Source: Bryobacteraceae bacterium
GTDB taxonomy: Bacteria > Acidobacteriota > Terriglobia > Bryobacterales > Bryobacteraceae
Assembly: GCA_036379475.1 (NCBI GenBank)
Contig: DASVGP010000206.1
Span: 9,860 to 73,859 of the forward strand
DNA length: 64,000 nucleotides
Direction of reading: 5' to 3'
Shown: piece after piece, positions 1 to 64,000 of the stretch
Numbering within the stretch: the stretch's first letter is position 1
Layout of the letters: each line of letters starts with the position of its first letter
Program-made: the position numbers and the translations under genes
The notes under the pieces: model-generated
Databases searched by the model: none
Told to the model about the DNA's origin: nothing
Seen by the model: only the letters and a program-made list of their open reading frames with translations

Positions 1-2
1 TC

Positions 3-2279
3 GCGTACTTCCTCGAAGACGACGAGCGTATGTTCGCGACCAAAGCGGGCGGCTACGGACTGTGTATCCGATTTGAGGGGATCGACCCGGAGACCCGGCC
101 CCGCGAGGTGCTGGACAGCCTTTCGCGCAGGATCGCCGAAGCGCTGCGAGATGTGCCGCCGGAGTTGTCGCTGTTCCAATATGCGGTCAAGCAAAGAGGC
201 TACCGTTTGCCTGCTGTGCAGGAGGAGCGGGAGAATGTGCGGGCAGTCCTCCAGGACCGCGCGGACTATTTGAACGCCCAGGCAGGATTCGGCACCCTGG
301 ACCTGGTGTGGTGCCTCTATGTGCAGCCGCCCAACCGGAACCTTCAACCGGCCAAACGTGCGCCTTATGTATCGTCTTTGCGCCGGCGCCTGGCGCGCAC
401 GGCGGATTCCTTCTGCCGCAAGCTCGAAGAGTTAGCGCCACGCTTGCTCACAGCGGACGAAACGGCGGCGTTTTTCGCGCAGGTTCTGAATTTAGAGTCC
501 CGGCTGTTCGCCGGGCTGCGGTCGCGCCGGGGCCTCGACCGGCAGCTCGGCCGGGCCACCGTCACCTGGACCGACGAATATCTCCAAATCGGGCATCGCT
601 ACGCACAGATGTTTTCGCTCGTTCAGCGGCCTGCGGGGAGCAGGCCGGACCTGTTCGGCGATCTGCTGCGGCAGGATTGCGATCTTGTTCTGTGTTCCGA
701 GTGGCAGCCACGGCCAGCCGAGGAAGTGCGCCGTGCGGTGCATAACCAGGAAAGCTTTATCGAACTATTCCGGCATCGCATCGCCACTTACATTACCCAC
801 GCGGGAGCCAAAAAAGAGATTGCAAAATCGGCGGGGACCATTGCCGCCGATAAGAGCACGGACACGCTCGGCGGCATTCTGGACGATCTCGAAAACGGGC
901 GCCGCACCTACGGACGTTTTTCGCTGATCGGCATGGTGCACTCGGAGGACCTCCAGGAAGTCCGGGACGCGATGCCGGTGCTGCACCGGATCGCGGGCGA
1001 ATCGAAGGCCACCTTTCTCGAAGAGACCGTGGGCGGGTTGTCGGTCTATTACGCGCTGCTTCCGGGAAACCCCACTTTCAATGTGCGGCGGGCCTGGCTG
1101 CAAGACGGGCATTACGCGAATCTGGCCCATGTGTACGCTCCCTTCCGGGGGCATGAGTATTCCGAAGCGCTGGAGCGGGAAGCTCTCGTGGTTTACGAAA
1201 CGCGCGACCGCAGCCCGCTGTTTTACGACGCCTACGACGGCGATTTGCGCGGGCTGTTGATTCTGGGCGAACCCCGCATCGGCAAATCCGTGCAAGGAAA
1301 TTTCCATCTGGACCACGAAGCAAAATACGGAGGGTTCAGCTACATCTTCGATGTCGGAGGATCGTACGAATCGACCGCGCGGGCGCATGGCGGCACCGTG
1401 GTTCGCATCGGAGCCCGCAGTCCGCGGCTGAACCCGTTTTCGCTTCCGCCCTCGGAAGACAACCTGACTTTTCTGACGCATTTCGTGCGGAAGCTGCTCG
1501 TAAACGGCGGGCTCAAAGAATTAAACCCCGCGGACGAAGATGGGCTGCACAAAAAGATCAAAGCCATGTACAGCTTCGAGCCGTCCGCGCGGCGCTTGCA
1601 GAATCTCGTGCTGCCGAACCATCTGCGCGATTACCTGCGCAAATGGTGCGCGGGCGGGCTGTACGGCACGGTTTTCGACAACGAAGAAGACGAACTGGAG
1701 CTTTCGCGGATTCAGGTGTTCGACTTGCAGGACATCGAGGGAGAGCATTATGCCGACCTCCGGGAGCCGCTGCTGTTCTGGCTGATCAAACGGGTCGAGC
1801 AAGTAGTCCGGGACCCGAAGCACCTCGGGTTTCCCAAGCATTTGTTGTTCGACGAATGCTGGAAGCAACTGAAAGATCCGTATCTGGTGAATTTCATCGT
1901 CGATACGCTCAAAACCGGCGGGAAGCACCTCGGCGGCATTACGCTGCTTACCCACACGGCGGACGATCTTGCCGAGCACGCGGGACTCATCGCCAACGCC
2001 TGTCCCACCGTGCTGTTTCTGCGCGACACCACCTTCGACCGCGCACGCTACCGCGAGCTGTTCCAGCTCAACGAGCGGGAAATCGAGCTGCTCGGAACGC
2101 TGGAGGCGAAAGGCGAGGGGTTGCTCAAACGGCGGACCTGGTCCAAGGTGGTGCGGCTGAATCTGGACCGGCAGGCGTTGTGGCGCTATACGACGAAACC
2201 CAGCGAGCGGCGCAAGCGAGACGCTCTGATCGAAGAGCACGGGTTCGAAAGAGCGTTCGAGCTGCTCGCGGCGCAGTGA
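3..2279 (+). CDS. virB4: Type IV secretion ATPase, VirB4/TrbE family (5' end outside window)
   Basis: Frame is open from nt 3, so the N-terminus is truncated by the window edge. Walker A-like GEPRIGKS and Walker B-like HLLFDECW. Heads a run of T4SS genes. Confidence 0.9.
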   Translation, partial: AYFLEDDERMFATKAGGYGLCIRFEGIDPETRPREVLDSLSRRIAEALRDVPPELSLFQYAVKQRGYRLPAVQEERENVRAVLQDRADYLNAQAGFGTLDLVWCLYVQPPNRNLQPAKRAPYVSSLRRRLARTADSFCRKLEELAPRLLTADETAAFFAQVLNLESRLFAGLRSRRGLDRQLGRATVTWTDEYLQIGHRYAQMFSLVQRPAGSRPDLFGDLLRQDCDLVLCSEWQPRPAEEVRRAVHNQESFIELFRHRIATYITHAGAKKEIAKSAGTIAADKSTDTLGGILDDLENGRRTYGRFSLIGMVHSEDLQEVRDAMPVLHRIAGESKATFLEETVGGLSVYYALLPGNPTFNVRRAWLQDGHYANLAHVYAPFRGHEYSEALEREALVVYETRDRSPLFYDAYDGDLRGLLILGEPRIGKSVQGNFHLDHEAKYGGFSYIFDVGGSYESTARAHGGTVVRIGARSPRLNPFSLPPSEDNLTFLTHFVRKLLVNGGLKELNPADEDGLHKKIKAMYSFEPSARRLQNLVLPNHLRDYLRKWCAGGLYGTVFDNEEDELELSRIQVFDLQDIEGEHYADLREPLLFWLIKRVEQVVRDPKHLGFPKHLLFDECWKQLKDPYLVNFIVDTLKTGGKHLGGITLLTHTADDLAEHAGLIANACPTVLFLRDTTFDRARYRELFQLNEREIELLGTLEAKGEGLLKRRTWSKVVRLNLDRQALWRYTTKPSERRKRDALIEEHGFERAFELLAAQ

Positions 2280-2292
2280 GGGAAGGGAAGAG

Positions 2293-3138
2293 ATGAGAAA
2301 GCTGATTTCGATTGTCAAGTGCGCAGGAATTACTGGTTGTGTTCTGTTGGCGGCGAGCGTCGCCGCGAGTAGCGCAGACCTTCCGCGCGCGGCAGAGCAC
2401 AGCAGAACGGTTGTGGTGACCGAGAAGAGTGTCGTGCCCGTGGCCGTGGCCCTGAATCAAACCACCCTGATTGTGCTGCCGCAAAAAGAGAAAGTGATGA
2501 CGACGTTTGGTTTGAACGGCGAGGATTGGGAAGTCCAGTCCGCGCGCGTCCCCACCCGTTATGTTGCGGTGAAGCCGAAAGAAGAACGGGAGCAGGGGAC
2601 ACTCAGCATCGTTACCGATCACGGCTCGAATTACTCATTTCTGTTTACGGAGGTTTCGGGCACGGGCAAGCCTTACGACGTGAAAATCTTCGTCGCTCCG
2701 GATAGCCAGTTGCAACAGAAAATCGACCGGCCGCCGAAGTTTGTGCCGGCGATGGAGCTTCAGAAGTACAGGCAGGAAGCGGCGCAAGCCGAAAGCGAGG
2801 AAAAAGCGGAAAAGGCTGCGAGCGCGGCGGCCATTCAAAGCGGGATCGCCGCCTTCCAGTCGAAATATCCGGGGCAGCTTCGCTTCGATTACACCTGGTC
2901 GCGCAAAAAAGGGCAGCGCTTCGGCGTAAAAGAGATATTCCACGACAAGCGGTTCACTTATATCCGGGCGGATCCCAATGAGACACCCAGCCTCTACGAG
3001 TGGAAAGATGGCAAGCCGAGCCTGATCAATTTCCAATACGCGAACGGGCTGTATGTCGTGCCGAAAATCCTGGATGCGGGATATCTTGCGCTCGGGAAAC
3101 GGCACTTGGTATTCCGGCGCGCGGGCGGGGGAATGTAG
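2293..3138 (+). CDS. virB9: VirB9/TrbG/CagX-like T4SS outer-membrane core component
   Basis: N-terminal signal peptide and a beta-rich N-domain (TVVVTEKSVVPVAVALNQTTLIVLP...YVAVKPK). Lies between VirB4 and VirB10 homologues. Confidence 0.7.
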   Translation: MRKLISIVKCAGITGCVLLAASVAASSADLPRAAEHSRTVVVTEKSVVPVAVALNQTTLIVLPQKEKVMTTFGLNGEDWEVQSARVPTRYVAVKPKEEREQGTLSIVTDHGSNYSFLFTEVSGTGKPYDVKIFVAPDSQLQQKIDRPPKFVPAMELQKYRQEAAQAESEEKAEKAASAAAIQSGIAAFQSKYPGQLRFDYTWSRKKGQRFGVKEIFHDKRFTYIRADPNETPSLYEWKDGKPSLINFQYANGLYVVPKILDAGYLALGKRHLVFRRAGGGM

Positions 3139-3141
3139 GCC

Positions 3142-4569
3142 ATGGCGGAAGAACCTTCGCAGCCTCCGAGTACTTCGCCCGAAGAGACGTCGCGCACGAG
3201 CGAACCGCCCAAGCCGCAGAAACCGGTGCGCCCGATTCAGTGGGGCCTGTGGGGACTGGTCGCTTTCATCGCCATTGTCAGCGTGACCCAGTACGCGCGC
3301 GGCGGCGCGGAAAGCGCTCCCGCTAAACGCCAAGAAACAGCCGCAGCGCCCATCACCGCGGACGAACAGCAGATCGCCGATTTCCAGAAGCAGCAGCAAG
3401 CCGAGGCCGAGCGGCTGAAGCGGGAACAGCAGCAAGCGCAAGCAGCGCTCGAGAATGCCAAAAAGTCCTACCAGGCGCTTCGGAATCCCAAGAATCCAGA
3501 TCCGCCGATGTCCGATCCAGGTCCGCAGCCGGTTGCTGCGAATGACGCAGGCACGCGCGCGCAGGCCCAGAGCCAGACACGTGAGCGGCGGCGGCGCAAG
3601 GCGCTCGATGCTTCGATGATTGCCGTCGATTTCAGCGGCAGGCGGGAAGCGAAAACGCAGAGCGCCGATCCGCCCTCGGCTGGTAGCAGAGCAGCAGCCG
3701 CCACGAGCCAAGAGTTCGATCCGCCAAATCGGGGAAGCGAAAAAGAGGCCGCCGATCCCGCCGTTGCCTCGGCCGCCAATGACCCGGGTCGAGTAGGTCA
3801 AAGCGGTGCCCTCCTCGAATCTGCTGGGGCCGCGCGCCGCGCGCCCACAGCCACCCGCCAAGAGTCCGATCCGCCAAATCGAGAAACGGCGCGCCAGGCG
3901 AACTACGACCCGGACAGCGCGACGGGACCGCTCTATCTCGTGTTGGAGGGAACGGTCCTCGAGTGCGTGCTCACGAACCAACTCGATGGAGAGTATACCG
4001 GGCCGGTCAATGTCATGCTCACCACCGCTATCTGGAATCACGACCGCAGCCAAATACTTATCCCGCAAGGGACGCGGCTGCTCGGCCAGGCGCGCCGGGT
4101 GACCTCCCAAAACCAGCGGCGCCTGGCGGTTTCCTTCGACCGCATGATCATGCCCGATGGATTTTCGTACAACCTCGATCAGTTCGTCGGACTGAATCAG
4201 CAAGGCGCGACCGGCCTCAGCGACAAAGTGAACCATCACTATTTGCGGATGTTCGGAGCGGCGGTCGCCGTGGGCGGCATCGGAGGCCTCGCCCAGATCG
4301 GCGGCGGCTACGGCGGGTTCGGCTACGATCCGGGCACCGCGATCCGCTCGGGCATCGGCCAGGAAATGGGGCAGGAATCCATGCAGATTTTAGACCGTTT
4401 TCTGAACGTTCTGCCGACCATCACGATTCGCGAAGGGACGCGCGTTCGCGTGTGGCTGACGCAAGATATTGCGCTGCCGGCCTACGCGCATCACACCATG
4501 AGCCCGGCGCTGGAGGCCGCAAGTAAAGCGGCGCATCCGCAGCAAGCGCTGGCACAAGCGAGCAATTGA
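3142..4569 (+). CDS. virB10: VirB10/TrbI-like T4SS core component
   Basis: N-terminal TM helix, long Pro/Gln/Ala-rich linker, and a conserved C-terminal TrbI-type region (LVLEGTVLECVLTNQLDGEYTGPV...RLAVSFDRMIMPDG...REGTRVRVWL). Confidence 0.85.
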   Translation: MAEEPSQPPSTSPEETSRTSEPPKPQKPVRPIQWGLWGLVAFIAIVSVTQYARGGAESAPAKRQETAAAPITADEQQIADFQKQQQAEAERLKREQQQAQAALENAKKSYQALRNPKNPDPPMSDPGPQPVAANDAGTRAQAQSQTRERRRRKALDASMIAVDFSGRREAKTQSADPPSAGSRAAAATSQEFDPPNRGSEKEAADPAVASAANDPGRVGQSGALLESAGAARRAPTATRQESDPPNRETARQANYDPDSATGPLYLVLEGTVLECVLTNQLDGEYTGPVNVMLTTAIWNHDRSQILIPQGTRLLGQARRVTSQNQRRLAVSFDRMIMPDGFSYNLDQFVGLNQQGATGLSDKVNHHYLRMFGAAVAVGGIGGLAQIGGGYGGFGYDPGTAIRSGIGQEMGQESMQILDRFLNVLPTITIREGTRVRVWLTQDIALPAYAHHTMSPALEAASKAAHPQQALAQASN

Positions 4570-4584
4570 AAAAAGGGTTACTTT

Positions 4585-5388
4585 ATGAAACTTCGATGGC
4601 ATCGGCAATATATCGCGCCCCTCGTTCTGATCGGAGTCGGGCTGTGCCTGAGCAGTCCTGCCAAAGCGGTCTTCGGTATCGGCGACATCGTGTATTGGAT
4701 TCAGCAGATCGCGCTGATGAAGAACCAGTTGACGCAGATGAAGCAAACCGTACAGACGCAGGCCAACGCGCTCAAGCTGTGGCAGAACAATTTTCGGTCT
4801 CTCGCCAATAAAAACGCCTGGAAACAGTGGGGCACGGATTTGGCGAATAACCCGATGAGCAACACCTTCGGCGAGACCGCGCCGCTCGCGAGCGCACTTG
4901 CCGGGGGCAGCAAAGCGGTCCAGGCCTGGCGGACCGCTACGCTCCCCCTCAACAACGTGAACGCCTTGAGCGGAGAGCATCTCGGAACCAGCGTCCAGCT
5001 CGCCGGCCTGGCCAGCGTGGAAGCGGGAGATGCCGCGAGCGCCGACACTATCCAAGCGCTCGCTACTTACCGGCAGCAGGAAGCCAAAAACGCTGCCGCC
5101 TTCGCGCAACTGCAAAATGCCGTCTTGAGCAACGACCCGGCGAATAATACCCTAACCGCGCAGCAGAACCTCACCAACGGCGCTTTGTTGCAGTTGATTC
5201 AGCGGGAGCAGACCAGCACCGCGGCGACCGCAGCGCTTGCGCAGCAACAACTTATCGCGAATACGTACCGGCGCAACGCCGAGGCCGAGGCGCTCAACAA
5301 CTACGCCGAATTTTTGAAGACGGTTGCACAAAATCCCGGAGGAGATTTTAATGGAATTGGGCAGATACTTAAGACTGCCGGTTATTGA
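4585..5388 (+). CDS. TrbJ/VirB5-like secreted coiled-coil T4SS protein
   Basis: Signal peptide followed by Gln-rich heptad-like helices (IQQIALMKNQLTQMKQTVQTQANAL). Size and position fit TrbJ/VirB5, but the assignment is by context only. Confidence 0.5.
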   Translation: MKLRWHRQYIAPLVLIGVGLCLSSPAKAVFGIGDIVYWIQQIALMKNQLTQMKQTVQTQANALKLWQNNFRSLANKNAWKQWGTDLANNPMSNTFGETAPLASALAGGSKAVQAWRTATLPLNNVNALSGEHLGTSVQLAGLASVEAGDAASADTIQALATYRQQEAKNAAAFAQLQNAVLSNDPANNTLTAQQNLTNGALLQLIQREQTSTAATAALAQQQLIANTYRRNAEAEALNNYAEFLKTVAQNPGGDFNGIGQILKTAGY

Positions 5389-6523
5389 GAACGCCGATGA
5401 ATTCACCACTCCAAACCGCCATTCAGGGAAAGATGCTCGTGGTCTTGCTGGCGATACTGGGGCTGCTGATTGCCGCGGCCGGGGTGTGGACCCGCGCCAC
5501 ACAGCCGAGGAATCCCACCAAGCAGGAAATTCGGCAGGCGAAAAAAGCAGACGTGGTGAACGCAAAGAAAATTGGCGACGAACTAAAAAATTCTTCGTAC
5601 TAGCGCGATTTGCGCCCCTCTTTCTGTTATCAACGGCGGCCTATGGGCAAAGTCTTCCAGGGCCGCAACCGTTTGACTTCGTTAATGAGATAACCACAGA
5701 AATCGATAATCTCATCACTGCCCAGAGCGGGATTCTTTTACACTATGGGCGGATCGAACTGGCCATCATCGCCGTGTTCGGCCTAACCAGCCTGGCCTTC
5801 CGGTGGCAGGTGGCCAATCTGAATCTCTTCCATCAGCACATCCACATCGCCGAAGTTTACGAATACCTGGTCAAGCTGGCCTTCGTATCCATGCTGATGA
5901 CGTATTATGTCCAGCCGATCCCCGGTACCGGCATCAGTTTGAATCACCTATTCTCGGCCATTGCCAAATTGTTGGTTTCAGGAGTGAATGCCGGTGTTAT
6001 TGGGCAACTCCTCGCTCAGATCCACCATGCGACGCATAGCCTACAGCATCCAGGATTCTACAATCTCTTCGATACGGTTGGTTATTATCTCGATCTGACC
6101 GTTCTGGCCGCCATCGAAATTGCAGCGCTCATCATCAATGTTTTCGGCTTTGTTGCCTCCGGGATTCTTGTGTTGTTCGGGCCGCTTTTTCTCCCGCTGT
6201 TTCTCACCAAGCGATTCGAACGGTGGTTCTGGAGATGGGTCGATAATCTTTTCACCTTTTCGATGTACCGGGTGCTCGCGATTGCCATCTCGTTCCTGTA
6301 TTCGAGCGTCATCCTTTCCTTCTTCAACAATGCTGTAGGGGGTAATTATTCGCTGGGGCACATGCTCGCGCTCTTGCCAGCCCTCCTGCTCATTACCTGG
6401 TCTTACCTCTACTCGATCTTCAAGATACCTGCGATCGCGAGCATGCTGTTTGGTGGCGCTGGCTTATCCGCTTCCGAGCTGACCGGGGCGGCGATTGGAT
6501 TCATTGTGAAAGGGTTGATGTGA
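5324..6523 (+). CDS. virB6: VirB6/TrbL-like polytopic T4SS inner-membrane protein (start uncertain)
   Basis: Multiple TM helices after a signal-like KKFFVLARFAPLFLLSTAAYGQ. The first ~85 codons of the tracked ORF look non-coding (Arg/Gly-rich) and overlap the 72-aa ORF. No canonical in-frame start codon near nt 5590. Confidence 0.7.
   Translation: MHKIPEEILMELGRYLRLPVIENADEFTTPNRHSGKDARGLAGDTGAADCRGRGVDPRHTAEESHQAGNSAGEKSRRGERKENWRRTKKFFVLARFAPLFLLSTAAYGQSLPGPQPFDFVNEITTEIDNLITAQSGILLHYGRIELAIIAVFGLTSLAFRWQVANLNLFHQHIHIAEVYEYLVKLAFVSMLMTYYVQPIPGTGISLNHLFSAIAKLLVSGVNAGVIGQLLAQIHHATHSLQHPGFYNLFDTVGYYLDLTVLAAIEIAALIINVFGFVASGILVLFGPLFLPLFLTKRFERWFWRWVDNLFTFSMYRVLAIAISFLYSSVILSFFNNAVGGNYSLGHMLALLPALLLITWSYLYSIFKIPAIASMLFGGAGLSASELTGAAIGFIVKGLM
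5385..5603 (+). CDS. Small single-TM protein (TrbK-position); may be the true N-terminus of the next gene
   Basis: 72 aa with a clear TM helix (MLVVLLAILGLLIAAAGVW) and a basic tail. Start overlaps the trbJ-like stop. Ends at an A6 run where the VirB6-like frame becomes protein-like. Confidence 0.45.
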   Translation: MRTPMNSPLQTAIQGKMLVVLLAILGLLIAAAGVWTRATQPRNPTKQEIRQAKKADVVNAKKIGDELKNSSY

Positions 6524-6584
6524 CCGGCGAGCGGTGCAGGGGGGCGGCTATGAGCTACATACTGTGCCGGAAGGAGATTTCCCG

Positions 6585-7304
6585 ATGGAAAGCACACTGA
6601 ACGACAGCTTGAACGAAACGGGCACGGTGTCCGACGCATACGGGGATTCGCTCTATGCGGCGCTGCACCGGGAGAACAAATTCCTGCGGATTGTGGCGGT
6701 CCTCGCCGCTACCGGATTATTCGTTTCGCTGCTGGCAAACTTCACTCTCGCGCGGCGGAAGCCCATTGTGATCCCGCTGCGGATCGATGCCTTGGGGCGG
6801 GCTACCGCGCTCGAATACAGCTCGCTGCGATTCACTCCGAGGGATTCCGAAGTGCGCAGCGCACTGCTCGACTGGACCCGTGCGCGCTATGCGCTACTGC
6901 GGGCCACGGCAGCGAAAACTTACCAAGAAAACTATTATTTTCTCGAGAAGAAACTGGCCGCGAAATGCATGAGCCAGGATGCCCGCACGCGGCGCGTGGC
7001 GCGGGTGATCGCCGGCACCGCACCCGAAAACGATGTCACCGTGAACAACATCCAAATCACCCACCTCGCCCAGACGAGGCGCGGCGGAGAGTGGGTGACG
7101 AGCGGGTCGGCGCTGATCGATTACACGAAAATCTTCAACCCCGGAAAGTCCGATCGGAGAACCGAACATTGGACCACGAGCGTGCAGTTTTACGTGAACC
7201 CGGAGCAGGTCGCCGAGCAGGCGCAAAGCGATCCGAAATACGAATACATCAATCCGCTGGGCGTGACGATTACCTATTTTCACGACGACCGGGCGCTGCA
7301 CTAG
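6585..7304 (+). CDS. virB8: VirB8/TrbF-like T4SS protein
   Basis: ATG at 6585 with AAGGAG at 6571-6576. Short cytoplasmic N-terminus, one TM (FLRIVAVLAATGLFVSLLANF), then a periplasmic domain of VirB8-like size. Confidence 0.65.
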   Translation: MESTLNDSLNETGTVSDAYGDSLYAALHRENKFLRIVAVLAATGLFVSLLANFTLARRKPIVIPLRIDALGRATALEYSSLRFTPRDSEVRSALLDWTRARYALLRATAAKTYQENYYFLEKKLAAKCMSQDARTRRVARVIAGTAPENDVTVNNIQITHLAQTRRGGEWVTSGSALIDYTKIFNPGKSDRRTEHWTTSVQFYVNPEQVAEQAQSDPKYEYINPLGVTITYFHDDRALH

Positions 7305-7314
7305 GAGGGTAATT

Positions 7315-8379
7315 ATGGAATCGCAATTTGCATTGATTCTCCCCTTCTTTCCTGCTGCCATTCAGGAGTTGATCGTGGACCGGGCGACGACCGAGATCAT
7401 GATCAACGGTGGCGGAAAAACCGTTGCCGTCGAGCGCAACGGAGAGCTGATGGTGCTGTCGGGAGTGCAGATGAACCCGGAGCAATTGCAGGCCGGAATC
7501 GAGAATATCGCGCGGCTGTGCTGGAACGATCTGACGCCGGAATATCCTCTGCTCGACTCGCGCTTGCCGGACGGCTCGCGCGTAGCGGCCATCGGCCCGC
7601 CGAATTCTCCCACCGGCGTCACGCTCACGATTCGGAAATTCAACCGCTGGTTTTCGACCGGCGATCTGATGCACTTGGGAACACTGCCCCGGCAGGTATT
7701 TCCGCATCTCGCAGCCGCCGTTGGCGAACGGAAAAACATTCTGATTAGCGGCAACACCGGAAGCGGCAAGACGGCGCTGCTCAAGGCATTCGCGGACCAT
7801 ATCCCGGAACAGGATCGGCTCCTGGTGATTGAGCGTCCGATGGAGCTCCGATTGGAGCAGCCCAATGTGGTTCGCCTGGAGGCGACCAACGGACTGCCGG
7901 GCAGGCCCGACATCAGTGTGGGCCAGCTCGTGGCGGCGGCCCTGCGGCACCGCCCCGATCGAATTCTTTTAGGCGAAATCCGGCCCAACGATCAGAGCGC
8001 CTGGCATCTCATCGAAGCGATCCATACCGGCCACGGCGGAACACTCGCGACCCTGCATGCCGCGAACGCTCACGGCGCTTTAATGCGCCTCGCGATGATG
8101 GCCATGGCCGGGAAAAATCTGCCGGTCGAGTTCGTCATGGGCGAGGTGGCCGAGGCCATCCAATACGTCGTCCACATCGAGCGGATGCCGGACCGCTCGC
8201 GCAAGATCACCGAGCTGGTTGCGGTCCGCGGATTCGATGCGCGGACCCGGAAATTCCAGTGCGAAGTTCTGTATGACCGCCGCGAGGCGAAGGCCTTTTC
8301 CGCTGCGGCGGGTATCTCTCCCTCTCTCCCGGAGAGCAGCTTTCCATCGAACGAAAGAAGTTTATGCCAACACCATTAA
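7315..8379 (+). CDS. virB11: VirB11/TrbB-type secretion ATPase
   Basis: Walker A GNTGSGKT, Asp/Glu box LLVIERPMEL, His box IHTGHGGTLATLHA. Confidence 0.9.
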   Translation: MESQFALILPFFPAAIQELIVDRATTEIMINGGGKTVAVERNGELMVLSGVQMNPEQLQAGIENIARLCWNDLTPEYPLLDSRLPDGSRVAAIGPPNSPTGVTLTIRKFNRWFSTGDLMHLGTLPRQVFPHLAAAVGERKNILISGNTGSGKTALLKAFADHIPEQDRLLVIERPMELRLEQPNVVRLEATNGLPGRPDISVGQLVAAALRHRPDRILLGEIRPNDQSAWHLIEAIHTGHGGTLATLHAANAHGALMRLAMMAMAGKNLPVEFVMGEVAEAIQYVVHIERMPDRSRKITELVAVRGFDARTRKFQCEVLYDRREAKAFSAAAGISPSLPESSFPSNERSLCQHH

Positions 8380-8630
8380 TCGAACCAGAAGACAAGAAGC
8401 CGGACGAGCAGATCACCATCCGGCTCCGGCCCGACGTCGCACGCGACCTCCGGGCCTACGGACAATACGCCAGCGACAGTTCCACGAGCCATGTGATCGC
8501 AGCCGCACTGAAGCGGTTGTTTGCCGCCGACAAAGGATTCCTCGCGTATAAGCAGGAGCACCCTGCTGCGGGCGAACCCGAGGCCCGCACGAACGGCAAA
8601 TCCCGCCTCAAGTTTGAGGCGAAAGCGTAG
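8364..8630 (+). CDS. Ribbon-helix-helix (CopG/Arc-like) DNA-binding protein
   Basis: ITIRLRPDVARDLRAY...SHVIAAALKRLF fits a beta-strand plus two helices. Overlaps the virB11 stop and sits next to the GTGCAC repeats. Confidence 0.6.
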   Translation: MPTPLIEPEDKKPDEQITIRLRPDVARDLRAYGQYASDSSTSHVIAAALKRLFAADKGFLAYKQEHPAAGEPEARTNGKSRLKFEAKA

Positions 8631-8780
8631 GCAATCCCGATGCGGAATTGCAATCAAATTCGAGTCGGAAAACGCATCGGAAACGAGCTGCCACCGTGCT
8701 CTACCCAGCGGCAGCTTCGGACCCAGGAAGAAGCGGTGCTGCGCACCGGAGGTATCACCACGAAAGGCCACCCCTTGCAG

Positions 8781-8858
8781 GTGCACGCCGGTGCACGATG
8801 CGGTTTTGCTGGGTTTTTGCCGTTTCCGTGCACAGCGGTGCACGATGCCGTGCACGCC
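8781..8858. promoter_or_regulatory. Cluster of five GTGCAC-core repeats: candidate RHH operator and/or oriT
   Basis: GTGCAC at 8781, 8791, 8828, 8838 and 8850. GGTGCACGATGC occurs twice exactly (8790-8801 and 8837-8848) and GTGCACGCC twice (8781 and 8850). Lies in the only sizeable gap of the transfer block, between two RHH genes and upstream of the T4CP and relaxase. Confidence 0.5.
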
Positions 8859-8883
8859 ATTTTGGGCCGTTTTGGAGCTTTCG

Positions 8884-9264
8884 ATGCATAGCGCGAAGCG
8901 GCCAAAAACGCTCACCGAATACATCGGCGCGCGGCTCACGCCGGTCGAGGGAGAACAGGTGCGGGAGCGTGCCGACCAGGCCGGTTTGACCAAGAGCGAG
9001 TGGTGCCGCCAGGTGGTTTTGGAGGCGCTCGAGACCGGCCCGGAGACCCGGCTCCTGCTCGCCGAGCTGATGGCTCTGCGCAAGATTTTTCTAACACTGC
9101 ATAAGGAGGCTGTCGAGGGCGGGGAACTGAGCGCACAGCGTGTGAAAGCGGTGGTCGAAGATGCGGAAGCGACCAAGCACGCGATGGCCGACCAGCGCAT
9201 CCATGGTTTCCGGAAACCGGACGCGGTGGAAGCCTCCGGCGGGAAGGGAAAGCCCGCCGCATGA
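8884..9264 (+). CDS. MobC/TraY-like RHH relaxosome accessory protein
   Basis: Internal ATG at 8884 of the tracked ORF. IGARLTPVEGEQVRERADQAGLTKSEWCRQVVLEAL is an RHH pattern. Stop overlaps the T4CP start. Confidence 0.55.
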   Translation: MHSAKRPKTLTEYIGARLTPVEGEQVRERADQAGLTKSEWCRQVVLEALETGPETRLLLAELMALRKIFLTLHKEAVEGGELSAQRVKAVVEDAEATKHAMADQRIHGFRKPDAVEASGGKGKPAA

Positions 9265-11192
9265 GGCCGGAAAGCGATGCGCCGCGCTGGCCGCGGCGCT
9301 TTCCCGTGGGCGGGTTTCTGGGCGTGGTCCTGGCGCTCGCCTGCGGTGTCTTGTTCCTCAAACTGTGGCTCCATTTTGCGCCGCCGCTCGAACGCTTCTA
9401 CTTTCCCGTGTATGCGAAGGGAGCGCTCCTCGGCGAGCTGCCGGCGTTACCGCTTCCGGGTCGTGCGAGGCACAGCGGGAAGCGGTTCGCAGTGGTGTTT
9501 CTGGGCCGCAAAGTTGCAACCGGCGCGCTCGTTGCGGACCGGCCGGGACCGCTCTCGATCCGCACGCTCGTACTCAGCCCGCAAAAGTTTCATTCCTGGC
9601 TTCGGAGCTACGTTTATGACGGCCAAAATCTGGCGCACGTGCTGCGCTGGCCGCTTGCCGGATTCGGCGTTTGCCTGATCGCGTTCGCGGCGACCGGGGC
9701 CTGGTTCGATAGCAAGCACGACCGCGAAGCGCGGCGCGGCCGGAGGCTGCGCGGCCCGGCTCTGATCGGCCGCTGGCGTTTCAACCGGTGCACGCGCGGC
9801 GACGGGCTGCGGTTCCGGCTCGATAACCGCCGGAACCCCCTCGAATGGCTCCAGGGCGAAGCCGGTAGATGCCTGCGCATGCGGCGCGATCGCGAGGCGC
9901 ACCACATCCAGATTGCCGGGGATACCGGCTCGGGTAAATCCACGCTCGTGCGGGAGATCCTTTATCAGATCGAGCAGCGCGGCGAGGTCGCGATTGTGTT
10001 CGATCCCGACCGGGAATATATTACCGAGTTCTTCGACGAAGGCCGTGGCGACTGGGTGCTGAATCCCAAGGACGAGCGCTGCCCCTATTGGCCCATCGGA
10101 GCCGAGGCGGACGACGAGGCCGAGGCCACACCGGTTGCGCTCGGTTTGTTTCCCGACCAGCCGACCCGGCAGCAGTTTTTCCTTTCGCACACACGAGCGA
10201 TCTTCGCCTATCTGCTCGCCACCTACCGGCCCACCGTGAAGGAACTGTCCTGGTGGATGGCGCACCCGGAAGAGATCGACAAACGGGTCGTCGGAACCGA
10301 GCACGCGCATACGCTGACCCAGAATGCGGCGCCGCAGCGCGCGGGTATTCTGGGAAGCCTCAACGAGGCAGGGAAGCCGCTGCGCATGATGCCCGCGCAG
10401 TCCCCAACCCCCTCCAATGACCGGCGCATCTGGACCGTGCGCGAGTGGGCGGAGAAGCGCTGCGGCTGGATTTTTATTACCTCGACGCCCGATACCATCG
10501 ACGCTCTCCGGCCGCTCCAAAGCCTGTGGCTCGACATGCTGATTCTGAAGTTGCAGGCATCGACGAGGCGGCCCGGCCAGGCGCGCGTGTGGATGGTTCT
10601 CGACGAGCTCGCCTCGCTCAATGCACTGCCGCAGTTGCATAGCGCCTTGACCAAGCAGCGGAAATCCGATAACCCCATCGTGCTCGGGTTCCAGGGCATG
10701 AGCCAGCTCGATGCGTTGTACGGCAAAAGAGCCGAGACAATCTTGAGCCAGGCCTTCACCAATATCGTGCTGCGCACGAGGGAGGCACGTGCGGCAAAGC
10801 ACCTGAGCGAGCTGATGGGGAAGGCGCAATTGGAGCGCATCCGGGAGAGCCACCCGGCGCAGCTCTTCGAGCGGCATCACCGGTCGTATTCAACGGAGCG
10901 GGTGATCGATCCGGTGGTGATGGAATCGGAAATCCAGACGCTCGACGACCTGCACGGCTATTTCGTCCAGCAGGACAAAATCGTCGCGATCCGGTTCCAC
11001 CCGAGGCCGAAGCGGAGGCGCGCGAAGGATCTCGTCGAGCGGATCATTCCGCCGGTTGAGACCCGGCTGGTTGCGCCGGAAATAACGGAGGATCCCAAAC
11101 CCCCAGCACCGCCCCGAGCGGCCCAGCCCGCACGCAAAAAAGCGGCGCCGCAGACGGTGCAGACCGAGATGGGAATGGACATTTTCGGCTAA
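9261..11192 (+). CDS. Type IV coupling protein (TraD/TrwB/VirD4 family)
   Basis: N-terminal TM helices, Walker A IAGDTGSGKST, Walker B VWMVLDELASL. Immediately upstream of the relaxase. Confidence 0.85.
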   Translation: MRPESDAPRWPRRFPVGGFLGVVLALACGVLFLKLWLHFAPPLERFYFPVYAKGALLGELPALPLPGRARHSGKRFAVVFLGRKVATGALVADRPGPLSIRTLVLSPQKFHSWLRSYVYDGQNLAHVLRWPLAGFGVCLIAFAATGAWFDSKHDREARRGRRLRGPALIGRWRFNRCTRGDGLRFRLDNRRNPLEWLQGEAGRCLRMRRDREAHHIQIAGDTGSGKSTLVREILYQIEQRGEVAIVFDPDREYITEFFDEGRGDWVLNPKDERCPYWPIGAEADDEAEATPVALGLFPDQPTRQQFFLSHTRAIFAYLLATYRPTVKELSWWMAHPEEIDKRVVGTEHAHTLTQNAAPQRAGILGSLNEAGKPLRMMPAQSPTPSNDRRIWTVREWAEKRCGWIFITSTPDTIDALRPLQSLWLDMLILKLQASTRRPGQARVWMVLDELASLNALPQLHSALTKQRKSDNPIVLGFQGMSQLDALYGKRAETILSQAFTNIVLRTREARAAKHLSELMGKAQLERIRESHPAQLFERHHRSYSTERVIDPVVMESEIQTLDDLHGYFVQQDKIVAIRFHPRPKRRRAKDLVERIIPPVETRLVAPEITEDPKPPAPPRAAQPARKKAAPQTVQTEMGMDIFG

Positions 11193-11198
11193 CGTTCT

Positions 11199-13901
11199 AT
11201 GCTCGATATCTCGAAACCGCTCACGAGCGGCAAAGTGCAAAGCTATTACCGGTCCGAGTATTCCGCCGCGTCGAATTCCTATTTCACGCACGGCGGCACG
11301 CTGCGCGGCGAGTGGCACGGCGAGCTTGCCGGCGTGCTGAAATTATCGACCGAAGTCACGGCGGAGGCCTTCGACCGATTGTCCGAAGGCCAGCACCCTC
11401 AAAGCGGCGAGCAGCTCGTCCGGCACCGGGAAACGATCAAGACCCGAGCGGGCGAAGAGGTGGGCCACCGCGCCGGCTGGGATCTCACGTTTAACGCCCC
11501 CAAGACCGTGAGCCTGACGGCATTGGTGGGCGAGGATGAGCGTGTGCGCGAGGCGCACCGCCAAGCGGTCCGCACGGCGCTCGATGCTACAGAAAAATAC
11601 GTTCAGGCCCGCATGGGCGGAATCCATCCGGCCGAGACCACCGGCAAATGGATTGCCGCCACCTTCGAGCACGATACGGCGAGACCGGTGGACGGCTACC
11701 CGGCGCCGCATCTGCACACGCATGTCGTGGTCTTCAACCTGACCGAGGATGCCACCGGCCAGGCCCGCTCGTTGCAACCTTACGAGTTGTTCAAGATCCA
11801 ATCCATGTCCACCGCGGTCTATCAGAACGAGCTCGAGTACCGGCTGCGGCAGCTTGGTTACAAGATCGCGCCTGGAACCAATCACGCGCCCGATATCAAA
11901 GGCTATTCCGCCGAGTATCTTGCGGCGGAAAGCCAGCGCTCCGCGCAGATCTACCGCGAAATGGAAGAGCGCGGCCAAACCGGCCGCGAGCAGCGCGTAC
12001 AACTGGCGCACCAGAACCGCGACGAGAAATTGAAGCTCACCCCGGACGAGCTTCGGGCCTTGCATAAGCGGAGTGCAGAAGAATTTGGGAACCAGCCCGC
12101 GCATCTGGTGGCCGAAGCCGCCGCGCGGTATCGCCGCGAAGTATCGGAAGAGAAAGCCCAGAGCCGGGCACAATCTGCGGTGTCCTTTGCACGCGACCGA
12201 TTATCCGAGCGCAGCGCGGTGTTCGAGCATTTCGAAACCATCCGCGATGCGCTCCGGCACACGCAAGGGAAGGCGCGGCTGGCCGATATCGAGGCTGAGC
12301 TGGTGCGGCAACATGAGCAGGGAAGATTCCTGCAGGTGGATCATGTCCGGCCCCATGCGCCGGGGGCGCGCTACACCACACCCGAGCTAGTGGCGATGGA
12401 GCGCGAAACCATCGAGCGCGTCCGCGCGGCGCAGGAACAAGTGCGACCGGTTGCCGGCATCGATTATACCGTCGTGATGAGCCGGTACGGCGACCAATTG
12501 AACGAGGAGCAACGGCGGTTAGTGTACGAGGCTCTAACTACACGCGATCAAATCTTCGGGATTCAAGGCGGTGCCGGGACCGGCAAAACGACCGCGCTCC
12601 GCGCGGTGCGCGAGCTTGCCGAAGAGCACGGCTACCAAACAGTCGGCCTCGGCCCCACATCCAAAGCGGCGAAAGTCTTAGGAGAAGCCGGGATGGAAGC
12701 CGAGACGATGCAAGCGTATTTGACACGAGGCCGGCAAGCCCAGGAAGATTCCCGGCCGCGGCTGTTCTTTGTGGATGAATCGAGTCTCGCCTCCAGCAAG
12801 CAGATGCGGGATTTTCTGCAAACTGTTCAACCGCAAGGCCGCGTACTCTTGATCGGCGACACGCGCCAGCACCAATCAGTTGAAGCCGGGCGGATCTTCG
12901 AGGAATTGCAGCAAGCCGGAATGCAGGTTTCGACGTTGAGCAAAATCGTGCGGCAGAAAGACGAGAGTCTGAAGCAAGTTGTTGAGGCAATGGCGGCCGG
13001 CAGAGTCGCCGATGGCGTGGACTTGCTCATCGAACGGAACCGTGTCCATGAGATTGCGCACCGGGAAGAACGCTTCGAAGCCATTGCGCGCGCCTATACC
13101 GCGAGACCCGAGGGAACGCTTGTCATCTCTCCCGATAACCAGTCGCGCCAGGAGTTGAACGCGGCGATCCGCGCGGAGCTGCGCCGGGACGGGCAGCTTG
13201 CCGCGGATGCATATCGGATGCCCATCCTCGTGAACCGCCAGGAGATCACCGGAGCCGACCGGGGCGTCGCCGCCTCCTACCGGGTGGGCGATGTCGTCCG
13301 CTATCTCCGGGGCAGCGAAGCGCTGGGAATCGAAGCCAAGAGCTACGCGACGGTGATCGATACGGACGACGAACAGAACCGGATTACGGTGAAAAAAAGC
13401 GATGGCCAGTTCGTCGCCTACGATCCGGAGCGGCTGCGTGGTGTCACGCTATATGAGCCTCAGATCCGGGCTTTCGCCGAAGGCGAGCGGGTGCAGTTCA
13501 CGAGTCCCTGGAAAGAGCAGGGCGTGAGCAACCGCGATTTCGGCACGATTACGCAGCTCGACGAAAATGGCAACGTCCGCGTGAAGCTGGACGGCTCCGA
13601 ACGGACCGTAAGCTGGAATCTGAACCGCAACCAACATCTCGACTATGCCTACGCGATGACCTCCCATTCGTCCCAAGGCGCAACAGTCGACCAAGTGTTC
13701 ATCCACGTAGACACCGCCGACAGCCGCACCCGATCGTTGGTGAACGACACGCTTGCCTACGTCGCGACCTCCCGGCCGCGCTACGACGCCCAGATCTTCA
13801 CCGACGATGCCGGCCAGCTCGGGAAGGCGCTTTCCCGCAGCCACGAAAACGCCACCGCACTTCGGCCGGAGCAAATTCAAAGCTATGCGATGGGGATGTA
13901 G
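11199..13901 (+). CDS. traI: MOBF conjugative relaxase-helicase (TrwC/TraI family)
   Basis: N-terminal Tyr cluster (QSYYRSEY), histidine triad HDTARPVDGYPAPHLHTHVVVFN, and a central RecD-like helicase P-loop IQGGAGTGKTT. Confidence 0.92.
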   Translation: MLDISKPLTSGKVQSYYRSEYSAASNSYFTHGGTLRGEWHGELAGVLKLSTEVTAEAFDRLSEGQHPQSGEQLVRHRETIKTRAGEEVGHRAGWDLTFNAPKTVSLTALVGEDERVREAHRQAVRTALDATEKYVQARMGGIHPAETTGKWIAATFEHDTARPVDGYPAPHLHTHVVVFNLTEDATGQARSLQPYELFKIQSMSTAVYQNELEYRLRQLGYKIAPGTNHAPDIKGYSAEYLAAESQRSAQIYREMEERGQTGREQRVQLAHQNRDEKLKLTPDELRALHKRSAEEFGNQPAHLVAEAAARYRREVSEEKAQSRAQSAVSFARDRLSERSAVFEHFETIRDALRHTQGKARLADIEAELVRQHEQGRFLQVDHVRPHAPGARYTTPELVAMERETIERVRAAQEQVRPVAGIDYTVVMSRYGDQLNEEQRRLVYEALTTRDQIFGIQGGAGTGKTTALRAVRELAEEHGYQTVGLGPTSKAAKVLGEAGMEAETMQAYLTRGRQAQEDSRPRLFFVDESSLASSKQMRDFLQTVQPQGRVLLIGDTRQHQSVEAGRIFEELQQAGMQVSTLSKIVRQKDESLKQVVEAMAAGRVADGVDLLIERNRVHEIAHREERFEAIARAYTARPEGTLVISPDNQSRQELNAAIRAELRRDGQLAADAYRMPILVNRQEITGADRGVAASYRVGDVVRYLRGSEALGIEAKSYATVIDTDDEQNRITVKKSDGQFVAYDPERLRGVTLYEPQIRAFAEGERVQFTSPWKEQGVSNRDFGTITQLDENGNVRVKLDGSERTVSWNLNRNQHLDYAYAMTSHSSQGATVDQVFIHVDTADSRTRSLVNDTLAYVATSRPRYDAQIFTDDAGQLGKALSRSHENATALRPEQIQSYAMGM

Positions 13902-14186
13902 CGAATGCCGCTCAGAACCATCCTTCCGTTTTCTGCAGGCCAGAGGTCTTCGAAGCAACGATCGAGAAGGTAAGAAACATTTCTATGCGCTTATTTCCAC
14001 TCATTCTTTTCGGGGCGCTTGCCGTCGCGCTTTCGGCGGACACGCTGGTTTTGAAAATCCGCGCCGCGGCTCCAAGGGAACTTATCGCGGAGGCCTGCAC
14101 GCGAAGGCTTACAATAATCTTGCCGGTAAAACGGAAACGACTCCAGTCCTGCCGAGGGATAGACGGACGGCTCGCGTAGAGACGGT

Positions 14187-14873
14187 ATGACAACATTCTT
14201 TAAGCAATATGGGGTACGCAGAACAGGTACAAACGCGTTACGAGCACTTCTAGCTCTTAATTGTCCAGATGCAGTGGTACTGATGCACCTACTTGGAGAT
14301 AAACACAGTCCTCCCTCTCCCGAGCTAGTAGCTCTGATCGCAAACAGAGATACCACCTGGTCTTTGGCACTAGATCACGTGCTTGCTGCCACTTTTGAAC
14401 GCTCTACTATGGCTATCAATCCCCACTCCTTTGAGCCAGTAGAGTACGGCAGACTGCATGCTCATGAGGTTGTCAAAGCAATAGCAAAGCAAGAGTTTGG
14501 CTATCTCATCTCCATCAGAGATTCATACATTTGGGCGAGCAGCCTTTTCCGGTTTCTTCACTGGCCACCCAACGACACGCTAAGCTCTATCCAGTTAGCC
14601 GCCTCCTGTACGGTGCTGGATCACCTTTGTAGAGACTATAATCGTTGTTATCGAGCGTGGTTCGCTCTTCAGGATATTACCACCAACCTTGTGGTCGTTC
14701 GACAGGAGGATCTGGTGATAGATCCCGAAGCGGTGATAGGCATAATAGCTGACCGCTTCCAACTGCACCAGCACAATCCGTGGCGTCCCTTGCTGGGGCA
14801 GATTCAGGCGACGTGGTGGGATTATATGCCTATGGTTACTGCGATCGATAGCCACAATGCGGTATACGCCTAA
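14187..14873 (+). CDS. Sulfotransferase-like protein
   Basis: PAPS 5'-phosphosulfate-binding-like YGVRRTGTNALRALL near the N-terminus, 3'-phosphate-like ISIRDSYIWASS, and VVVRQEDLVIDPEAV. First gene of an AT-richer island. Confidence 0.55.
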   Translation: MTTFFKQYGVRRTGTNALRALLALNCPDAVVLMHLLGDKHSPPSPELVALIANRDTTWSLALDHVLAATFERSTMAINPHSFEPVEYGRLHAHEVVKAIAKQEFGYLISIRDSYIWASSLFRFLHWPPNDTLSSIQLAASCTVLDHLCRDYNRCYRAWFALQDITTNLVVVRQEDLVIDPEAVIGIIADRFQLHQHNPWRPLLGQIQATWWDYMPMVTAIDSHNAVYA

Positions 14874-15015
14874 CACTTTACGTAAAGAGCAGCGCGCGGT
14901 GATAACACGGGCAATCGAGTGGACACCGTTACAGGGACTACACTACGCTCTTGGTACACCGTAGGTAACTGCTATTAAGAACACATCTCATAAAACCATT
15001 TGTGTGTGAGAATGT

Positions 15016-15250
15016 TTGGAGACGGCACGGCACCACCCCCGAGATTTGAGCGACGAGCAGTGGGAGATTCTGGAGCCTTTGATTCCGGAGCCGCAGCGCC
15101 GGAAGGACGGCAGAGGCCGTCCGTGGCGGGATCGGCGCGAGGTGCTGAACGGAATTCTTTATATTCTCCGTACCGGCGCGCCTTGGGCGGATCTGCCCAA
15201 GCGCCATCCGCCTTATCAAACGTGCCATCGGCGCTTCCAGCAATGGGGTG
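15016..15250 (+). pseudogene. IS5-family transposase, N-terminal fragment only
   Basis: [68 protein letters not shown] is the typical IS5/DUF4096 N-terminus. No catalytic DDE part follows. Confidence 0.8.
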
Positions 15251-15280
15251 AAATCGGGCGTAATGCGCGGCATACTGGAA

Positions 15281-15560
15281 GCGCTCGTGTACGACGCGTA
15301 TTTCAACGATGATTGGCGGATTACCCCGGATTTCAGCCTGAATGCCGGCGTGCGCTGGGAGTACGGCGCACCGATTACGGAACTCTATAACCGCCTGGTG
15401 AATTTGGACATTGGTCCGGGATTTTCGGCGGCTGCGCCGGTTCTGGCGAGCGATCCGATTGGGCCGCTTACCGGCCAGTATTATCCGACTCGCTGCTCCG
15501 TTCCGACAAAGCTGGCTTTGAGCCACGAGTGGGCATTGCGTGGCGTCCGCTTGCTGCCTC
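15281..15560 (+). pseudogene. TonB-dependent receptor, C-terminal fragment with frameshift
   Basis: [40 protein letters not shown] in one frame continues as YPDSLLRSDKAGFEPRVGIAWRPL in another. Abuts the IS5 fragment. Confidence 0.7.
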
Positions 15561-15916
15561 GGTGGGTGTGACGGTACTGCTGCTCGTATCCCCTTGGCAT
15601 TCCATCCAAAAGCCCGACGAACTCACACTGGGCTGCACGGCGTGCCTAACTAATTCCATTCGACCTCTTCGGCAAGCCGTTCGGCGGCGATCTGTTCGGG
15701 TATTTACTGGATTGCTTTCGGACAATCGGCGTGGATACAGCCCTGGACGACACCCCGCGCTCACGAATCCTTTATGCCACCGCATAGTGTCCAGCTTCAC
15801 AAAATGTGTAAGCTGCCGACGTCAAAAGTCGGCCCGATTAGCCATTATCCTTATAGAGGGCGGCGGGTCACACACTGGCCACACTGCGATTCAGATGGCC
15901 CGCGGCCCTATAATAT

Positions 15917-16963
15917 GTGAGATGGTTGGTATTGAACTCTGTGAATATCTACTACGAGCTATCCCCTTACCAGAGCCACCGCCGAGTTGGCAACGTTTAT
16001 CGCGACTCCCTGGGCCAGCAACATCGGCTGGTGAACAAGGTCGAAGATGCCGCAGTTGTTATACTCCATCTTGAACCACACAACTATGGGAAGATATACG
16101 AAACATATCCATGCCTTGCAACCAAGTATGTCATCGCTTACTGCGTATGGGAAGCTAGTCACCTACCTAATACATACGTCGCTTCTATTAAAATGGTGCA
16201 GGAGGTGTGGACCTGTTCGGAATACTGTCTGGACATCTTCGCGCGAGAACATCGCAAGGTTACTTACATACCACACGTGATCGAGCGATCCACCGGGTGT
16301 ACAGAAAACGATATGAGTACAGTTAGGCAACTCATTGGCTATGATCCGACGTTGATGTACTTTCTGTGTATTACGAAACTCTGGGATAAGCGCAAAAATA
16401 CCAAGTGTCTGTCCAGAGTATTTGAGACGTTAAGCGCAGAGCTACCGAATGCGCGACTTATCATAAAGTCAAGTGGGGATTATATACCCCCAGAGAATGC
16501 GCCTTCTAACATAATATATGTATCAAAGCACATCACTGAAGGTCAGTTGAACGCACTATTTCGGCTTTCAGATGCGTATGTCAGCGCACATCATTCCGAG
16601 GGCTGGGGGCTGTCAATGTCAGACGCAATGCTATTTGGGATCCCAGTAATTGCAACTGCATACTCGGGGAACCTCGAGTTCATGAACGAAGCAAACTCTT
16701 TCCTCGTAAAGGCGCAAGAAACGCATATTGCCGAAAGCGATTGCTTCGGCAAGTTTGATCACACGATGCGGTGGGCAGAGCCTGACCGCGAAGAGCTTCG
16801 CAAGGCAATTACATTCGTCGCAACTCACTATGACGGACCGCTCGTTCGGGGCCGAGTCGTACAGGCTAAACGAAGCATCGAGCAATTTAACCGCGCTTGC
16901 GTTAGTGGAATGATGTTCAATAGGCTCCGCCAGATTGAGGCTGAAAGGCGGCGGGTCCCGTGA
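15917..16963 (+). CDS. Glycosyltransferase, GT-B fold (GT1/GT4 family)
   Basis: C-terminal signature SAHHSEGWGLSMSDAMLFGIPVIATAYSGNLEFMNEANSFLV (E-x7-E type). Confidence 0.8.
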   Translation: MRWLVLNSVNIYYELSPYQSHRRVGNVYRDSLGQQHRLVNKVEDAAVVILHLEPHNYGKIYETYPCLATKYVIAYCVWEASHLPNTYVASIKMVQEVWTCSEYCLDIFAREHRKVTYIPHVIERSTGCTENDMSTVRQLIGYDPTLMYFLCITKLWDKRKNTKCLSRVFETLSAELPNARLIIKSSGDYIPPENAPSNIIYVSKHITEGQLNALFRLSDAYVSAHHSEGWGLSMSDAMLFGIPVIATAYSGNLEFMNEANSFLVKAQETHIAESDCFGKFDHTMRWAEPDREELRKAITFVATHYDGPLVRGRVVQAKRSIEQFNRACVSGMMFNRLRQIEAERRRVP

Positions 16964-17910
16964 GGCCGGATGTCAATTGGCAATCTACGCCCGGCGCAAA
17001 CACAGCGGGCGGCGCGGGCTCAGTGGTATTGTCGATCTCTTAGATTCCCATCTTTGATATGGCGAGTGAGCGTCTCCCGGGTTGGCGTAAAACCACGGGA
17101 TTGCTTCGCGGCACAGGAGGGGGCATTGACTAAGCCGCGAAGGCATATCAGGGCCGCCCCGTGAGCCAAATAGAACCGAACGTCGGCGGTCGTCGGAAGC
17201 GATTCCGGCACCAGCGGCGAACGCGCTACTGCTGGCCCAGAGGGGCGCGAGCGGAGTTCATCCCCTGGCAAGCGCGCCATGGTCATTGTGGCGCGGGTTG
17301 CCAGAGTGCGGCGTGGGCGTGGTGGAAGGCGCAGCAGAGATGCCGCAATCACGTCCACCGCAGAACGGCAACCCCCAACGGGTGCCACCGAAAGCTGGTG
17401 ACGAACTGCAAGGCAGCAGAAAAGGAACGGGATAATCATGGTCGTTCCGGCGTTCCAAATGTTGCGGGGGCCCTGAACCGTGTGCCCCTACGGATACTGG
17501 CCAAAATCTCGCCCTTTACCCCGCCCCGCAATGAGTCGTGTACCTGATGGGTTAGGAGCACATGCAATGGCTTTGGAGTGCTGCCCCACCTCATGCCAGA
17601 TGAAACGGGATTTCCGTTCAAGTAAACGCTCGACAGGGCATTTTCAATCGAATCCCGGGAGACTGCATTGCTGCTATCGCTCACAAACGAAATACGGTAT
17701 TCTTGGGGGTTGGGAATGCTCGGACGAGTTGCATGTACTCTCCTCGTCTTTCTTAAGCAAAGGCGAGATCTTGTTTCCGGCGGCGAAGGCATCGATCGCG
17801 GGAGTCGCAACTCACGCGTGCGTCACAACGGAACAGGCTGCAGAGCCTATACGCCAGCTCACAGTCACGGTGCTGGCCGGAGGGCTCATGGTTGGGATGA
17901 TTAGGCTCTC

Positions 17911-19377
17911 ATGTCATTACGGTCCATCATATTGCTTAGTTGTCGAAGTCCATTTCTTGATGATAGCAAGGTTTACTGTCCACTAGCTAACTTATATCTG
18001 AAGGCATGGCTCAACAATCATCTGAGGAATGTACACGTGGTACTAGGTGACGATGAATACGACCTTCAGGACTTGGATTCTCTAGAACCGTTCGACGCGA
18101 TTGGTATCAGCATCATGACTCCACAGCGGCACGAAGCCGTGGCACTAGCTCGCGCGATCAAACGACGCTGGCCCTCTAAGGTTATCATTGCCGGTGGCCC
18201 GCATGTGCGCCACTACGAGGATACACTTGCGAAGGAATTGTCGTTGGATTATCTGGTCCCGATGGATGGCGAGCGGGCACTGGAAGGTATCTTAGATGGT
18301 CGAGTTACAAATCGCGTGGTGCGTGATGTGCTTACGCGGGCGGACATCGAGAAGCAGCCCAGGCCGGACCGCAGCAGCGACCAGGCCGTCCAACTCCTGC
18401 ACCGGTATCGCTACTACTTGGGAGATCGGGAAGCTACGACCATGATGACGGCGCGGGGTTGCCCAGAGCAGTGCGCGTTTTGCGAAGAGGCGATGACCTC
18501 GGTGCGGCGTACTAGCGTCTCTAATGTGAATGGCGAGATATCCGACATCGCCGCGCTGGGATATAGGGCAGTTTACATCTTTGATGACCTCTTCGCGTTA
18601 TCGCTCAGCCTTATCCGCCCTGTTTGCTCCATTCTAAAGCAATACGATCTCATGTACCGGTGCAATATCCAAGCACGCTATTTTACGAGATGGGGTGATG
18701 AGATGGCTCGCATGTTGGCCGACTCTGGTTGTTATGAGGTTGCCTTCGGGGCAGAGTCCGGCAGTCAAAAAATCTTGAACAATGTACGGAAGCGCTGCAC
18801 AACGGAACAAAACTTCCAAACCGTAGAGTATGCCAAACGTTTCGGCATTAAAGTGAAGGCTTTCATTCTTTTGGGGTTACCAGGGGAAGATCAACAGACA
18901 TTGCGTGAGACGGAAGCCTTCGTCCGAAATTCCGGGTGCGATGACTATCAGTTCGCTGTTTACATGCCCTTCCGTGGTACCGCGATTCGTGACGCGATCG
19001 AAGGTGGCGAGGCTAAAATGGATCTCGCGATCGTGCCTGGTGGGTCGGACGGTGAAGTGACAGGTGCATATGGGGTAAACGGAGGAGAAACGGCTTATGA
19101 GGTTCGCACTGCAGCGCTTTCGGAAGCCGAGCTTCACCAATTTCGTGACTATCTTGTGACAACATACAGACCGGCTAGCCATCAGGCCCGTTGGCGGGAG
19201 AACCAAGACCACTTTTTCGAGTTAGCGTTCACGTCCGCCTCGGAGCGGCGATCTGGACAGACATTGGTCCCTGTACTGCCCAGCAGCAACATAACACAGC
19301 CATTCGCCCCGACAACTACCGGCAAGAATGTTGAATGCTCCGCCGCGTCGTGCCTTGAATATCACGATGAGACCTGA
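17911..19377 (+). CDS. B12-binding-domain radical SAM enzyme
   Basis: N-terminal Rossmann-like cobalamin domain (FDAIGISIMTPQ...VIIAGGPHV) and a CxxxCxxC cluster in TARGCPEQCAFCEE. Confidence 0.85.
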   Translation: MSLRSIILLSCRSPFLDDSKVYCPLANLYLKAWLNNHLRNVHVVLGDDEYDLQDLDSLEPFDAIGISIMTPQRHEAVALARAIKRRWPSKVIIAGGPHVRHYEDTLAKELSLDYLVPMDGERALEGILDGRVTNRVVRDVLTRADIEKQPRPDRSSDQAVQLLHRYRYYLGDREATTMMTARGCPEQCAFCEEAMTSVRRTSVSNVNGEISDIAALGYRAVYIFDDLFALSLSLIRPVCSILKQYDLMYRCNIQARYFTRWGDEMARMLADSGCYEVAFGAESGSQKILNNVRKRCTTEQNFQTVEYAKRFGIKVKAFILLGLPGEDQQTLRETEAFVRNSGCDDYQFAVYMPFRGTAIRDAIEGGEAKMDLAIVPGGSDGEVTGAYGVNGGETAYEVRTAALSEAELHQFRDYLVTTYRPASHQARWRENQDHFFELAFTSASERRSGQTLVPVLPSSNITQPFAPTTTGKNVECSAASCLEYHDET

Positions 19378-20239
19378 TGGCTACAGTTTTTGTATTCTTG
19401 CGGGCGGTAGGCGCCCCAGGAAGCTCGCCCAGTTAATTGAGACTATTCACGCACAGGATCTACCGCGATACGAAATTATCGTTGCTGGTGCTGCTGAGGT
19501 TGAAGGAGTAAAATACATATCTCTGCCGGATTATGCGGCGGGTGGGCTCACATGCCATCTGCGCAACGCCGCCGCCCAACATAGCACGTTAGAATGGATC
19601 GTTTTCGTCGATGACGATATCGTTCTTACGCGGAAGTGGTGTGCGGCTCTATGCAATCATCACTCCCCAGGGGATATGGTCGGGACTCGCCTGCTTAACC
19701 TTGATGGCACTCGTCACTGGGACTGGGCCAGCACGGGCGGCCCTCGTGGTCAAATTCTGCTCGACTACGGAGAAGTGGACCAGCACCACTACCTTACGGG
19801 CGGTCTGCTCGTTGTGAGGGCGAAAGTTTGGGAAGCGGTTCGTTGGAACGAGGCACTCAGGTACCGGCAGAAAGAAGATGTGGTCTACTCTCGCGATGCC
19901 TATAAACGTGGGTTCACCAGCTCCTTTTGCGGTGGAGCTATCGCAATTCATAATGACGAGACTTATACACAGGTTGGTCGGCGAGTACCACGCCGCAGCC
20001 CAGAAGGTGCCCGCATTTGGATGGCGGGAAGCTTGCTGCCAGCGTCGGTAGAGTACCTAGTCGCCAGATCGGAGGAGGAGAAAAGGAGGTCCAGAATCCC
20101 GGAGGCCGCTGACTGTCTCCGACTCGCCATCCACAAGTCTCCGGGTTGCGTCGAGGCGCAAGCCGGCCTAGCTGCTCTGGAACTAGCGTACGATGGGCCA
20201 GTCGATTCCGGTTCCTGGCAACCGAGCCCGGCGATCTGA
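19367..20239 (+). CDS. GT-A-fold (family 2-like) glycosyltransferase
   Basis: ATG at 19367 overlaps the radical SAM stop by 11 nt. YSFCILAGGRRP...YEIIVAG...WIVFVDDDIVL contains a DxD motif. Confidence 0.5.
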   Translation: MRPDGYSFCILAGGRRPRKLAQLIETIHAQDLPRYEIIVAGAAEVEGVKYISLPDYAAGGLTCHLRNAAAQHSTLEWIVFVDDDIVLTRKWCAALCNHHSPGDMVGTRLLNLDGTRHWDWASTGGPRGQILLDYGEVDQHHYLTGGLLVVRAKVWEAVRWNEALRYRQKEDVVYSRDAYKRGFTSSFCGGAIAIHNDETYTQVGRRVPRRSPEGARIWMAGSLLPASVEYLVARSEEEKRRSRIPEAADCLRLAIHKSPGCVEAQAGLAALELAYDGPVDSGSWQPSPAI

Positions 20240-21247
20240 AGTCATAATCGGAGCGCGCCCAGAAGCCGGGGGCACGCGCCGCCTTCCGCTCTGCTTCCCT
20301 CTCTTAGCGTGGCCGGAATTTCGAATACCGATATTGCGGTTGCGCATCTGCGCGGCCAAAATTCGAAGAAACGCTCGCGTCAGTAATGGTGACGATTCTT
20401 CCGTCATTTGCCGCAATAACGCACGCGGGTGCGCGGCAGCGGAAGCCTCCCTTTGACCCTTTAACCTGATCCTGAACATACCGTTGGAATCCTTCACGAG
20501 GCGTTCATCAGGGCTATGTTGCGTCAAGGAGGCTTCCGTTGGTATGACTGGCACGATGGTAGAGGAACCGGTTTTGGGGAAATGCCCTCATCTGGATCGG
20601 ATGGCGGCTTGAAGTCTCTGAGGTGGAATATCTTCCAGTGGTGATCCGGTCCGGCCACCGCAAGCATAAGTGCTAAGCAGTCGCGCAGCCCCTGAAAATA
20701 GGTGACCTCGATCCGGTGGCCGCCGCCTACCAGCTTTACGGCCGCGACCCAAGAGATACCGCTTACGAATAGAGAAGGGAGCAGAGAGCAAGCACCCGTT
20801 CGAGGCCCTTGCGGTGGTATCCAGGCGTGGCGTGTGATTCCGGTACTCAGGATGGAAGCGCCACGTGATCGCCTCCGTTTTGTCCTGGTCTCCTTTACCA
20901 CTTTGGATCTGGGAATTCCCTCGTATTCAGCGGGTGAGACCAGGTAGGTGGCTTGGGCGTCTATCACGAATCCACAAGGGATACAGTTCCGGGTTACAGC
21001 TTTCGAATTGCCACGGCGGCGGGATGATGAAGGCGCGCGGAGCTCGCGCTGTTTTGCTTCGATATGAGCGGCCACATTGCAAGGGACGGATCTCGCGCAA
21101 CTCCAAGCCGCGCTCCTCGCACCAAGCGAAGAATTGATATGCCGCTTGCAGATAACCGCTGCGCGCTTGCTCGCCTACTGCCGCGATGAGACCGGGAGCG
21201 GGAACGCTGCGTCCGCCCGTAAAGGGCACGATTCGGTGGGTTGCATT

Positions 21248-21594
21248 TTATGCACTCATAAAGAAAAGCTCCGGCATCGGAAAATGGTTGCGGTTATCGC
21301 TGACGAGTGTGAGTCCTTCGGTCAAGCAGACCGCGGCCACTGTTGTATCCGTCAAGGTAAGCTTCTGGCCCGGCGTGCCCAGGAGATCGGCACATAGGCG
21401 AGCTGCCGCAGGAGCGGTTCAGTTTTCTGAGCTTCCACGGCGCGCAGGCCGACATAGACTTCGGCCACATTGATGGCACAATAGGAAAGCGTATGCTGCT
21501 CGTCGAGAATCATGCGCTCCATGAGATCTGCGGGGCCCCGCCGGTCGTTTGAGACGTCGATGAGGAAGGTGGTATCGAGCAAGAGCTTCGGCAT
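21248..21594 (-). pseudogene. vapC: PIN-domain VapC toxin, frameshifted
   Basis: MPKLLLDTTFLIDVSND...CAINVAEVYVGL in one frame. The C-terminal part GQKLTLTDTTVAAVCLTEGLTLVSDNRNHFPMPELFFMSA lies in another frame, with the shift near 21365-21380. A TAATG junction links it to an upstream antitoxin-like tail (EEHPELQNGSEAFVERLRAENETRL). Confidence 0.75.
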
Positions 21595-21740
21595 TACCCA
21601 TCCGTGCGCGATTTCAGGCGCGTTTCGTTTTCGGCGCGCAAGCGCTCGACGAACGCTTCCGAGCCGTTTTGTAATTCCGGATGCTCTTCCGTTTTTCCAG
21701 CATCCTCGGGCTTCCTGAAGTGCCGCGAGCAGCTTGCGGC

Positions 21741-22301
21741 GTTGGAGTTCCGTCCAACGAGGTCAATCAGGCCGGTGTCGCGCTGTTGGATTCGCTCGAT
21801 CTCCAAGGCGGCGAGATCCTCGCGGCGCACGCCGCAGCCCACGAGCAACGCCAAAAGCGCGCGATCGCGCTTCCCTTTTAAGGTTTCTCTGTCCGGAAGC
21901 TCCAAGAGCCGCTCGGCCTGGTGCAAGGCGAGCCAGTTCCCTGCCCGGCGAGCGGTTTTCGTCGCTCATGCCGCCAAGGGGAACTGCAATTGCTGCGACC
22001 GGTCGGGGTGCTGCTCGGCCCAGAGGACCGCCAATAAGTCGGGGATCCATCTTCGGAGCGCCAGAAGGCAGTGGAGGCGGGCGTGGCAGCAGGCGCAAAC
22101 GACAATCAGCAGTTCGGGTCGGTTGATACCTGGCTGGCGATGATGAACATGCAATGGGCGGGAGGCCCCATTTTGGTTGTGGATGTAGAGTATTGGCTGC
22201 TGGCGTCCGCAATCGATTTGGGAAATCGCAGTCTTCAACTGGCTGCTGGCCCGCTGTGAACAGCGATAGCAAGTGCTCCGGCAGCACCAGACCAAGCGCA
22301 T
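21741..22301 (-). pseudogene. Remnants of a tyrosine recombinase (internal deletion, C-terminus lost) and an HNH gene (N-terminus lost)
   Basis: Collinear with 36750-37420 but lacks roughly 36925-37255 and everything downstream of the QQRD motif. Confidence 0.7.
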
Positions 22302-22440
22302 ATTCCCGCCACCCTAAAGATAGCGATTCGTTTGGGAGAGGGGCTGATAAATCACTTTATCGAAGATCCACGTGTTTTGTGCATGAGTTCCCTATTTGGA
22401 GTTTTATTCTGGATCCGGGGTGATGTAGCGTAGTAGCTGA

Positions 22441-24957
22441 GTGCCGCGTGAAAGCGCACTGTATATAGAGCAGAGGAGTACGGGAGTGGACCGGTGGCAA
22501 GGAGTCGAGAGCTTCGGGCGGAATCTGAAGCAAACATTCCGAAGGCTCTGGAAGAGCCCTGGATTTACTGCAATTTCGGTGTTGATTTTGGCGCTTGGAA
22601 TTGGTTCCAGCGTAGCCGCGTTTCGTTTGCTCGATGCATTATTGTTCCGGCCGCTGCCGGTGGAGAAACCAGGGCAGTTAGTGCGTATTGATGCAATCGG
22701 ACGGATTGGAAAATTCGGAGGATTGCCTTCGACAATCGTGAATCCGCTAAAGGGCATTCCTGGATTTGCCGGTTTTTGCGGATACGGCGAGCATTCGTTC
22801 CCAGTGGAGATCAATAGAAATCTCCAGCAGCTGGGCGCATTCCTGGTCATGGGGGGGTGCTTCCATACGCTTGGCCTCCATGTGCAATTGGGCAGAGCGA
22901 TTGCTCCCGAAAACGATCATTGGGGGACCGAACCGGTTGCGGTGCTGACAGACTGGTTCTGGCACAGCGCCTACGATGGTCGCCCGGATGTTTTGGGAAA
23001 GCAGATCCGCATTAACAATCGCGCGTACACGATTATTGGCGTCGCTCAGAAGCAATTCTCTGGGCTGACTTTGGGTTTTCGAGCCGGTATTATCCTCCCG
23101 CTGCAACAAGAAGCGTCAGATCTTCCGGGCGGCCGCCGCCCTACGGTTTACCACCTAAATTTACTTGCCCGAAGATCCCCGAACGTTTCGGACCGGCAGC
23201 TTCAGATACGGGTCACCGCGAGTGAGCACCATCTGCTTGAAGCAAGCGTTCCCTCTTTCTACAGTCCTGAACAGCGGAAACAATACTTATCGAGTAAACT
23301 TGTCGTGACCTCGGCGCGGACGGGCATTGATTATTGGATCCGACATCGTTTTGGAAAACCGCTATACGCGACCTTCGGAATATGTGCCGCGATTTTGTTA
23401 ATCGGCTGGATGAATATAGTCAATCTCTTGCTGGCGCGGAACGTGTCGCGCCAGCAGGAGGTTGCGGTACGGCTTGCACTGGGAGCCACACGGCGAAGTC
23501 TGGCGGTTCTGCTGGGCCTGGAGGCTACGATTCTAACGCTGGCCGGAAGTGCCATCGGTGTTGCCATTGCGGTTTGGGTCGACCGACTTTTGCTGGCTGA
23601 ATTCGCTGCTCAGTTCAGGGTTCACTTATCTGCCGGGTTCGACCGAAGTGTTTTGTTCTTCCTTTTCATTGTGATTCTCGGGGCATTTCTTGCTTTTTGG
23701 GGGGCATGCGTTTGGCAGATTAATCGTCTATGCAAGGAGACCGTGCTAAACGAGAGCGGGCGCGGCGTTGTCCGAGGCAGCGCCCATGCACAGAAGATTT
23801 TGCTCGGTGGGCAGATTGCCGGCACGCTTGCCCTGGTAACGGTATGCAGTCTGTTTGCGGCCTCGCTCAAAAATCTGTACGATATCCACTTGGGGGTGCA
23901 TACACGCAATGTCTGGGAAGCCTCTCTATCGCCCAGGCCAGGCGGATATCGCGACATCCAACGAACCGCGTATTACACGGACCTTTTGAACCAGTTCCGC
24001 ACGGCCCCCGGAATCCTTTCCGCGAGCCTCTCTTCTTTCATCCCATACGAGTCGCCCGTATTCTGGGACTATGTAACCAATGTCGAGAATCCAATTCCCG
24101 GAAACAAGATTCCAGCGCGCGAAGTCTATGTGTCCGATGGCTTTCTTCGTACACTCGGCATGAAATTGATCGCCGGGCGGGATTTTCAACCCGGTCAGAG
24201 CCGCTCCGGCGAGCCTTCCGTAATCTTGAGCGAATCGTTGGCTCAACACCTCGGCGGCGTACAGGAAGTGTTGGGACACCACATAAGGCTGGGGGATAGA
24301 AAAGGGTACCAGAGGCTCCTCGTGGTTGGAGTGGCATCGAACGCACAACTAAGTCTCGCGGATCCAGACGATCACAAACCATTTCTCGTATATATAGATT
24401 TTTGGCAACATCCTCAAGTACAGGCTTACCCCACAATCACTTTGAAAACGGCGAGCTCCACTTTATCCGCAAACCTTGTGCGCCAGATTGTTCGCTCACG
24501 CGGCAGGGAATTCGTGGAAACATTCACCACTCTCAATTCAGAGAAAGACGGCGCCTTGACCGAGAACCTGCTACTCGCTTATCTTTCTAGCGGCCTTAGC
24601 GCGCTAGCATTATTCATGGCCGCGGCGGGATTGTTCGGCCTATTAAGCTATCAAGTGACCAGACGCACCAACGAGATTGGAGTTCGCATGGCTTTGGGAG
24701 CAGAACGCGCGCAGGTTCAATGGCTCATCTTACGGCAGGTTTTTGCTCTCGTTGTATTCGGATCTCTGGCAGGTATTGGGCTAAGTTTCGCCGTTGGCAG
24801 GACCATTGCAGGCCTTCTCTACGGGGTAGGCCCGAACAATCTATGGATTCTCAGCTTGTCAGTTGCAATTTTGATTGCAACCGCACTCTGTGCGGCATGG
24901 ATTCCAGCGAGGCGTGCCTCTTCTGTGAATCCCTTGGTTGCATTACGACACCAATGA
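22441..24957 (+). CDS. ADOP-type duplicated MacB/FtsX-like ABC permease
   Basis: 838 aa. N-terminus LKQTFRRLWKSPGFTAISVLILALGIGSSVAAF is typical of MacB-like permeases. Two FtsX-type 4-TM modules, each preceded by a large periplasmic domain. No adjacent ATPase gene. Confidence 0.85.
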   Translation: MPRESALYIEQRSTGVDRWQGVESFGRNLKQTFRRLWKSPGFTAISVLILALGIGSSVAAFRLLDALLFRPLPVEKPGQLVRIDAIGRIGKFGGLPSTIVNPLKGIPGFAGFCGYGEHSFPVEINRNLQQLGAFLVMGGCFHTLGLHVQLGRAIAPENDHWGTEPVAVLTDWFWHSAYDGRPDVLGKQIRINNRAYTIIGVAQKQFSGLTLGFRAGIILPLQQEASDLPGGRRPTVYHLNLLARRSPNVSDRQLQIRVTASEHHLLEASVPSFYSPEQRKQYLSSKLVVTSARTGIDYWIRHRFGKPLYATFGICAAILLIGWMNIVNLLLARNVSRQQEVAVRLALGATRRSLAVLLGLEATILTLAGSAIGVAIAVWVDRLLLAEFAAQFRVHLSAGFDRSVLFFLFIVILGAFLAFWGACVWQINRLCKETVLNESGRGVVRGSAHAQKILLGGQIAGTLALVTVCSLFAASLKNLYDIHLGVHTRNVWEASLSPRPGGYRDIQRTAYYTDLLNQFRTAPGILSASLSSFIPYESPVFWDYVTNVENPIPGNKIPAREVYVSDGFLRTLGMKLIAGRDFQPGQSRSGEPSVILSESLAQHLGGVQEVLGHHIRLGDRKGYQRLLVVGVASNAQLSLADPDDHKPFLVYIDFWQHPQVQAYPTITLKTASSTLSANLVRQIVRSRGREFVETFTTLNSEKDGALTENLLLAYLSSGLSALALFMAAAGLFGLLSYQVTRRTNEIGVRMALGAERAQVQWLILRQVFALVVFGSLAGIGLSFAVGRTIAGLLYGVGPNNLWILSLSVAILIATALCAAWIPARRASSVNPLVALRHQ

Positions 24958-25380
24958 CGCAGGTCCTCTCACTATGACCTCGGCTATTTACTCCAGTCAT
25001 GCCGCCGACTGACGTACCCTCGTGTAGCTGATCGAACCGATCCCAGCACTGCTTACCCGCCCTCAAGAACTGAATACTACTGCCCAACAGATGCGCTCCG
25101 TTGCGTGTGGCGTGTCGACCAAACCGGAGCACCACGCGAGATGCTTCAGCCAATCAACCCAGATTCACTCTGCGATGGCTACTACTTGGTTCCACTTCCT
25201 TTCGCCACATTGTGGTATAGTTTTTTGAGCTGTCATCTTATTGGAGAGAGATCCTGGCGCATTCAGAGGAAGCAACTCGGTGTCACTCCCGCCGCCTACG
25301 TAATCGTTTCTGGATCCGACGCGCCTTACGTCGTCTAGCCACACTTCTTCGCATACGGCCAGTCGCTCAGGAGTATTCCG

Positions 25381-27021
25381 TTGTCTGCTGTGCTGTTTGA
25401 TGGAGTTCCTCGTTCCTTAGAAACAGCGAAAGACGCTCACCCATCTTCTGTCCGCATTTTTGGCAACTCCATTTTCGTCAATCAGTTGCTCATAGCGTTT
25501 CTCACGTATGGAACCGCAGATCATTATTACTTTTTTATACGAGATCCTAGCTGTGATGTGGTGCGCACTAAGGAACAACTTGGGCTTCCTACACGAGCGG
25601 AGCTCCTGACGCCTATTACCGTGATGGACCTCCCAGCTACGGCTGCTACCACATTTGTCACACCTCGTGCGTTTCCACAAAACTTGTCGGTTCTTCGTAA
25701 ACTACTGAGCCCTAGCTCAGCCATCGTCTCGTTTATTCATGCGTTAAGCGATATCTTGGCATGTGATTTGTGTGTATACTTACTATCTTTGGGGGCTTTG
25801 CGGGGAGATGCAGTGGTTTGTTCTTCACATGCGGGCAAAATAGCATTACAGCGCTTATTGTTGGAAACGGCCATCTCCTTAGGAGTAGTGCCCCACCAAG
25901 CCGATGCAATCTTTTCTCGTTTTATGTTCCCGGTAATTCCATTAGGGTTACATTGTGACCGCTATCGGTGCGATCAGCTCGAAGCACGCTTGCAATTAGG
26001 CATCCGCAAGGACGACATTGTTATATTGTCATTCGGCAGACTGAGCCCGTTTGCAAAAGCAGATCCAGTGCCGTTGCTGTTAGCGTTTCGCGAATTACTG
26101 GCCATCACCGATCGCAGGCTGATGCTTCTGATAGCTGGAGATGACACACGACATCAAATGGCAGATAAACTGCGAGACTATGCTAGCAGTCTCGGCTGTC
26201 ACGAAAGTGTAGCGGTGTATCCTGATGTGTCGCTATCGACGAAACGTGCTCTATATGGAGCCGCAGATATTTTTGTTTCTTTAAGTGATCACATACAGGA
26301 AACATTTGGCATAGCTCTCATGGAAGCAATGGCATCTAGATTACCTGTCGTGGCTGCGGACTGGAGTGGCCATCGTGACATTGTTCAGCAGGGAATTACG
26401 GGGTACTTGATACCAACATATTGGGTTGACCTGGGAGACGAGTTGGAGCTACTTCGCGGCCCACTGGAAATGGAGGGTCGCAATAGTTATTTGTCGGCGG
26501 CAACGGTCGTTGACATGGAGACACTGATAGACCGCCTAAAGAGGCTAATAAATAATGCGGCTCTAAGACAAGAAATGGGGGCATCTGGTTATAGACGAGC
26601 TGTAGAAACATACGATTGGCGGCGCGTGGTGCCGCGTTACGAGGAACTCTTTAACGGGCTCAAAGAAGCCATCGCTTCAGATACTCCAAATAGACGGGGA
26701 CTGCACGGAGGACCGCATTCGTACAAAACACAGCAGATATTTTCCAGCTATCCTACTGGATGCCTGGACGACAATGCTCCGCTAGTATTAACGTCACTTG
26801 GCAGACGGTGGCTATGTGCACCATTTCCTCTAAACGTCATTTCTGAACACAGCGCCGACTTGCATATCTGCAGGTCTATTTTGTCCGTACTTCACACCGA
26901 TCCTGAAGGATCGAGCTCCGTTGAGACCCTTGGGCGTTATTTTAATCAAGTGTTTCCCAGGTTTGTTATACGTTCGACAGTCGGCCGGCTAATTAAATAT
27001 GGACTGCTGTCCAAGAAGTGA
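25381..27021 (+). CDS. Glycosyltransferase, GT-B fold (GT1/GT4), with ~110-aa C-terminal extension
   Basis: ETFGIALMEAMASRLPVVAADWSGHRDIVQQGITGYLIP signature. TTG start per the ORF track. The tail ends in a winged-helix-like ...VETLGRYF...VGRLIKYGLLSKK. Confidence 0.8.
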   Translation: MSAVLFDGVPRSLETAKDAHPSSVRIFGNSIFVNQLLIAFLTYGTADHYYFFIRDPSCDVVRTKEQLGLPTRAELLTPITVMDLPATAATTFVTPRAFPQNLSVLRKLLSPSSAIVSFIHALSDILACDLCVYLLSLGALRGDAVVCSSHAGKIALQRLLLETAISLGVVPHQADAIFSRFMFPVIPLGLHCDRYRCDQLEARLQLGIRKDDIVILSFGRLSPFAKADPVPLLLAFRELLAITDRRLMLLIAGDDTRHQMADKLRDYASSLGCHESVAVYPDVSLSTKRALYGAADIFVSLSDHIQETFGIALMEAMASRLPVVAADWSGHRDIVQQGITGYLIPTYWVDLGDELELLRGPLEMEGRNSYLSAATVVDMETLIDRLKRLINNAALRQEMGASGYRRAVETYDWRRVVPRYEELFNGLKEAIASDTPNRRGLHGGPHSYKTQQIFSSYPTGCLDDNAPLVLTSLGRRWLCAPFPLNVISEHSADLHICRSILSVLHTDPEGSSSVETLGRYFNQVFPRFVIRSTVGRLIKYGLLSKK

Positions 27022-27039
27022 GGGGATTGTATACAATGC

Positions 27040-27380
27040 AACTTGTCCTCGTCTGCACGATCGCGCCATATGGGATGATTCGGCAGATCTGATTGCGGGG
27101 AGCGCTTTCGCCGGACCACATTCAACATGCTGCTGGCAACGCCCCCGATCCTGGCGCCGGCCAAACTGGCCCAGTACATCAAAGGAAGTTCCTCGCGGCA
27201 TCTGCAAGTCGAGTTTCCGAGCTGCGCAATCAATACTGGGGATCAGCACATGTGGGCGCGAGGATACTTCTGCGCACCGGTGGCGCGGTGGACGAAGCGA
27301 CGATTAAGCCTATATAGCGAAAACCAGAGGGGGATGAAGACGATGACGCTTTCAAGCTCACCGCGCCGACCAAAGCCTTG
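27040..27380 (+). pseudogene. tnpA: IS200/IS605-family TnpA (Y1 transposase) remnant, truncated and frameshifted
   Basis: PAKLAQYIKGSSSRHLQVEFPS...GDQHMWARGYFC continues in another frame as GGAVDEATIKP. The N-terminal HUH region is absent. Confidence 0.7.
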
Positions 27381-28095
27381 AGCCGGCTCTCAGCCGGGGA
27401 AAACCTCGGGCGGCTTAAACCCGTTACGCGAGTTCAGTCGGCTGCGGGGCCGGCTACGGATGCTTCGTCAAGGCACCTGTGCGGCGGTTTTGGAGCGAAA
27501 GTGTGGTCTCGATCAAAAACAGGCACTTGAGGCGCCAAAGAGTGGGAAAGCTGCTGCAGGTGGGGAAGGAACGTTCGAGCCGAAAGCCACAATGCGATTT
27601 CCTCGACTCATCGGCGGGACCGATACGGGTGTATGGAAGCTAACGGCGGCGCACTTTCGTGGCGGGAGTGATTCCGGAGGGAAAACGCTCTGGCCTTGCC
27701 AAATCAGCCTCGGCGACAATCGAGAAACCCCGGCGAGCGAGTCACTCCGCTCCTCCGTTCCCCGCGCTTCCGAACGGCAGCGCATTTTCTCCGTTCTTTT
27801 TTGCTCACTAACGAGAAATCTCGGTTTATTTTCCGTCTTTAGTGTGATACAATCAGGCCGCGACAAGAGTCGCTATAGCTCACGAAGAAGCCTGCGGCCA
27901 CCGTTGCAGGGCCTTTCCTGAGCATATTGCTTCTTTCTATTTGAGGAGAGCTTGACGATGTTTCGTTGGCACCGAATTTACCTCAAAGCGTATTGGAAAT
28001 GCGCTGCACACACCAATTTATTGATTGGCTGTACAGCGCGCATCCGTGGCACCTTCTAATGTCAGTTAGCACTTTCGAAAGGAGAACAATCAACA

Positions 28096-28260
28096 ATGGC
28101 GGAAAAAGAAGAAAACGAACAAGAAAATAAAATCCTGGACTTCGAGTTCGAAGAATTGGAACAGCGTATCGCTCCCTCGATTCTATCATCGTGCAGTAAC
28201 TGCAGTGGCTGCAGCGGTTGTGCCAATGGTGGGTGCTCCGGGTGCGAGAGCTGCAGTTAA
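28096..28260 (+). CDS. Putative RiPP precursor peptide, 54 aa: acidic leader plus 22-residue core with 7 Cys
   Basis: Not in the ORF track because it is under 60 aa. ATG at 28096, GGAG at 28081-28084, stop at 28258-28260. Translation: MAEKEENEQENKILDFEFEELEQRIAPSILSSCSNCSGCSGCANGGCSGCESCS. Lies 68 nt upstream of the DUF692 gene on the same strand. Confidence 0.75.
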   Translation: MAEKEENEQENKILDFEFEELEQRIAPSILSSCSNCSGCSGCANGGCSGCESCS

Positions 28261-28271
28261 ACACACAGTTA

Positions 28272-28301
28272 CCCGGCCGCCGCTTTTAATGAGCGGCCGG
28301 G
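28272..28301 (+). terminator. Perfect 9-bp GC stem-loop between the precursor ORF and the MNIO gene (attenuator/stabiliser candidate)
   Basis: CCCGGCCGC (28272-28280), 12-nt loop, GCGGCCGGG (28293-28301). No clear U-tract follows. Confidence 0.45.
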
Positions 28302-28328
28302 CTACATTTCTAAGCGGATTATCCCGAT

Positions 28329-29165
28329 ATGTACAGCAATCTGCCGCAACTCGGCGTTGGGTTGGGCTACAGAATGCCTCTTCACAATGACCTACTAGCA
28401 AACAGGCATACTTTTGATTTCTTGGAACTGATTAACGACCAGTTTATTTTTTCTCCGCTCGACAAGCAAGAGCAAATATTGAGAGACCTGCGATCCATTC
28501 CCCTTGTTGCTCACGGGGTTGCCATGTCCGTGGGCACTGCCCAACCTCTCGACCAAGACTATTTGCAAGCAACAGTTGCCTTTGTGGATCATATACGCGC
28601 CCCCTGGTTTAGTGATCACCTCTGCTTCACTAAAACCGATCTCGCTGACCTAGGCCAGTTAACGCCTGTCTGGTTTACCGAAGAAACCCTTGCACAGGTC
28701 ATTAGCAATGTTATGGCGATCAAACGTGCATGTCCGGCCGTTCCCTTTTTACTCGAGAACATTACATATTACTTTCCACTACCAGGCTCGGAGATGACCG
28801 AGGCAGAGTTCATATCCCGCGTCCTCGTGGAGGCAGACTGTGGTCTATTGTTGGACGTCAATAACGTTTTCATCAATTCACAGAATTTAGGGTTCGATCC
28901 GTATGACTTCTTGACGGCGATACCACTGGAGCGGGTTGTTCAAGTCCATATCGCTGGCCACAAAGAAACACCAGGCCTAATTATCGATACTCATGACAGG
29001 CCAATGACAAAAGATGTTTGGGACATACTATCATTCGTAGTGGCTCGTGCCCCTGTTAAGGCAGTATCATTAGAATGGGATTCAAGTTATCCGGCCTTTT
29101 CCGTCATCGAGCACGAATTGGCTTGCGCACGATCGCTCTACTCGCATGCATCCCCATGTCTTTGA
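28329..29165 (+). CDS. DUF692 / MNIO (multinuclear non-heme iron oxidase, MbnB/TglH/BufB-like)
   Basis: 278 aa TIM-barrel-like. LGVGLGYR...FDFLELI...PLVAHGVAMSVGT...APWFSDHLCF...FLLENITYY...LLLDVNNVFINS...VVQVHIAGH matches the conserved DUF692 blocks as I remember them. Confidence 0.8.
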   Translation: MYSNLPQLGVGLGYRMPLHNDLLANRHTFDFLELINDQFIFSPLDKQEQILRDLRSIPLVAHGVAMSVGTAQPLDQDYLQATVAFVDHIRAPWFSDHLCFTKTDLADLGQLTPVWFTEETLAQVISNVMAIKRACPAVPFLLENITYYFPLPGSEMTEAEFISRVLVEADCGLLLDVNNVFINSQNLGFDPYDFLTAIPLERVVQVHIAGHKETPGLIIDTHDRPMTKDVWDILSFVVARAPVKAVSLEWDSSYPAFSVIEHELACARSLYSHASPCL

Positions 29166-30007
29166 TCGAAATGCAACGCGCCCTTAGCGTTATTTTGACG
29201 TCACCCGGCGTGCGACACGAATACCAGCGCGACCCCGACTTCGCCCTGCGACAATTTTCCCTCACTGAGCGCGAACGCACAACGTTGGCCGCCTTGGACA
29301 GCGGACGCCTACAGCGTTACTCTGCCATGCTTATCGCTGGTAGGCTTGAGTTGGCGTTGAAGGCCCTCCCCGTAACACGCCTGTTACTCCCAGCAGACTT
29401 TACAATGAAGTTTGGAGAGCTTTACAGCCGAGACTATCCACCCGTGATCCTCGCCGGATCGGCGATGTTGCATGAGGTCCATAGCATTCGACAATTCATT
29501 ACTGACCTCACACAAAGCCAGGTGTTAAACGATCCTTACCTTTGTAACGTCGTCCGCTTCGAAGCGTCGGTCTTTCACCTCACCAACGACATAGAGGCCT
29601 TTTCTGCGGCAACGCGCTGTCACCAGGAGCTAGTAACTCCAGTTACTGACACCACTCGCCCTTTACTAGAACGGCATGTCTTAATATGCACCTTTGACTC
29701 CGACATATTGGCGATACTGAATGCACTTCGGCATGGGCGGAGGCCAGAAGAACATCTGTTATCCTCTACCACCATTCTACTGCTACGGCGAAATGTAGAT
29801 ACGCCGGCAGTCTCCATAATTCGACTCAATGAGGCATCCCGTGAGCTACTACAGAAGTGTGACGGAGCGACGGATATACGCGAGCTAAGTCGTTTGTATT
29901 CTGATCGCATCGTTGATGTGCTCGATCGGTTTGTGCAGTCGCATATCATCGCGATGCTTGCGGCGGAAGAAGCTCTGCCGACGGCTGCCCTCTCAACAGG
30001 TATTTAA
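29156..30007 (+). CDS. MNIO partner protein (DUF2063/MbnC-like N-region) with PqqD-like RRE C-terminus
   Basis: ATG at 29156 overlaps the MNIO stop by 10 nt. N-terminus is MSLIEMQRAL.... C-terminus ILLLRRNVDTPAVSIIRLNEASRELLQKCDGATDIRELS...VLDRFVQSHII fits a PqqD-like pattern. Confidence 0.6.
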   Translation: MSLIEMQRALSVILTSPGVRHEYQRDPDFALRQFSLTERERTTLAALDSGRLQRYSAMLIAGRLELALKALPVTRLLLPADFTMKFGELYSRDYPPVILAGSAMLHEVHSIRQFITDLTQSQVLNDPYLCNVVRFEASVFHLTNDIEAFSAATRCHQELVTPVTDTTRPLLERHVLICTFDSDILAILNALRHGRRPEEHLLSSTTILLLRRNVDTPAVSIIRLNEASRELLQKCDGATDIRELSRLYSDRIVDVLDRFVQSHIIAMLAAEEALPTAALSTGI

Positions 30008-30012
30008 CAGCG

Positions 30013-31800
30013 ATGTGTGGAATAGCAGGAGCGATTGGTCTGGGGCGCGATCGCACCTTGACACGGACAATGATCGATGCCTTGCACCATCGAGGCCCGG
30101 ACGGTGCGGCAATATGCTCCACAACTCTTGCAGATTTAGGCGCTTGTCGGTTAAGCATTATCGACCTCACCGCTGGCCCACAACCTATTTGCAATGAGGC
30201 TGGAACACTGTGGATTGCTTTCAACGGCGAGATCTATAATTTTCGTGAACTACGTCAGATGCTTCTTTTCCGAGGGCATAGATTCTCTACCCAGACCGAT
30301 ACAGAAGTAGTTCTTCATTTGTACGAGGAATTCGGTCCAGCAGGCGTGGAGAAACTCCGGGGAATGTACGCGTTTGCGATTGCCGATGACACATCCGTAT
30401 TCTTGTGCCGTGACCGGGTCGGCATAAAGCCCTTATATCTATGTACACTGAAGAACTCCAGTGTAGTTTTTGCCTCGGAAATAAAAGCTCTGCTGCAATC
30501 GCCAGACGTCAGCACAAGTATTAACTATCGGGCTCTCGCAGATAAACTCGTCTTAGGGCATCCATGCAGTACAGACACGATGTTTCAGGACATCTCGCTG
30601 CTCCCTCCGGGAACATACCTAGAAATACGGCGCAACAATGATGGCCTGGCCATTACAAGTACTTGCTACTATTCGCTTAATCTGGCCCCGAATAACTCGC
30701 GTGATGATTGTATCTGCACGGTGGCACCGATCGTGGCTAGCCTGCTGGAGGAGGCTGTTGCCTCTCATCTTGTCTCTGACGTGCCAATTAGCGTATGTCT
30801 CTCGGGCGGCCTGGATTCTAGCATCCTTGGTGCATACACGAGTCGTCAGAAGGCCGCCGCTGTCTCCACTTTCTCGATCAGCGACACCGTAACCAACCCC
30901 GATGTGACGTTGGCAAGGCGAAGCGCCAAGATCATCGGCGCTGTACATTACGAATATATCATGAGTTTTGAGGAGTTTCTTGCCGCCATTCCTGGGTGTG
31001 TAACGGCTAGTGAAACGTGGACTAGTCTATTCGCTCTGCCATTTTACATTTTATGTCAGAAGATGTCCAAGCTTACAAAGGTGTGTCTAAACGGTGAGGG
31101 TGCAGACGAGTTGTTTGGTGGTTACCCAGCCTTTCTCGCCCCTCCTTCGGCACGACTACAGCGCCTGGCGCTGGGGCTAGAGCGTGTACAGCGGCTTGGT
31201 GTTCATCCAAGTCAGCGGGCACAGCAGTTAATCGAACAATGCCAGTCCGCCCAAACACTCGCAGCATCGGCGGCAGCATCCTTTGAGTATCACTTGACCG
31301 ATCAGCTAACCAATTTTCACCTAAATGTAATTGATAAATACTCAATGGCGGCCAGTATTGAGATGCGGGTGCCATATCTGGACCAGCCACTAATTGATTA
31401 TGTAGCTAGACTGCCGGCGGCGGTTCGGTGTAATTATGTTATGGGGATCACCAAGCATGTGTTGAAACGAGTCGCTCTTCGGTTTGTACCAGAAGTTCCA
31501 GTTGATGCAATACTCAGAAAGAAGGAGGGCCTACCCAGTGCTGGCTTATTGTGCCATAGAAAACTGACCCAATTGTGTGCCACGGCTCCTGACGAGTACG
31601 TTGATAGGCATGAGTTTAGATCGTGGGTTGCGAATGATAACGACGTTAGCAGTAACAAACGAGACCTTTTACTATTTGACGCCTTTCGCTATATATTCTG
31701 TGTCCATCGCGGCGTTCCTCCTCGAGGCCTTAGCTTCCACGATCTGCTCCAACAATGGCGACCTAAACCGGGTGACGCGCAGCCAGCCGTCACACCATAG
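30013..31800 (+). CDS. Asparagine synthetase B-like glutamine amidotransferase
   Basis: N-terminal nucleophile MCGIAG (class II GATase) and PP-loop LSGGLDSS. Confidence 0.85.
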   Translation: MCGIAGAIGLGRDRTLTRTMIDALHHRGPDGAAICSTTLADLGACRLSIIDLTAGPQPICNEAGTLWIAFNGEIYNFRELRQMLLFRGHRFSTQTDTEVVLHLYEEFGPAGVEKLRGMYAFAIADDTSVFLCRDRVGIKPLYLCTLKNSSVVFASEIKALLQSPDVSTSINYRALADKLVLGHPCSTDTMFQDISLLPPGTYLEIRRNNDGLAITSTCYYSLNLAPNNSRDDCICTVAPIVASLLEEAVASHLVSDVPISVCLSGGLDSSILGAYTSRQKAAAVSTFSISDTVTNPDVTLARRSAKIIGAVHYEYIMSFEEFLAAIPGCVTASETWTSLFALPFYILCQKMSKLTKVCLNGEGADELFGGYPAFLAPPSARLQRLALGLERVQRLGVHPSQRAQQLIEQCQSAQTLAASAAASFEYHLTDQLTNFHLNVIDKYSMAASIEMRVPYLDQPLIDYVARLPAAVRCNYVMGITKHVLKRVALRFVPEVPVDAILRKKEGLPSAGLLCHRKLTQLCATAPDEYVDRHEFRSWVANDNDVSSNKRDLLLFDAFRYIFCVHRGVPPRGLSFHDLLQQWRPKPGDAQPAVTP

Positions 31801-32086
31801 GATGCTGTGTTTGGAACCTGATCCCTCGCAACTTCGCCCCTCACTGCCGCACGCAAGTGGAGTTCGCTTTTCTATGGTTCCGAACATGTACCGGCGGTTA
31901 CGCGGAGGGCAACTTGGCAGCTCGTGAGGGAGGCTAAATGTCTAGAACTGTCGCAGCCCATCTCGCCAAGGCCTCAACAGCGCGCTGCTGAGGTCTTCGG
32001 TGAGAAGCCGGGCTGTGGCTACGGAAGCGGACCACAACCTACGCTGAGGCTGGGGACTGCACAAGGTCAGAAGGGAAAGCGAGCTT

Positions 32087-34096
32087 ATGCGTATTTGCTT
32101 CGTATCTAAATATCCTCCGATTGAAGGGGGGGTGAGTATGCAAGCCTACTGGATTGCATATGGATTAGCAATGCGAGGGCATACTATAGATGTGGTCACG
32201 AACGGTGCTGAGGTAGAAAGATCATTTCGAATGGCCATTCAGCCCTCTGATCATAGCTTCCTTCAACCTACGTTTCCGGAAAGTGGTGGGCGGGTGAGGA
32301 TGATTAGTAGCGCCGCTGAACCAGCGGCTAAGGTAGCTCACATTCCTGCTTCCAATCCTTTTGTCACCAAATTGGCATCGTTGGCTTTGGACACTATCCG
32401 AGGTGGGAACCATGAAGCACTGTATTGCAGTTACTTCGAGCCATACGGTGTTGCTGGGCACCTAGCTTCAGTGTGGAGCGAAGTGCCGTACGTTTTGGAG
32501 CACGCTGGCAGCGATATAGATCGATTGATGCTGCGACCGGGATTGGCCAGCTCGTATTTGCAAATAATTACGGCAGCAGACGCCGTTATTACGCGGAGAG
32601 GATTATTAGAGCGCTTTCTGCGAATGATGGTGAGGCCTGATAGGTTGCATGTCGACGTACCATTCGCGGTTCCGCCACTCTTTTCTCCAAGAGAACCAGC
32701 ACTCGACATCAACAGTCTAGCGCAGAGCCTCTCAGAGACTGACGTCTCCCATATTCCATCTGAATTGCGACCGGCCGCAAAGACGTTTGATCCAGGCTTA
32801 CCCACCATTGGAATATATGGAAAAGTCGGTGAGGCCAAAGGATCCTTCGATTTGCTTGGTGCGTTGAGGGACCTAAAACAGCAAGGCCTGAAGTTTAATC
32901 TTCTTGCAATGATAAACGGTTGGAGTGCAGCTCGCTTTTTTGCACGAGTAGTTGAGAGTGACCTATCGGAGGTCACCTGGGTCCTTCCGTTCCTTCCACA
33001 CTGGCGCGTTCCAAGCTTCATACGAGCCTGTACTGCGGTCTGTTTTTTAGAACGAGGTTTTCAGATCGGAATCCATGGGCCTAGGGTTCCGCGAGAAGTG
33101 CTGGCGTGCGGCACCTGTCTCATTTTGTCGCAAGAGATTGCGGCCAAGCAATTCTACGCGGAACAGATTGTAGATGGAAGCAACATGGTGCTCATCCAGG
33201 ATCCGCGCGAACGCGTAGATCTCGCGAATAAGCTTCGACTGGTTGTTGACAATCCAGAGTTTGCGAGGAAGGTAGGATTGGAGGCCGCTACGGTCTCGAA
33301 AAACATCGAGCACTTCGACTCGGCCATCGATGGTTACGAACGCGTGTTTTGGGACACCATGGGCAAGTCGCGCCACGATTCTTTAGGTAAGCGTTATTCA
33401 GCCCAGGTGTCACCCGGCACAGCCGCACGCCTCAATTCTGAAACCTGCATTAACGCACTTTTGCCTTCAGCCTCCCAGCTCATGGCTAAGTACCATTTAT
33501 CGCTGGCCGCGGCAGCCGAAGCTGAGGCGAGCCCGTTGGCTGCTGCCCGCGGAGTGCTGGATGCGCTCACCGCTCACATCCAAAACGAGCCCGAACCGAC
33601 GCGTTCAGCTCTCGCAGACCTCCTTCGCTATGAAAGTGCTCCGCTACTAATGGCACAGCAGCGGCTGCTTAAGGGTGCGCTGCCGTGGTTCAATACGCCC
33701 GATTCGCTGCTTGATGGTGATATTACACGCGGTGGAGCACTTCACCAGGACCTTCGGCCGGTACTCTCCAACTACTGCATCGTATTAGAACTGCAGTATT
33801 CTCCTGAGGATACGCGGGAACTTCTGAGTAATAATGCTCATCTCCTCACAGCCGCTCCAATGACACTGCTTGTCATACTGCGACCCAACTTTTCCACTGT
33901 CGTTTTGAAAGTGTCCGCACTCACGCTGGAGGTCATACGGCTCGCCGACGGCTTCAGGACGATTAGAGATATCGAGAGCTGCTTAGCTAGACAACAGCGG
34001 TTTCAGAAGACAGAAGAACACAGCGCCTCTCTCTGCGAGCTGCTAGTTCGCCTCAGGAGCAAAGAGATTTTGGTGTTGTCTAGTAGCCCCAGGTGA
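32087..34096 (+). CDS. GT-B glycosyltransferase (GT1/GT4) fused to a ~240-aa C-terminal region ending in a PqqD-like RRE
   Basis: N-terminus MRICFVSKYPPIEGGVSMQAYWIAYGLAMRGHTIDVV is typical of GT4. The C-terminus TLLVILRPNFSTVVLKVSALTLEVIRLADGFRTIRDIES...LCELLVRLRSKEILVL parallels the MNIO partner's tail. Confidence 0.7.
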   Translation: MRICFVSKYPPIEGGVSMQAYWIAYGLAMRGHTIDVVTNGAEVERSFRMAIQPSDHSFLQPTFPESGGRVRMISSAAEPAAKVAHIPASNPFVTKLASLALDTIRGGNHEALYCSYFEPYGVAGHLASVWSEVPYVLEHAGSDIDRLMLRPGLASSYLQIITAADAVITRRGLLERFLRMMVRPDRLHVDVPFAVPPLFSPREPALDINSLAQSLSETDVSHIPSELRPAAKTFDPGLPTIGIYGKVGEAKGSFDLLGALRDLKQQGLKFNLLAMINGWSAARFFARVVESDLSEVTWVLPFLPHWRVPSFIRACTAVCFLERGFQIGIHGPRVPREVLACGTCLILSQEIAAKQFYAEQIVDGSNMVLIQDPRERVDLANKLRLVVDNPEFARKVGLEAATVSKNIEHFDSAIDGYERVFWDTMGKSRHDSLGKRYSAQVSPGTAARLNSETCINALLPSASQLMAKYHLSLAAAAEAEASPLAAARGVLDALTAHIQNEPEPTRSALADLLRYESAPLLMAQQRLLKGALPWFNTPDSLLDGDITRGGALHQDLRPVLSNYCIVLELQYSPEDTRELLSNNAHLLTAAPMTLLVILRPNFSTVVLKVSALTLEVIRLADGFRTIRDIESCLARQQRFQKTEEHSASLCELLVRLRSKEILVLSSSPR

Positions 34097-34109
34097 GCGA
34101 GGTGTAAAA

Positions 34110-35348
34110 ATGCCGACCGTGGATCACCACAACCAGCTATCGCTAATTGGCGGCGCTTCTGAATGTGTACGGGGAGACATTGAGGTCGTGCCGCAAACCA
34201 TAGGCACCACTATACGCTACGTGGTAGTAGATCCAAAGGCACAACGCTATTTTGTTTTACCAGCTGAGGATTACTACGTCTTTAGTCTTTTGGATGGTAA
34301 CCACTCTCTTGAAGACATCAGTGGCAGGCTAAAGCTCGATTATGGTCTTGCGGCCTCGCTAGCCACCATAGAGCGTTTTATACTTCGTTTGCGAGCGGCG
34401 GGATTGCTTCTCACTGCTCCGGAGCCATCACGCAGGCCGCGCCCATATGAACTGCTCAATAAGGTGCTGTATTTGCGAGTAAAAGCGATTAACCCCGATC
34501 GCTTGCTGACATTTATTCTTCCGTACGTTAAGATGTTATTTACTCCTCTATTTGTAATCGTTGCTTGCATCCTTATTGCATCAGCTAGTGGTCTCATAGT
34601 CACACACAAATCTAAGTTGTATAGTGATATGAGGGTAGTAGTTAAAAGCGGGTTGATTGTATGGTTATGGCTGCCTAGTTTGGTAGCCGCAGCATTACAC
34701 GAGTGCGCTCACGGATGCACTTGTAAATATTGGGGTTGTCGTGTCAAGGAAATGGGGCTGCTATTAATTTATTTTTGCCCTGCCCTGTACTGCGATGTGA
34801 CCGATGCATGGCGATTGGCTGACAAGAAGCCTAGACTGTTGATTATGGTTGCCGGCGGATTGTTCGAGGCATTCATATGGGCCGTGGCGGTTCACCTATG
34901 GATACTCGCGTCTAACCCACATATACAACTGGTGCTTACGCTTGTAATTATGGCATCCGGGGCAGTGTTGCTACTAAATTTTAATCCACTGATAAAGCTC
35001 GACGGATACTATATCCTAAGTGATCTACTAGACATACCGAATCTGCGCTCGAGGTCGCTACGGTTCACTGCGCGCACCGTTAAGGCCGTTCTGTGCCGGA
35101 AAGCGATTCCACGTGCTGCCATGAAGGAACGGATAGCCTATTTAGGATATGCCGGTTTTGCAGTGCCATTTTCAGCGTATTTCCTGTGTGCTGGTACGGA
35201 TAGACTTATACATACGATGCTTCATACCAAAAATACGTGGGCGTTTGGCGTGTCAGCCATATTTATGACGTTATTCATAAGTAAACTCGCAATTACCATT
35301 GCCGAACACATCGCGAGGAAGCGTTCTAAGCAGCAGGCGCGTGCGTGA
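34110..35348 (+). CDS. Membrane M50 (site-2 protease family) zinc metalloprotease with N-terminal PqqD-like domain
   Basis: HExxH (LHECAHG) in a TM helix and LLNFNPLIKLDGYY (NxxPxxxxDG). The N-terminal YVVVDPKAQRYFVLPAEDYYVFSLLDGNHSLEDISGRL...FILRLRAAGLL is RRE-like. Confidence 0.8.
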   Translation: MPTVDHHNQLSLIGGASECVRGDIEVVPQTIGTTIRYVVVDPKAQRYFVLPAEDYYVFSLLDGNHSLEDISGRLKLDYGLAASLATIERFILRLRAAGLLLTAPEPSRRPRPYELLNKVLYLRVKAINPDRLLTFILPYVKMLFTPLFVIVACILIASASGLIVTHKSKLYSDMRVVVKSGLIVWLWLPSLVAAALHECAHGCTCKYWGCRVKEMGLLLIYFCPALYCDVTDAWRLADKKPRLLIMVAGGLFEAFIWAVAVHLWILASNPHIQLVLTLVIMASGAVLLLNFNPLIKLDGYYILSDLLDIPNLRSRSLRFTARTVKAVLCRKAIPRAAMKERIAYLGYAGFAVPFSAYFLCAGTDRLIHTMLHTKNTWAFGVSAIFMTLFISKLAITIAEHIARKRSKQQARA

Positions 35349-35495
35349 GTAGAGTAGGCAAATAACGTAATTGCGTGGCCATAGAATTAATACGAAATCA
35401 CGTAATTCGCGGTTCCCGCTGTTTTCTCGGGCGCATTTCCTTCCGAAAGGTCATTCATCATTTCGAGGGAAGGACTGTCGTTTCCGAGGGTCTAC

Positions 35496-35526
35496 TGCAT
35501 TGCGCAAACAACCGTTTGGCAATGCA
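35496..35526. terminator. 13-bp stem-loop (one bulge) at the convergent junction after the M50 gene
   Basis: TGCATTGCGCAAAC / loop AACC / GTTTGGCAATGCA. No U-tract on either strand. Confidence 0.35.
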
Positions 35527-35595
35527 CGCAATTCGCAATAATGGGCCAAAAGGCTCTTTCACGCGATTTCTCGCGAACCGTTCTTTGGTTCGGCG

Positions 35596-36237
35596 TCAAT
35601 TTGGATCGGGGAATTCCCGCTCCTGCCACTGCGCGTATTCCTCGGGTGAGATCAGGTGCTCGCGTCCGTCCCGAATCCACAGAGGATACAGCTCCGGGTA
35701 CATCGGGTCCAAGCTGCTCAGCAGGCCGGCCAAGCCGTTTTTCCGTTCGCGTTTGCTCCAGGCGGCAAACTGGGCCGCACGCGTTTCGGCGTTTTCCTCG
35801 AGAAAAGGATGCTCGGCCGACAGCCGCTCCCATTGCGCTTTGATTTCCGGTGCGTTCTCCTGGAACTCGGCCGCGAGTGCCTGCTCGATTAAAAATTCCA
35901 GCTCGTAGGCGACGATTTGATGCTCCTTGCCGTGGTCGAGGAAAGCCAGCGAGTCGCGCAACTGCCGCGACTGAACCAGCAAAGTGGGCCACAGCATCTC
36001 GACGCCCAGGCGTGTTCCGATTTCCGGATACATCGGGTCTGGCTTTTGCTTCCGCCGTTGCCCTTCGTAAGCCTTGCGGAGGTCGTACGCCAAGCTGAGA
36101 AAGAAGCCTTCCTTGTCGCGGATCAGGGGAGAGCGCTCGTTGACGTTATGGACGATTTTGTGCGCCCGCCGCAGCGAGAGATAATCCGACAACAGCGCGA
36201 TGCCGGCAGCGTTTTTCAGTGCCTTGTAGGTGAACAT
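35596..36237 (-). CDS. Hypothetical protein, third gene of the HNH-integrase module
   Basis: 213-aa ORF with protein-like composition. Its C-terminal motif ELYPLWIRD...ISPEEY recurs in the decayed module near 20.9 kb. Confidence 0.6.
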   Translation of the reverse strand: MFTYKALKNAAGIALLSDYLSLRRAHKIVHNVNERSPLIRDKEGFFLSLAYDLRKAYEGQRRKQKPDPMYPEIGTRLGVEMLWPTLLVQSRQLRDSLAFLDHGKEHQIVAYELEFLIEQALAAEFQENAPEIKAQWERLSAEHPFLEENAETRAAQFAAWSKRERKNGLAGLLSSLDPMYPELYPLWIRDGREHLISPEEYAQWQEREFPDPN

Positions 36238-36313
36238 GAGCGGCTCAAGGAAATCCTACAGCCGACGAGGCGCGGCGCTTGATCCTCCCGGCAGTGTCGC
36301 GGCCATTTTCTCC

Positions 36314-37276
36314 CTACTGCCGGGAGTTTTTTGTCCGCTCTCCGCTCGCGATCCGAATGCCCAGGTGGTCGCAGGGCGCATCGTTGAGATCCTGCCGCAC
36401 TCCCAAATACCTTTCCGTCGTTTGTATAGAAGCATGCCCCAAGGAAAGTTGGATCTGTTCGAGCGGCGCCCGACCTTTGTGGGCGAGTTTCGCAAACGTG
36501 CGCCGCACGTCGTGGGGCGCGATCGCCGCCCCGATCTTTTCTCCGTAGAAATTCACCACCTCGTAGACCGCCTGTGCGCCGAGCCCCTGGCGCACGAGGC
36601 GCCCGCCTTTGTTCACCGCGCCGAGCAACGGCCCGTTTTGGAATCCGGCCGCCGCGAGCCACTCGTCTACCGCGGTTTTGGCCCACGCCGGCATGGGCAC
36701 GGTGCGGATGCGATTGCCCTTGCCCGCGAGATCGACCAGGCACCAGCGCCCGTCGCGCTGCTGGATGGCTTCGATTTCTAACGCGGCGAGTTCCTCGCGG
36801 CGCACGCCGCAGCCTACGAGCAGCGCCAGCAGCGCGCGGTCGCGCTTTCCTTTTAGCGTTTTTCCATCCGGCAGATCCAAAAGCCGCTCGGCCTGGTCCA
36901 AGGTGAGCCAGTTCCCTGCCCGGACGCCGTGCCGCTTGGCTCCTTTCACGCGCGCGATCGCCGCCGCGGTTTCGGGCGGAAGGAAACCGTTGTCGGCCGC
37001 CTCGGCCGCCAGCTTTTTGAGCGCGCTCAAGCGGACATTAATCGAGGAGGCGGCGAGGCCGACCGTTTCCTGGGCCGTGCGCCAGGCCTGCACGGTGGCT
37101 TTGGTGAAGCCGGGCGGCCCGCTTTGCGCGCACCAGACGCGGAAGCTTTCCAATGCCTGGTCGTAAGCGCGTTTCGAGTGCGCGGAGGAGACGCTATCGA
37201 GCACGAGCTGCTTCAGACGGCCCCAAAGCTCTTCGTTTGCCGTGCGCGCGAGCGCTGTCTGGTTTCCTTCGCTCAT
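36314..37276 (-). CDS. Tyrosine recombinase/integrase
   Basis: Start taken at MSEGNQ (ATG at 37276). Catalytic signature VGCGVRREEL (R), HDVRRTF (HxxR), LGHASIQTTERYL (H...Y). Confidence 0.88.
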   Translation of the reverse strand: MSEGNQTALARTANEELWGRLKQLVLDSVSSAHSKRAYDQALESFRVWCAQSGPPGFTKATVQAWRTAQETVGLAASSINVRLSALKKLAAEAADNGFLPPETAAAIARVKGAKRHGVRAGNWLTLDQAERLLDLPDGKTLKGKRDRALLALLVGCGVRREELAALEIEAIQQRDGRWCLVDLAGKGNRIRTVPMPAWAKTAVDEWLAAAGFQNGPLLGAVNKGGRLVRQGLGAQAVYEVVNFYGEKIGAAIAPHDVRRTFAKLAHKGRAPLEQIQLSLGHASIQTTERYLGVRQDLNDAPCDHLGIRIASGERTKNSRQ

Positions 37277-37665
37277 GCGGCCAACGGAAACTGCAACTGC
37301 AGAGGGCGGCCGGGATGCTGCTCGGCCCACAACTCTGCCAGCAATGGCAGGATCCATCTGCGAATAGCCAGAAGACGGTGGAGGCGTGCGTGGCAGCAGG
37401 CGCAGACGGTGATCAGCATCTCGGGTCTGTTGAGACCGGGCTGCCGGTGATGCACGTGCAACCGCTCGACCGAGCCGCAGGCGCGGCACCGATGGCCGTC
37501 GCGATCAAGAATTTCCTCTCGCAATCCGGAAAACCGGGCGCGGGAGTCGGCGAGGGCGCGGTAGCACGGGCGGCAGAGTCCGCCGATGGCGGGAAGGGCT
37601 CTGCCGCAGGGGCAAAAGAGCGGCCGTTGGGTAGGGAGACAGCGACGACGGGGCAAAAGTTCCAA
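37273..37665 (-). CDS. HNH-motif zinc-finger nuclease-like protein, translationally coupled to the integrase
   Basis: CPCG...CRPC, DGHRCRACGS, LHVHHRQPG...NRPEMLITVCACCHARLH. Its stop overlaps the integrase ATG (ATGA at 37273-37276). Confidence 0.75.
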   Translation of the reverse strand: MELLPRRRCLPTQRPLFCPCGRALPAIGGLCRPCYRALADSRARFSGLREEILDRDGHRCRACGSVERLHVHHRQPGLNRPEMLITVCACCHARLHRLLAIRRWILPLLAELWAEQHPGRPLQLQFPLAA

Positions 37666-37900
37666 AGGACAGTATACAGCAGAATAGCTGTTGATAATAG
37701 GTATTATCGTAGGCTATTTTTTAGGATGGTGACAGAACTTCGCCAGAACGCAGCCGGATGAGGTACTTCGCGAGCGGGAGGCGGAAATCCAAATAGGGCA
37801 AGGACTTCGGATTGGAAAGATGGCCGGGTTGTTCCTGCAGGAACCGAAACCGCAAAAGCATGCGCTCCGGCTGGCCTGATTCGTGGCATACCGGGAAGGC

Positions 37901-38305
37901 TCAATCGAATGCAAAACGGCCTTCGCGGTGCAAAGCTTCCCGAACGGCCCGAAAATCGGAAGCGTTGATCGCCAGGACTCGAACGGTAGCGCGCCCGATA
38001 GCTGTTCTTCCAAGCAAATCGGTTCCGCGCCACTCGAAATGATCGCGCCAGAGATCTCGCCTTGGATCAAAAAGCTGAACCAATTTTCCATCGCTCGGGT
38101 CAAGACCGGCCAGATTGGGTCCTTTGTGCCGATTACAGTGCAAACACGCTAGTGCTAGGTTTTCCAGTTCCGTGGCACCGCCGTGCTGCCGCGGAATGAC
38201 GTGATCCAGGTGAAAAGTAAGCGGATAGAACCCGGCAGGCAGATGACAATACTCGCACCGGCGGTCCGCTCGTTGCCAGACCTGCCGGATGAGACTCGCA
38301 TTCAC
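37901..38305 (-). CDS. HNH endonuclease
   Basis: CEYCHL...HLDHVIPRQHGG...NLALACLHCNRHKG. Confidence 0.85.
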   Translation of the reverse strand: MNASLIRQVWQRADRRCEYCHLPAGFYPLTFHLDHVIPRQHGGATELENLALACLHCNRHKGPNLAGLDPSDGKLVQLFDPRRDLWRDHFEWRGTDLLGRTAIGRATVRVLAINASDFRAVREALHREGRFAFD

Positions 38306-38598
38306 GAATGCGGGCCGGGGGCTTCTTGGCTGGCCAGCACCAGTCGGGCCTTGGACTGCATGACGGCCAACAGATTAGCGATATGTAAGTAACCGTCGAA
38401 CTCGCGACCTTCCTCTTCGCTCAAAGTTCCGGCTTGTGATCGGTCGGCGAGCTCCTGTAGGCGGCCTTGATCGTTCTCAGTGAATCGCACCCCGAGAAGG
38501 TATCGGGCGGCCTCGGGAGCCAGGTCCTGCGGCTGAGACTCAATCAGACGCGCCCAGATAGCTGCCTCACTGTCAGGCGTAATCAACTGTGAACTCAT
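38302..38598 (-). CDS. Small acidic protein coupled to the HNH endonuclease (function unknown)
   Basis: 98 aa. Its stop overlaps the HNH start by 4 nt. Confidence 0.5.
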   Translation of the reverse strand: MSSQLITPDSEAAIWARLIESQPQDLAPEAARYLLGVRFTENDQGRLQELADRSQAGTLSEEEGREFDGYLHIANLLAVMQSKARLVLASQEAPGPHS

Positions 38599-39355
38599 GC
38601 TCGTTAGTCCTTATTCTAGGGTACCTCGCGATCGGTTGCTTATAAGCAACCGATCAGGTGCCGGAAATTCAAAAGATCCGGCGCCCGCTGGAGACTTGCT
38701 CAAACCCGCGCAAATCGTCGAATTCGAAGGAGCGACGCGCTGGGCCGAAGCATTGCTCGAAGACCAAAGCATGCACGGACCCGGAATCATCCAGCCGCAA
38801 TTGCCGAGCTGCCTGAGGTCCGCCTCAGAACGGCTAAGCGGTTGGCGCAAGAGAAGCGGCTGAAACGTTCTGCTTGGACATCGCCGACGGCGAACTCGGC
38901 TGCAGCTACGCCTCTACAACTTAAAAATGTTTCGACTTCCGGTTCCTTTATTGAAGGGTCGGCCAATACTAACGGCTCTCCGAAAGGGATTACAGATGCT
39001 ATTCGATTTTAAATATAACGATGGTCCCAAGCGTACCCGGTTGAAAGCCGGGTGGGGAACAACGCTGTTGCTTTTTGTCTTGATAATAATTGTGCTCTGG
39101 ATGATGGGCCGGGGCGATATCGCTTCGGCTCTTCTTCAATATCTGGCACACCTGAGTGCGAAATGACAAGCCGATTAAAGCTCCAGAAACGCGGCAATTA
39201 GCGGCAATTAAGAGAAATCACATCCTGGGCCAGCACTTCTGGGTCTCGCAAACGTCCTGCACGCGCTTTCGCACCGCTGGGTTCGCGCCAAAGCACGCAT
39301 CGTGCGCGGCGCAGTTCGTCGGTGTGGCGACGCAGGGTTCTGAAAACCGTTCAAT

Positions 39356-39400
39356 ATACCTCTATACTGTGTGCCTCTATAGAGGTAGACTCTATGCCCG
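39356..39400. repeat. CCTCTATA / CCTCTATAGAGG motif unit (copy 1 of a 27-30-bp direct repeat)
   Basis: CCTCTATACTGTGTGCCTCTATAGAGG at 39359-39385, followed by a degenerate GACTCTATG. Confidence 0.8.
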
Positions 39401-39660
39401 CACCTTGCCTCGGTGAGTGATGGTAGTCCGAAGCGTCGTCTTATACGCAGAACTCTTGCGCCGCGATCGGCGATAAATTGCTCGCGTTCCCCATTGATCC
39501 GGGAGCGAATTTCCCGCGAAATATTGCGCCCGGAACCGTTGTTCATGTCTCTGGCGCGTTCGTCGGCGTTGAAGTAGTCGAGCTGCGCTTCTTCAGGCCG
39601 GAAAACCGTGGATTTCCCGCTGCCAGGCGGCCCGGCCACCACGATCATCCGTGGCGGCAT
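39387..39660 (-). pseudogene. Zeta-toxin/AAA-like P-loop kinase, frameshifted and truncated at the CCTCTATAGAGG repeat
   Basis: MPPRMIVVAGPPGSGKSTVF...NADERARDM is zeta-like. After ~75 aa the frame degrades, with an ETTL-like YKTTLRTT in another frame, and the sequence runs into the repeat at 39385. Confidence 0.6.
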
Positions 39661-39887
39661 TAATGGGTGAAATCGGCCTTCGAATCCGGGCGCATGTCCT
39701 CGGGAAGCGGCTCTTTAAAGTGCCAATTGCCATACTCATCGAGATAGCCTTCGCGCTTCAGATCGACAACGATTTTCTTCTTGCGCTCCCGATAGATGGC
39801 TAATTCCTGAGCGTGAAAGCGCGCCAATTCCTCGGGGTTGTGGAAATCCACGTTGAGAATGGTCAGCTCCTTCGTGTTGGAAGCCAT
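39660..39887 (-). CDS. Small protein upstream of the zeta-like gene (antitoxin candidate)
   Basis: MASNTKELTILNVDFHNPEELARFHAQELAIYRERKKK.... TAATG overlap with the zeta-like start. Start codon choice is uncertain (39887 or 39908). Confidence 0.45.
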   Translation of the reverse strand: MASNTKELTILNVDFHNPEELARFHAQELAIYRERKKKIVVDLKREGYLDEYGNWHFKEPLPEDMRPDSKADFTH

Positions 39888-40038
39888 CGCACTTTCAAGA
39901 TAGCGCATTTTGCTGCCCGCCGCTTCCCGAGCGCCAGGCGCAGTCCTCCATAGAAGAGTAGCGCAATGACACTTCGGAAAGCGGTACGGACGTTCCCCAC
40001 TTTCCACCTGCGAGGCGCAGGTCCAGGATGGCCAATAC

Positions 40039-40072
40039 GCCTCTATACTACTGTGTGCCTCTATAGAGGCGG
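40039..40072. repeat. CCTCTATA / CCTCTATAGAGG motif unit (copy 2)
   Basis: CCTCTATACTACTGTGTGCCTCTATAGAGG at 40040-40069. Same orientation as copy 1, with a 3-bp insertion. Confidence 0.8.
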
Positions 40073-40792
40073 TTTCTCATGCCGCGCTTCCGGCTCTTTA
40101 GCCCGCCCGCGAGGCCTGTTCGACTGCAATCTTTTTTTTCCAGCCTGTATAGTGATGCGATACGTATCGGCCCGCCGCGGATGGAAGATCAAAGCTGGCC
40201 GGAAGCATGCCAGGCAAGTCCCGGAGGGGTTGCGAACACTCGGGTACACAATGCCGTTCGACCCTTCATACAGGAGCTTCTTCGCCAAGGCTTGCGGTGC
40301 AGCATAGCACTGCGGAATCGGGTTCGGCTGCAAACAGTTGGCGAGATCCGAGGCGTCTAAACAGTGAAACAAACCCGAGAAATCAGCAAGGAAATCGATG
40401 TAGTCAAAGGGGTACTCGCCGGTGATATGAGCATTTTCCAGGAAGCGTCTCTTATGGAAACTCACTTCGGCAATCGATGTCTCGACCTCGAGACCGGCGT
40501 ACCAGGCACCACGACGAGGCCCATGAAAGCGGCCCCCATAAGGCCCCGGATGCGAAAAAACTGCATTCACGATATGCGCTTCCGGCACTCCGTACAGTAA
40601 TTCGCCAGGACCGATACCGGGGCTGCCTCCCGCCTCTGCAATTTTGCGCTCGTTGCCGGCCGCGTCCAGTTCAGTCAAGTCCGCGATCACGCTTGCCGGC
40701 AACGGCAGATTTTCGAGAACGCTTCCTGTGCTCAGTTTGCTTGGAACCAAGCGGTGAGTGCCAGGGTAATCCACTCGCTCCAGGTGGGCCAT
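40061..40792 (-). CDS. RES-domain toxin
   Basis: GGRFHGPRRGAWYAGLEVETSIAEV and GIVYPSVR carry the R...E...S residues. Follows an Xre/DUF2384-type gene with overlapping stop and start. Confidence 0.8.
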   Translation of the reverse strand: MAHLERVDYPGTHRLVPSKLSTGSVLENLPLPASVIADLTELDAAGNERKIAEAGGSPGIGPGELLYGVPEAHIVNAVFSHPGPYGGRFHGPRRGAWYAGLEVETSIAEVSFHKRRFLENAHITGEYPFDYIDFLADFSGLFHCLDASDLANCLQPNPIPQCYAAPQALAKKLLYEGSNGIVYPSVRNPSGTCLACFRPALIFHPRRADTYRITIQAGKKRLQSNRPRGRAKEPEARHEKPPL

Positions 40793-41226
40793 TAACGGCC
40801 GCCACGAGCTGCGTCCAGCAGACCCCGAACCTGGTGCAGTCCTGGAATGCCCGCTCGCAACATGTAATCGAGGGGAGTTTGGCCACCGAACAGCGGATCA
40901 TCGTTCGGCCGGCTGATCCACTGATCCGCCAAATCCTCAGGAAGAAGAATGTGCAATGCCTTATAGATCCCCACCACGTACGAAATCCGTGTCAGTTCAT
41001 CCTGGCGCAGTGTTCCCGCCGCCGTCTTCAGCTTGTAAACACTGGACCGCGGCCTACCTCCGAGCAAATCGCCTGCCCGCTCCACTGGAACACGCCATTT
41101 GTCCATAATGGCGAAAAAGCCATCCACGGCCGACTGACTCAACCGTTCCCGGGTTGCGAGCCGGCTCAAATCGGGTGTGACCTCGAATTGATAACCCGGC
41201 ACTGTATAAATCGGGTTGGTAATCAT
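40792..41226 (-). CDS. Xre-like/DUF2384 antitoxin of the RES toxin
   Basis: C-terminal WISRPNDDPLFGGQTPLDYMLRAGIPGLHQVRGLLDA is the typical DUF2384 signature. Confidence 0.8.
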   Translation of the reverse strand: MITNPIYTVPGYQFEVTPDLSRLATRERLSQSAVDGFFAIMDKWRVPVERAGDLLGGRPRSSVYKLKTAAGTLRQDELTRISYVVGIYKALHILLPEDLADQWISRPNDDPLFGGQTPLDYMLRAGIPGLHQVRGLLDAARGGR

Positions 41227-41482
41227 GGGAACCTCCGGAACCTCCTAGCGGGAATTGTCTCATAATAGACGGACAGATGTCTAGATGCAGATTATACGGT
41301 GAACCGGGAAGGAAACTCGCATCAACGACGTTCTTCTCAATCTGATGGGAGGCGGGGCGGAGAGAGGAAGCCAGACAAAATATGGACCGCTCGGGGCCTC
41401 GCTTGAAGCCGGCTAGTGACAGAACTTCGCCATTTCGATACACTGGACCGGAAGTAGGAAAAATTTCACTTCATGCCGTAGT

Positions 41483-41785
41483 TTGAACCAGATGCCCGTC
41501 GAAACCGCTCCCCTCGAAGCCCTTGCCCGCCTCTGCACGATCGCCCGGCGCGATACCGGCCAGTCCCGCCGGGTCGCCGATTTCCTGCTCGCTTGGCACA
41601 ACGCCACGGAAAACGGTGGCTGGGACCCTACAGATCTATGGAATGTCGATGCGGCTATCGCCCGCGACATGCTAACCGTGTTGCAAACGATCCCTACGCA
41701 GCCGGGGAAGTACCCCGGCGAGGTGGGTTTCCAGCCCGAGATCGAACAAATCTGGCAGCTCTGGCGCGCCCCCAAGGAAGTTTGA
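41483..41785 (+). CDS. Hypothetical protein
   Basis: 100-aa ORF with protein-like composition. First gene of a 3-gene co-directional set ending in the ScpA-like gene. Confidence 0.5.
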   Translation: MNQMPVETAPLEALARLCTIARRDTGQSRRVADFLLAWHNATENGGWDPTDLWNVDAAIARDMLTVLQTIPTQPGKYPGEVGFQPEIEQIWQLWRAPKEV

Positions 41786-41788
41786 GCC

Positions 41789-42328
41789 ATGGCCCGCCAC
41801 GCGGAATGGTTCGTCCGCCTCGAAGCCATCGCCGAAGTGGTGCGCCAGAGCGAAACGCTCGAATGGCTGGGGCGGAAAGAGTTGCGGGCAATTTTCAATT
41901 GCAGCGAGCGCGACGCGATCCGCCTGCTACATAAATTCGGGGCTGAGGAGCGCGGCGATGCCCTTTCCTTACCCCGTGCTTCCCTGCTCGCACAGCTCGA
42001 AGCTATCCAAACCGGAAGTACCTACGCTGCGTTTTTGCGCCAGCGCCAGGACGTGGCCAAACAGCTTGCGGCGGCGCGCGGTGAAGCCACCGCCCGGCGC
42101 TTCCGTGTGCGTGCTGCGGCGCCGGAAGAGCCGAAGCCGCGCTTCGCGGACCTGCCCGACACCGTCACCTGGCGGCGCGCCTCGTCGAACGAACCCGGAC
42201 GCTTCGAAATCCGCTACGACAACGGCGAGGACCTGATGTGGCAGCTTGCCGAATTTTTCCGAGTCGCGGGCGCCAACCGTGACGAGTTTTTCGCCGGCAC
42301 CGAGCCTTCCCATGGCCTTCCCTGCTAA
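41789..42328 (+). CDS. Hypothetical protein
   Basis: 179-aa ORF separated from its neighbours by 3 nt upstream and a 17-nt overlap downstream. Confidence 0.5.
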   Translation: MARHAEWFVRLEAIAEVVRQSETLEWLGRKELRAIFNCSERDAIRLLHKFGAEERGDALSLPRASLLAQLEAIQTGSTYAAFLRQRQDVAKQLAAARGEATARRFRVRAAAPEEPKPRFADLPDTVTWRRASSNEPGRFEIRYDNGEDLMWQLAEFFRVAGANRDEFFAGTEPSHGLPC

Positions 42329-43067
42329 TGCCGCTTCCCTGCCGCGGCCGGAACCATTCGACGGCCCGCTCGACCTGCTGCTCGACGAGGTGCGGCGGCA
42401 AAACGTCGCCATCGAAGGCGTCGCCATGGCTCCGCTTGTTGCACGGTTTTTCGAGTATTTTCGAAGTGCCGCCGCCGGGAACCTGAATCTCGGCATCGAG
42501 TGGCTGCACACAGCGGCGGTGCTGATCCTCTGGAAATCGCGCGCGCTGCTGCCGCGCGAACCAAATGCCGAATCCCCGGCCGACCCGGTCCGCGACCAGA
42601 TCGTCGGCCAGCTGCTTGCGCACCGCCAGCAAGTGGCCGCACAACTCGCTCAGCGGCAAGCAGCCGAAGCGGAGCGACTCTCGCGAGCCTCGGACGGGGA
42701 ATTTAGAAAAGAGCTGGCCAGAGAGGAAGCGGAAGAAGAGGCGCCGTTTGTCAGTGTCTGGGACCTGCTGCAGCAGGCCCGCGAATTGGCTGTTTGGGTC
42801 CGGGAGCACCGCCAGGCCCGCCGCTGTCTCCGCCGCAGCTTCGACGTGTCCTCGGACGGCGTGACGGTCGCGCAAATGACCGAATATCTGCGGACCCAGC
42901 TCGTCCCTGGCTCCAAACTCGATGGCACTTCCCTGCTCCAAACCCAGTCCTCCGACGATCGGCGCTGCTGCTTGTTTCTAGGCATGCTCGAACTCGCGCG
43001 CGACCATGCGCTCGACATTGAGCAGAGAGAGCCCTTTGCCGCAATTTGGCTCAGATCGCACCAATAA
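42312..43067 (+). CDS. scpA: ScpA-like kleisin (segregation and condensation protein A family)
   Basis: Start taken at MAFPANA. FDGPLDLLLDEVRRQNVAIEGVAMAPLVARFFEY...WLHTAAVLILWKSRALLP matches the ScpA N-terminal signature. Confidence 0.7.
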   Translation: MAFPANAASLPRPEPFDGPLDLLLDEVRRQNVAIEGVAMAPLVARFFEYFRSAAAGNLNLGIEWLHTAAVLILWKSRALLPREPNAESPADPVRDQIVGQLLAHRQQVAAQLAQRQAAEAERLSRASDGEFRKELAREEAEEEAPFVSVWDLLQQARELAVWVREHRQARRCLRRSFDVSSDGVTVAQMTEYLRTQLVPGSKLDGTSLLQTQSSDDRRCCLFLGMLELARDHALDIEQREPFAAIWLRSHQ

Positions 43068-43075
43068 CCCCTCAG

Positions 43076-43240
43076 TTTACAGAGGTAGCCTCTATAGAGG
43101 TATAGAGGCTAAACATAGCCTCTATACCTCTAGACTCATTCAGACTAGCAGCAGAATACCAAAGCTAAATACGCATAGAGCCGGTATAGAGGTATAGCAG
43201 CATACTGTTATAGAGTCAGCCTCCTTAGAGGCTATATTGG
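43076..43240. repeat. Cluster of CCTCTATAGAGG / TATAGAGG / CATAGAG motifs (centromere-like)
   Basis: Perfect 12-bp palindrome CCTCTATAGAGG at 43089-43100, TATAGAGG at 43101 and 43185, CCTCTATA at 43119, and variants through 43232. Confidence 0.8.
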
Positions 43241-43413
43241 TCTGCCTCGGCGACTGACGCACACGCTTCGATGCCCTCCGCTTGCACGGAAGGTGCCAGG
43301 TAACCGGTCGCACAACCCAAAGTCATAGCCGTTCGCTTCTTTGCGCGCCCATCCGCGCGGGGTTGTTCATGTGCTATATTCGAGCTCGAGGTCGAGTAGA
43401 CTCCACCCAACAG

Positions 43414-43544
43414 CATAGAGGCAGACTCTATAGAGGCATAGAGATGGTTAGTCAGTTAAAAACGCTGATTTTTCAATGTGTAACAAAATATTGCCGGTAT
43501 AGAGGTATAGCAGTATACTGTTGTGGAGGTCACCTCTCTAGAGG
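43414..43544. repeat. Second cluster of the same motif family, directly upstream of and overlapping the parA start
   Basis: CATAGAGG at 43414, ACTCTATAGAGG at 43425-43436, TATAGAGG at 43498, CCTCTCTAGAGG at 43533. GCCGGTATAGAGGTATAGCAG(C/T)ATACTGTT repeats the unit at 43180. Confidence 0.8.
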
Positions 43545-44470
43545 AGAATTGCGAGGATCCGGAGTTGTCACATTTTGAAACAAGGGTGGTCGCGCTTGCA
43601 AATCAGAAGGGCGGATGCGGTAAAACAACTACGGCCGTTAGCTTGGCTGCCGGTTTTGCCCATGAAGGATACTCCGCAAGCATCGTGGATGTTGATCCGC
43701 AATGCAACGCAACCGATAGCTTTGGCGTGGACCGTGACGATCTCGCAAAGGCGGGGAGATACACCACCGCGGATATTTATTTGGGGAAGAAGGCAGCAGC
43801 GGAAATTGAAATCGTATTTCCACAGCGGTTTCGCGGTGAACTAGGGCTAATACCCGGTCATCGTGGCTTGGCATCGGTACCGCAGCGGCTTGAATCAGCT
43901 TTGCAGGCGCAGCTGGCTCATGAAGATTCGTCCGAATTGGATGCGGACGATCTAAAAAACGAGCATCGGGAAAGGCTTAAACACTCGCTGAACTCATTGA
44001 GAGGTCGGCGTGACGCGATTTTTATCGACACGCCGCCAGATCTCGGATTCCTGATGACCACAGCTCTAATTGCCGCCGACTTCTTTATTATCCCTGTCTT
44101 TCCTTCGGGCTATGACTTGAAGGGTCTTGAAACCTTGATGCGAACGACGGAGAAGGTACAGAAACGGTTCAATCCGAATCTGCGCTTGATAGGCGTTCTT
44201 CTTGGGAATTACGATACAACAGCCAAGTTGGATTCCGATATTCACGGCATGCTATCGCGAAAGTTCGGCAACGGACTCATATTTGATGTAAAGATCAACA
44301 GGAGCGTCAAGCACCGCGAAGCCACGGTCTACGGCCGCACGATTTTCGAGCATGCCCCGGAGGCGCAACCCGCCGCTCAGTTCGCAGCCTTAGTTCACGA
44401 AGTTGTCAGGCGCTTGAACGGGAAGGGAACACCCGAACAACCAGCACTGGAGGCCATAGCCCGTGGCTAG
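43523..44470 (+). CDS. parA: ParA/Soj-family partition ATPase (start uncertain)
   Basis: Deviant Walker A ANQKGGCGKTTTA and IFIDTPPDLG. Confidence 0.9.
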   Translation: MEVTSLEENCEDPELSHFETRVVALANQKGGCGKTTTAVSLAAGFAHEGYSASIVDVDPQCNATDSFGVDRDDLAKAGRYTTADIYLGKKAAAEIEIVFPQRFRGELGLIPGHRGLASVPQRLESALQAQLAHEDSSELDADDLKNEHRERLKHSLNSLRGRRDAIFIDTPPDLGFLMTTALIAADFFIIPVFPSGYDLKGLETLMRTTEKVQKRFNPNLRLIGVLLGNYDTTAKLDSDIHGMLSRKFGNGLIFDVKINRSVKHREATVYGRTIFEHAPEAQPAAQFAALVHEVVRRLNGKGTPEQPALEAIARG

Positions 44471-44987
44471 AAAAGAGAGCCGTGGACTACCTCCGGATTT
44501 CGATCTGAACCTGCCGACAGACAAACCGATCGAGCTTGGCGATTATCTGGACGAAGAAGCAGTGCGGCCTAGTTTGCCTAATGCACCGGAGCATCTCGAG
44601 TTTTCTTCTCCGCCTCCTACTGAAGCGGCGGTGTCGAGGCCCTTACCCGCTCCGCCGATTACTGCCCCGTATCAGCGCGGCTACCTGTCGAGGCAGCAAC
44701 TCAGGCCAGGTGCGGTTCCCCGAAAGCAACTGAATGCGACCCCTGAGACCATGCGCATGTTGGATGACCTATTGGTGCAGATTCGCCAGCAGAGCATGGA
44801 GAAGGACGTTCGCATATCCGAAATCTTCCACGCCATGGTCTTGTGTGTCCATGAAGCTCGGGCGTATCTCGATTTGAGCGCCGTTCCGCCCCGCGGTCGG
44901 TGGGGCAGTCCAACAGCGGCCTCTCTGCCGGTGGCCCTGAAGAACGCATTCATGGATGCCATAAGCAGGACGAGACCACGCCGTTAA
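44463..44987 (+). CDS. Putative centromere-binding partner of ParA (ParG/ParB-like, family unclear)
   Basis: Overlaps the parA stop by 8 nt. Disordered Pro-rich N-half, then a helical C-half (ETMRMLDDLLVQIRQQS...ISEIFHAMVLCVHEA). Confidence 0.5.
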   Translation: MARKESRGLPPDFDLNLPTDKPIELGDYLDEEAVRPSLPNAPEHLEFSSPPPTEAAVSRPLPAPPITAPYQRGYLSRQQLRPGAVPRKQLNATPETMRMLDDLLVQIRQQSMEKDVRISEIFHAMVLCVHEARAYLDLSAVPPRGRWGSPTAASLPVALKNAFMDAISRTRPRR

Positions 44988-45078
44988 TACCTCTATACCG
45001 TTATACCTCTACACCTCCACCACTCTAATGTGCTGATTTTTAATCAGATTACCTGAATGCCTCTATGCCTCTATACCG
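44986..45078. repeat. Third cluster of CCTCTATA motifs, downstream of the par genes
   Basis: CCTCTATA at 44990 and 45068, CCTCTACA at 45006, CCTCTATG at 45060. Confidence 0.75.
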
Positions 45079-45083
45079 AAAGG

Positions 45084-45397
45084 TGAGCAGTTTGGAGAGA
45101 CAGAATGTCCTCTGAATACAAACCGGATGGCTCCAATGCCCATAAGAGCTGTCCTCAAGAGACTCCCACTGCGATGCTCAGTGATTTTCAATAACTTACG
45201 GATGAAATCCGGCATTAGATTGGGCGTCCCGACCCGATCACGGGCCTCTGCCATGCCTGCGGGCAGTTCGAGCAGTTATGGGCGACGTTCCGAGCAGATT
45301 GAGGAGACGCATTGAGCAGTTTCAAGAGACCAACCGAGCAGTTTGGAGCGAATATCCTGAGCAGATTGAGGAGACGCATTGAGCAGTTTGGGGAGAC
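45084..45397. repeat. Iterons: seven ~17-bp GAGCAGWTT..GAGAC repeats, six of them phased at 22-23 bp (candidate oriV)
   Basis: GAGCAG starts at 45085, 45270, 45292, 45314, 45336, 45359 and 45381. A 31-bp exact duplication joins 45292-45322 and 45359-45389. Lies 146 nt upstream of the rep-like gene. Confidence 0.8.
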
Positions 45398-45542
45398 AAA
45401 ATCCGTCTAAGAACCTCAAAATAAAGACCTTTTCGGCCCTTGACAAGAAGACTTTGTTAAATAACAATATGAGAGACAAGCATCAAACAGAACAAGGAAT
45501 AATTGTTTTGAATGCTTGTGACAGGTTAGTCGTCAGAGCCCT

Positions 45543-47087
45543 ATGCCAGCGACCGATAACGACGTGCTCGATCCAATCGAGGAATCTCCGGCGCTTTTTC
45601 CTTCTACCATCACAAGAGTCGAGACTGCTCTCTCCAAGTTTCCGGTCCACAATCTTTCCAAAACAGAAAGCATCGCCATTCACATATACCGGAAAGGGCA
45701 GGCCGGAGAAGCTGACGTGCACTGGACTGTCTCGACTAGCCGAGAATATGGCGAGCCCCGCCAACTCGCATATAAAGTCGATACTCTAATTGTCAACCGG
45801 AAAATCGACGAAGCGAGTCGCCCAATCCCACGGATCCTCCGCCTAGGCAGCTTCCGAGACCTTTGCCAGCAACTTGATCTCTCACCGAGCGGCGACAATT
45901 TTTCCGGCCTCCGCTTGGCTCTTCTCCAAAATGCAAGTGCATTTATCACGGCAAAGCTCACCTACAGAGCGGCAGACGGCAGCACTAAGAAACTAGAAGC
46001 TGGATTCAGCCGCTACAGTGTCGTCTTCACCGGAGACGAGATGCCAAACGGCTATCGAGCTGATGCAGTTCACATTTTACTAAACGAGCAATACTGGAAG
46101 CTGCTAAACAAAGCACAGTTCCGGCCGCTTGATTATGACTACCAAAAATCACTCAAACCAGCAGCACACCGTTTTTACGAACTTGTCAGCTTTCCAATGT
46201 ACGGCTGCCTCAGCCGAGGTCACATACAGGCAAAATTGTTGTATTCGGATTATTGTCTACGCGCTCCGCAGCAGCGATACTTCGACCGTGCACGTATGCA
46301 GAAACAGATGTACAAAGTTCACAAACCGCATCTGGACTCGGAATACATCGCTAAAATCCAATACGTCAAAACCGTCGATACCGAGGGCGCGCCCGACTGG
46401 GAGATGTGTTACAGCCCGGGCCCCAGAGCGCGAGCGCACTTTAACTTTTTTAGAAGAACGGCGGTCGAAAGCTTACCGGATTCAGTACCGGAAGAAATTA
46501 AGCGCAGTCGAGTCCCTAGAGGAAGCAAAGTCAAACCCCAAGAGTTATGTGCAGAACTTTCGCCAGCCGCGGCGGCGCTACGGGACCGTGGTGTTTCCCC
46601 AACAGCAGCAGAGGAACTAGCGAAAGCCCATGAAGACACTCCCGGGTTGATCGATGTCCTCGAGTGGGGGGATCATCTCATCAACCAAGCCCGGCCAGGC
46701 ACATTCCGAAATCCGGCCGGGTTTTACATCTATCTCGTGCGTGAAGGAATCAAACCACCGCAGGGGTTTGAAACAACGCGTTTACAGCTTGCCCGCCAAG
46801 CCGCCCAGATGGAAGAACAAGAGCGTTGGCACCAACAATTCATGGCCGAGCAAGCTTACACTGAGTACCTTGAAAGAGAAACCGATAAGTACATCCAGGA
46901 AAACATTACGGCATCCGAGCTTGCCAGTCTAAAAGGAGCGAAGAAAAAAGAGGTCCGCGGTCAATTTAAGCATGTAATTCCACGGGAGCTAGATGTCCTA
47001 ACAGAGCGTGCCGTTCGAACGGACATTCGGCGCATTCTGCACCTTAAAGATTTTGAGACGTTTTCCAGAGAATTAGTAACTGCTTAA
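45543..47087 (+). CDS. Plasmid replication initiator-like protein (RepA / replication initiator protein A type)
   Basis: 514 aa. The N-half has features of initiator winged-helix proteins (KFPVHNLSKTE...VSTSREYGEPRQLAYKVDTLIV...FRDLCQQLDL...GLRLALLQNASAFI). Sits directly after the iterons and the par locus. Confidence 0.6.
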   Translation: MPATDNDVLDPIEESPALFPSTITRVETALSKFPVHNLSKTESIAIHIYRKGQAGEADVHWTVSTSREYGEPRQLAYKVDTLIVNRKIDEASRPIPRILRLGSFRDLCQQLDLSPSGDNFSGLRLALLQNASAFITAKLTYRAADGSTKKLEAGFSRYSVVFTGDEMPNGYRADAVHILLNEQYWKLLNKAQFRPLDYDYQKSLKPAAHRFYELVSFPMYGCLSRGHIQAKLLYSDYCLRAPQQRYFDRARMQKQMYKVHKPHLDSEYIAKIQYVKTVDTEGAPDWEMCYSPGPRARAHFNFFRRTAVESLPDSVPEEIKRSRVPRGSKVKPQELCAELSPAAAALRDRGVSPTAAEELAKAHEDTPGLIDVLEWGDHLINQARPGTFRNPAGFYIYLVREGIKPPQGFETTRLQLARQAAQMEEQERWHQQFMAEQAYTEYLERETDKYIQENITASELASLKGAKKKEVRGQFKHVIPRELDVLTERAVRTDIRRILHLKDFETFSRELVTA

Positions 47088-47157
47088 CCAGGCCTGGCCC
47101 TTTACGAGAAGTGAGGTGAAACGCCGCCTTTCCCGCGCTCCAGCCGCCCAAAATCCG

Positions 47158-47214
47158 CGCGTCTTCCGCTCCCATCCTCAGCAGAGCCGTTCCCTCGCCG
47201 CAACGCCTCTCCCT
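47158..47214. repeat. 57-bp direct repeat, copy 1 (pairs with 54333-54389)
   Basis: 53 of 57 positions identical to 54333-54389 in the same orientation. Both copies lie in long non-coding leaders. Confidence 0.8.
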
Positions 47215-47482
47215 TCGGCTTGAAATATACCGGCCGAGTCTGTATTCTTCGCTGTTTGCTCCCAAACAGTACTCCTACGGCCCCGGCCCCAAAAGCACCT
47301 CGTACTCCGGCATCCCTCGGAAGAGAAATAGGAACGGCAAGGTAGGTACAAACCTCGCGACCCACGCGATCTTGCAGCCTGGAAAAGCAGGGCTGTCTGT
47401 CTGCTGGTCTTCCCATCCTAGCTACGGGGTCAAGGCTGAACTGCACTGCGCTTCGCTCCGGCCTTGACTTCCTCCGCTCCTT

Positions 47483-47511
47483 TCCTTTCGTGTCCAGCAG
47501 GACAGAAAGGA
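47483..47511 (+). promoter_or_regulatory. Stem-loop occluding the Shine-Dalgarno of the methyltransferase-helicase gene
   Basis: TCCTTTCGTGTCC / loop AGCA / GGACAGAAAGGA: 12 bp with one bulge. The 3' arm contains GAAAGGA 17 nt before the ATG at 47528. Confidence 0.4.
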
Positions 47512-47527
47512 TTTTCCCAAACATCTT

Positions 47528-50500
47528 ATGCCGCTTCGCGCAAAACATATAAATGATTCGAACGATCAGTTGCACTTATTCGACGTGCTGGAGGAGAGCA
47601 TCGCTGCTATCGTAATAGCAGCCGAATCCGTCCATGCAGCCTGCACCGCCACTCGCCAGCCGATTCATTCTGGGCCGCTGGAAGAAGGAAGCTCCCGAAA
47701 CGGTAGCGGAACTGGAAGCCTCGGGCCAATTGCTACCGGCCTTGAACCAGGCCAGCGAGCAAGTGACGGAGCTGCTGTATCAACTCACGGTGGTACAGAA
47801 GATGGATTACCAAGCAGCGCTCGAAATCGCGATGAACGAGCGGGGTTCGTTGCCGAGCTATCCAGCCAGGTAATCTCCCGGCTCGAACGCGATTTCCGCA
47901 TCTGCGCCCAATGCGCCGTGGGCGCCGGCAGCCTGCTGCAGAAAGCGGTGACCAATCTCGAAGCCATCCGGCTGCTCAAGCTAATCGAACAAGAGAGCAG
48001 AGATGCCAGCGAAGACGAGAAAGCCGCCCTGGTTCGCTACACCGGCTGGGGTGCGCTTCCGCAGGTATTTCATCCTCGCGTGCCGGGAGAATGGCGCGAC
48101 ACAGGCGGCGAGCTCGAAACGTTGCTCACCGATGCGGAATATCAATCCGCCCGAGCATCTACGCCGAATGCACACTACACCTCCGCCATGGTAATCGAGG
48201 CGATCTGGAATGCCCTGCTGCACTTTGGCTTAGCCGCTCCGGTAAAAATCCTCGAACCCGCACTCGGCATTGGTCACTTCTTCGGCCTCATGCCCGCCGC
48301 TCTGGAAGAGAATGCGGTCCGGGCCGGGATTGAACTCGATTCCGTTTCCGCGCGCATTGCAAAACTTCTCTATCCGGATTCCACCATCCGCGAAGCAGCG
48401 TTTGAATCCGTATCGTTTCCGAACGCCTTCTTCGATGTCGTCGTCGGCAATGTGCCCTTCGGAAATTATCCGGTCTACGATCCCCGGTATGCCCGGCAAG
48501 CTTCACTCACCCGCTCGATTCACGATTATTTCGTCGCCCGGTCGGTCGATCTGGTACGGCCCGGCGGTCTGGTGGCGCTGATTACCAGCCGCTACACGCT
48601 CGATAAGCAGAACAGCGCCGTACGGCAGTATCTGGCTTCCAAAGCCAATCTAATCGCCGCGATCCGGCTCCCCAATACCGTGTTCCAAGCAAACGCCGGC
48701 ACCGAGGTCACAACCGACGTGCTCTTTCTGCAGCGCCGCACTTCTTCGCTATCCGCCTCATCCGACGATTGGCTCGCTCTGAAAACCATCGAAACTCAAG
48801 ATGGCCCGGCTGCGATCAACGAGTACTTCGTGAACCACCCGGACCGGATGCTGGGCACGCCCACGCTTCAAGGCACGCAATACCAGGCGAACGAGTTCTC
48901 GCTTGCCGGCACATTCTGCCCCCAGCGGTTCGCGGAGCTAATCACGGAATTGCCCGCCAATATCTATGTTCCGGCAGCGCAGCACACCGGAACCGGAGTG
49001 GCACTTGCGTTGCCGCCCTGCGATCTCGAATCCATCAAAGACGGCGCCTACGGCTTGGCGAACAACCGATTGGTGATTCGCAACGGCCAGACTCTCGAAC
49101 CGGTCTCGCTGGGCAAAAGCGTCGAAATCCGGATTCGCGCCCTGATGGGAGTGCGCGACCGGCTCCGGGATGTGCTACGCACGCAGCTCGCCAATGCCTC
49201 GGAAGACGAAATCGTCCGCGCCCGCCGCCAGCTCAATGCCGAATACGACCGCTTTGTTCTTCGTTTTGGCCCCATCTCGTCCAAAGAAAATTTTCGCGCC
49301 TATGCGTGCGATCCGGACCATCCGCTCCTGCTTTCGCTCGAAGATTACGATCCGGAGGTCAAGCGTGCGGCCAAGACCAAGATCTTTCACGAGCGCACGA
49401 TCGAGGGCTACAAGCCCGTCGAGCGCGTGGATACCGCGGCGGAAGCGTTGGTGGTCAGCCTGAATGAAACCGGTCAAATCGATTGGCCGCGTATGGCCGT
49501 GCTTACCGGCAAGAGTATTCCTGCTCTCGAAACCGAGCTGACCGGACTCGTGTTCCGCAATCCCGAAGGCAATCGTTGGGAAACGGCCGATGCCTATCTT
49601 TCCGGCAATGTGCGCCAAAAGCTTCGCGCAGCCGAAGCCGCCGCCGCGCTCTCGCCCGAATTCACGTCAAACGTCGAAGCCCTCCGTGCTGTGCAGCCAC
49701 AGGATCTTGAACCCGGCGATATCGATGCGCGGCTCGGATCGCCCTGGATTCCCGTCGCCGATATCCGCTCGTTCCTGTGCGAATTGCTGAGTGCCGAAGA
49801 AACGGAGGTCAGCGTTTCGCACGCCGAAAGCATCGCAAGCTGGGCGGTCGAGCTGGGCTACGGCGTGAAATACGCCGCGGCGAATACCACCACATACGGC
49901 ACGGCCCGGTTTGCTGCCGGCACCCTGATCGAGCAAGCCCTGAACAATCGCACGCCCACCGCTTATGACGAAGTAACCGGCCCCAACGGCGAAAAACGGC
50001 TGGTCGTGAATCAAAACGAAACGCTGGCCGGCCGCGAGCGCCAGCAAGAGCTGAAAGAGCATTTCCAAAAATGGATCTGGCAAGATCCGGCGCGCGCCGA
50101 AAGGCTGGCACGCGATTACAACGAGCGCTTCAACTGTCTGCGCCTGCGAACGTACAATGGCTCGCATCTGACCTTTCCCGGAATGTCTCGCGCTCCTCTG
50201 CGGGGCGGCGACATGGCGCCTCATCAGAAAAACGCCGCGTGGCGCATTCTGCAATCCGACAGCGCACTCGTCGGGCATGCCGTTGGTGCCGGAAAGACCT
50301 TTACTCTGGCCGCAGCGGCGATGGAGCTCAAACGCCTCGGCCTTGCGAGGAAGACCATGCTGGTGGTTCCGAATCACCTGGTCGAACAATGGTCAACGGA
50401 ATTCCTGAAGCTATACCCGCAAGCCAATCTCTTCGTTGCCGGCAAGGACCAGTTCGCGAATGGCAACCGCCAGCGCGCCATGGCACGCATTGCTACCGGC

Positions 50501-52684
50501 AACTACGATGCCGTGATCGTTTCCTTCCGCAGCTTCGAATTTCTGCCGCTCTCGGACGAACGGTTCCGGCGGTTTCTCGAGGACGAAATCCGCGTGATCG
50601 ACGAAGAGCTGCTGCGCGCCAAAGCGGAAGAGGGCGACAACCGCCGTATTGTCAAGCAACTCGAAGCGGCCAAGAAGCGGTTGAGAGTCCGTTTCGAGAA
50701 GTGCGCGAACCGGGAAAAGAAGGACAACACCGTCACGTTCGAGGACCTCGGTATCTCGCAGCTCATGGTGGACGAAGCCGACGCCTACAAGAACCTCGCT
50801 TACGTCTCCAAGATGCAGCGCATCGCAGGCCTGCCGAACTCCGATTCGTTCCGCGCCTTTGATATGTTCCTCAAAATCCGCTATCTTCAGCAGCATCCGC
50901 AGACGCGCGGCGTCGTGTTTGCCACCGGAACCCCGATCAGCAACACGCTTGCGGAAATGTACACCGTGCTGCGCTATCTCGCTCCATCGTTGCTCGAAAG
51001 CACGGGTACCAGCCATTTCGATGCCTGGGCCGCGAATTTCGCCGAAGCGGTCACGGCGCTCGAACTGGCTCCGGATGGCAGCGGTTACCGCATGAATACG
51101 CGCTTTGCCCGGTTCATCAATATGCCGGAATTGCTCTCCATGTTCCGCAGCGTGGCCGATATTCAAACCGCGGAGATGCTCCAACTGCCACGGCCCGAAC
51201 TCGAAACCGGCCGCCCGGCGATCGAAGCGGCACCTGCGAGCGAGGTATTGAAAAGCTATATCCAGACTCTCGTAAAAAGAGCGGAAAGCCTGAAGAAAGA
51301 GAGAATCGATCCGAGCGTCGATAACATGCTTAAGATCACGGGCGACGGCCGGAAAGCGGCTCTCGATCTCCGGCTGGTGGGATTGCCCGAGGAGCCCGAG
51401 CACCAGACCAAACTCAAGCGCGCCATCGAGCGCGTGTTCACGGTCTGGCAGGAAACAGCTACCGAGCGCGGTACGCAACTCGTGTTTTGCGATTTGTCCA
51501 CGCCCGATCGAACACGCTGGAACGTGTACGACGAAGTACGCGGCCAGCTCATTCGGCGCGGGATTCCCGAGCAAGAGATCGCGTTCATCCACGATGCCGA
51601 CAGCGATGCCAAGAAAAAAGTACTCTTCGATGCCGTGAATGCAGGCAGAATCCGCATTCTTCTGGGCAGCACGGAAAAGATGGGCGCCGGCACCAACGTG
51701 CAGCGCCGTCTCGCGGCGCTCACGCATCTCGATGCCCCCTGGAGGCCACGCGATATCGAACAACGCGAAGGCCGCATTTTGCGCCAGGGCAACCGTTATC
51801 AACGGGTCCGTATCTTCCGGTACGTCACGACCGGCTCCTTCGATGCGTATATGTGGCAATTGCTCGAAGTGAAAGCCCGGTTCATCGCCCAGATCATGTG
51901 CGGCCAGGTTTCCACGCGCCGGGTCGAAGATCTCGAAAACGCCGCCTTGACCTTCGCCGAAATCAAAGCGATCGCTTCCGGGAATCCGCTGGTGATGGAA
52001 AAAGTGCGCGTCGATACCGAAATTCGCAAACTCGATGCCCTGCGCGCCACGCACCGGAACCAGCTTTACCGAATCGGCCGCCAAATGACGGAACTGCCCT
52101 ACAGTATCGAGCGGTCGCGGGAGATGATTGCTCGGATCCATTCCGACATTGCGTTGCGCAACGCACAAGACACGGAGAATTTCTCGATGAGAATCGGCAA
52201 CCGGAAATATGGCGGAAAAGGTGCACGCGAGGAAGCGGCCAAGGCGCTTACCTATCTGGTGCTCACTTGGAAAGACGACGAGGCCCGCGAAGTGCGCGCG
52301 GAATTCCGCGGGTTTCAGATCCTCAGCCAGGGCAAGCGGCCGTCGTTTCTTGAACCGGCTCCGGTTCCCTCGCTTTTCCTTCGCGGCAGCGGCATCTACA
52401 CCGCGAGCCTGAATCCGACGAATCCGGTTGGCACGATGCAAAGCATCGAGCACGCTCTGCGCTCGCTCGAACGTTTGGCCGAGCGGGAAGCCGAGAAACT
52501 TCGGCAGATGGAAATGAATTTAGCCGCCTACCGGCGCGAACTGGCGAAACCGTTCGAGCACGAAGCGCGGCTGAGCGAACTGCTGCTCAAGCAGTCCGAG
52601 CTGAATGCCGCCCTCGATCTACACAAGAGCGATGCGCAGGCTGTCGCCAGCTCCGAAGAGTCCCAGGTGGAACCAGCCGGGTAA
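47528..52684 (+). CDS. Giant fusion protein: N6-adenine DNA methyltransferase plus SNF2/DEAD-like helicase (start uncertain)
   Basis: MTase motif I LEPALGIGHFFG and motif IV VVGNVPFG. Helicase motifs LVGHAVGAGKTF, MVDEADAYKN, FATGTPISN, LLGSTEKMGAGTNVQ and QREGRILRQGN. The first ~110 codons look non-coding. Confidence 0.85.
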   Translation: MPLRAKHINDSNDQLHLFDVLEESIAAIVIAAESVHAACTATRQPIHSGPLEEGSSRNGSGTGSLGPIATGLEPGQRASDGAAVSTHGGTEDGLPSSARNRDERAGFVAELSSQVISRLERDFRICAQCAVGAGSLLQKAVTNLEAIRLLKLIEQESRDASEDEKAALVRYTGWGALPQVFHPRVPGEWRDTGGELETLLTDAEYQSARASTPNAHYTSAMVIEAIWNALLHFGLAAPVKILEPALGIGHFFGLMPAALEENAVRAGIELDSVSARIAKLLYPDSTIREAAFESVSFPNAFFDVVVGNVPFGNYPVYDPRYARQASLTRSIHDYFVARSVDLVRPGGLVALITSRYTLDKQNSAVRQYLASKANLIAAIRLPNTVFQANAGTEVTTDVLFLQRRTSSLSASSDDWLALKTIETQDGPAAINEYFVNHPDRMLGTPTLQGTQYQANEFSLAGTFCPQRFAELITELPANIYVPAAQHTGTGVALALPPCDLESIKDGAYGLANNRLVIRNGQTLEPVSLGKSVEIRIRALMGVRDRLRDVLRTQLANASEDEIVRARRQLNAEYDRFVLRFGPISSKENFRAYACDPDHPLLLSLEDYDPEVKRAAKTKIFHERTIEGYKPVERVDTAAEALVVSLNETGQIDWPRMAVLTGKSIPALETELTGLVFRNPEGNRWETADAYLSGNVRQKLRAAEAAAALSPEFTSNVEALRAVQPQDLEPGDIDARLGSPWIPVADIRSFLCELLSAEETEVSVSHAESIASWAVELGYGVKYAAANTTTYGTARFAAGTLIEQALNNRTPTAYDEVTGPNGEKRLVVNQNETLAGRERQQELKEHFQKWIWQDPARAERLARDYNERFNCLRLRTYNGSHLTFPGMSRAPLRGGDMAPHQKNAAWRILQSDSALVGHAVGAGKTFTLAAAAMELKRLGLARKTMLVVPNHLVEQWSTEFLKLYPQANLFVAGKDQFANGNRQRAMARIATGNYDAVIVSFRSFEFLPLSDERFRRFLEDEIRVIDEELLRAKAEEGDNRRIVKQLEAAKKRLRVRFEKCANREKKDNTVTFEDLGISQLMVDEADAYKNLAYVSKMQRIAGLPNSDSFRAFDMFLKIRYLQQHPQTRGVVFATGTPISNTLAEMYTVLRYLAPSLLESTGTSHFDAWAANFAEAVTALELAPDGSGYRMNTRFARFINMPELLSMFRSVADIQTAEMLQLPRPELETGRPAIEAAPASEVLKSYIQTLVKRAESLKKERIDPSVDNMLKITGDGRKAALDLRLVGLPEEPEHQTKLKRAIERVFTVWQETATERGTQLVFCDLSTPDRTRWNVYDEVRGQLIRRGIPEQEIAFIHDADSDAKKKVLFDAVNAGRIRILLGSTEKMGAGTNVQRRLAALTHLDAPWRPRDIEQREGRILRQGNRYQRVRIFRYVTTGSFDAYMWQLLEVKARFIAQIMCGQVSTRRVEDLENAALTFAEIKAIASGNPLVMEKVRVDTEIRKLDALRATHRNQLYRIGRQMTELPYSIERSREMIARIHSDIALRNAQDTENFSMRIGNRKYGGKGAREEAAKALTYLVLTWKDDEAREVRAEFRGFQILSQGKRPSFLEPAPVPSLFLRGSGIYTASLNPTNPVGTMQSIEHALRSLERLAEREAEKLRQMEMNLAAYRRELAKPFEHEARLSELLLKQSELNAALDLHKSDAQAVASSEESQVEPAG

Positions 52685-53200
52685 ACCGGCCTAAGCTACG
52701 GGCCGCTCAAAGGCTTCCCGAGCTCGCCCAGAAAGCGCGCACACTGGCGCACGGAGATCGCGTTTACGAGACATTCGTCGATTCGCGGCATTTAAGCGTG
52801 GGCTTGAAGGGAAGCCTCTTCTTCGCGACCAAGCTCTCTGCACGCGCAAAATGACGCGAATCGTTGTCTCTCAAATTGTGGAGAAGTCTACTTATGTACT
52901 TGTATACAAGCGCCATCGGAAGGGGTGAAAAACACCATAAGCGTTTACTTATAAGCTAAAGCTAAGAAAACCTTGTTTCCGGATTGCCGTACCATGCGGA
53001 CGCTGCGCCGTTGCCGGCGATATATTCCGGACCGAGCCCTACATCTACGATTTGCGCGTTACACGTCAGAATGCACGCTTCGTTGAAGTCGCAGATCCCG
53101 TATTGGACGGCATCACGCCCTTTTCCCTTTTTCGAGCGTCACTTCAATGAACCGCCGCCCCCGCAAAGGGTGTATCCGATCCGCTATCGCCGACTATGCG

Positions 53201-54049
53201 CTATAATCGCCTCACTTTATCGGCAAGGCCCGTGCCGTGCAAAAGGCTGTTGAGATCCTGGAGTTCTGGATCACGAACGTTAGGACCGACCAAAACCTCG
53301 TCGATATATGTCCCTGCGGATATCGGCAGAATGAGGGCCTTGCCATCATGATCGGCATGCAGCTTCGCGCCTAGCTCCCGCGGGATATTGCCTATGATCT
53401 CATTGCTGTACTCCAGGACTTCCTCGGGCTTGGCTTGCCTCACAATCGCTTGGCCCGGCGTCAGAAGCGTGTCCGTGAGCACCCGGTAGGCTGAACCTGA
53501 CAGCGTATGCACATAGAGCCTCACCTCCTGTTGGTAGGCAAACCGGTTTTGAACAACGAAGGCGACCTCGATCGTGTTTGCTTCGGGTACTTCGTCCTTG
53601 TCGTGGTCAATGTACCGGATCTGCCCGAGGTAACAAGGCCCACCAGCCCCAAGGAAGCGGGCAGCAGCAGAGGCAAGAAGGTTCGGCGACGTTCTCAACG
53701 CCATCGCTCGGCCCCGATTGCCAAACTTTTCCTTCCACATTTTGGCGGAAGGGTTACCCTCGCTCGCGTGCCAACAGCTTGCGTAACCACGTAGGGCGTC
53801 CTTCTTGTACAAATCCGCCGTATATTCTGCCATTGCGGTTGGCAGTAACTTCTCTAACAGACCAAGGTTCGGCCGAGGAAGCGTGCCTTCAAGCTCATCG
53901 TGAAACTGGTCAAGTCGCGCCAGCCAGATCCCGTGCTCCAGAAAAGTCTGCAGCTTGAACATCTGGCTGACGCGAATAAAATGCCAAAGATGACTGGCTT
54001 GCGGTTGCTGGGGAATAAAGGGTTTCGGCGCCAACTGGATCACAGTCAT
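53201..54049 (-). CDS. DUF2971-like protein
   Basis: LWHFIRVSQMFKLQTFLEHGIWLARLDQFHDELEG resembles the DUF2971 N-terminal signature. An isolated minus-strand gene between long gaps. Confidence 0.4.
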   Translation of the reverse strand: MTVIQLAPKPFIPQQPQASHLWHFIRVSQMFKLQTFLEHGIWLARLDQFHDELEGTLPRPNLGLLEKLLPTAMAEYTADLYKKDALRGYASCWHASEGNPSAKMWKEKFGNRGRAMALRTSPNLLASAAARFLGAGGPCYLGQIRYIDHDKDEVPEANTIEVAFVVQNRFAYQQEVRLYVHTLSGSAYRVLTDTLLTPGQAIVRQAKPEEVLEYSNEIIGNIPRELGAKLHADHDGKALILPISAGTYIDEVLVGPNVRDPELQDLNSLLHGTGLADKVRRL

Positions 54050-54332
54050 TTAAGATTAGGACGCTCGATCATCGGAACCGCTGCCGCCGCTCGGCGCGCA
54101 TCGGTGACTCACCCGCGTAAACACCGACTACGCGGTGGTTAACGACGGCGGTGGCGTGTACGGCTGAGGCATGAGGAGACTTTAGCATCGGATTTTTGGG
54201 CTGAGGAAATGCGCATTGTGAGGAGATTGTGGCCCAAACGGTTGTAATCCAACTTGACATATAGTCGCCATGCCGGAGAACTGGACCGTGGTGATAAAAC
54301 GCGGATAGTCGATGGGCGTTAGCACCCACCGG

Positions 54333-54389
54333 TTTTCCGATCGCGTCTTCCGCTCCCATCCCCAGCGGAGCCGTTCCCTCTCCGCAACG
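54333..54389. repeat. 57-bp direct repeat, copy 2
   Basis: See 47158-47214. Confidence 0.8.
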
Positions 54390-55083
54390 CTTCTCCCTGT
54401 TTGTTGTTGTCTTCCGGCGCGCGGGTCCCTATGTGTAACTCGTCAAGCCCGTTCGGCGGAGTGCCCGCTCAAAATCGAATGATCGATCATGGGCCGGATT
54501 CGTGCCGTGGTTCGAAATCGTCGAGCTATATTGCTTCGATCTTTTCCTTGGCCGGCGAAACGGTTACAAAGGCACGCACATTCGCGCGGGCTCCTGCCCG
54601 AAACTGTGGAGCTTCCACCCGCCGGGTGCCTTGAATGGAAACCTTACCGGGTTGTGACGAATGCCACTGCGTTGTTTCCACTGTGGGCTCGTTCTCTCCT
54701 CAATGGATCGCAACCAATGCACGTGACCTGTCATTCGCTTCCTGGTTTGAGAGGCGTTCCGGCATCCCCCGCTTCGATCAAGCTGTCCGGTTCGTCCCCC
54801 GTATTCCTCTTTCCTTCCTGATGTGCTTGGCACCGCTTCAGCCGACACCCGTTGCGCCCGGCACTGGCGTCCGTTCTGCTTTGCGCTTCTTTTTCCTACT
54901 GAATTGAGGAAGCGCACCGCCGAGCGGTTCCGGTCCCACCACAAAGTTCCAGGGCCCTCGGCTTTCGCAAAACCGGCGAAAAACTTTGCGGTCCCCCGAA
55001 AAAGCACGGTCACCAGTTTGGGAGCAACCAGCTTCGCGTTTTAGTGCCCAAGCACAGCAGGGCAGAAAGAAGGAAATAACTCA

Positions 55084-55503
55084 ATGAACCTCAATCAGCT
55101 TTCGATCATTGGATTCATCGGCAAGAACGCCGAAACCAAGTATCTGCCGAACGGCACCCCGGTCACGAAATTCTCCGTCGCGACCAAAAAGTCCTGGAAG
55201 GACGAGAACGGCGACTGGAAAGAAAAGACGCAGTGGCATAACGTTGTCGCCTTCGGCAAAGGCTTCGAGCAACTGGCGGACCGGCTGGTAAAAAGCGCTC
55301 ACGTTTTCGTGCAGGGCGAGCTGGCCACGCGCGAGTACGACCGCACCATCAAGGTTTCCACCGGCAAGGGCAAGAGCGTCGAGCACATCGTCAAGCAGCT
55401 CGTCGTCGAACTCAAAGCCGATACCATCCGGACACTCGATCGCTCCAACTCGAACGGCGAGCAAAGCGCTGCCGCCGAACTATCGGAGGAGGGTTACGCA
55501 TAG
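55084..55503 (+). CDS. ssb: Single-stranded DNA-binding protein
   Basis: OB-fold signature NLNQLSIIGFIGKNAETKYLPNGTPVTKFSVAT...TQWHNVVAFGK...VFVQGEL. Confidence 0.9.
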   Translation: MNLNQLSIIGFIGKNAETKYLPNGTPVTKFSVATKKSWKDENGDWKEKTQWHNVVAFGKGFEQLADRLVKSAHVFVQGELATREYDRTIKVSTGKGKSVEHIVKQLVVELKADTIRTLDRSNSNGEQSAAAELSEEGYA

Positions 55504-55520
55504 GGGCACGCGCCCCTTTT
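55503..55520 (+). terminator. Short hairpin plus T4 after ssb
   Basis: GGGGC / loop ACGC / GCCCC followed by TTTT, starting at the ssb stop codon. Confidence 0.35.
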
Positions 55521-55976
55521 CCATAAGGTGTCGCTCCGCTTGATCTCCGCGAGATTGCCTGCGGCAGCGACGTCCAAATACCTGTTTTCTTGAATCCCCC
55601 GGACGCGGCGGTATCGTATGCGTCCAGTCCCGGCGACTGCCTTTTCCTTTCGCGCATCGCGCACGCGGCCCCGGCGTCCAGGGCATCGCCCCACGGGTTT
55701 CCGGTGCCCCCAATTTTCCCAAGGCTGTCGGAAAGACATCTTTCCGAAAATCGGCTCCCCCGGAAAGATCGGTCGCGATCCGATCCCTGGACCCGCATGG
55801 CGCCCCGCTGTGCGCAACACCTATGCGCGAAAGGCAGTCGCCGCGCCTTCCCGCACCGCCGCTTCCGGGGGGGTGTTAGAAGGCCGAGCCGCGCAAAACG
55901 CGGTGCTGGATGCGGCTGCTGGCTTACGCGCGCAGCCGCAAGGAAGTAACCCAATACCGAAAGGAAATTCTTCATT

Positions 55977-57936
55977 ATGAGTACGAACACACATGGATTC
56001 GAGACCACAGAGATTCCTCTGAAAAAGTTGCTGGCCTGGAACGAGAATGTACGGACCACTTCCGCCGAGCGGGGCATCGGCGAACTGGCCGCGTCCATCG
56101 CTTCGGTCGGATTGCTCCAATCGCTGGTTGTCAAGAAAGCGCCGCGCGGCAAATTTTCGGTGATCGCCGGCAAACGCCGCTTGCAAGCCTTATCCCAGCT
56201 TGCCGAGACCGGCGCCGTGGAACCGAACTTTGCCGTGCCTTGCCGCGTCGTAGTTCACGATGCCGATTTCACCGAAATCAGCCTGACCGAAAACGTCCAG
56301 CGGGAGCCATGCACCCCGCCGACGAATTCGAGGCCTTCCGGCAACTGATCGAGAGCGGGAAATGTGTGGCCGATGTGGCCGCGCGCTTCGGGGTCACGGA
56401 AGCCGTTGTCAACCGGCGGCTCGCGTTAGCGCGGGTGAGTCCCGCACTGCTTCGAAAGTATCGCGAGGGCGAGATCAACCTGGAGCTCTTGCAGGCCTTC
56501 ACGCTCACCGATAATTGGGAAGCCCAGGAGCAACTCTGGAACGAATTACAGCCTTGGGAGCGCAACGCGAACACCATCCGCCGCCTGCTGGCCGAAGGCG
56601 ATATTCCGGCCAGCGACAAACGGGTTCGCTTTGTGGGGCTGGCTCAGTACGAAGCCGAAGGCGGGCCTGTGAAACGCGATCTCTTTCACGACGGCGAGCA
56701 GGGTGTCTATATCCTTGACCAGGCGATACTCGCGCCTGGTCAATCGGAAGCTGGAAACTCTTGCGGAAGAGGCGAGGGCGGATGGCTGGAAGTGGGTAGA
56801 GGTCCAGCCTGAACTCGACCATCAAGGCCTCGCCAAGTGGAAACGCATTTACGCGGAGGAGCTTCCCTTATCTGCCGAGGCCGAAGCGGAACTTGCCCGG
56901 CTCCAGGAAGACCGGGAGGTCCTCGCTTCGCAACTGAATGAAGAAGACGACGGCGAGGAGAGCAACGGCGAACTTTACCACCGCATAGAGGCCATCGATA
57001 GCCGGATGCGTTCGCTCTATCGCAATCGCAAGCGGGCGTACACCGGCGAGATGAAGGCCGCCTGCGGTGTCGTAATTAGCATCGGATTTCAGGGGGAGCC
57101 GGAATTCCGCTATGGAGTGCTCCGCAAAGAAGACGAAGCGGTCTTCGCCGAATCCGATATCGGGGATGGCCCCGGATGGCGCGCCTTTACCGGCGCCGGT
57201 TTCCGGGAAGGGCAGGGAACCCGAGGCTTACTCGGCTCCTCTGATCGAAGCACTCACGATGCACAAGACAGCCGCCATCGCCGCCGAATTGACGCAGCAG
57301 CCGGAGATCGCTTTAGCCGCCGTGGTCCATGCCCTGCTGCTCGCCGAGTTCTGTTTGGATCTTCATCTGTACCGCTCGAAGAGTTGTCTGCAGATTGCAA
57401 CCAACCAGCCCGATCTCCGGGAAGCCGCGGAGTCTACTGCGTATCGGTCGCTCGAAGAGCAACGCCAAGGCTGGTTCGCGAAATTAACCAAGGCCGCAGG
57501 CGATCTTTGGAAGTGGTGTCTCGAACAGGACCAAGGAACGTTGCTGGAACTCCTGGCGTTTTGTGCAGGCAGAAGCTTCAACGCGGTGCAAACGAAGGCC
57601 GATGTCGCCGGACAGGATCGTTTGGCGCACGCAAACGCTCTGGCGCTCGCTCTGCATTTGGATATGGCGAAGTGGTTCGTGCCCACTGCCGGAAATTTCT
57701 TCTCCAAAGTCTCCAAGGCGCGGATCGCCGAAGCTTTAGCCGAAGCCGGGAAACCACCTTCCGCCCAGACAGTAAATCTCAAGAAGGCGGATATGGCCGC
57801 TTTTGCCGAGAAAGAAATCCGGGATACCGGATGGCTGCCGCAGCCGGTAAGGATTTCGATAGCCGGGGACCAAGAGGCCGAGTGTTCGCTCGATGGCGAA
57901 TCGGCTGACCGCATCGAGCAAGGGGGCGCGCGATGA
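55977..57936 (+). pseudogene. Large ParB-like nuclease-domain protein, split by three frameshifts
   Basis: ParB/Srx N-domain (LLQSLVVKK...VIAGKRRLQAL...ISLTENVQRE), then continuation in other frames: MHPADEFEAFRQL..., RLVNRKLETLAEEARADGWKWVEV..., APLIEALTMHKTAAIAAEL.... Shifts lie near 56300, 56725 and 57175. Confidence 0.75.
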
Positions 57937-58313
57937 GCGCGTCCTCCCCGCTTGATCCGGTTCCGATCCTTCGCGGCAGCCGATACGAAGCGGACGCCGG
58001 GTACTCTCTCTGCCTGCTGGCTTCGGCCTGCGCGGAGCAGAAGGGCAGGCTGCGCGCCCTGGTCTTGCTGTCCGAGTATCTGGCTTCTGGCGCAGGCGGC
58101 CGCAGACGGGAACTCATAAGCAAGGAGATGCAAGCGTTGCGCGATTTATATAAGGCAGTCTGGTGCGAACTCGGCGGGGCTTTCGGCGATGAGGTGATTC
58201 GCGCGGTCAGGGAAGCTACCGTGTTTGTTTTCTATAAAATCGCTGCTGGCCTTCCACCGCCTCGGCTATCTCGCCTTCGATGTGGGCCGCGTGCTGTGGC
58301 TCCCGTCAGTTAA
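57933..58313 (+). CDS. Hypothetical protein
   Basis: ATGA overlap with the end of the ParB-like reading frame. No recognisable motifs. Its 3' part overlaps the integrase remnant. Confidence 0.3.
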   Translation: MSASSPLDPVPILRGSRYEADAGYSLCLLASACAEQKGRLRALVLLSEYLASGAGGRRRELISKEMQALRDLYKAVWCELGGAFGDEVIRAVREATVFVFYKIAAGLPPPRLSRLRCGPRAVAPVS

Positions 58314-58862
58314 GAATGCTCTGGCCGAGCGCATCCTGCCCGAAGCCGATCTGCACCGGCTGCTGAGCCTGGAACCGAAGGAGCGCAACCGCGTTCTTTT
58401 GCTTCTTCTCTATGCTTCGGGTATCCGCCGCGGCGAGCTCGCCGGCCTGTGCTGGCGCGCGCTGCAGGAAACCGGCGACGGCGGACAGATCACCGTCTTC
58501 GGCAAAGGCGGAAAAACGCGGTCGATTCGATTGCCGGTGTCGGTCTGGCAGCAATTACAAAAACTGCGCGGGGCCGGGAAGTCGGAGGGATCCCGTATTT
58601 CCCTCGCGCAAAAAGGGCCTGCCGCTTTCTGAATCCGCCATCTGGCGCATTGTCAAAAAAGCAAAAAAGCCGCCGCGCGTCCCGGAGGGGAATCAAAAGT
58701 GTCTCCGCACTGGCTCCGTCATGCGCACGCCTCCCATGCCCTCGACCGCGGCACCCCCATCCATCTGGTCCAGGCCACCCTCGGCCACGCATCGGTCGCG
58801 ATCACAGGCCGCTACCTGCACGCCCGGCCGAAGGAGAGCTCCAGCCGGTTTCTGGCGGTCTG
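58225..58862 (+). pseudogene. Tyrosine recombinase remnant (N-domain missing, at least two frameshifts)
   Basis: LLLLLYASGIRRGELAGL (R) and ITVFGKGGKTRSIRLP in frame 1, PVFPSRKKGLPLSESAIWRIVKKA in frame 2, VSPHWLRHAHASHALDRGTPIHLVQATLGHASVAITGRYLH (HxxR, H...Y) in frame 3. Confidence 0.8.
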
Positions 58863-58934
58863 AGGATTTGGCAGTGATGTCCAACGTCATCACTATCAGA
58901 AACCTATCTTAAGAATTCCGAAGTGCGCAGGTTG

Positions 58935-60320
58935 TCATTTTTTATTCATACTGAGGAGCATAGCGGCACCATAAATTCTTACGTAGCCATGTTGAGTCGT
59001 TATCGCTCGTTCAAACGCCTGTCTGGCCTTTTTAGGATCAAGGGAAATCATTACTTTGGCGGCTGTTAATGACGCTGTGCGATCGGCATTGTGAATATAC
59101 GCTTGCTCCACCTCGTCAAACGCTTGCTTCTCATCGAGATTCCTAATAGCTTTTAGCGCGCCAATTTGCACGGCAGCATGATGGCTGCCACGTTTGCTTG
59201 CCAGAATCGGCCATAAGATGCGGTCCTGGAGCGCGAGATCGGCCGCTTTTCTTCTTGCCTGCATGTGCGGGCTCTCTAGTCCGCAGGCGATGGCGTCCTT
59301 GGCAAGTCGACTGAAATCAGCCGCAACTAGCTTTTGCGCGGCAATCATACCGGAAATCCGGTCACAGTGGACGAGCATTCGTTTCAATACGCTGAGGTCG
59401 CGCGGATTGCTTGGTTGCAGCAGCTTGTCGGCGAGCATGGTTTGAAATTCCGCCTTGTTTTCAAGTCCCATGCGATAGGAAAATGCCTTCAACCTGGCGC
59501 TTCCTGATCGTGCAATAGCCCATACGACGCGCCCTTTTTCGCTTTCATCCGGACCGTTCAGGATTTTCGTAATCCTTTGGAGTGCTTCCGCTCGGCCTAG
59601 GGCTGCGAGTTCCACAAGGGAATCTATCTTATAGGCCGAACTCGATCTTGATGCTGACTCAAGGATTGCCTCCCCGTCAGACATTCCCAGATGAGCTAAC
59701 CCTAGTGCGCCTGCTATGCGAACGTTTTTGTCAGCATCGTGAAGATTCGCTGTGAATGCACGAACGGCACCAGGTGCATTCATTCTGCGTAGAATATTCG
59801 CGGCGGTCTCGCGGGCCAATGCCGTTCTTCCGGTAACAGCCTCGGCCTCCAGAACTGGTTCTGCAACAGACCCCATAGTCGACAGCAATCCGAATGCAGC
59901 TCCCGCTTCCGGCTGACTACCTTGTTCTCCAATGGCGGCCAACACCTTAGCAGCATCTGGCGTTCCAGCACGCGCTAGAGCGGCTAGCAAAGGTGGTTTT
60001 GGCTCGATGGAAGGATTCAGTGCCGCTTGCTTTAAGTCGTTGAAGTAGAATCGGCATTGCTCGGGGTCGAGACCTCTTGCAGCCGCCGCAATTGCTGGAC
60101 CATCTGTGCCGGAGAGAATCTGCTCTAGCAGGTTTAGGGCCTTTTTATCATCAACTGTTCCCAGCAGAGCAAGTGTATCGTCTGCATCAGGACCACCTGA
60201 AACGAGCGCAGAGGTTAATATGCCCCAATAATCGGCGCTCGTATCTCCTGCGGCGGCACCGTGGAATAGTAGCAAAACGAACGCCGCGATAATAAACGGG
60301 CAAGTATTGCGTCTTGCCAT
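58935..60320 (-). CDS. Secreted HEAT/PBS-lyase-like repeat protein
   Basis: Signal peptide, then repeated helical units with ...A..ALG.LG... periodicity (VRIAGALGLAHLG, AIAAAARGL, AVQIGALKAIRNL). Confidence 0.6.
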   Translation of the reverse strand: MARRNTCPFIIAAFVLLLFHGAAAGDTSADYWGILTSALVSGGPDADDTLALLGTVDDKKALNLLEQILSGTDGPAIAAAARGLDPEQCRFYFNDLKQAALNPSIEPKPPLLAALARAGTPDAAKVLAAIGEQGSQPEAGAAFGLLSTMGSVAEPVLEAEAVTGRTALARETAANILRRMNAPGAVRAFTANLHDADKNVRIAGALGLAHLGMSDGEAILESASRSSSAYKIDSLVELAALGRAEALQRITKILNGPDESEKGRVVWAIARSGSARLKAFSYRMGLENKAEFQTMLADKLLQPSNPRDLSVLKRMLVHCDRISGMIAAQKLVAADFSRLAKDAIACGLESPHMQARRKAADLALQDRILWPILASKRGSHHAAVQIGALKAIRNLDEKQAFDEVEQAYIHNADRTASLTAAKVMISLDPKKARQAFERAITTQHGYVRIYGAAMLLSMNKK

Positions 60321-60323
60321 CTC

Positions 60324-62933
60324 TCACCTCGTCAAATATTGGCTCGCAATATCCGCATAGGTTTGCGTGTACGTCTGTTGCTGTTGTGGGTTAAAGCTAA
60401 ACCCGTTTCCGGTAAGGCTCTGGGATCGCGCAGCTGAGAATCCCGATGGCAGCCCTCCTGACGCATACGCGTAAAGATAATCTGGCATCTGGCCAGCTGA
60501 GTTCGACTGAGCGGTATTGGGAGTGTTGTCTGGAGGGGTGAACGAACCGCCGTATGGGTTAGAGGTGGTATGGAGGACTTCTGTCAGCGGCATGCCGGGA
60601 ACTTGAATTGCGGTGCTCCACTGATCGAAAAGGTAGTAGGTGATTGTTGTAACATACCCGGAGTTATTACCACTGCTCCATGGCGTGGTGACACCTGAGC
60701 CGCCTGGGAAACTCCCGGCGTACAGCTGTGCCGGGTTAAGCACTGTGAAACGGGCGCTGGCCGAGGCAGTTTGCCCATTGATGGTGTACGTCACCGAAAC
60801 ATATGTATCTCCGCGGGCACTGCTGGGTGCCGATCCTGAAACGGATGCATTCGGGGAGTTGATGCCGGAAACGGTGAGATTTGGGCCAGCAGTCCAATTG
60901 ATCGTACCACCGCCCGGAGTGCCGACTGCTGTTATTGCCGTGCTATTGACTCCACCTGGGCCGGCCAGTAGAACAACACCCGATCCGGCCTCGATATAGC
61001 CATTTTGTATTTGAATGGTTACGTTTGGGGTGACGTTATTTGTCCCCTGGCTATCTGATTGACAATACTGGTTATATATCTGTCCAGTAGCCGTACCCGT
61101 CCCTACGGCTTGGCCGTAAAAAGAGGAGGAGGAACCGTTATTGGGGCCTGTAATCGGTGCAATCGAAGTATTGTTAGACCACCAATTATACGAGTAGCCG
61201 TTGCCGCCTCCGTATGATTGTCCGGAGCAGGCTTGGGGATTATAGGCCGTGCAGGTTACAGCGCTAACATCGCCGAGTTCGCCAACCAACTGCCAGCCAA
61301 ATGAGGCAACGGTATTAGGGTACATGAGGGAACCACATAGCACGATGTTGGAGCCGCAACTGAAGTTGCGCGCTAGTCCCGTTTCTGGGTTGGAGACGAG
61401 AAGCCGGCCAGTGCCTTTGCCGGGATCGGCTGTGAACCAGCTAATCGCGCCGGACGTGGTATCCGCGGCCAGTGTATTCCCTTTTAGATCCTTGACGCGG
61501 TTTTTGATCAGAGCGCCTATCTCGATGGCCTCAGTTTCGGCCGGTTTCAGCTTGTAATCCTGATGCCAGACTTTGCCGTCCGCATCGATATCAACGTTGA
61601 AAAGCTGCTCCTTGTCCGAGCAATTGAACAGCAGCACTGTGGACCGGTCGCCGTCGGCAATGGTCCAGGGATGCTCACCGCCGTTATTTACGGCCGGATC
61701 TTTCGCCATCAGTTGCACGGCGGGATATTCGGTTTGGCCCTTCAAAACCAGATTGGCGATTACGGTTCCGGGAGGGGTATCGGATTTGATTACGAACGTG
61801 TTCCGCAGTCCTGGATCTCCGTTCAGGCTGGATAAGGAGACATGCTTTATGGAATTCGCTGGCAACGAGAAGCTCGCGACGGTCTGGGTATCGGGAGTGT
61901 CCGCCGTCATTGTACTGTAGAGCACGGAAACCTTGGCGGGTATGTTCCCGTAATTTGCGACGGCGAGATCGGGAACAAAGCTGTCACCTGGAAGAAGATC
62001 TGCTGTTCCGACCGGCACCCCAGCAAAAATTGTTTCTTGCGTCTTCAGTGATGCCGCGTCTTCGAAGTTAAGTGCGATCTCTGTCCGGTGCTGGCTGCCA
62101 ATGCTCGAAACACCCCAGACCCCGAGCGAACCAGGGGCATTCGTCTGCACAGAGATTGCTAGTGCGCCTGGCGTGCGGTGGACGCGGCGAAATGCGGCTT
62201 CAAAAGGCGCATGGTCGGCAGGGTGCATCTCGCATGCCGACACAAGGCGCATCTGGTGCGGTCCAAGTTCGACGGATTTGTGGAACATCGAAAGCCGTTG
62301 TTCGCCGAAGCATTCGACGTCAACCCTCTGCGGCGAATCGGATGCACTGAAAAGGGCAACTCTTGACGAAGCATCTGTGGGAGGCACAACCGCACGATAT
62401 TGCGGCACCATCTCTGGGTCGAGCATCAGGAATTCTTCTTCGAAATAGGTTGCGGGGGATGTGCGATTATCGACAATTGATAACTGTGCGGCAATGGCCA
62501 TGCTCGTGACCTCCTGCGGGTTCGGATCGAGTTCGAGAGAGCCGGTGATCCGGCGCACGGCCTGGCCGCCGAGCAGATCGGAGACTTTCAAATCCGTTTG
62601 GCTCTTGGGCGCGAATGTAATCACCTTATGGGCCAGCACCGTTCCATTGGACGCTCTTGCGATTATGGTTCCGTGCACGGTTTGGGTCAGCTCGTTGACC
62701 ATGGTGATCGTGCTCTGATAACCGCCGTTTTCAATGAAGAATGGCGCGACCAGCGGCATAGTCATGTTCATATCCGTAACCTTGATGTTCGGGTTGCGGG
62801 GCTGTGCGGGAGTAATAGGTCCGTGCTGAGGCGTTTTCTTCTGTGCAGCCTGCGAGCTAGTCTGTCCGAGGCCGATACCAGCCAAGCTAACTGCCATTGC
62901 TGCACAAATTATGGTACACGAAAATCGAGACAT
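60324..62933 (-). CDS. Large secreted protein of unknown function (beta-rich, Gly/Ser/Thr/Asn-rich C-half)
   Basis: 869 aa with a signal peptide (AAMAVSLAGIGLGQ). Separated by 3 nt from the downstream HEAT gene. Confidence 0.6.
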   Translation of the reverse strand: MSRFSCTIICAAMAVSLAGIGLGQTSSQAAQKKTPQHGPITPAQPRNPNIKVTDMNMTMPLVAPFFIENGGYQSTITMVNELTQTVHGTIIARASNGTVLAHKVITFAPKSQTDLKVSDLLGGQAVRRITGSLELDPNPQEVTSMAIAAQLSIVDNRTSPATYFEEEFLMLDPEMVPQYRAVVPPTDASSRVALFSASDSPQRVDVECFGEQRLSMFHKSVELGPHQMRLVSACEMHPADHAPFEAAFRRVHRTPGALAISVQTNAPGSLGVWGVSSIGSQHRTEIALNFEDAASLKTQETIFAGVPVGTADLLPGDSFVPDLAVANYGNIPAKVSVLYSTMTADTPDTQTVASFSLPANSIKHVSLSSLNGDPGLRNTFVIKSDTPPGTVIANLVLKGQTEYPAVQLMAKDPAVNNGGEHPWTIADGDRSTVLLFNCSDKEQLFNVDIDADGKVWHQDYKLKPAETEAIEIGALIKNRVKDLKGNTLAADTTSGAISWFTADPGKGTGRLLVSNPETGLARNFSCGSNIVLCGSLMYPNTVASFGWQLVGELGDVSAVTCTAYNPQACSGQSYGGGNGYSYNWWSNNTSIAPITGPNNGSSSSFYGQAVGTGTATGQIYNQYCQSDSQGTNNVTPNVTIQIQNGYIEAGSGVVLLAGPGGVNSTAITAVGTPGGGTINWTAGPNLTVSGINSPNASVSGSAPSSARGDTYVSVTYTINGQTASASARFTVLNPAQLYAGSFPGGSGVTTPWSSGNNSGYVTTITYYLFDQWSTAIQVPGMPLTEVLHTTSNPYGGSFTPPDNTPNTAQSNSAGQMPDYLYAYASGGLPSGFSAARSQSLTGNGFSFNPQQQQTYTQTYADIASQYLTR

Positions 62934-62944
62934 TTGTTCTTCTC

Positions 62945-64000
62945 CTATCTGTCTGTTTCCGGCGCTTTGAGCGTCTTAAGAAATTCGATGAGTGCCCCTT
63001 GTCGATACGGGGTGAGCGCCCGGAATGCCTGCTGTGAGTCGAGCGCTTCGCCAAAATGGTTGAGAATGGCTTCACGAATGGTCGTGAACTGCCCGTGATG
63101 GAAGTAGTTCGGTTTGCTCCCGGCGGTCCAGAGGCGGCGCGTGAGGAAGCGCTCATTTCCGGCGACAAACTCGGCCGACCCGGGCGCGGCGTTCTGGTTG
63201 AGCACTTCGCGATTGGGATCGTTCGGGCCGCTGCAGATATCGTGCAACTTGAAATCCGTATAGAGCGGTACCATGACGACGCCGTTCACTGGTTTTAATC
63301 GCGGCTGCGGCAAATCGCCGCGGCTGAGATCGACTGAGAGAATCGGAGCTTGTCCGAGCTGCAGATTGCCGTGGGGATTGTAGGGATTCGGCTCAGTGTA
63401 GATCCAGCCGTTCCGATCCAGTGGCAAGGCGGGAATGTGGCACGAGGCGCAGCCGATCTGGCGGAACAGCGATTCGCCGTCGCGAACGGCCTTGCGCAAC
63501 ACTGGATCGTGAGGCTCAATTTGCTGCGGAACGGGCAGCGCCGCTTGAAACGCCGTAACGGCAGTGATATCGGCGCGGGTCAGTTCGTTGACCACACCGT
63601 CACCGTCTGGATCGGTTCCGATACCGAAGCGCTCGGTGGCTTGCATGCCGAGATGTTGATTGAATGCGTTGATTGTGAACACGCGCAGCGAGACGACATT
63701 TCCCGCCTGGCTGAAGGGCAGAATCAATAAGCTCGGCGGATGGTCCGCATCCGAAGAAGCGGTCGATTGTGGCGGAAGGCCCTGGACAGCGGAGGTATCC
63801 CAGGAGCCGTCTGGATTTCGAGCGAGCACGCCGAAGGAAATGCCTTTTGACATGAGCGCGGCGCGCTGGCCTGGGCGAAGGCGGTCGCGAATCGATTGCA
63901 GGTCAGCTGTGATCTGCCGGGCCAGCATTTCGTAATATCCGGAGCCGAACATGCCGGGAGTCGACCGGCCATTGGCAATCGACTGCAAAGTCACTGGTTC
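62945..64000 (-). CDS. DUF1111-type di-haem cytochrome c peroxidase-like protein (5' end outside window)
   Basis: Haem motif CASCH. DPDGDGVVNELT and LYTDFKLHDI blocks. Frame remains open to the window end. Confidence 0.7.
   Translation of the reverse strand, partial: EPVTLQSIANGRSTPGMFGSGYYEMLARQITADLQSIRDRLRPGQRAALMSKGISFGVLARNPDGSWDTSAVQGLPPQSTASSDADHPPSLLILPFSQAGNVVSLRVFTINAFNQHLGMQATERFGIGTDPDGDGVVNELTRADITAVTAFQAALPVPQQIEPHDPVLRKAVRDGESLFRQIGCASCHIPALPLDRNGWIYTEPNPYNPHGNLQLGQAPILSVDLSRGDLPQPRLKPVNGVVMVPLYTDFKLHDICSGPNDPNREVLNQNAAPGSAEFVAGNERFLTRRLWTAGSKPNYFHHGQFTTIREAILNHFGEALDSQQAFRALTPYRQGALIEFLKTLKAPETDR

Follow-up and report, generated by a model that had tools for sequence, protein, structure and literature searches.

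Six co-directional genes in a Bryobacteraceae bacterium raise the question of whether an MNIO oxidase, an amidotransferase and a glycosyltransferase act on one ribosomal peptide, and what they would make of it. We analyzed the locus (28096-35348) within the window, a stretch of 64,000 nucleotides. The source of this DNA was a metagenome-assembled genome.

Gene content and genomic setting

All six genes of the RiPP operon proposed by a sequence-only reading were confirmed as ORFs on the + strand at matching coordinates. They encode a precursor (28096-28260, 54 aa), an MNIO (DUF692) oxidase (28329-29165, 278 aa; PF05114), an MNIO partner protein (29156-30007, 283 aa), a glutamine-dependent asparagine-synthetase-like amidotransferase, AsnB (30013-31800, 595 aa), a GT-B glycosyltransferase with a partner-like C-terminus (32087-34096, 669 aa) and an M50-type metalloprotease (34110-35348, 412 aa). 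The spacing also agreed, with gaps of 68, -10 (the MNIO/partner overlap), 5, 286 and 13 nt. Pfam and TIGRFAM HMM searches backed the domain calls, with the exception of the partner, which was without DUF2063.

The locus had a GC content of 0.511, lower than that of the transfer module (1-13901; 0.61) and of the window as a whole (0.568), in agreement with the described AT-richer island. The conjugative-element setting was likewise found, with genes for a VirB4-like protein (30-2279), TrbL/VirB6 (5324-6523), VirB8 (6534-7304), a VirB11-type ATPase (7315-8379), a coupling protein (9261-11192) and a TrwC relaxase (11199-13901). ParA was encoded at 43523-44470. A tyrosine recombinase (36314-37489, - strand; PF00589, 77 bits) flanks the module as part of its mobile-element context and is not biosynthetic; part of its region recurs as a degraded direct copy at 21777-22154 (78-85% identical). 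Horizontal mobility, which had been called likely, is plausible given the conjugative element, the low GC and the flanking recombinase and degraded copy. Recent transfer was not documented, because the MNIO of the nearest relative was only 59% identical. The locus was rearranged, as seen from an IS200 fragment (27127-27381) and a gene order unlike that of the related locus L085. This rearrangement could affect expression of the upstream glycosyltransferase and permease genes.

Conservation across genomes

Conservation of the genes together in relatives had been named as a test of the proposal, and the gene set was kept together in Acidobacteriota and Actinomycetota. L002, L084 and L085 (Acidobacteriota or soil metagenomes) carried the precursor, MNIO, partner, AsnB, fused glycosyltransferase (GT-RRE) and M50 genes. 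GT-RRE, MNIO, partner and AsnB genes were present in cultured Actinomycetota, namely Micromonospora (L081/L082), Nonomuraea (L172) and Spongiactinospora (L001), and at L123. A Cys-rich precursor was present at L081/L082, L172 and L123, and none was found when looked for at L001. ABC exporters occurred at L081/L082 and L172.

All eight fetched loci whose MNIO was at least 53% identical carried both glycosyltransferase and AsnB genes. Of 16 GT-seeded metagenome loci that had 3 kb or more to either side, 15 contained an MNIO. GT linkage followed MNIO kinship: the nearest neighbor agreed for 41 of 42 GT-linked and all 45 of the GT-free cases. Since unrelated genomes and metagenomes carry this gene set as well, the arrangement is not due to chance. 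We regard 28096-35348 with high confidence as a genuine conserved RiPP cluster with the enzyme classes given above.

Precursor peptide and proposed role of the product

The precursor gene is preceded by a Shine-Dalgarno sequence, AAAGGAG (28078-28084, + strand), read from the sequence 11 nt 5' of the ATG. The leader is acidic, spans about residues 1-27 and bears F-E-x-E-E-L-E-Q-x-I-A-P; its boundary with the core would lie near residue 27. The core, SILSSCSNCSGCSGCANGGCSGCESCS, contains seven Cys with the spacing C-x2-C-x2-C-x2-C-x4-C-x2-C-x2-C. No signal peptide or hydrophobic segment was seen in the 54-aa precursor. Nine aligned sequences all shared the leader Phe/Glu and three of the Cys, and the Cys spacing was identical in the window and L085 precursors. 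The L002 precursor was 48% identical to that of the window (tblastn). A GC-rich hairpin follows the stop codon closely (28272-28301, + strand; dG -23.4 kcal/mol, z -2.6), and the equivalent site in L002, L083, L084 and L085 also holds a strong hairpin. It may act as a partial terminator or a transcript-stabilising element.

Analogy suggests a metal-binding peptide rich in thiols or heterocycles as the probable product, and a metal-binding role can be proposed tentatively, at slightly below an even chance. Two neighboring genes hint at a metallophore: a TonB-dependent-receptor-like gene adjoining L002 and a multicopper oxidase adjoining L172. With biosynthesis unchanged, the product could instead be an antimicrobial or signalling peptide, which we consider possible though not expected. 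A cytoplasmic leader-dependent precursor, dedicated exporters and a conjugative element are typical of bacteriocin-like RiPPs, and the window cluster contains no copper-homeostasis genes (DoxX, sigma/anti-sigma factors). However, the seven-Cys CxxC core and the captophorin kinship of the MNIO point to metal binding, the neighboring genes at L002 and L172 also speak against this alternative, and no immunity gene was evident.

MNIO oxidase and partner protein

The proposal had been made to depend on placing 28329-29165 in DUF692, and this membership was firm (PF05114, 270.6 bits; cut-off 25). The MNIO reached none of the curated NCBIfam cut-offs of named MNIO equivalogs (score/cut-off in bits: BufB 227/310, HvfB 213/360, ApyH 155/400, MbnB 38/325). 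The closest solved structure was 3BWW (137 bits), TglH was a clear structural relative (97 bits), and MbnB matched at 38-46 bits. Residues H62, H97, E143, D176, N179, H207, D220, H222, E249 and D251 were each kept in at least 97% of 237 relatives, D251 being the equivalent of the catalytic Asp D249 of FonB (PMC13097082). The closest GT-free MNIOs (L009, L025 and L037; 39-45% identity) were accompanied by true DUF2063/NGO1945_C partners, and the L037 precursor had a signal peptide and KCGK repeats.

For the partner, the start at 29156 was favored over the first in-frame start at 29075, since M1 and Q7 were invariant in a 15-member family alignment. Assignment to DUF2063 was rejected for want of a PF09836 match. 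ApyI was the only named model to touch the protein, weakly, at 22 bits. Five of the 15 family members matched PqqD (best E 4e-7) and one matched NGO1945_C, and residues 221-275 of the family profile matched the PqqD structures 5SXY/5VRD (E 0.014-0.017). By homology, the partner consists of a helical N-terminal part and a C-terminal PqqD-like RRE. We placed it with the signature-less 'PME-type 2' partners described previously (PMC12452194).

The closest characterized MNIOs are those of the bufferins and captophorins (BufABC, HvfABC, FonABC), 5-thiooxazole copper-binding RiPPs that have in common with the window a Cys-rich substrate, the order precursor, MNIO, partner, and the metal ligands and catalytic Asp. 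In contrast to these systems, the window partner is of type 2, without the DUF2063 signature. The precursor bears an acidic leader where those have a Sec signal peptide, and it lacks DUF2282, EGKCG and Cys-Lys motifs. AsnB, the GT-B enzymes and an RRE-protease are additions of this cluster, and its MNIO lies under the equivalog cut-offs. ApyH/ApyI (aminopyruvatide) and TglH/TglI share the signature-less helical-plus-RRE partner and the cytoplasmic leader-dependent substrate. However, ApyH and TglH target a C-terminal Asp or an appended Cys rather than a multi-Cys core, their accessory enzymes differ, and the window MNIO falls short of the ApyH model (155 against 400 bits).

A 5-thiooxazole may be the MNIO product, and we rate this as evenly balanced. 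It is suggested because the best NCBIfam and PDB matches were BufB, HvfB and 3BWW, because the nearest GT-free MNIOs have DUF2063/NGO1945_C partners and, at L037, a KCGK-repeat precursor, and because the catalytic Asp is kept as D251; against it, the partner type, leader and cytoplasmic location are all unlike 5-thiooxazole systems. Other Cys chemistry, such as oxazolone-thioamide formation (methanobactin), beta-carbon excision (TglH) or a new CxxC-specific crosslink or heterocycle, seems rather unlikely. It would fit an MNIO under every equivalog cut-off and structurally akin to TglH, and a type-2 partner, as TglI, ApyI and PbsC are, not DUF2063 (PMC12452194); moreover, MNIO outcomes are described as currently unpredictable from sequence (PMC13060819). 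Nevertheless, the 5-thiooxazole formers BufB, HvfB and 3BWW matched far better than MbnB, and the nearest GT-free relatives are PME1/captophorin-like.

Asparagine-synthetase-like amidotransferase

AsnB matched PF00733 (188 bits), GATase_7 (142 bits) and TIGR01536 (398 bits; cut-off 267). Its N-terminal nucleophile motif MCGIAG (Cys2) and the PP-loop SGGLDS at residue 264 were intact, and no RRE was recognisable in it. C-terminal amidation or nitrile formation is modestly favored as its role, because both motifs are intact, because the L085 and L172 cores have no Asp/Glu and offer only the C-terminal carboxylate, and because TsrC, ScdTA and PesC are precedents working at peptide C-termini (PMC13060819). 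TsrC/ScdTA, likened here by description, and the lasso cyclases belong to the same superfamily and share ATP-dependent activation of a peptide carboxylate.

It is improbable that AsnB instead closes a macrolactam (lasso-like or head-to-side-chain) or amidates the side chain of an Asp/Glu. The shared superfamily (175 bits to the lasso-cyclase model NF033535) and an acidic residue near the C-terminus of most cores (ESCS, VDGD, MEN, GDEV) would suit such a reaction, but the lasso score is far under its cut-off of 525, the lasso B-protein is absent, TIGR01536 (true asparagine synthase) was passed with the glutaminase domain and Cys2 intact, and the L085 and L172 cores provide no side-chain carboxylate.

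The enzyme combination had been thought undescribed; the pairing of MNIO and AsnB-type enzyme is in fact known once, from the nitrilobacillins (2026; PesH/PesI MNIO and PesC AS-like nitrile synthetase; PMC13060819). No other RiPP pathway has been described in which an MNIO/partner goes with a glutamine-dependent asparagine-synthetase-like enzyme that works on the peptide. The combination extended by GT-B and M50 enzymes was undescribed in the literature searched. PesH hydroxylates Asp and is without the HxD Fe3 motif, whereas the window MNIO keeps D220-x-H222. The window has no R(V/T)DN C-terminal motif, PesX pseudo-MNIO, M16 peptidase or alpha-KG-HExxH enzyme, and the nitrilobacillin pathway has no glycosyltransferase and is confined to Bacillus relatives.

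Glycosyltransferases

The catalytic part of the 669-aa glycosyltransferase (32087-33370, + strand; PF00534, PF13579) has a GT-B, GT4-like, retaining-type fold, with a PF00534 match of 36.4 bits (cut-off 26.4). The AF2 model (pLDDT 90.5, pTM 0.90) showed a BshA/MshA-like GT-B fold, then a helical bundle, then a winged helix. Foldseek ranked BshA 6D9T best (E 1.4e-15, target-normalised TM 0.80), with MshA and GlgM also matched, and G14, G15, K251, G252, E322 and E337 showed little or no variation among 39 relatives.

The C-terminal module (33437-34096, + strand; hhalign, AF2) is partner-like and putatively leader-binding. It aligned with the partner family over 212 columns (hhalign probability 99.8%, E 6.6e-29), shares with the partner an IN-x2-T-x2-LL-x-LCDG-x-RT motif, and was modeled as helices at 451-528 and a strand-strand-helix-helix-helix unit at 592-658, then a strand at 662-665, mostly at pLDDT 86-96. 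Judged by this homology, the C-terminal 240 aa are a paralogue of the MNIO partner, and the proposed GT-B/RRE fusion held up on the hhalign, AF2 and Foldseek results. GT-RRE fusions have bioinformatic precedent in PF00535-RRE proteins (PMC12710340), and glycocin-type or RRE-fused GT2 enzymes (SunS-like) are likewise aimed at a ribosomal peptide; the window enzyme differs in being GT-B/GT4 (BshA/MshA-like, retaining-type), not GT-A/GT2, and in carrying a full MNIO-partner paralogue, not a bare RRE.

A second GT4 glycosyltransferase of 546 aa (25381-27021, + strand; PF00534 91.6 bits, PF13692 72.5 bits) has the canonical E-x7-E motif at residue 307. In its C-terminal extension of about 110 aa, no similarity to the partner or an RRE was detected. 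L085 holds a full-length orthologue, 42% identical, at the equivalent site ahead of the precursor gene.

Glycosylation of the peptide itself appears likely. It is very improbable that the glycosyltransferases and AsnB function in making envelope or exopolysaccharide and adjoin a minimal precursor-MNIO-partner unit by chance: weak matches to EPS and PEP-CTERM-system glycosyltransferase/amidotransferase models and further glycosyltransferase genes upstream (15917-16963 and 19328-20239) would fit it, but a partner/RRE paralogue is fused to the glycosyltransferase, the GT-AsnB-MNIO linkage persists across phyla in differing gene orders, and the upstream GT4/GT2/rSAM genes are not kept in relatives.

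Protease, probable exporter and probable extent of the cluster

The protease matched PF02163 (30.6 bits; cut-off 27.2) and contains HECAH (residue 197), NFNPLIKLDG (residue 290) and a number of hydrophobic segments. Residues 45-111 aligned with the partner RRE (probability 87%, E 4e-6), and residues 37-100 gave a sub-threshold PqqD match. The daptide-protease model NF041824 (MpaP-type) scored 186 bits and shares the architecture over 38-393, an RRE-like N-terminus ahead of a multi-pass membrane part with HExxH/NPxxxLDG; however, this is under the 300-bit cut-off, and the other daptide enzymes are absent. The suggestion that the M50 enzyme removes the leader gained support from this score, the intact motifs and the RRE-like N-terminus, and 34110-35348 is a probable RRE-fused intramembrane leader peptidase.

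An accessory ADOP-family duplicated FtsX/MacB-type permease (22441-24957, + strand; MacB_PCD x2, FtsX x2) scored 596 bits against TIGR03434 (cut-off 622) and is a probable exporter. A homologue (633 bits) is flanked by AsnB and GT-RRE inside the L085 cluster, and another adjoins the L083 cluster. Because L085 keeps both the second GT4 and the permease, the cluster probably reaches upstream to include them.

Proposed pathway

The pathway proposed here builds on the observed gene content, domain identities, intact motifs, recognition-module homology and cross-phylum conservation. Its chemical steps, their order, the site of leader cleavage and the role of the product are stated conditionally, and we hold moderate confidence in the whole. 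The 54-aa precursor would be produced in the cytoplasm, without a signal peptide, and its acidic leader FExEELEQxIAP would be bound by the PqqD-type modules of the partner, the GT-B C-terminus and the protease N-terminus. The MNIO/partner pair would oxidise Cys of the CxxC-repeat core, most likely to 5-thiooxazole, as in bufferin/captophorin MNIOs. AsnB would adenylate and amidate a carboxylate, for which the C-terminus is the likeliest candidate, with a further step to a nitrile possible. One or both GT4 enzymes may then glycosylate the core, the candidate acceptors being Ser (O-), Cys (S-) and the thiooxazole (S-). The M50-type protease would cut off the leader at the membrane, and the ADOP/MacB-type permease, or ABC exporters in actinomycetes, would export the product.

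No paper describing this family was found in the literature searched. As read from its sequence, the cluster is a functional, leader-dependent RiPP biosynthetic locus of an uncharacterised family. Its enzyme combination is without a characterized counterpart, and the product is therefore probably a new natural-product scaffold.

Organization of the RiPP cluster

The cluster at 28096-35348 contained six co-directional ORFs: the precursor gene (28096-28260, +), the MNIO gene (28329-29165, +; PF05114), its partner gene (29156-30007, +), an AsnB-like gene (30013-31800, +; TIGR01536), a glycosyltransferase (GT) gene (32087-34096, +; PF00534), and an M50 protease gene (34110-35348, +; HExxH-type motif). 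These positions agreed with those of the sequence-only reading. The spacings of 68, -10, 5, 286, and 13 nt were confirmed, including the 10-nt overlap between the partner and MNIO genes, and the partner start at 29156 was backed by a family alignment. The precursor had a strong ribosome-binding site, AAAGGAG. The proposed AT-richer island was also recovered, with a GC content of 0.511 in the cluster compared to 0.61 in the adjacent transfer genes.

The cluster is real and represents an uncharacterised variant of MNIO-dependent RiPP biosynthesis that is kept across phyla. What sets it apart most is a GT-B glycosyltransferase fused to a duplicated MNIO-partner module. The earlier interpretation holds once three points are corrected: the kind of partner, the extent of the cluster, and the existence of one precedent.

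Precursor peptide and variation of the core

The precursor was a 54-aa peptide with an acidic leader and neither a signal peptide nor a hydrophobic segment. Its core held seven Cys residues spaced C-x2-C-x2-C-x2-C-x4-C-x2-C-x2-C, with small residues in the CxxC repeats. The leader motif F-E-x-E-E-L(-E-Q-K-I-A-P) and the CxxC repeats were common to precursors beside related MNIOs, and the Cys spacing was identical in L085, a comparison locus of Acidobacteriota or soil metagenome type. In more distant GT-linked clusters the cores were also rich in Cys but of other patterns, among them CxCxC runs and SCSGCHGCSGCSM, and the C-termini across the compared precursors included ESCS, AATA, and VDGD. 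Neither the precursor nor the partner is represented by a model in NCBIfam release 20.

A GC-rich hairpin (28272-28301; dG -23.4, z -2.6) with no clear T-tract was located directly 3' of the precursor stop. A strong hairpin occupied the same position in four relatives (L002, L083, L084, and L085), and it may work as an attenuator or stabilise the RNA, thereby setting the ratio of precursor to enzymes. A promoter proposal was dropped, since sigma-70-like matches were at chance level (9 found, 9.3 expected). Scans for Rfam families and tRNAs found nothing in the window.

Three of these relatives encoded a prolyl-hydroxylase-type 2OG-Fe(II) oxygenase, placed after the AsnB gene (L002 10991-11791 and L083 14255-14983) or before the GT gene (L084 ~9031-9738), and their cores contained a conserved Pro (LPGC, QPGC, or KPGC). 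The window and L085 had neither the oxygenase nor the xPGC Pro and instead had a second GT and more Ser; no remnant of the oxygenase was found in the 286-nt gap of the window. The pattern is only suggestive of accessory enzymes varying with the core sequence, because an Actinokineospora core has the Pro yet no oxygenase was called there.

The MNIO and its relation to known systems

The DUF692 assignment of 28329-29165 was upheld by a PF05114 match of 270.6 bits (cut-off 25) over profile positions 1-261 of 263. The protein is accordingly placed by profile in the MNIO family PF05114/DUF692, with iron- and O2-dependent peptide modification as its predicted activity. Residues H62, H97, E143, D176, N179, H207, D220, H222, E249, and D251 were kept in at least 97% of 237 aligned relatives, and all of these except D251 we take to be iron ligands from the published MbnB and TglH structures. 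The third-iron D-x-H motif was present as D220-x-H222. The ten conserved positions match the family ligand motifs and the catalytic Asp described for FonB (PMC13097082). The closest solved structures were 3BWW (137 bits), TglH (97 bits), and MbnB (46 bits). An identical MNIO protein was encoded by 15 or more contigs, which came from several sequencing runs.

Several known systems were compared with the cluster. Lasso peptides did not fit, since the AsnB-like enzyme scored 175 bits against the 525-bit cut-off of the lasso-cyclase model NF033535 and no B-type transglutaminase-like gene was present in 22-36 kb. Daptides were equally unsuitable: the protease matched the daptide intramembrane protease model NF041824 over nearly its full length with 186 bits against a cut-off of 300, and no aminotransferase, oxidoreductase, or methyltransferase set was present. 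Nitrilotides of the nitrilobacillin type have a C-terminal R(V/T)DN, a PesX pseudo-MNIO, and an MNIO without HxD, whereas here the precursors did not end in R(V/T)DN, no second MNIO-like gene was found, and the MNIO had an intact D-x-H motif.

The captophorin/bufferin systems were closer. Their MNIOs pass the BufB or HvfB equivalogs, whereas the window MNIO was under every named NCBIfam equivalog cut-off: BufB (NF050167, 227 bits against 310), HvfB (NF003818, 213/360), ApyH (155/400), ChrH (45/600), and MbnB (38/325). Their partner is PME-type 1 with DUF2063, and their precursor combines a Sec signal peptide with DUF2282, EGKCG, or Cys-Lys motifs; the window precursor had none of these. Among the fetched loci, the nearest MNIOs without a linked GT (GT-free) were 39-45% identical to that of the window (L009, L025, and L037), and their partners were bona fide DUF2063/NGO1945_C proteins. 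The L037 precursor had a signal peptide and KCGK repeats, which is the captophorin pattern (PMC13097082). Given these partners and this captophorin-like precursor, the window MNIO either branches from the 5-thiooxazole-forming group or is its sister. It has gained a partner that has diverged and a substrate with a leader peptide.

Partner protein and recognition modules

The DUF2063 family expected for the partner was not found: PF09836 matched neither the window partner nor, at E <= 0.1, a single one of 15 family members, and therefore the partner is not type-1. PqqD was matched in 5 of the 15 members (best E 4e-7) and NGO1945_C in 1. The partner appears to fit the signature-less PME-type 2 kind (PMC12452194), as its gene directly follows the MNIO gene, it has no Pfam DUF2063 signature, and profile evidence points to an RRE-type C-terminus behind a predicted helical N-terminal part. 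The partner by itself had no solved-structure relative; the family profile gave just weak matches to PqqD structures, over residues 221-275, and to NHLP/LigA. Word-indexed protein searches with the partner, alone or as a 15-sequence profile, returned the query alone. These searches gave no deep alignment, and an AF2 model predicted from the partner sequence alone was too poor to use (pLDDT 38).

As a separate observation, partner residues ~8-59 (29156-29330) weakly resembled NHLP/LigA/"Frankia_peptide" leader-type domains, also in family members. PF14407 was matched in 7 of the 15 (best E 2.8e-5), and PDB matches to SonA/LigA were at E ~0.03-0.09.

The last ~240 residues of the GT were a partner paralogue (hhalign probability 99.8%, E 6.6e-29, 212 columns), and both share the motif IN..T..LL.LCDG.RT. 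Residues 45-111 of the M50 protease aligned to the partner RRE (probability 87%, E 4e-6), with a sub-threshold Pfam PqqD score of 19.2 against 23.4. Both the GT C-terminus and the protease N-terminus are thus of the PqqD-like RRE type, for which leader binding is predicted. RREs of this type are winged helices built from three strands and three helices. Because both are homologous to the partner, three operon proteins, namely the partner, the GT, and the protease, would carry related leader-binding modules.

Glycosyltransferase, AsnB-like enzyme, and protease

The predicted fusion of a GT-B enzyme to an RRE was supported at its catalytic end as well. PF00534 matched the GT with 36.4 bits (cut-off 26.4). 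An AF2 model built on 39 relatives reached pLDDT 90.5 and pTM 0.90, and it consisted of a GT-B catalytic part, a disordered linker (428-446), a helical bundle, and a strand-strand-helix-helix-helix unit (592-658). The best Foldseek matches were the retaining GT4 enzymes BshA (E 1.4e-15, TM 0.80 target-normalised), MshA, and GlgM. These results place the GT in GT-B/GT4, with two predicted Rossmann-like domains and a conserved Gly-Gly loop, Lys, and Glu pair. The invariant E322/E337 were spaced E-x14-E, not the usual E-x7-E. The C-terminal tail of the upstream GT4 (25381-27021) was rejected as a further RRE, with a partner/RRE profile probability of 0.4% and no Pfam domain.

The AsnB-like enzyme scored 398 bits against the TIGR01536 cut-off of 267, in agreement with the amidotransferase proposed earlier. 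It had MCGIAG with the Cys2 nucleophile and an SGGLDS PP-loop at residue 264, as in glutamine-hydrolysing asparagine synthases; this family membership is silent on the substrate carboxylate. The protease had the motifs HECAH and NFNPLIKLDG and several hydrophobic segments.

Conservation across genomes and metagenomes

The gene set was found together in relatives from two phyla. An MNIO search of one genome per species recovered the full or near-full set at L002 (an Acidobacteria MAG), L019 (an Acidobacteriaceae MAG), L001 (Spongiactinospora), and L031 (Nonomuraea purpurea). In Micromonospora (L081/L082) and Nonomuraea sp. (L172), two ABC exporters accompanied the GT-RRE, precursor, MNIO, partner, and AsnB genes. 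In L085 the genes and their order were those of the window, upstream GT4 included (42% identical), and an ADOP permease was placed between AsnB and GT-RRE.

A metagenome search with the GT profile gave at least 534 confirmed matches. Where a locus extended 3 kb or more to each side of the GT, MNIO was present in 15/16 cases and AsnB in 10/16, and all 8 loci with an MNIO at least 53% identical to that of the window had both GT and AsnB. GT linkage tracked MNIO relatedness, the nearest neighbour being concordant for 41/42 GT-linked and 45/45 GT-free MNIOs in samples that had been seeded differently. The GT family comprised 538 clusters at 50% identity (E <= 1e-30), most of 600-720 aa. Plasmid-database matches to the GT were distant (27-41% identity), mostly to the catalytic domain alone, with a Bacillus homologue annotated at ~680 aa; no annotated MNIO was near them in two neighbourhoods (H1 and H3).

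A TonB-dependent-receptor-like outer-membrane protein adjoined the L002 cluster (L002 11839-14898) and a multicopper oxidase the Nonomuraea cluster (L172 1697-3811). These neighbours are weak hints at a metal-related role.

The combination of enzymes had been regarded as undescribed. This does not stand for MNIO with an AS-like enzyme, for which nitrilobacillins are one precedent: their MNIO hydroxylates Asp, their precursors end in R(V/T)DN, and no GT is present (PMC13060819). About 300 uncharacterised AS-like enzymes are linked to RiPP clusters (PMC13060819), and GT2-type glycosyltransferases fused to an RRE have been pointed out from bioinformatic analysis (PMC12710340). Glycosyltransferases, asparagine synthases, and M50 proteases go unmentioned in the MNIO landscape survey (PMC12452194), supplements included. 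For the family itself the claim stood provisionally, as no description was found in the full-text literature searched, which covered few subscription-journal papers.

Mobile-element context

Judged from its genes, the window is a conjugative plasmid or integrative conjugative element. A type IV secretion system, coupling protein, and TrwC relaxase were encoded within 30-13901, ParA at 43523-44470, and a weak RepA-like protein at 45543-47087. A tandem ~65-nt repeat (45269-45400, 83% identical) ~150 nt upstream of the last gene could represent iterons or an origin. A 57-nt direct repeat (47158-47214 and 54342-54398, 93% identical) was spaced 7.2 kb apart. The ORF at 47528-52684 encoded a 1718-aa fusion of an N6-DNA methylase (Eco57I-like) and a SNF2/DEAD helicase; conjugative elements typically carry such fusions for anti-restriction or defence.

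The lower-GC cargo covered ~14-36 kb. A degraded direct copy of part of the tyrosine-recombinase region (21777-22154 compared to 36752-37461; 78-85% identical, with an internal deletion) lay upstream of the permease gene, and the intact copy lay downstream of the M50 and DUF6904 genes; the two copies thus bracket the ADOP-to-DUF6904 module. Remnant ORFs at 21594-21926 (-), 21966-22301 (-), and 20927-21229 (-) resembled the HNH-like ORF at 37273-37665 and the DUF6904 gene. The bracketing copies suggest a cassette-like acquisition of this module. The upstream GT4 and the precursor were separated by a 1.07-kb spacer, compared to ~250 nt in L085, and this spacer contained a C-terminal fragment of an IS200-type Y1 transposase (27127-27381, +; PF01797 37 bits, profile positions 55-121 of 121).

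A second same-strand cargo set (14187-20239) encoded a sulfotransferase-like protein (14187-14873), a GT4 (15917-16963), a PhpK-like B12-binding radical SAM protein (17911-19377; 106 bits), and a GT2 (19328-20239). These genes were rejected as cluster members and may form a separate pathway, because they were not conserved beside the MNIO cluster in relatives.

ADOP "duplicated orphan permease" genes were beside or inside the cluster in three Acidobacteria-type loci (window 22441-24957, L085 6817-9255, and L083 16490-18952), and no ABC ATPase gene was seen next to the permease in the window. This placement hints that some ADOP permeases may export modified peptides.

Proposed pathway

Gene content, intact motifs, module homology, and gene-set conservation were observed directly, and the chemistry proposed for them is inferred. 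The MNIO/partner pair would turn core Cys into 5-thiooxazole. An alternative Cys chemistry in place of 5-thiooxazole is also a candidate, since sequence does not predict what an MNIO will make (PMC13060819). The AsnB-like enzyme would amidate the C-terminal carboxylate. The L085 and L172 cores lack both Asp and Glu, which leaves the C-terminus as their sole carboxylate, and TsrC, ScdTA, and PesC are precedents for AS-like enzymes acting on the peptide C-terminus, with PesC proceeding to the nitrile (PMC13060819). One or two GT4 enzymes would glycosylate the core, the RRE-protease would cut off the leader, and the ADOP permease would export the product, as ABC exporters would do in actinomycetes.

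A bolder version of this pathway is rather doubtful in our estimation. It would make the cluster a RiPP class of its own: the duplicated partner domain would bring in a retaining GT-B of BshA/MshA type, which would attach sugar to a sulfur that the MNIO has created or exposed, either Cys or a 5-thiooxazole thiolate. The peptide would end up C-terminally amidated, S-glycosylated, and poly-heterocyclic, a scaffold without precedent, and ADOP permeases would be its dedicated exporters in Acidobacteriota.

Significance of the family

MNIO enzymes number more than 14,000, and to our knowledge just a handful have been characterised so far. This clade pairs a cytoplasmic, leader-dependent, Cys-rich substrate with three further tailoring activities, and it is therefore a likely source of new peptide chemistry. 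The duplication of an MNIO partner and its fusion to a GT-B, to which it would deliver the same leader peptide, is an unusual evolutionary solution. Since the family is present in the culturable actinomycetes Micromonospora, Nonomuraea, and Spongiactinospora, these proposals are directly testable. Strains with the cluster include Micromonospora sp. WMMD1128 (CP114902.1, 5.68-5.70 Mb) and Nonomuraea sp. NPDC001636. Furthermore, the conjugative carriage may provide a handle on how such clusters spread, and the embedded ADOP permease a possible handle on the role of this large Acidobacteriota family of orphan permeases.

Follow-up and report, generated by a model that had tools for sequence, protein, structure and literature searches.

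The question raised by this locus is what a leader-recognition domain of the PqqD type (RRE) is doing at the C terminus of a glycosyltransferase (GT). The window, that is, the whole stretch of 64,000 nucleotides that was analysed, contains a locus that is best explained as an MNIO-type RiPP cluster, in which three proteins, the standalone MNIO partner, the GT and an M50 protease, each have a PqqD-type leader-recognition domain of their own (Table 1). In the window the genes run in the order MNIO, partner, asparagine-synthetase-like (AS-like) enzyme and GT fusion. Among NCBIfam models, the MNIO comes nearest to BufB and HvfB, both under cut-off, and its sequence matches in the PDB are 3bww, TglH (8hci_D) and MbnB. 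The partner, which may start at 29075, 29123 or 29156, was matched at 1.6e-57 by an HMM built on the partners of other genomes; the PME-type 2 partner family has been described in PMC12452194. AS-like enzymes convert the C termini of RiPPs to amides or nitriles (PMC13060819). The AS-like gene is accessory, being present in ~21 of the 51 related loci with full flanks, and so is the second GT gene further upstream, which occurs in 9 of 81 related loci.

Table 1. Features of the locus, in window coordinates
Feature	Position	Strand	Basis and remarks
MacB/FtsX-type ABC permease, candidate exporter	22441..24957	+	Pfam MacB_PCD 2.8e-26, FtsX 2.8e-25
Second GT4-family glycosyltransferase, 546 aa	25381..27021	+	Pfam PF00534 at 5.5e-26; ~120-aa C-terminal extension
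Precursor peptide, 54 aa	28096..28260	+	ORF; acidic leader with motif LDFEFEELEQRI; core SSCSNCSGCSGCANGGCSGCESCS, a run of CxxC repeats
MNIO (DUF692) oxidase, 278 aa	28329..29165	+	Pfam PF05114 at 1.6e-80
Standalone MNIO partner ('PME-type 2'), 283 aa	29156..30007	+	NCBIfam ApyI 7.9e-5; Pfam PqqD 0.022
Asparagine-synthetase-like amidotransferase, 595 aa	30013..31800	+	Pfam Asn_synthase 5.1e-55 and GATase_7; TIGR01536 398 bits
Fused GT, catalytic GT-B domain, residues 1-429, retaining GT4 type	32087..33373	+	Pfam, AF2, Foldseek
Helical DUF2063-like N-domain of the partner-like module of the GT, residues ~449-528	33431..33670	+	AF2 helices H451-528
PqqD-type RRE, GT C terminus, residues ~584-668	33836..34090	+	Contains TLLVILRPNFSTVVLKVSALTLEVIRLADGFRTIRDIES...LVRLRSKEILVL; PqqD 5sxy profile match
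M50 intramembrane metalloprotease (site-2-type, HExxH), 412 aa	34110..35348	+	RRE residues ~28-105 (window 34191-34424)

The first-pass annotation, which was made from the letters alone, had noticed a motif common to these three proteins. The sequences that it quoted are all present in the window, and the interval that it singled out, 33374-34096, corresponds to residues 430-669 of the 669-aa ORF 32087-34096. Profile alignments place the motif of all three proteins in the register proposed there; its exact pattern, however, is followed only by the M50 copy (DGNHSLEDIS), the partner (DGATDIRELS) having D where S/T is called for three residues beyond DG, and the GT (DGFRTIRDIES) an additional E ahead of the final S. 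Pairwise BLASTP of the three segments gave only E 0.1 for the partner against the GT tail and no match of the M50 segment to either; as this was too weak to decide, family profiles were used. A word-indexed homologue search with the partner returned the partner itself as the sole match, phmmer of the partner against PDB sequences gave no meaningful match, and partner homologues were collected by phmmer and jackhmmer on six-frame ORFs of 85 related loci. When the families were compared by hhalign, that of the partner matched that of the GT tail with Prob 99.94% and E 1.4e-36 over 217 columns (partner 61-270 to tail 20-239), and the family of the M50 N terminus matched the GT tail with Prob 96.4% (E 1.2e-9) and the partner with Prob 95.7% (E 8.6e-9). 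In leave-one-out searches of the 906 window ORFs, an HMM of the partners of other genomes found the GT tail at 6.6e-11 (next ORF 0.79), and an HMM of the tails of other genomes found the partner at 6.3e-18 (next ORF 0.36). A plain HMM of the M50 N terminus gave non-significant values for the other two RREs among the window ORFs (0.22 and 2.3), so the link of the M50 protease to them comes from the profile-profile comparison and from common PqqD/RRE matches.

The GT-tail profile matched PqqD 5sxy in the PDB (E 0.002), the alignment covering PqqD residues 36-92, and Pfam PqqD (PF05402) was matched by 16 of 31 orthologous GT tails (best 7.8e-8); the tail in the window itself is sub-threshold for the latter model, with no match at E ≤ 0.01. 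The profile of the M50 N terminus matched TfuB1 (9.7e-5), PqqD 3g2b (1.5e-4) and TbiB1 (6.7e-4), and M50 residues 37-100 matched PF05402 at E 1.5e-4 (22.5 bits against a GA of 23.4). These matches and the profile-profile links bear out the proposal that all three segments are PqqD-type RRE domains. It is scarcely credible that the motif reflects a chance likeness of short amphipathic segments, as pairwise BLASTP values of 0.1 or worse and the misfit of the original regular expression to some of the three proteins might suggest. This reading is refuted by the three hhalign E values, by leave-one-out matches at least 10 orders of magnitude from the next window ORF, by the independent PqqD/RRE matches in Pfam and the PDB, and by a negative control, the C-terminal extension of the second GT (25381-27021), for which hhalign gave Prob ~1% against all three RRE families. 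The same extension was rejected as a fourth RRE, being also without a Pfam match. Likeness to the RRE family covers the C-terminal ~65-80 residues in both the partner and the GT tail, as well as the stretch of the M50 protease given in Table 1. Discrete RREs of lasso pathways and PqqD (TfuB1 6jx3, TbiB1 5v1u, PqqD 3g2b/5sxy) belong to the same domain family as all three segments. Unlike these, none of the copies in the window is a discrete ~90-aa protein, and a single cluster contains three of them, each in a different catalytic context.

The tail of the GT had been taken for an RRE alone. An RRE is indeed present, but it is only one half of what the GT carries: family profiles and predicted structure identify residues ~449-668 of the GT as a complete paralogue of the MNIO partner that the cluster also encodes on its own, made up of a helical DUF2063-like domain followed by the RRE. 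The homologous part of the partner is residues 61-270 (window 29336-29965), its RRE being residues ~203-273 (window 29762-29974), and hhalign aligns the helical N-domain of the GT tail to partner residues ~61-150. The tail is without the first ~60 residues of the partner. The suspected paralogy of the regions upstream of the motif is also upheld, the pair RFEASVFHL and LRYESAPLL lying inside the hhalign alignment. A search with the tail profile returned 1504 clusters at 50% identity, fusions and standalone partners together, and the matches fall in two lengths, ~620-715 aa (fusions) and ~265-310 aa (standalone partners). Within the tail, conservation is highest in the RRE half, which has a CDG motif with an invariant G622 and a D621 conserved in 85%.

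The AF2 model of the tail (pLDDT 88, pTM 0.84) has the winged-helix-like RRE fold that structure prediction had been expected to reveal, with strands at 592-598 and 604-608, helices at 611-619, 626-636 and 643-658 and a strand at 662-665, all with pLDDT >90. From their homology, we infer the same fold for the partner and the M50 N terminus. The best Foldseek matches of the tail were NGO1945/3dee at 6.5e-5 (230 columns) and TglI/8hci_A at 7e-4 (233 columns), and both alignments span both domains; chain D of 8hci is TglH, and chain A is therefore its partner TglI. The link to TglI and NGO1945 comes solely from the predicted fold of the tail. Against PqqD 5sxy, Foldseek gave a TM of 0.68 normalised to the target, yet an E of 0.64. 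The known partners NGO1945 (DUF2063, 3dee), TglI (8hci/8hi7), MbnC and ApyI combine a helical N-domain with an RRE-type C-domain, as the GT tail does, and are encoded beside an MNIO and a Cys-rich precursor, as the standalone partner in the window is. The GT copy differs from them in being fused to a GT4 enzyme, in being without the first ~60 residues and in standing alongside a standalone partner in the same cluster. If a partner is taken to be a full-length protein, standalone or fused to an MNIO, the GT tail is not one, whereas the gene at 29156-30007 has the partner architecture.

The association is not confined to this genome. The GT was found in 172 of ~185,000 species representatives, among them cultured carriers such as Hyalangium minutum, Corallococcus exercitus, Sorangium, Plesiocystis pacifica and Nocardia brasiliensis. 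In the 51 loci with full flanks, which come from Acidobacteriota, Myxococcota, Actinomycetota and others, the GT has the tail in 49, an MNIO lies within 6 kb in 49, and an additional partner-like gene is present in 47. The triad of MNIO, partner and GT-partner fusion is conserved across phyla, and since the standalone partner has been kept in 47 of the 51 loci, the tail accompanies the partner and does not replace it.

A complete partner module on the GT opens a role that was missing from the first-pass annotation, namely docking to the MNIO. In MbnABC, the C-terminal domain of the partner takes up the leader as an added beta-strand, in the manner of an RRE, and the helical domain of MbnC is clamped by loops of MbnB, alpha1 and alpha2 forming the main MbnB interface (PMC8888699). 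The tail might accordingly serve mainly to dock the MNIO, either in an MNIO/partner/GT complex or by standing in for the partner in a second MNIO reaction, with the leader left to the standalone partner. This would fit a tail that is homologous to the partner as a whole and keeps most of the helical domain clamped by MbnB in MbnC; it would also fit the Foldseek matches to 3dee and TglI over both domains and the near-constant presence of an MNIO next to the GT fusion (49/51 loci). The first ~60 partner residues are missing from the tail, however, and in MbnC it is alpha1 and alpha2 that make the main contact; the RRE half, with its invariant G622 and 85% D621, is the best conserved part, which fits retained peptide binding; the single-chain pTM of 0.90 of the full-length GT suggests that the tail surface is already packed on the GT; and the standalone partner is retained in nearly all loci. 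On balance, we regard docking as the main role of the tail as unlikely.

What the tail is attached to is, by its modelled fold, a retaining GT4 enzyme with a GT-B fold nearest to MshA and BshA. It matched Pfam PF00534 (4.9e-9) and PF13579 (1.1e-6), the full-length AF2 model has pLDDT 89.6 and pTM 0.90, and Foldseek placed it closest to MshA 3c4q (4.9e-15) and BshA 6d9t (1e-14), with the matches to MshA, BshA, GlgM, PglA and PimB' ranging from E 5e-15 to 7e-12 and sucrose-phosphate synthase also near. The high pTM of the model is consistent with a tail that is packed in a fixed way on the GT. None of the NCBIfam GT models matched the 669-aa GT at E<1, and PF00535 gave no match to it at E ≤ 1; the fold is GT-B, so the enzyme is not a SunS-like GT2. 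The expectation that its class differs from that of the GT2 glycocin enzymes was thus correct. Six residues, G245, K246, K251, G252, E322 and E337, do not vary and can be aligned to the GRxxxxKG and EX7E motifs; for K246, K251, E322 and E337 the invariance extends across 36 homologues. The segment GKVGEAKG aligns to GRIRKTKG of 5i45, and E322 and E337 align to the Glu pair of EX7E with 14 residues between them, not 7, so that the fit to the donor-binding motifs is uncertain. The EX7E motif holds a 7-residue insertion in which His330 and Pro332 are invariant, and the chemistry or the donor of the GT may therefore be atypical. From these residues and the model, the fused GT looks catalytically competent. 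It shares the GT-B fold and, with a less certain fit, GRxxxxKG-like and EX7E-like motifs with the GT4 enzymes MshA and BshA and with the protein-Ser GlcNAc transferases GtfA and SdgA/B, and differs from them in its low identity (14-19% only), in the His-bearing EX7E insertion and in the ~240-aa C-terminal partner module.

Alternatively, the GT might leave the peptide unmodified and either serve some other acceptor, a small molecule or a component of the envelope, or be an inactive scaffold, the RRE-like tail being a structural or regulatory remnant. Small molecules are the acceptors of the enzymes with the nearest folds (MshA, BshA, GlgM and sucrose-phosphate synthase), the EX7E motif is broken up, and no Ser/Thr is conserved in the precursor cores. 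Against this, the donor-binding residues are invariant in the 36 homologues, the synteny with precursor, MNIO and partner is strict in many phyla, and without peptide binding it would be hard to explain why the tail has kept its RRE motif for so long. We therefore consider an acceptor other than the peptide, or none, to be quite improbable.

The precursors bear on the nature of the acceptor. Homologous precursors adjoin the triad in other loci, and all those found have in common the leader motif (E/D)-F-x-[FL]-E and Cys-dense cores of the CxC/CxxC type. A strict regular-expression screen for CxxC yielded precursor candidates in 10 of the 51 loci; manual inspection of others revealed CxC-type cores with the same leader motif, so that the expression was too narrow. 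The cores of the related loci have no conserved Ser/Thr position, Cys being the only universal nucleophile, and Ser is therefore unlikely to be a universal acceptor. The first-pass annotation had named Ser or Cys; we favour Cys, or Cys modified by the MNIO, over Ser as the putative sugar acceptor.

The RRE of the M50 protease belongs to an architecture that is already known: it was through fusions of an RRE to an intramembrane site-2 protease that the daptides were discovered (Ren et al., bioRxiv 10.1101/2023.03.08.531785), and the daptide protease, like the M50 protease in the window, has an N-terminal RRE and an HExxH intramembrane metalloprotease domain. The latter matched NCBIfam daptide_HExxH (NF041824) over residues 38-393 at E 8.7e-55, with 186 bits against a cut-off of 300. 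A daptide cluster was nevertheless rejected, on account of this score and of a precursor that ends in Ser, not in the invariant Thr. The daptide context comprises a precursor with C-terminal Thr, an oxidative decarboxylase and an aminotransferase, whereas the neighbours in the window are the MNIO, the partner, the AS-like enzyme and the GT; no daptide tailoring gene was detected in the block, every scanned protein of which matched another family. Clusters of the nitrilotide type or the ApyHI type were likewise rejected, their precursors and enzyme sets being different. The protease is accessory, being found in 4 of 81 related loci only.

Taken together, these observations make it probable that an anciently duplicated partner module gives the GT4 enzyme a leader-binding site of its own, through which the substrate peptide of the MNIO would be glycosylated. 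In the order of events that we infer, from leader binding by each RRE to peptide glycosylation and its acceptor, the standalone partner would present the precursor to the MNIO, and the core cysteines would be oxidised. The GT tail in all likelihood recognises this same conserved element of the leader, (E/D)-F-x-[F/L]-E-x-[L/V]; once bound to the leader, it would keep the Cys-rich core close to the active site of the GT4 domain for direct glycosylation of the peptide, either before or after the action of the MNIO. The RRE-fused M50 protease would then recognise the leader and remove it at the membrane. Several observations sit uneasily with this scheme: MshA and BshA, the nearest structural relatives, use small molecules and not peptides as the acceptors of their O-glycosylation; the tail in the window scores below the Pfam PqqD threshold and keeps most of the helical domain that in MbnC contacts the MNIO; the EX7E motif has a 7-residue insertion, so that chemistry or donor may be atypical; and the cores have no conserved Ser/Thr position.

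The S/O-glycosyltransferases of glycocins (SunS, ThuS and GccA type) are GT2 enzymes with a GT-A fold. If the GT described here acts as proposed, it would share with them the outcome, a ribosomal peptide that carries a sugar, perhaps at Cys, and would differ from them in its predicted GT-B/GT4 retaining type and in having a dedicated leader-binding module fused to it. Fusions of RREs to glycosyltransferases have been noted bioinformatically (RRE-Finder, PMC7470986; mSystems 2025, PMC12710340) and, as far as the available text of these two reports goes, none of those flagged has been characterised; the fusion in PMC12710340 is there described as PF00535 (GT2), in contrast to the GT4 enzyme found here. 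The combination of a GT4 enzyme with a complete MNIO-partner module, or a link of such fusions to MNIO clusters, is likewise undescribed in the available text of both. In the literature that was accessible, no partner module has been described as fused to anything but an MNIO, and the string 'glyco' is absent from the main text of PMC12452194. The accessible literature on MNIO/DUF692 and glycosyltransferases, on RRE-GT fusions and on GT-B glycosyltransferases of RiPPs contains no characterisation of this family.

MNIO families are among the most actively mined RiPP enzymes, and most of their clusters are uncharacterised. The present analysis defines a large and broad subfamily in which MNIO and partner travel with a GT4 enzyme that has acquired a partner copy for itself, and the profile of the GT tail, together with the F-x-F-E leader motif, provides a handle for genome mining. 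Should the GT merely decorate the peptide in an ordinary way, the result would be a useful but incremental annotation. If the proposed scheme is true, the cluster would be a clear example of leader-recognition modules being duplicated and grafted onto new catalysts, and would point to glycosylated peptides of a Cys-derived class that probably bind metal and are made by a GT-B enzyme and not by a glycocin GT2. More tentatively, and with the odds against it at present, the GT4/partner fusion could, instead of being a tailoring enzyme at the periphery, be the third core and class-defining component of a large, so far uncharacterised family of MNIO-modified Cys-dense RiPPs that spans Acidobacteriota, Myxococcota, Actinomycetota and further phyla, capturing the leader with its duplicated partner module and glycosylating Cys or a Cys derivative made by the MNIO, such as a thioamide, an enethiol or a heterocycle. 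Were that so, both the peptide glycosylation chemistry and the enzyme class would be without precedent in RiPPs, and the products would possibly include glycosylated methanobactin-like metallophores.

Recognition elements of the PqqD type (RREs) are shared by three proteins of the cluster: the partner of the MNIO (DUF692) oxidase at its C-terminus, the 669-aa glycosyltransferase (GT) in its C-terminal tail and the M50 protease at its N-terminus. A common PqqD-like motif had been proposed in the first-pass annotation. The three segments quoted there are all found in the window, and comparison of family profiles confirmed the motif, with the regular expression proving a little too narrow to fit the copies on the partner and the GT. 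Pairwise BLASTP was unconvincing (E 0.1 for partner against tail, in the proposed register; nothing for M50 against either), and family alignments were therefore built, with partner homologues collected from 85 related loci. In hhalign, the partner and tail families align over 217 columns (Prob 99.94%, E 1.4e-36), partner residues 61-270 corresponding to GT residues ~449-668; the RFEASVFHL and LRYESAPLL segments, rightly suspected of being paralogous, fall within this alignment. The M50 N-terminus family matches the last ~80 residues of the tail (Prob 96.4%, E 1.2e-9) and of the partner (Prob 95.7%, E 8.6e-9). For the negative control, the stretch that extends the upstream GT4 at its C-terminus, no relation to these families could be detected (Prob ~1%). 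Against all 906 window ORFs, leave-one-out HMMs of partner and tail each picked out the other protein: that of the partner retrieved the GT tail (6.6e-11; next ORF 0.79) and that of the tail the partner (6.3e-18; next ORF 0.36). A plain M50 N-terminus HMM did not show the link to partner or tail among these ORFs, so that this link needs profile-profile sensitivity. The PqqD-type identity itself is borne out by these alignments and by direct matches: Pfam PqqD is matched by 16 of 31 orthologous tails alone (best 7.8e-8; the window's own tail has no match at E<=0.01), the tail profile finds only PqqD-family proteins among PDB sequences at E<=10 (5sxy, E 0.002), and the M50 N-terminus profile matches the lasso-peptide RREs TfuB1 (9.7e-5) and TbiB1 (6.7e-4) as well as PqqD (1.5e-4).

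An RRE is thus present on the GT as proposed, but a bare RRE understates the extent of the fused unit. The AlphaFold2 model of the tail (pLDDT 88, pTM 0.84; 31-sequence alignment) has a helical N-terminal half, then beta-strands and a strand-strand-helix-helix-helix-strand C-terminal domain. Its best Foldseek matches in the PDB are NGO1945/DUF2063 (3dee; 6.5e-5, 230 columns) and 8hci_A/8hi7_A (7e-4, 233 columns), with PqqD 5sxy ranking below 3dee and 8hci_A; since chain D of 8hci is the DUF692 enzyme TglH, chain A is its partner TglI. These matches being MNIO partners, the tail is, judging from the predicted fold, a complete partner module consisting of a DUF2063-like helical domain and an RRE. 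When the tail profile was searched exhaustively with HMMER, 1504 clusters at 50% identity were obtained, and the best 150 hits fall into two length classes: fusions of ~620-715 aa, matched at the C-terminus, and standalone partners of ~265-310 aa, matched only from ~residue 60 on, which means that the fused copy is without the first ~60 residues. As a family, the standalone proteins match the partners called 'PME-type 2' by Leprevost et al., whose examples include one from Plesiocystis pacifica and whose main text makes no mention of glycosyltransferases (PMC12452194); P. pacifica also has the MNIO, partner and GT fusion together (locus L028).

The GT occurs in 172 species representatives, including Acidobacteriota, Chloroflexota, Alphaproteobacteria, Myxococcota (Sorangium, Corallococcus, Hyalangium, Plesiocystis, Chondromyces) and Actinomycetota (Nocardia, Nonomuraea, Kitasatospora, Actinoplanes, Mycobacterium). 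Among 51 non-redundant loci flanked by at least 5 kb on each side, the tail is on the GT in 49, an MNIO lies within 6 kb of the GT in 49, and an extra partner-like gene, standalone or MNIO-fused, is found in 47; an asparagine-synthetase-like gene is frequent (21/51), whereas the RRE-M50 protease is rare (4/81 loci) and the upstream GT4 uncommon (9/81). MNIO, partner and GT-partner fusion thus make up the conserved core, and because a partner-like gene is kept beside the fused GT, the tail accompanies the partner and does not replace it. Variants were also seen. GT and partner-like tail are on separate ORFs in Kitasatospora humi (L062), two fusions each are present in L009 and L059 (the former with six tandem precursor genes), and several Myxococcota have the standalone partner fused to MNIO instead (variant loci L001, L038, L054, L085). 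An Acidobacteriota sub-type (L002, L004, L074; duplicates L003, L005, L007, L010) adds a TauD-family dioxygenase, a class I methyltransferase and two copies of a ~400-aa protein without annotation; L004 also has a C39-peptidase ABC exporter nearby.

As the main alternative to leader binding, the tail may serve to dock the GT onto MNIO, a role favoured by the mostly retained helical domain and the strict linkage of GT to MNIO. Against docking, the tail is missing the N-terminal ~60 partner residues, and in MbnC helices alpha1/alpha2 are the main MbnB interface (PMC8888699); moreover, its RRE half is strongly conserved. Homologues of the GT number >500 (~650-700 aa), and conservation extends over the whole tail, P558 and G622 being invariant and the CDG motif nearly so. 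The two roles could coexist.

The model of the full-length GT (AF2; pLDDT 89.6, pTM 0.90) is closest in Foldseek to the retaining GT4 enzymes MshA (4.9e-15) and BshA (1e-14), followed by GlgM, sucrose-phosphate synthase, PglA and PimB'; this fold and the Pfam scan agree with the earlier view that the GT is of a class other than GT2 (SunS-type). In 36 homologues G245, K246, K251 and G252, aligned with the GRxxxxKG donor-phosphate motif, and E322 and E337, aligned with both Glu of the EX7E motif, are invariant. A 7-residue insertion splits the latter motif (E322-RGFQIGIHGPRVPR-E337, window 33050-33097; H330 and P332 invariant), which could signal an unusual acceptor site or chemistry. From these residues and the insertion, the enzyme looks catalytically competent yet atypical.

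A leader motif, (E/D)-F-x-[F/L]-E-x-[L/V] (variant P-x-L-F-E-[RL]-V), is common to all precursors found, and their cores are Cys-dense with CxxC or CxC repeats. Ser/Thr conservation is absent from these cores, the Sorangium core LCICNGCNCLCWAAKQ has neither residue, and Cys is the sole universal nucleophile. Some precursors (L014, L025, L036, L069) end in ...CxGCSM, resembling the C-terminus of Methylosinus MbnA (…CSCM), a likeness that hints at methanobactin-like metal-binding products.

Features of the cluster and its surroundings in the window
Feature	Position	Strand	Remarks
Sulfotransferase-like gene	14187-14873		
GT1-family gene	15917-16963		
B12-binding radical SAM gene	17911-19377		
GT2 gene	19328-20239		
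Co-directional block	25381-35348	+	from upstream GT4 to M50 protease
GT4-family glycosyltransferase (upstream GT4)	25381-27021	+	
C-terminal extension of upstream GT4	26650-27018		~120 aa, ending ...VGRLIKYGLLSKK
54-aa precursor	28096-28260	+	acidic leader; core SSCSNCSGCSGCANGGCSGCESCS
MNIO/DUF692 enzyme	28329-29165	+	PF05114, 1.6e-80
Partner protein	29156-30007	+	NCBIfam ApyI 7.9e-5; Pfam PqqD 0.022
Asparagine-synthetase-like enzyme	30013-31800	+	
669-aa glycosyltransferase	32087-34096	+	residues 430-669 = 33374-34096
M50/HExxH intramembrane protease	34110-35348	+	daptide_HExxH 8.7e-55; Pfam PqqD on residues 37-100
DUF6904 gene	35596-36237	-	directly downstream of cluster
Tyrosine integrase	36314-37489	-	directly downstream of cluster

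The correct GT gene model is the longer ORF, from the ATG at 32087. A public annotation (P0001, 621 aa) starts 48 codons downstream (window 32087-32230) and loses the N-terminal M-x-I-C-x-x-x-KYPPIEGGVS motif, which is kept in all homologues; a 100%-identical protein appears in the annotation of a Bryobacteraceae MAG. The partner gene has three possible starts (ATG 29075, database model ~29123, ATG 29156; window 29075-29165), under all of which it overlaps the MNIO gene's 3' end, an arrangement consistent with translational coupling. The extension of the upstream GT4 has no Pfam match and is also present in close homologues (L022, L027). GC is 0.505-0.53 in the cluster block (~24000-36000) versus 0.58-0.63 in the flanks, which, together with the adjoining DUF6904 and tyrosine integrase genes, points to an island gained by horizontal transfer; a tRNA was looked for at 20-45 kb and not found. 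Further upstream, in a region (14187-20239) of GC ~0.53-0.54, lie the sulfotransferase-like, GT1-family, B12-binding radical SAM and GT2 genes, which could be part of this cluster or of a polysaccharide locus.

What the analysis demonstrates is domain identity, paralogy, fold, conservation and synteny. The best-supported reading has three steps, for which we infer leader binding, glycosylation, acceptor and order. The partner would hand the precursor to MNIO for cysteine oxidation, the GT4 would bind the same leader via its own duplicated partner module and glycosylate the core, and in the Bryobacteraceae version the RRE-fused M50 protease would cut off the leader. In the MbnABC structure the leader adds a beta-strand to MbnC in the manner seen with RREs, a precedent for leader binding by the partner C-terminus (PMC8888699), and RRE/site-2 protease fusions have theirs in the daptide class (bioRxiv 10.1101/2023.03.08.531785).

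Fusion of RREs to tailoring enzymes is a well-known principle: RRE-GT fusions are among the entries of the RRE-Finder 2020 list (PMC7470986), a 2025 survey reports RRE fusions with PF00535, i.e. GT2 (PMC12710340). Partners of PME-type 2 and 'adjamnio-7' precursors with CxxC are listed in a 2025 catalogue (PMC12452194). The Hyalangium GT orthologue is already named 'PqqD family peptide modification chaperone' by NCBI, and neither the GT nor the precursor is covered by an NCBIfam model. In the searchable literature we found no recognition of a GT4 bearing a complete partner-protein paralogue, no account of this fusion as a cross-phylum conserved triad with MNIO and partner, and no biochemical characterisation of it. 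Rather than a categorical surprise, the GT-partner fusion is a solid, directly testable lead in an active field.
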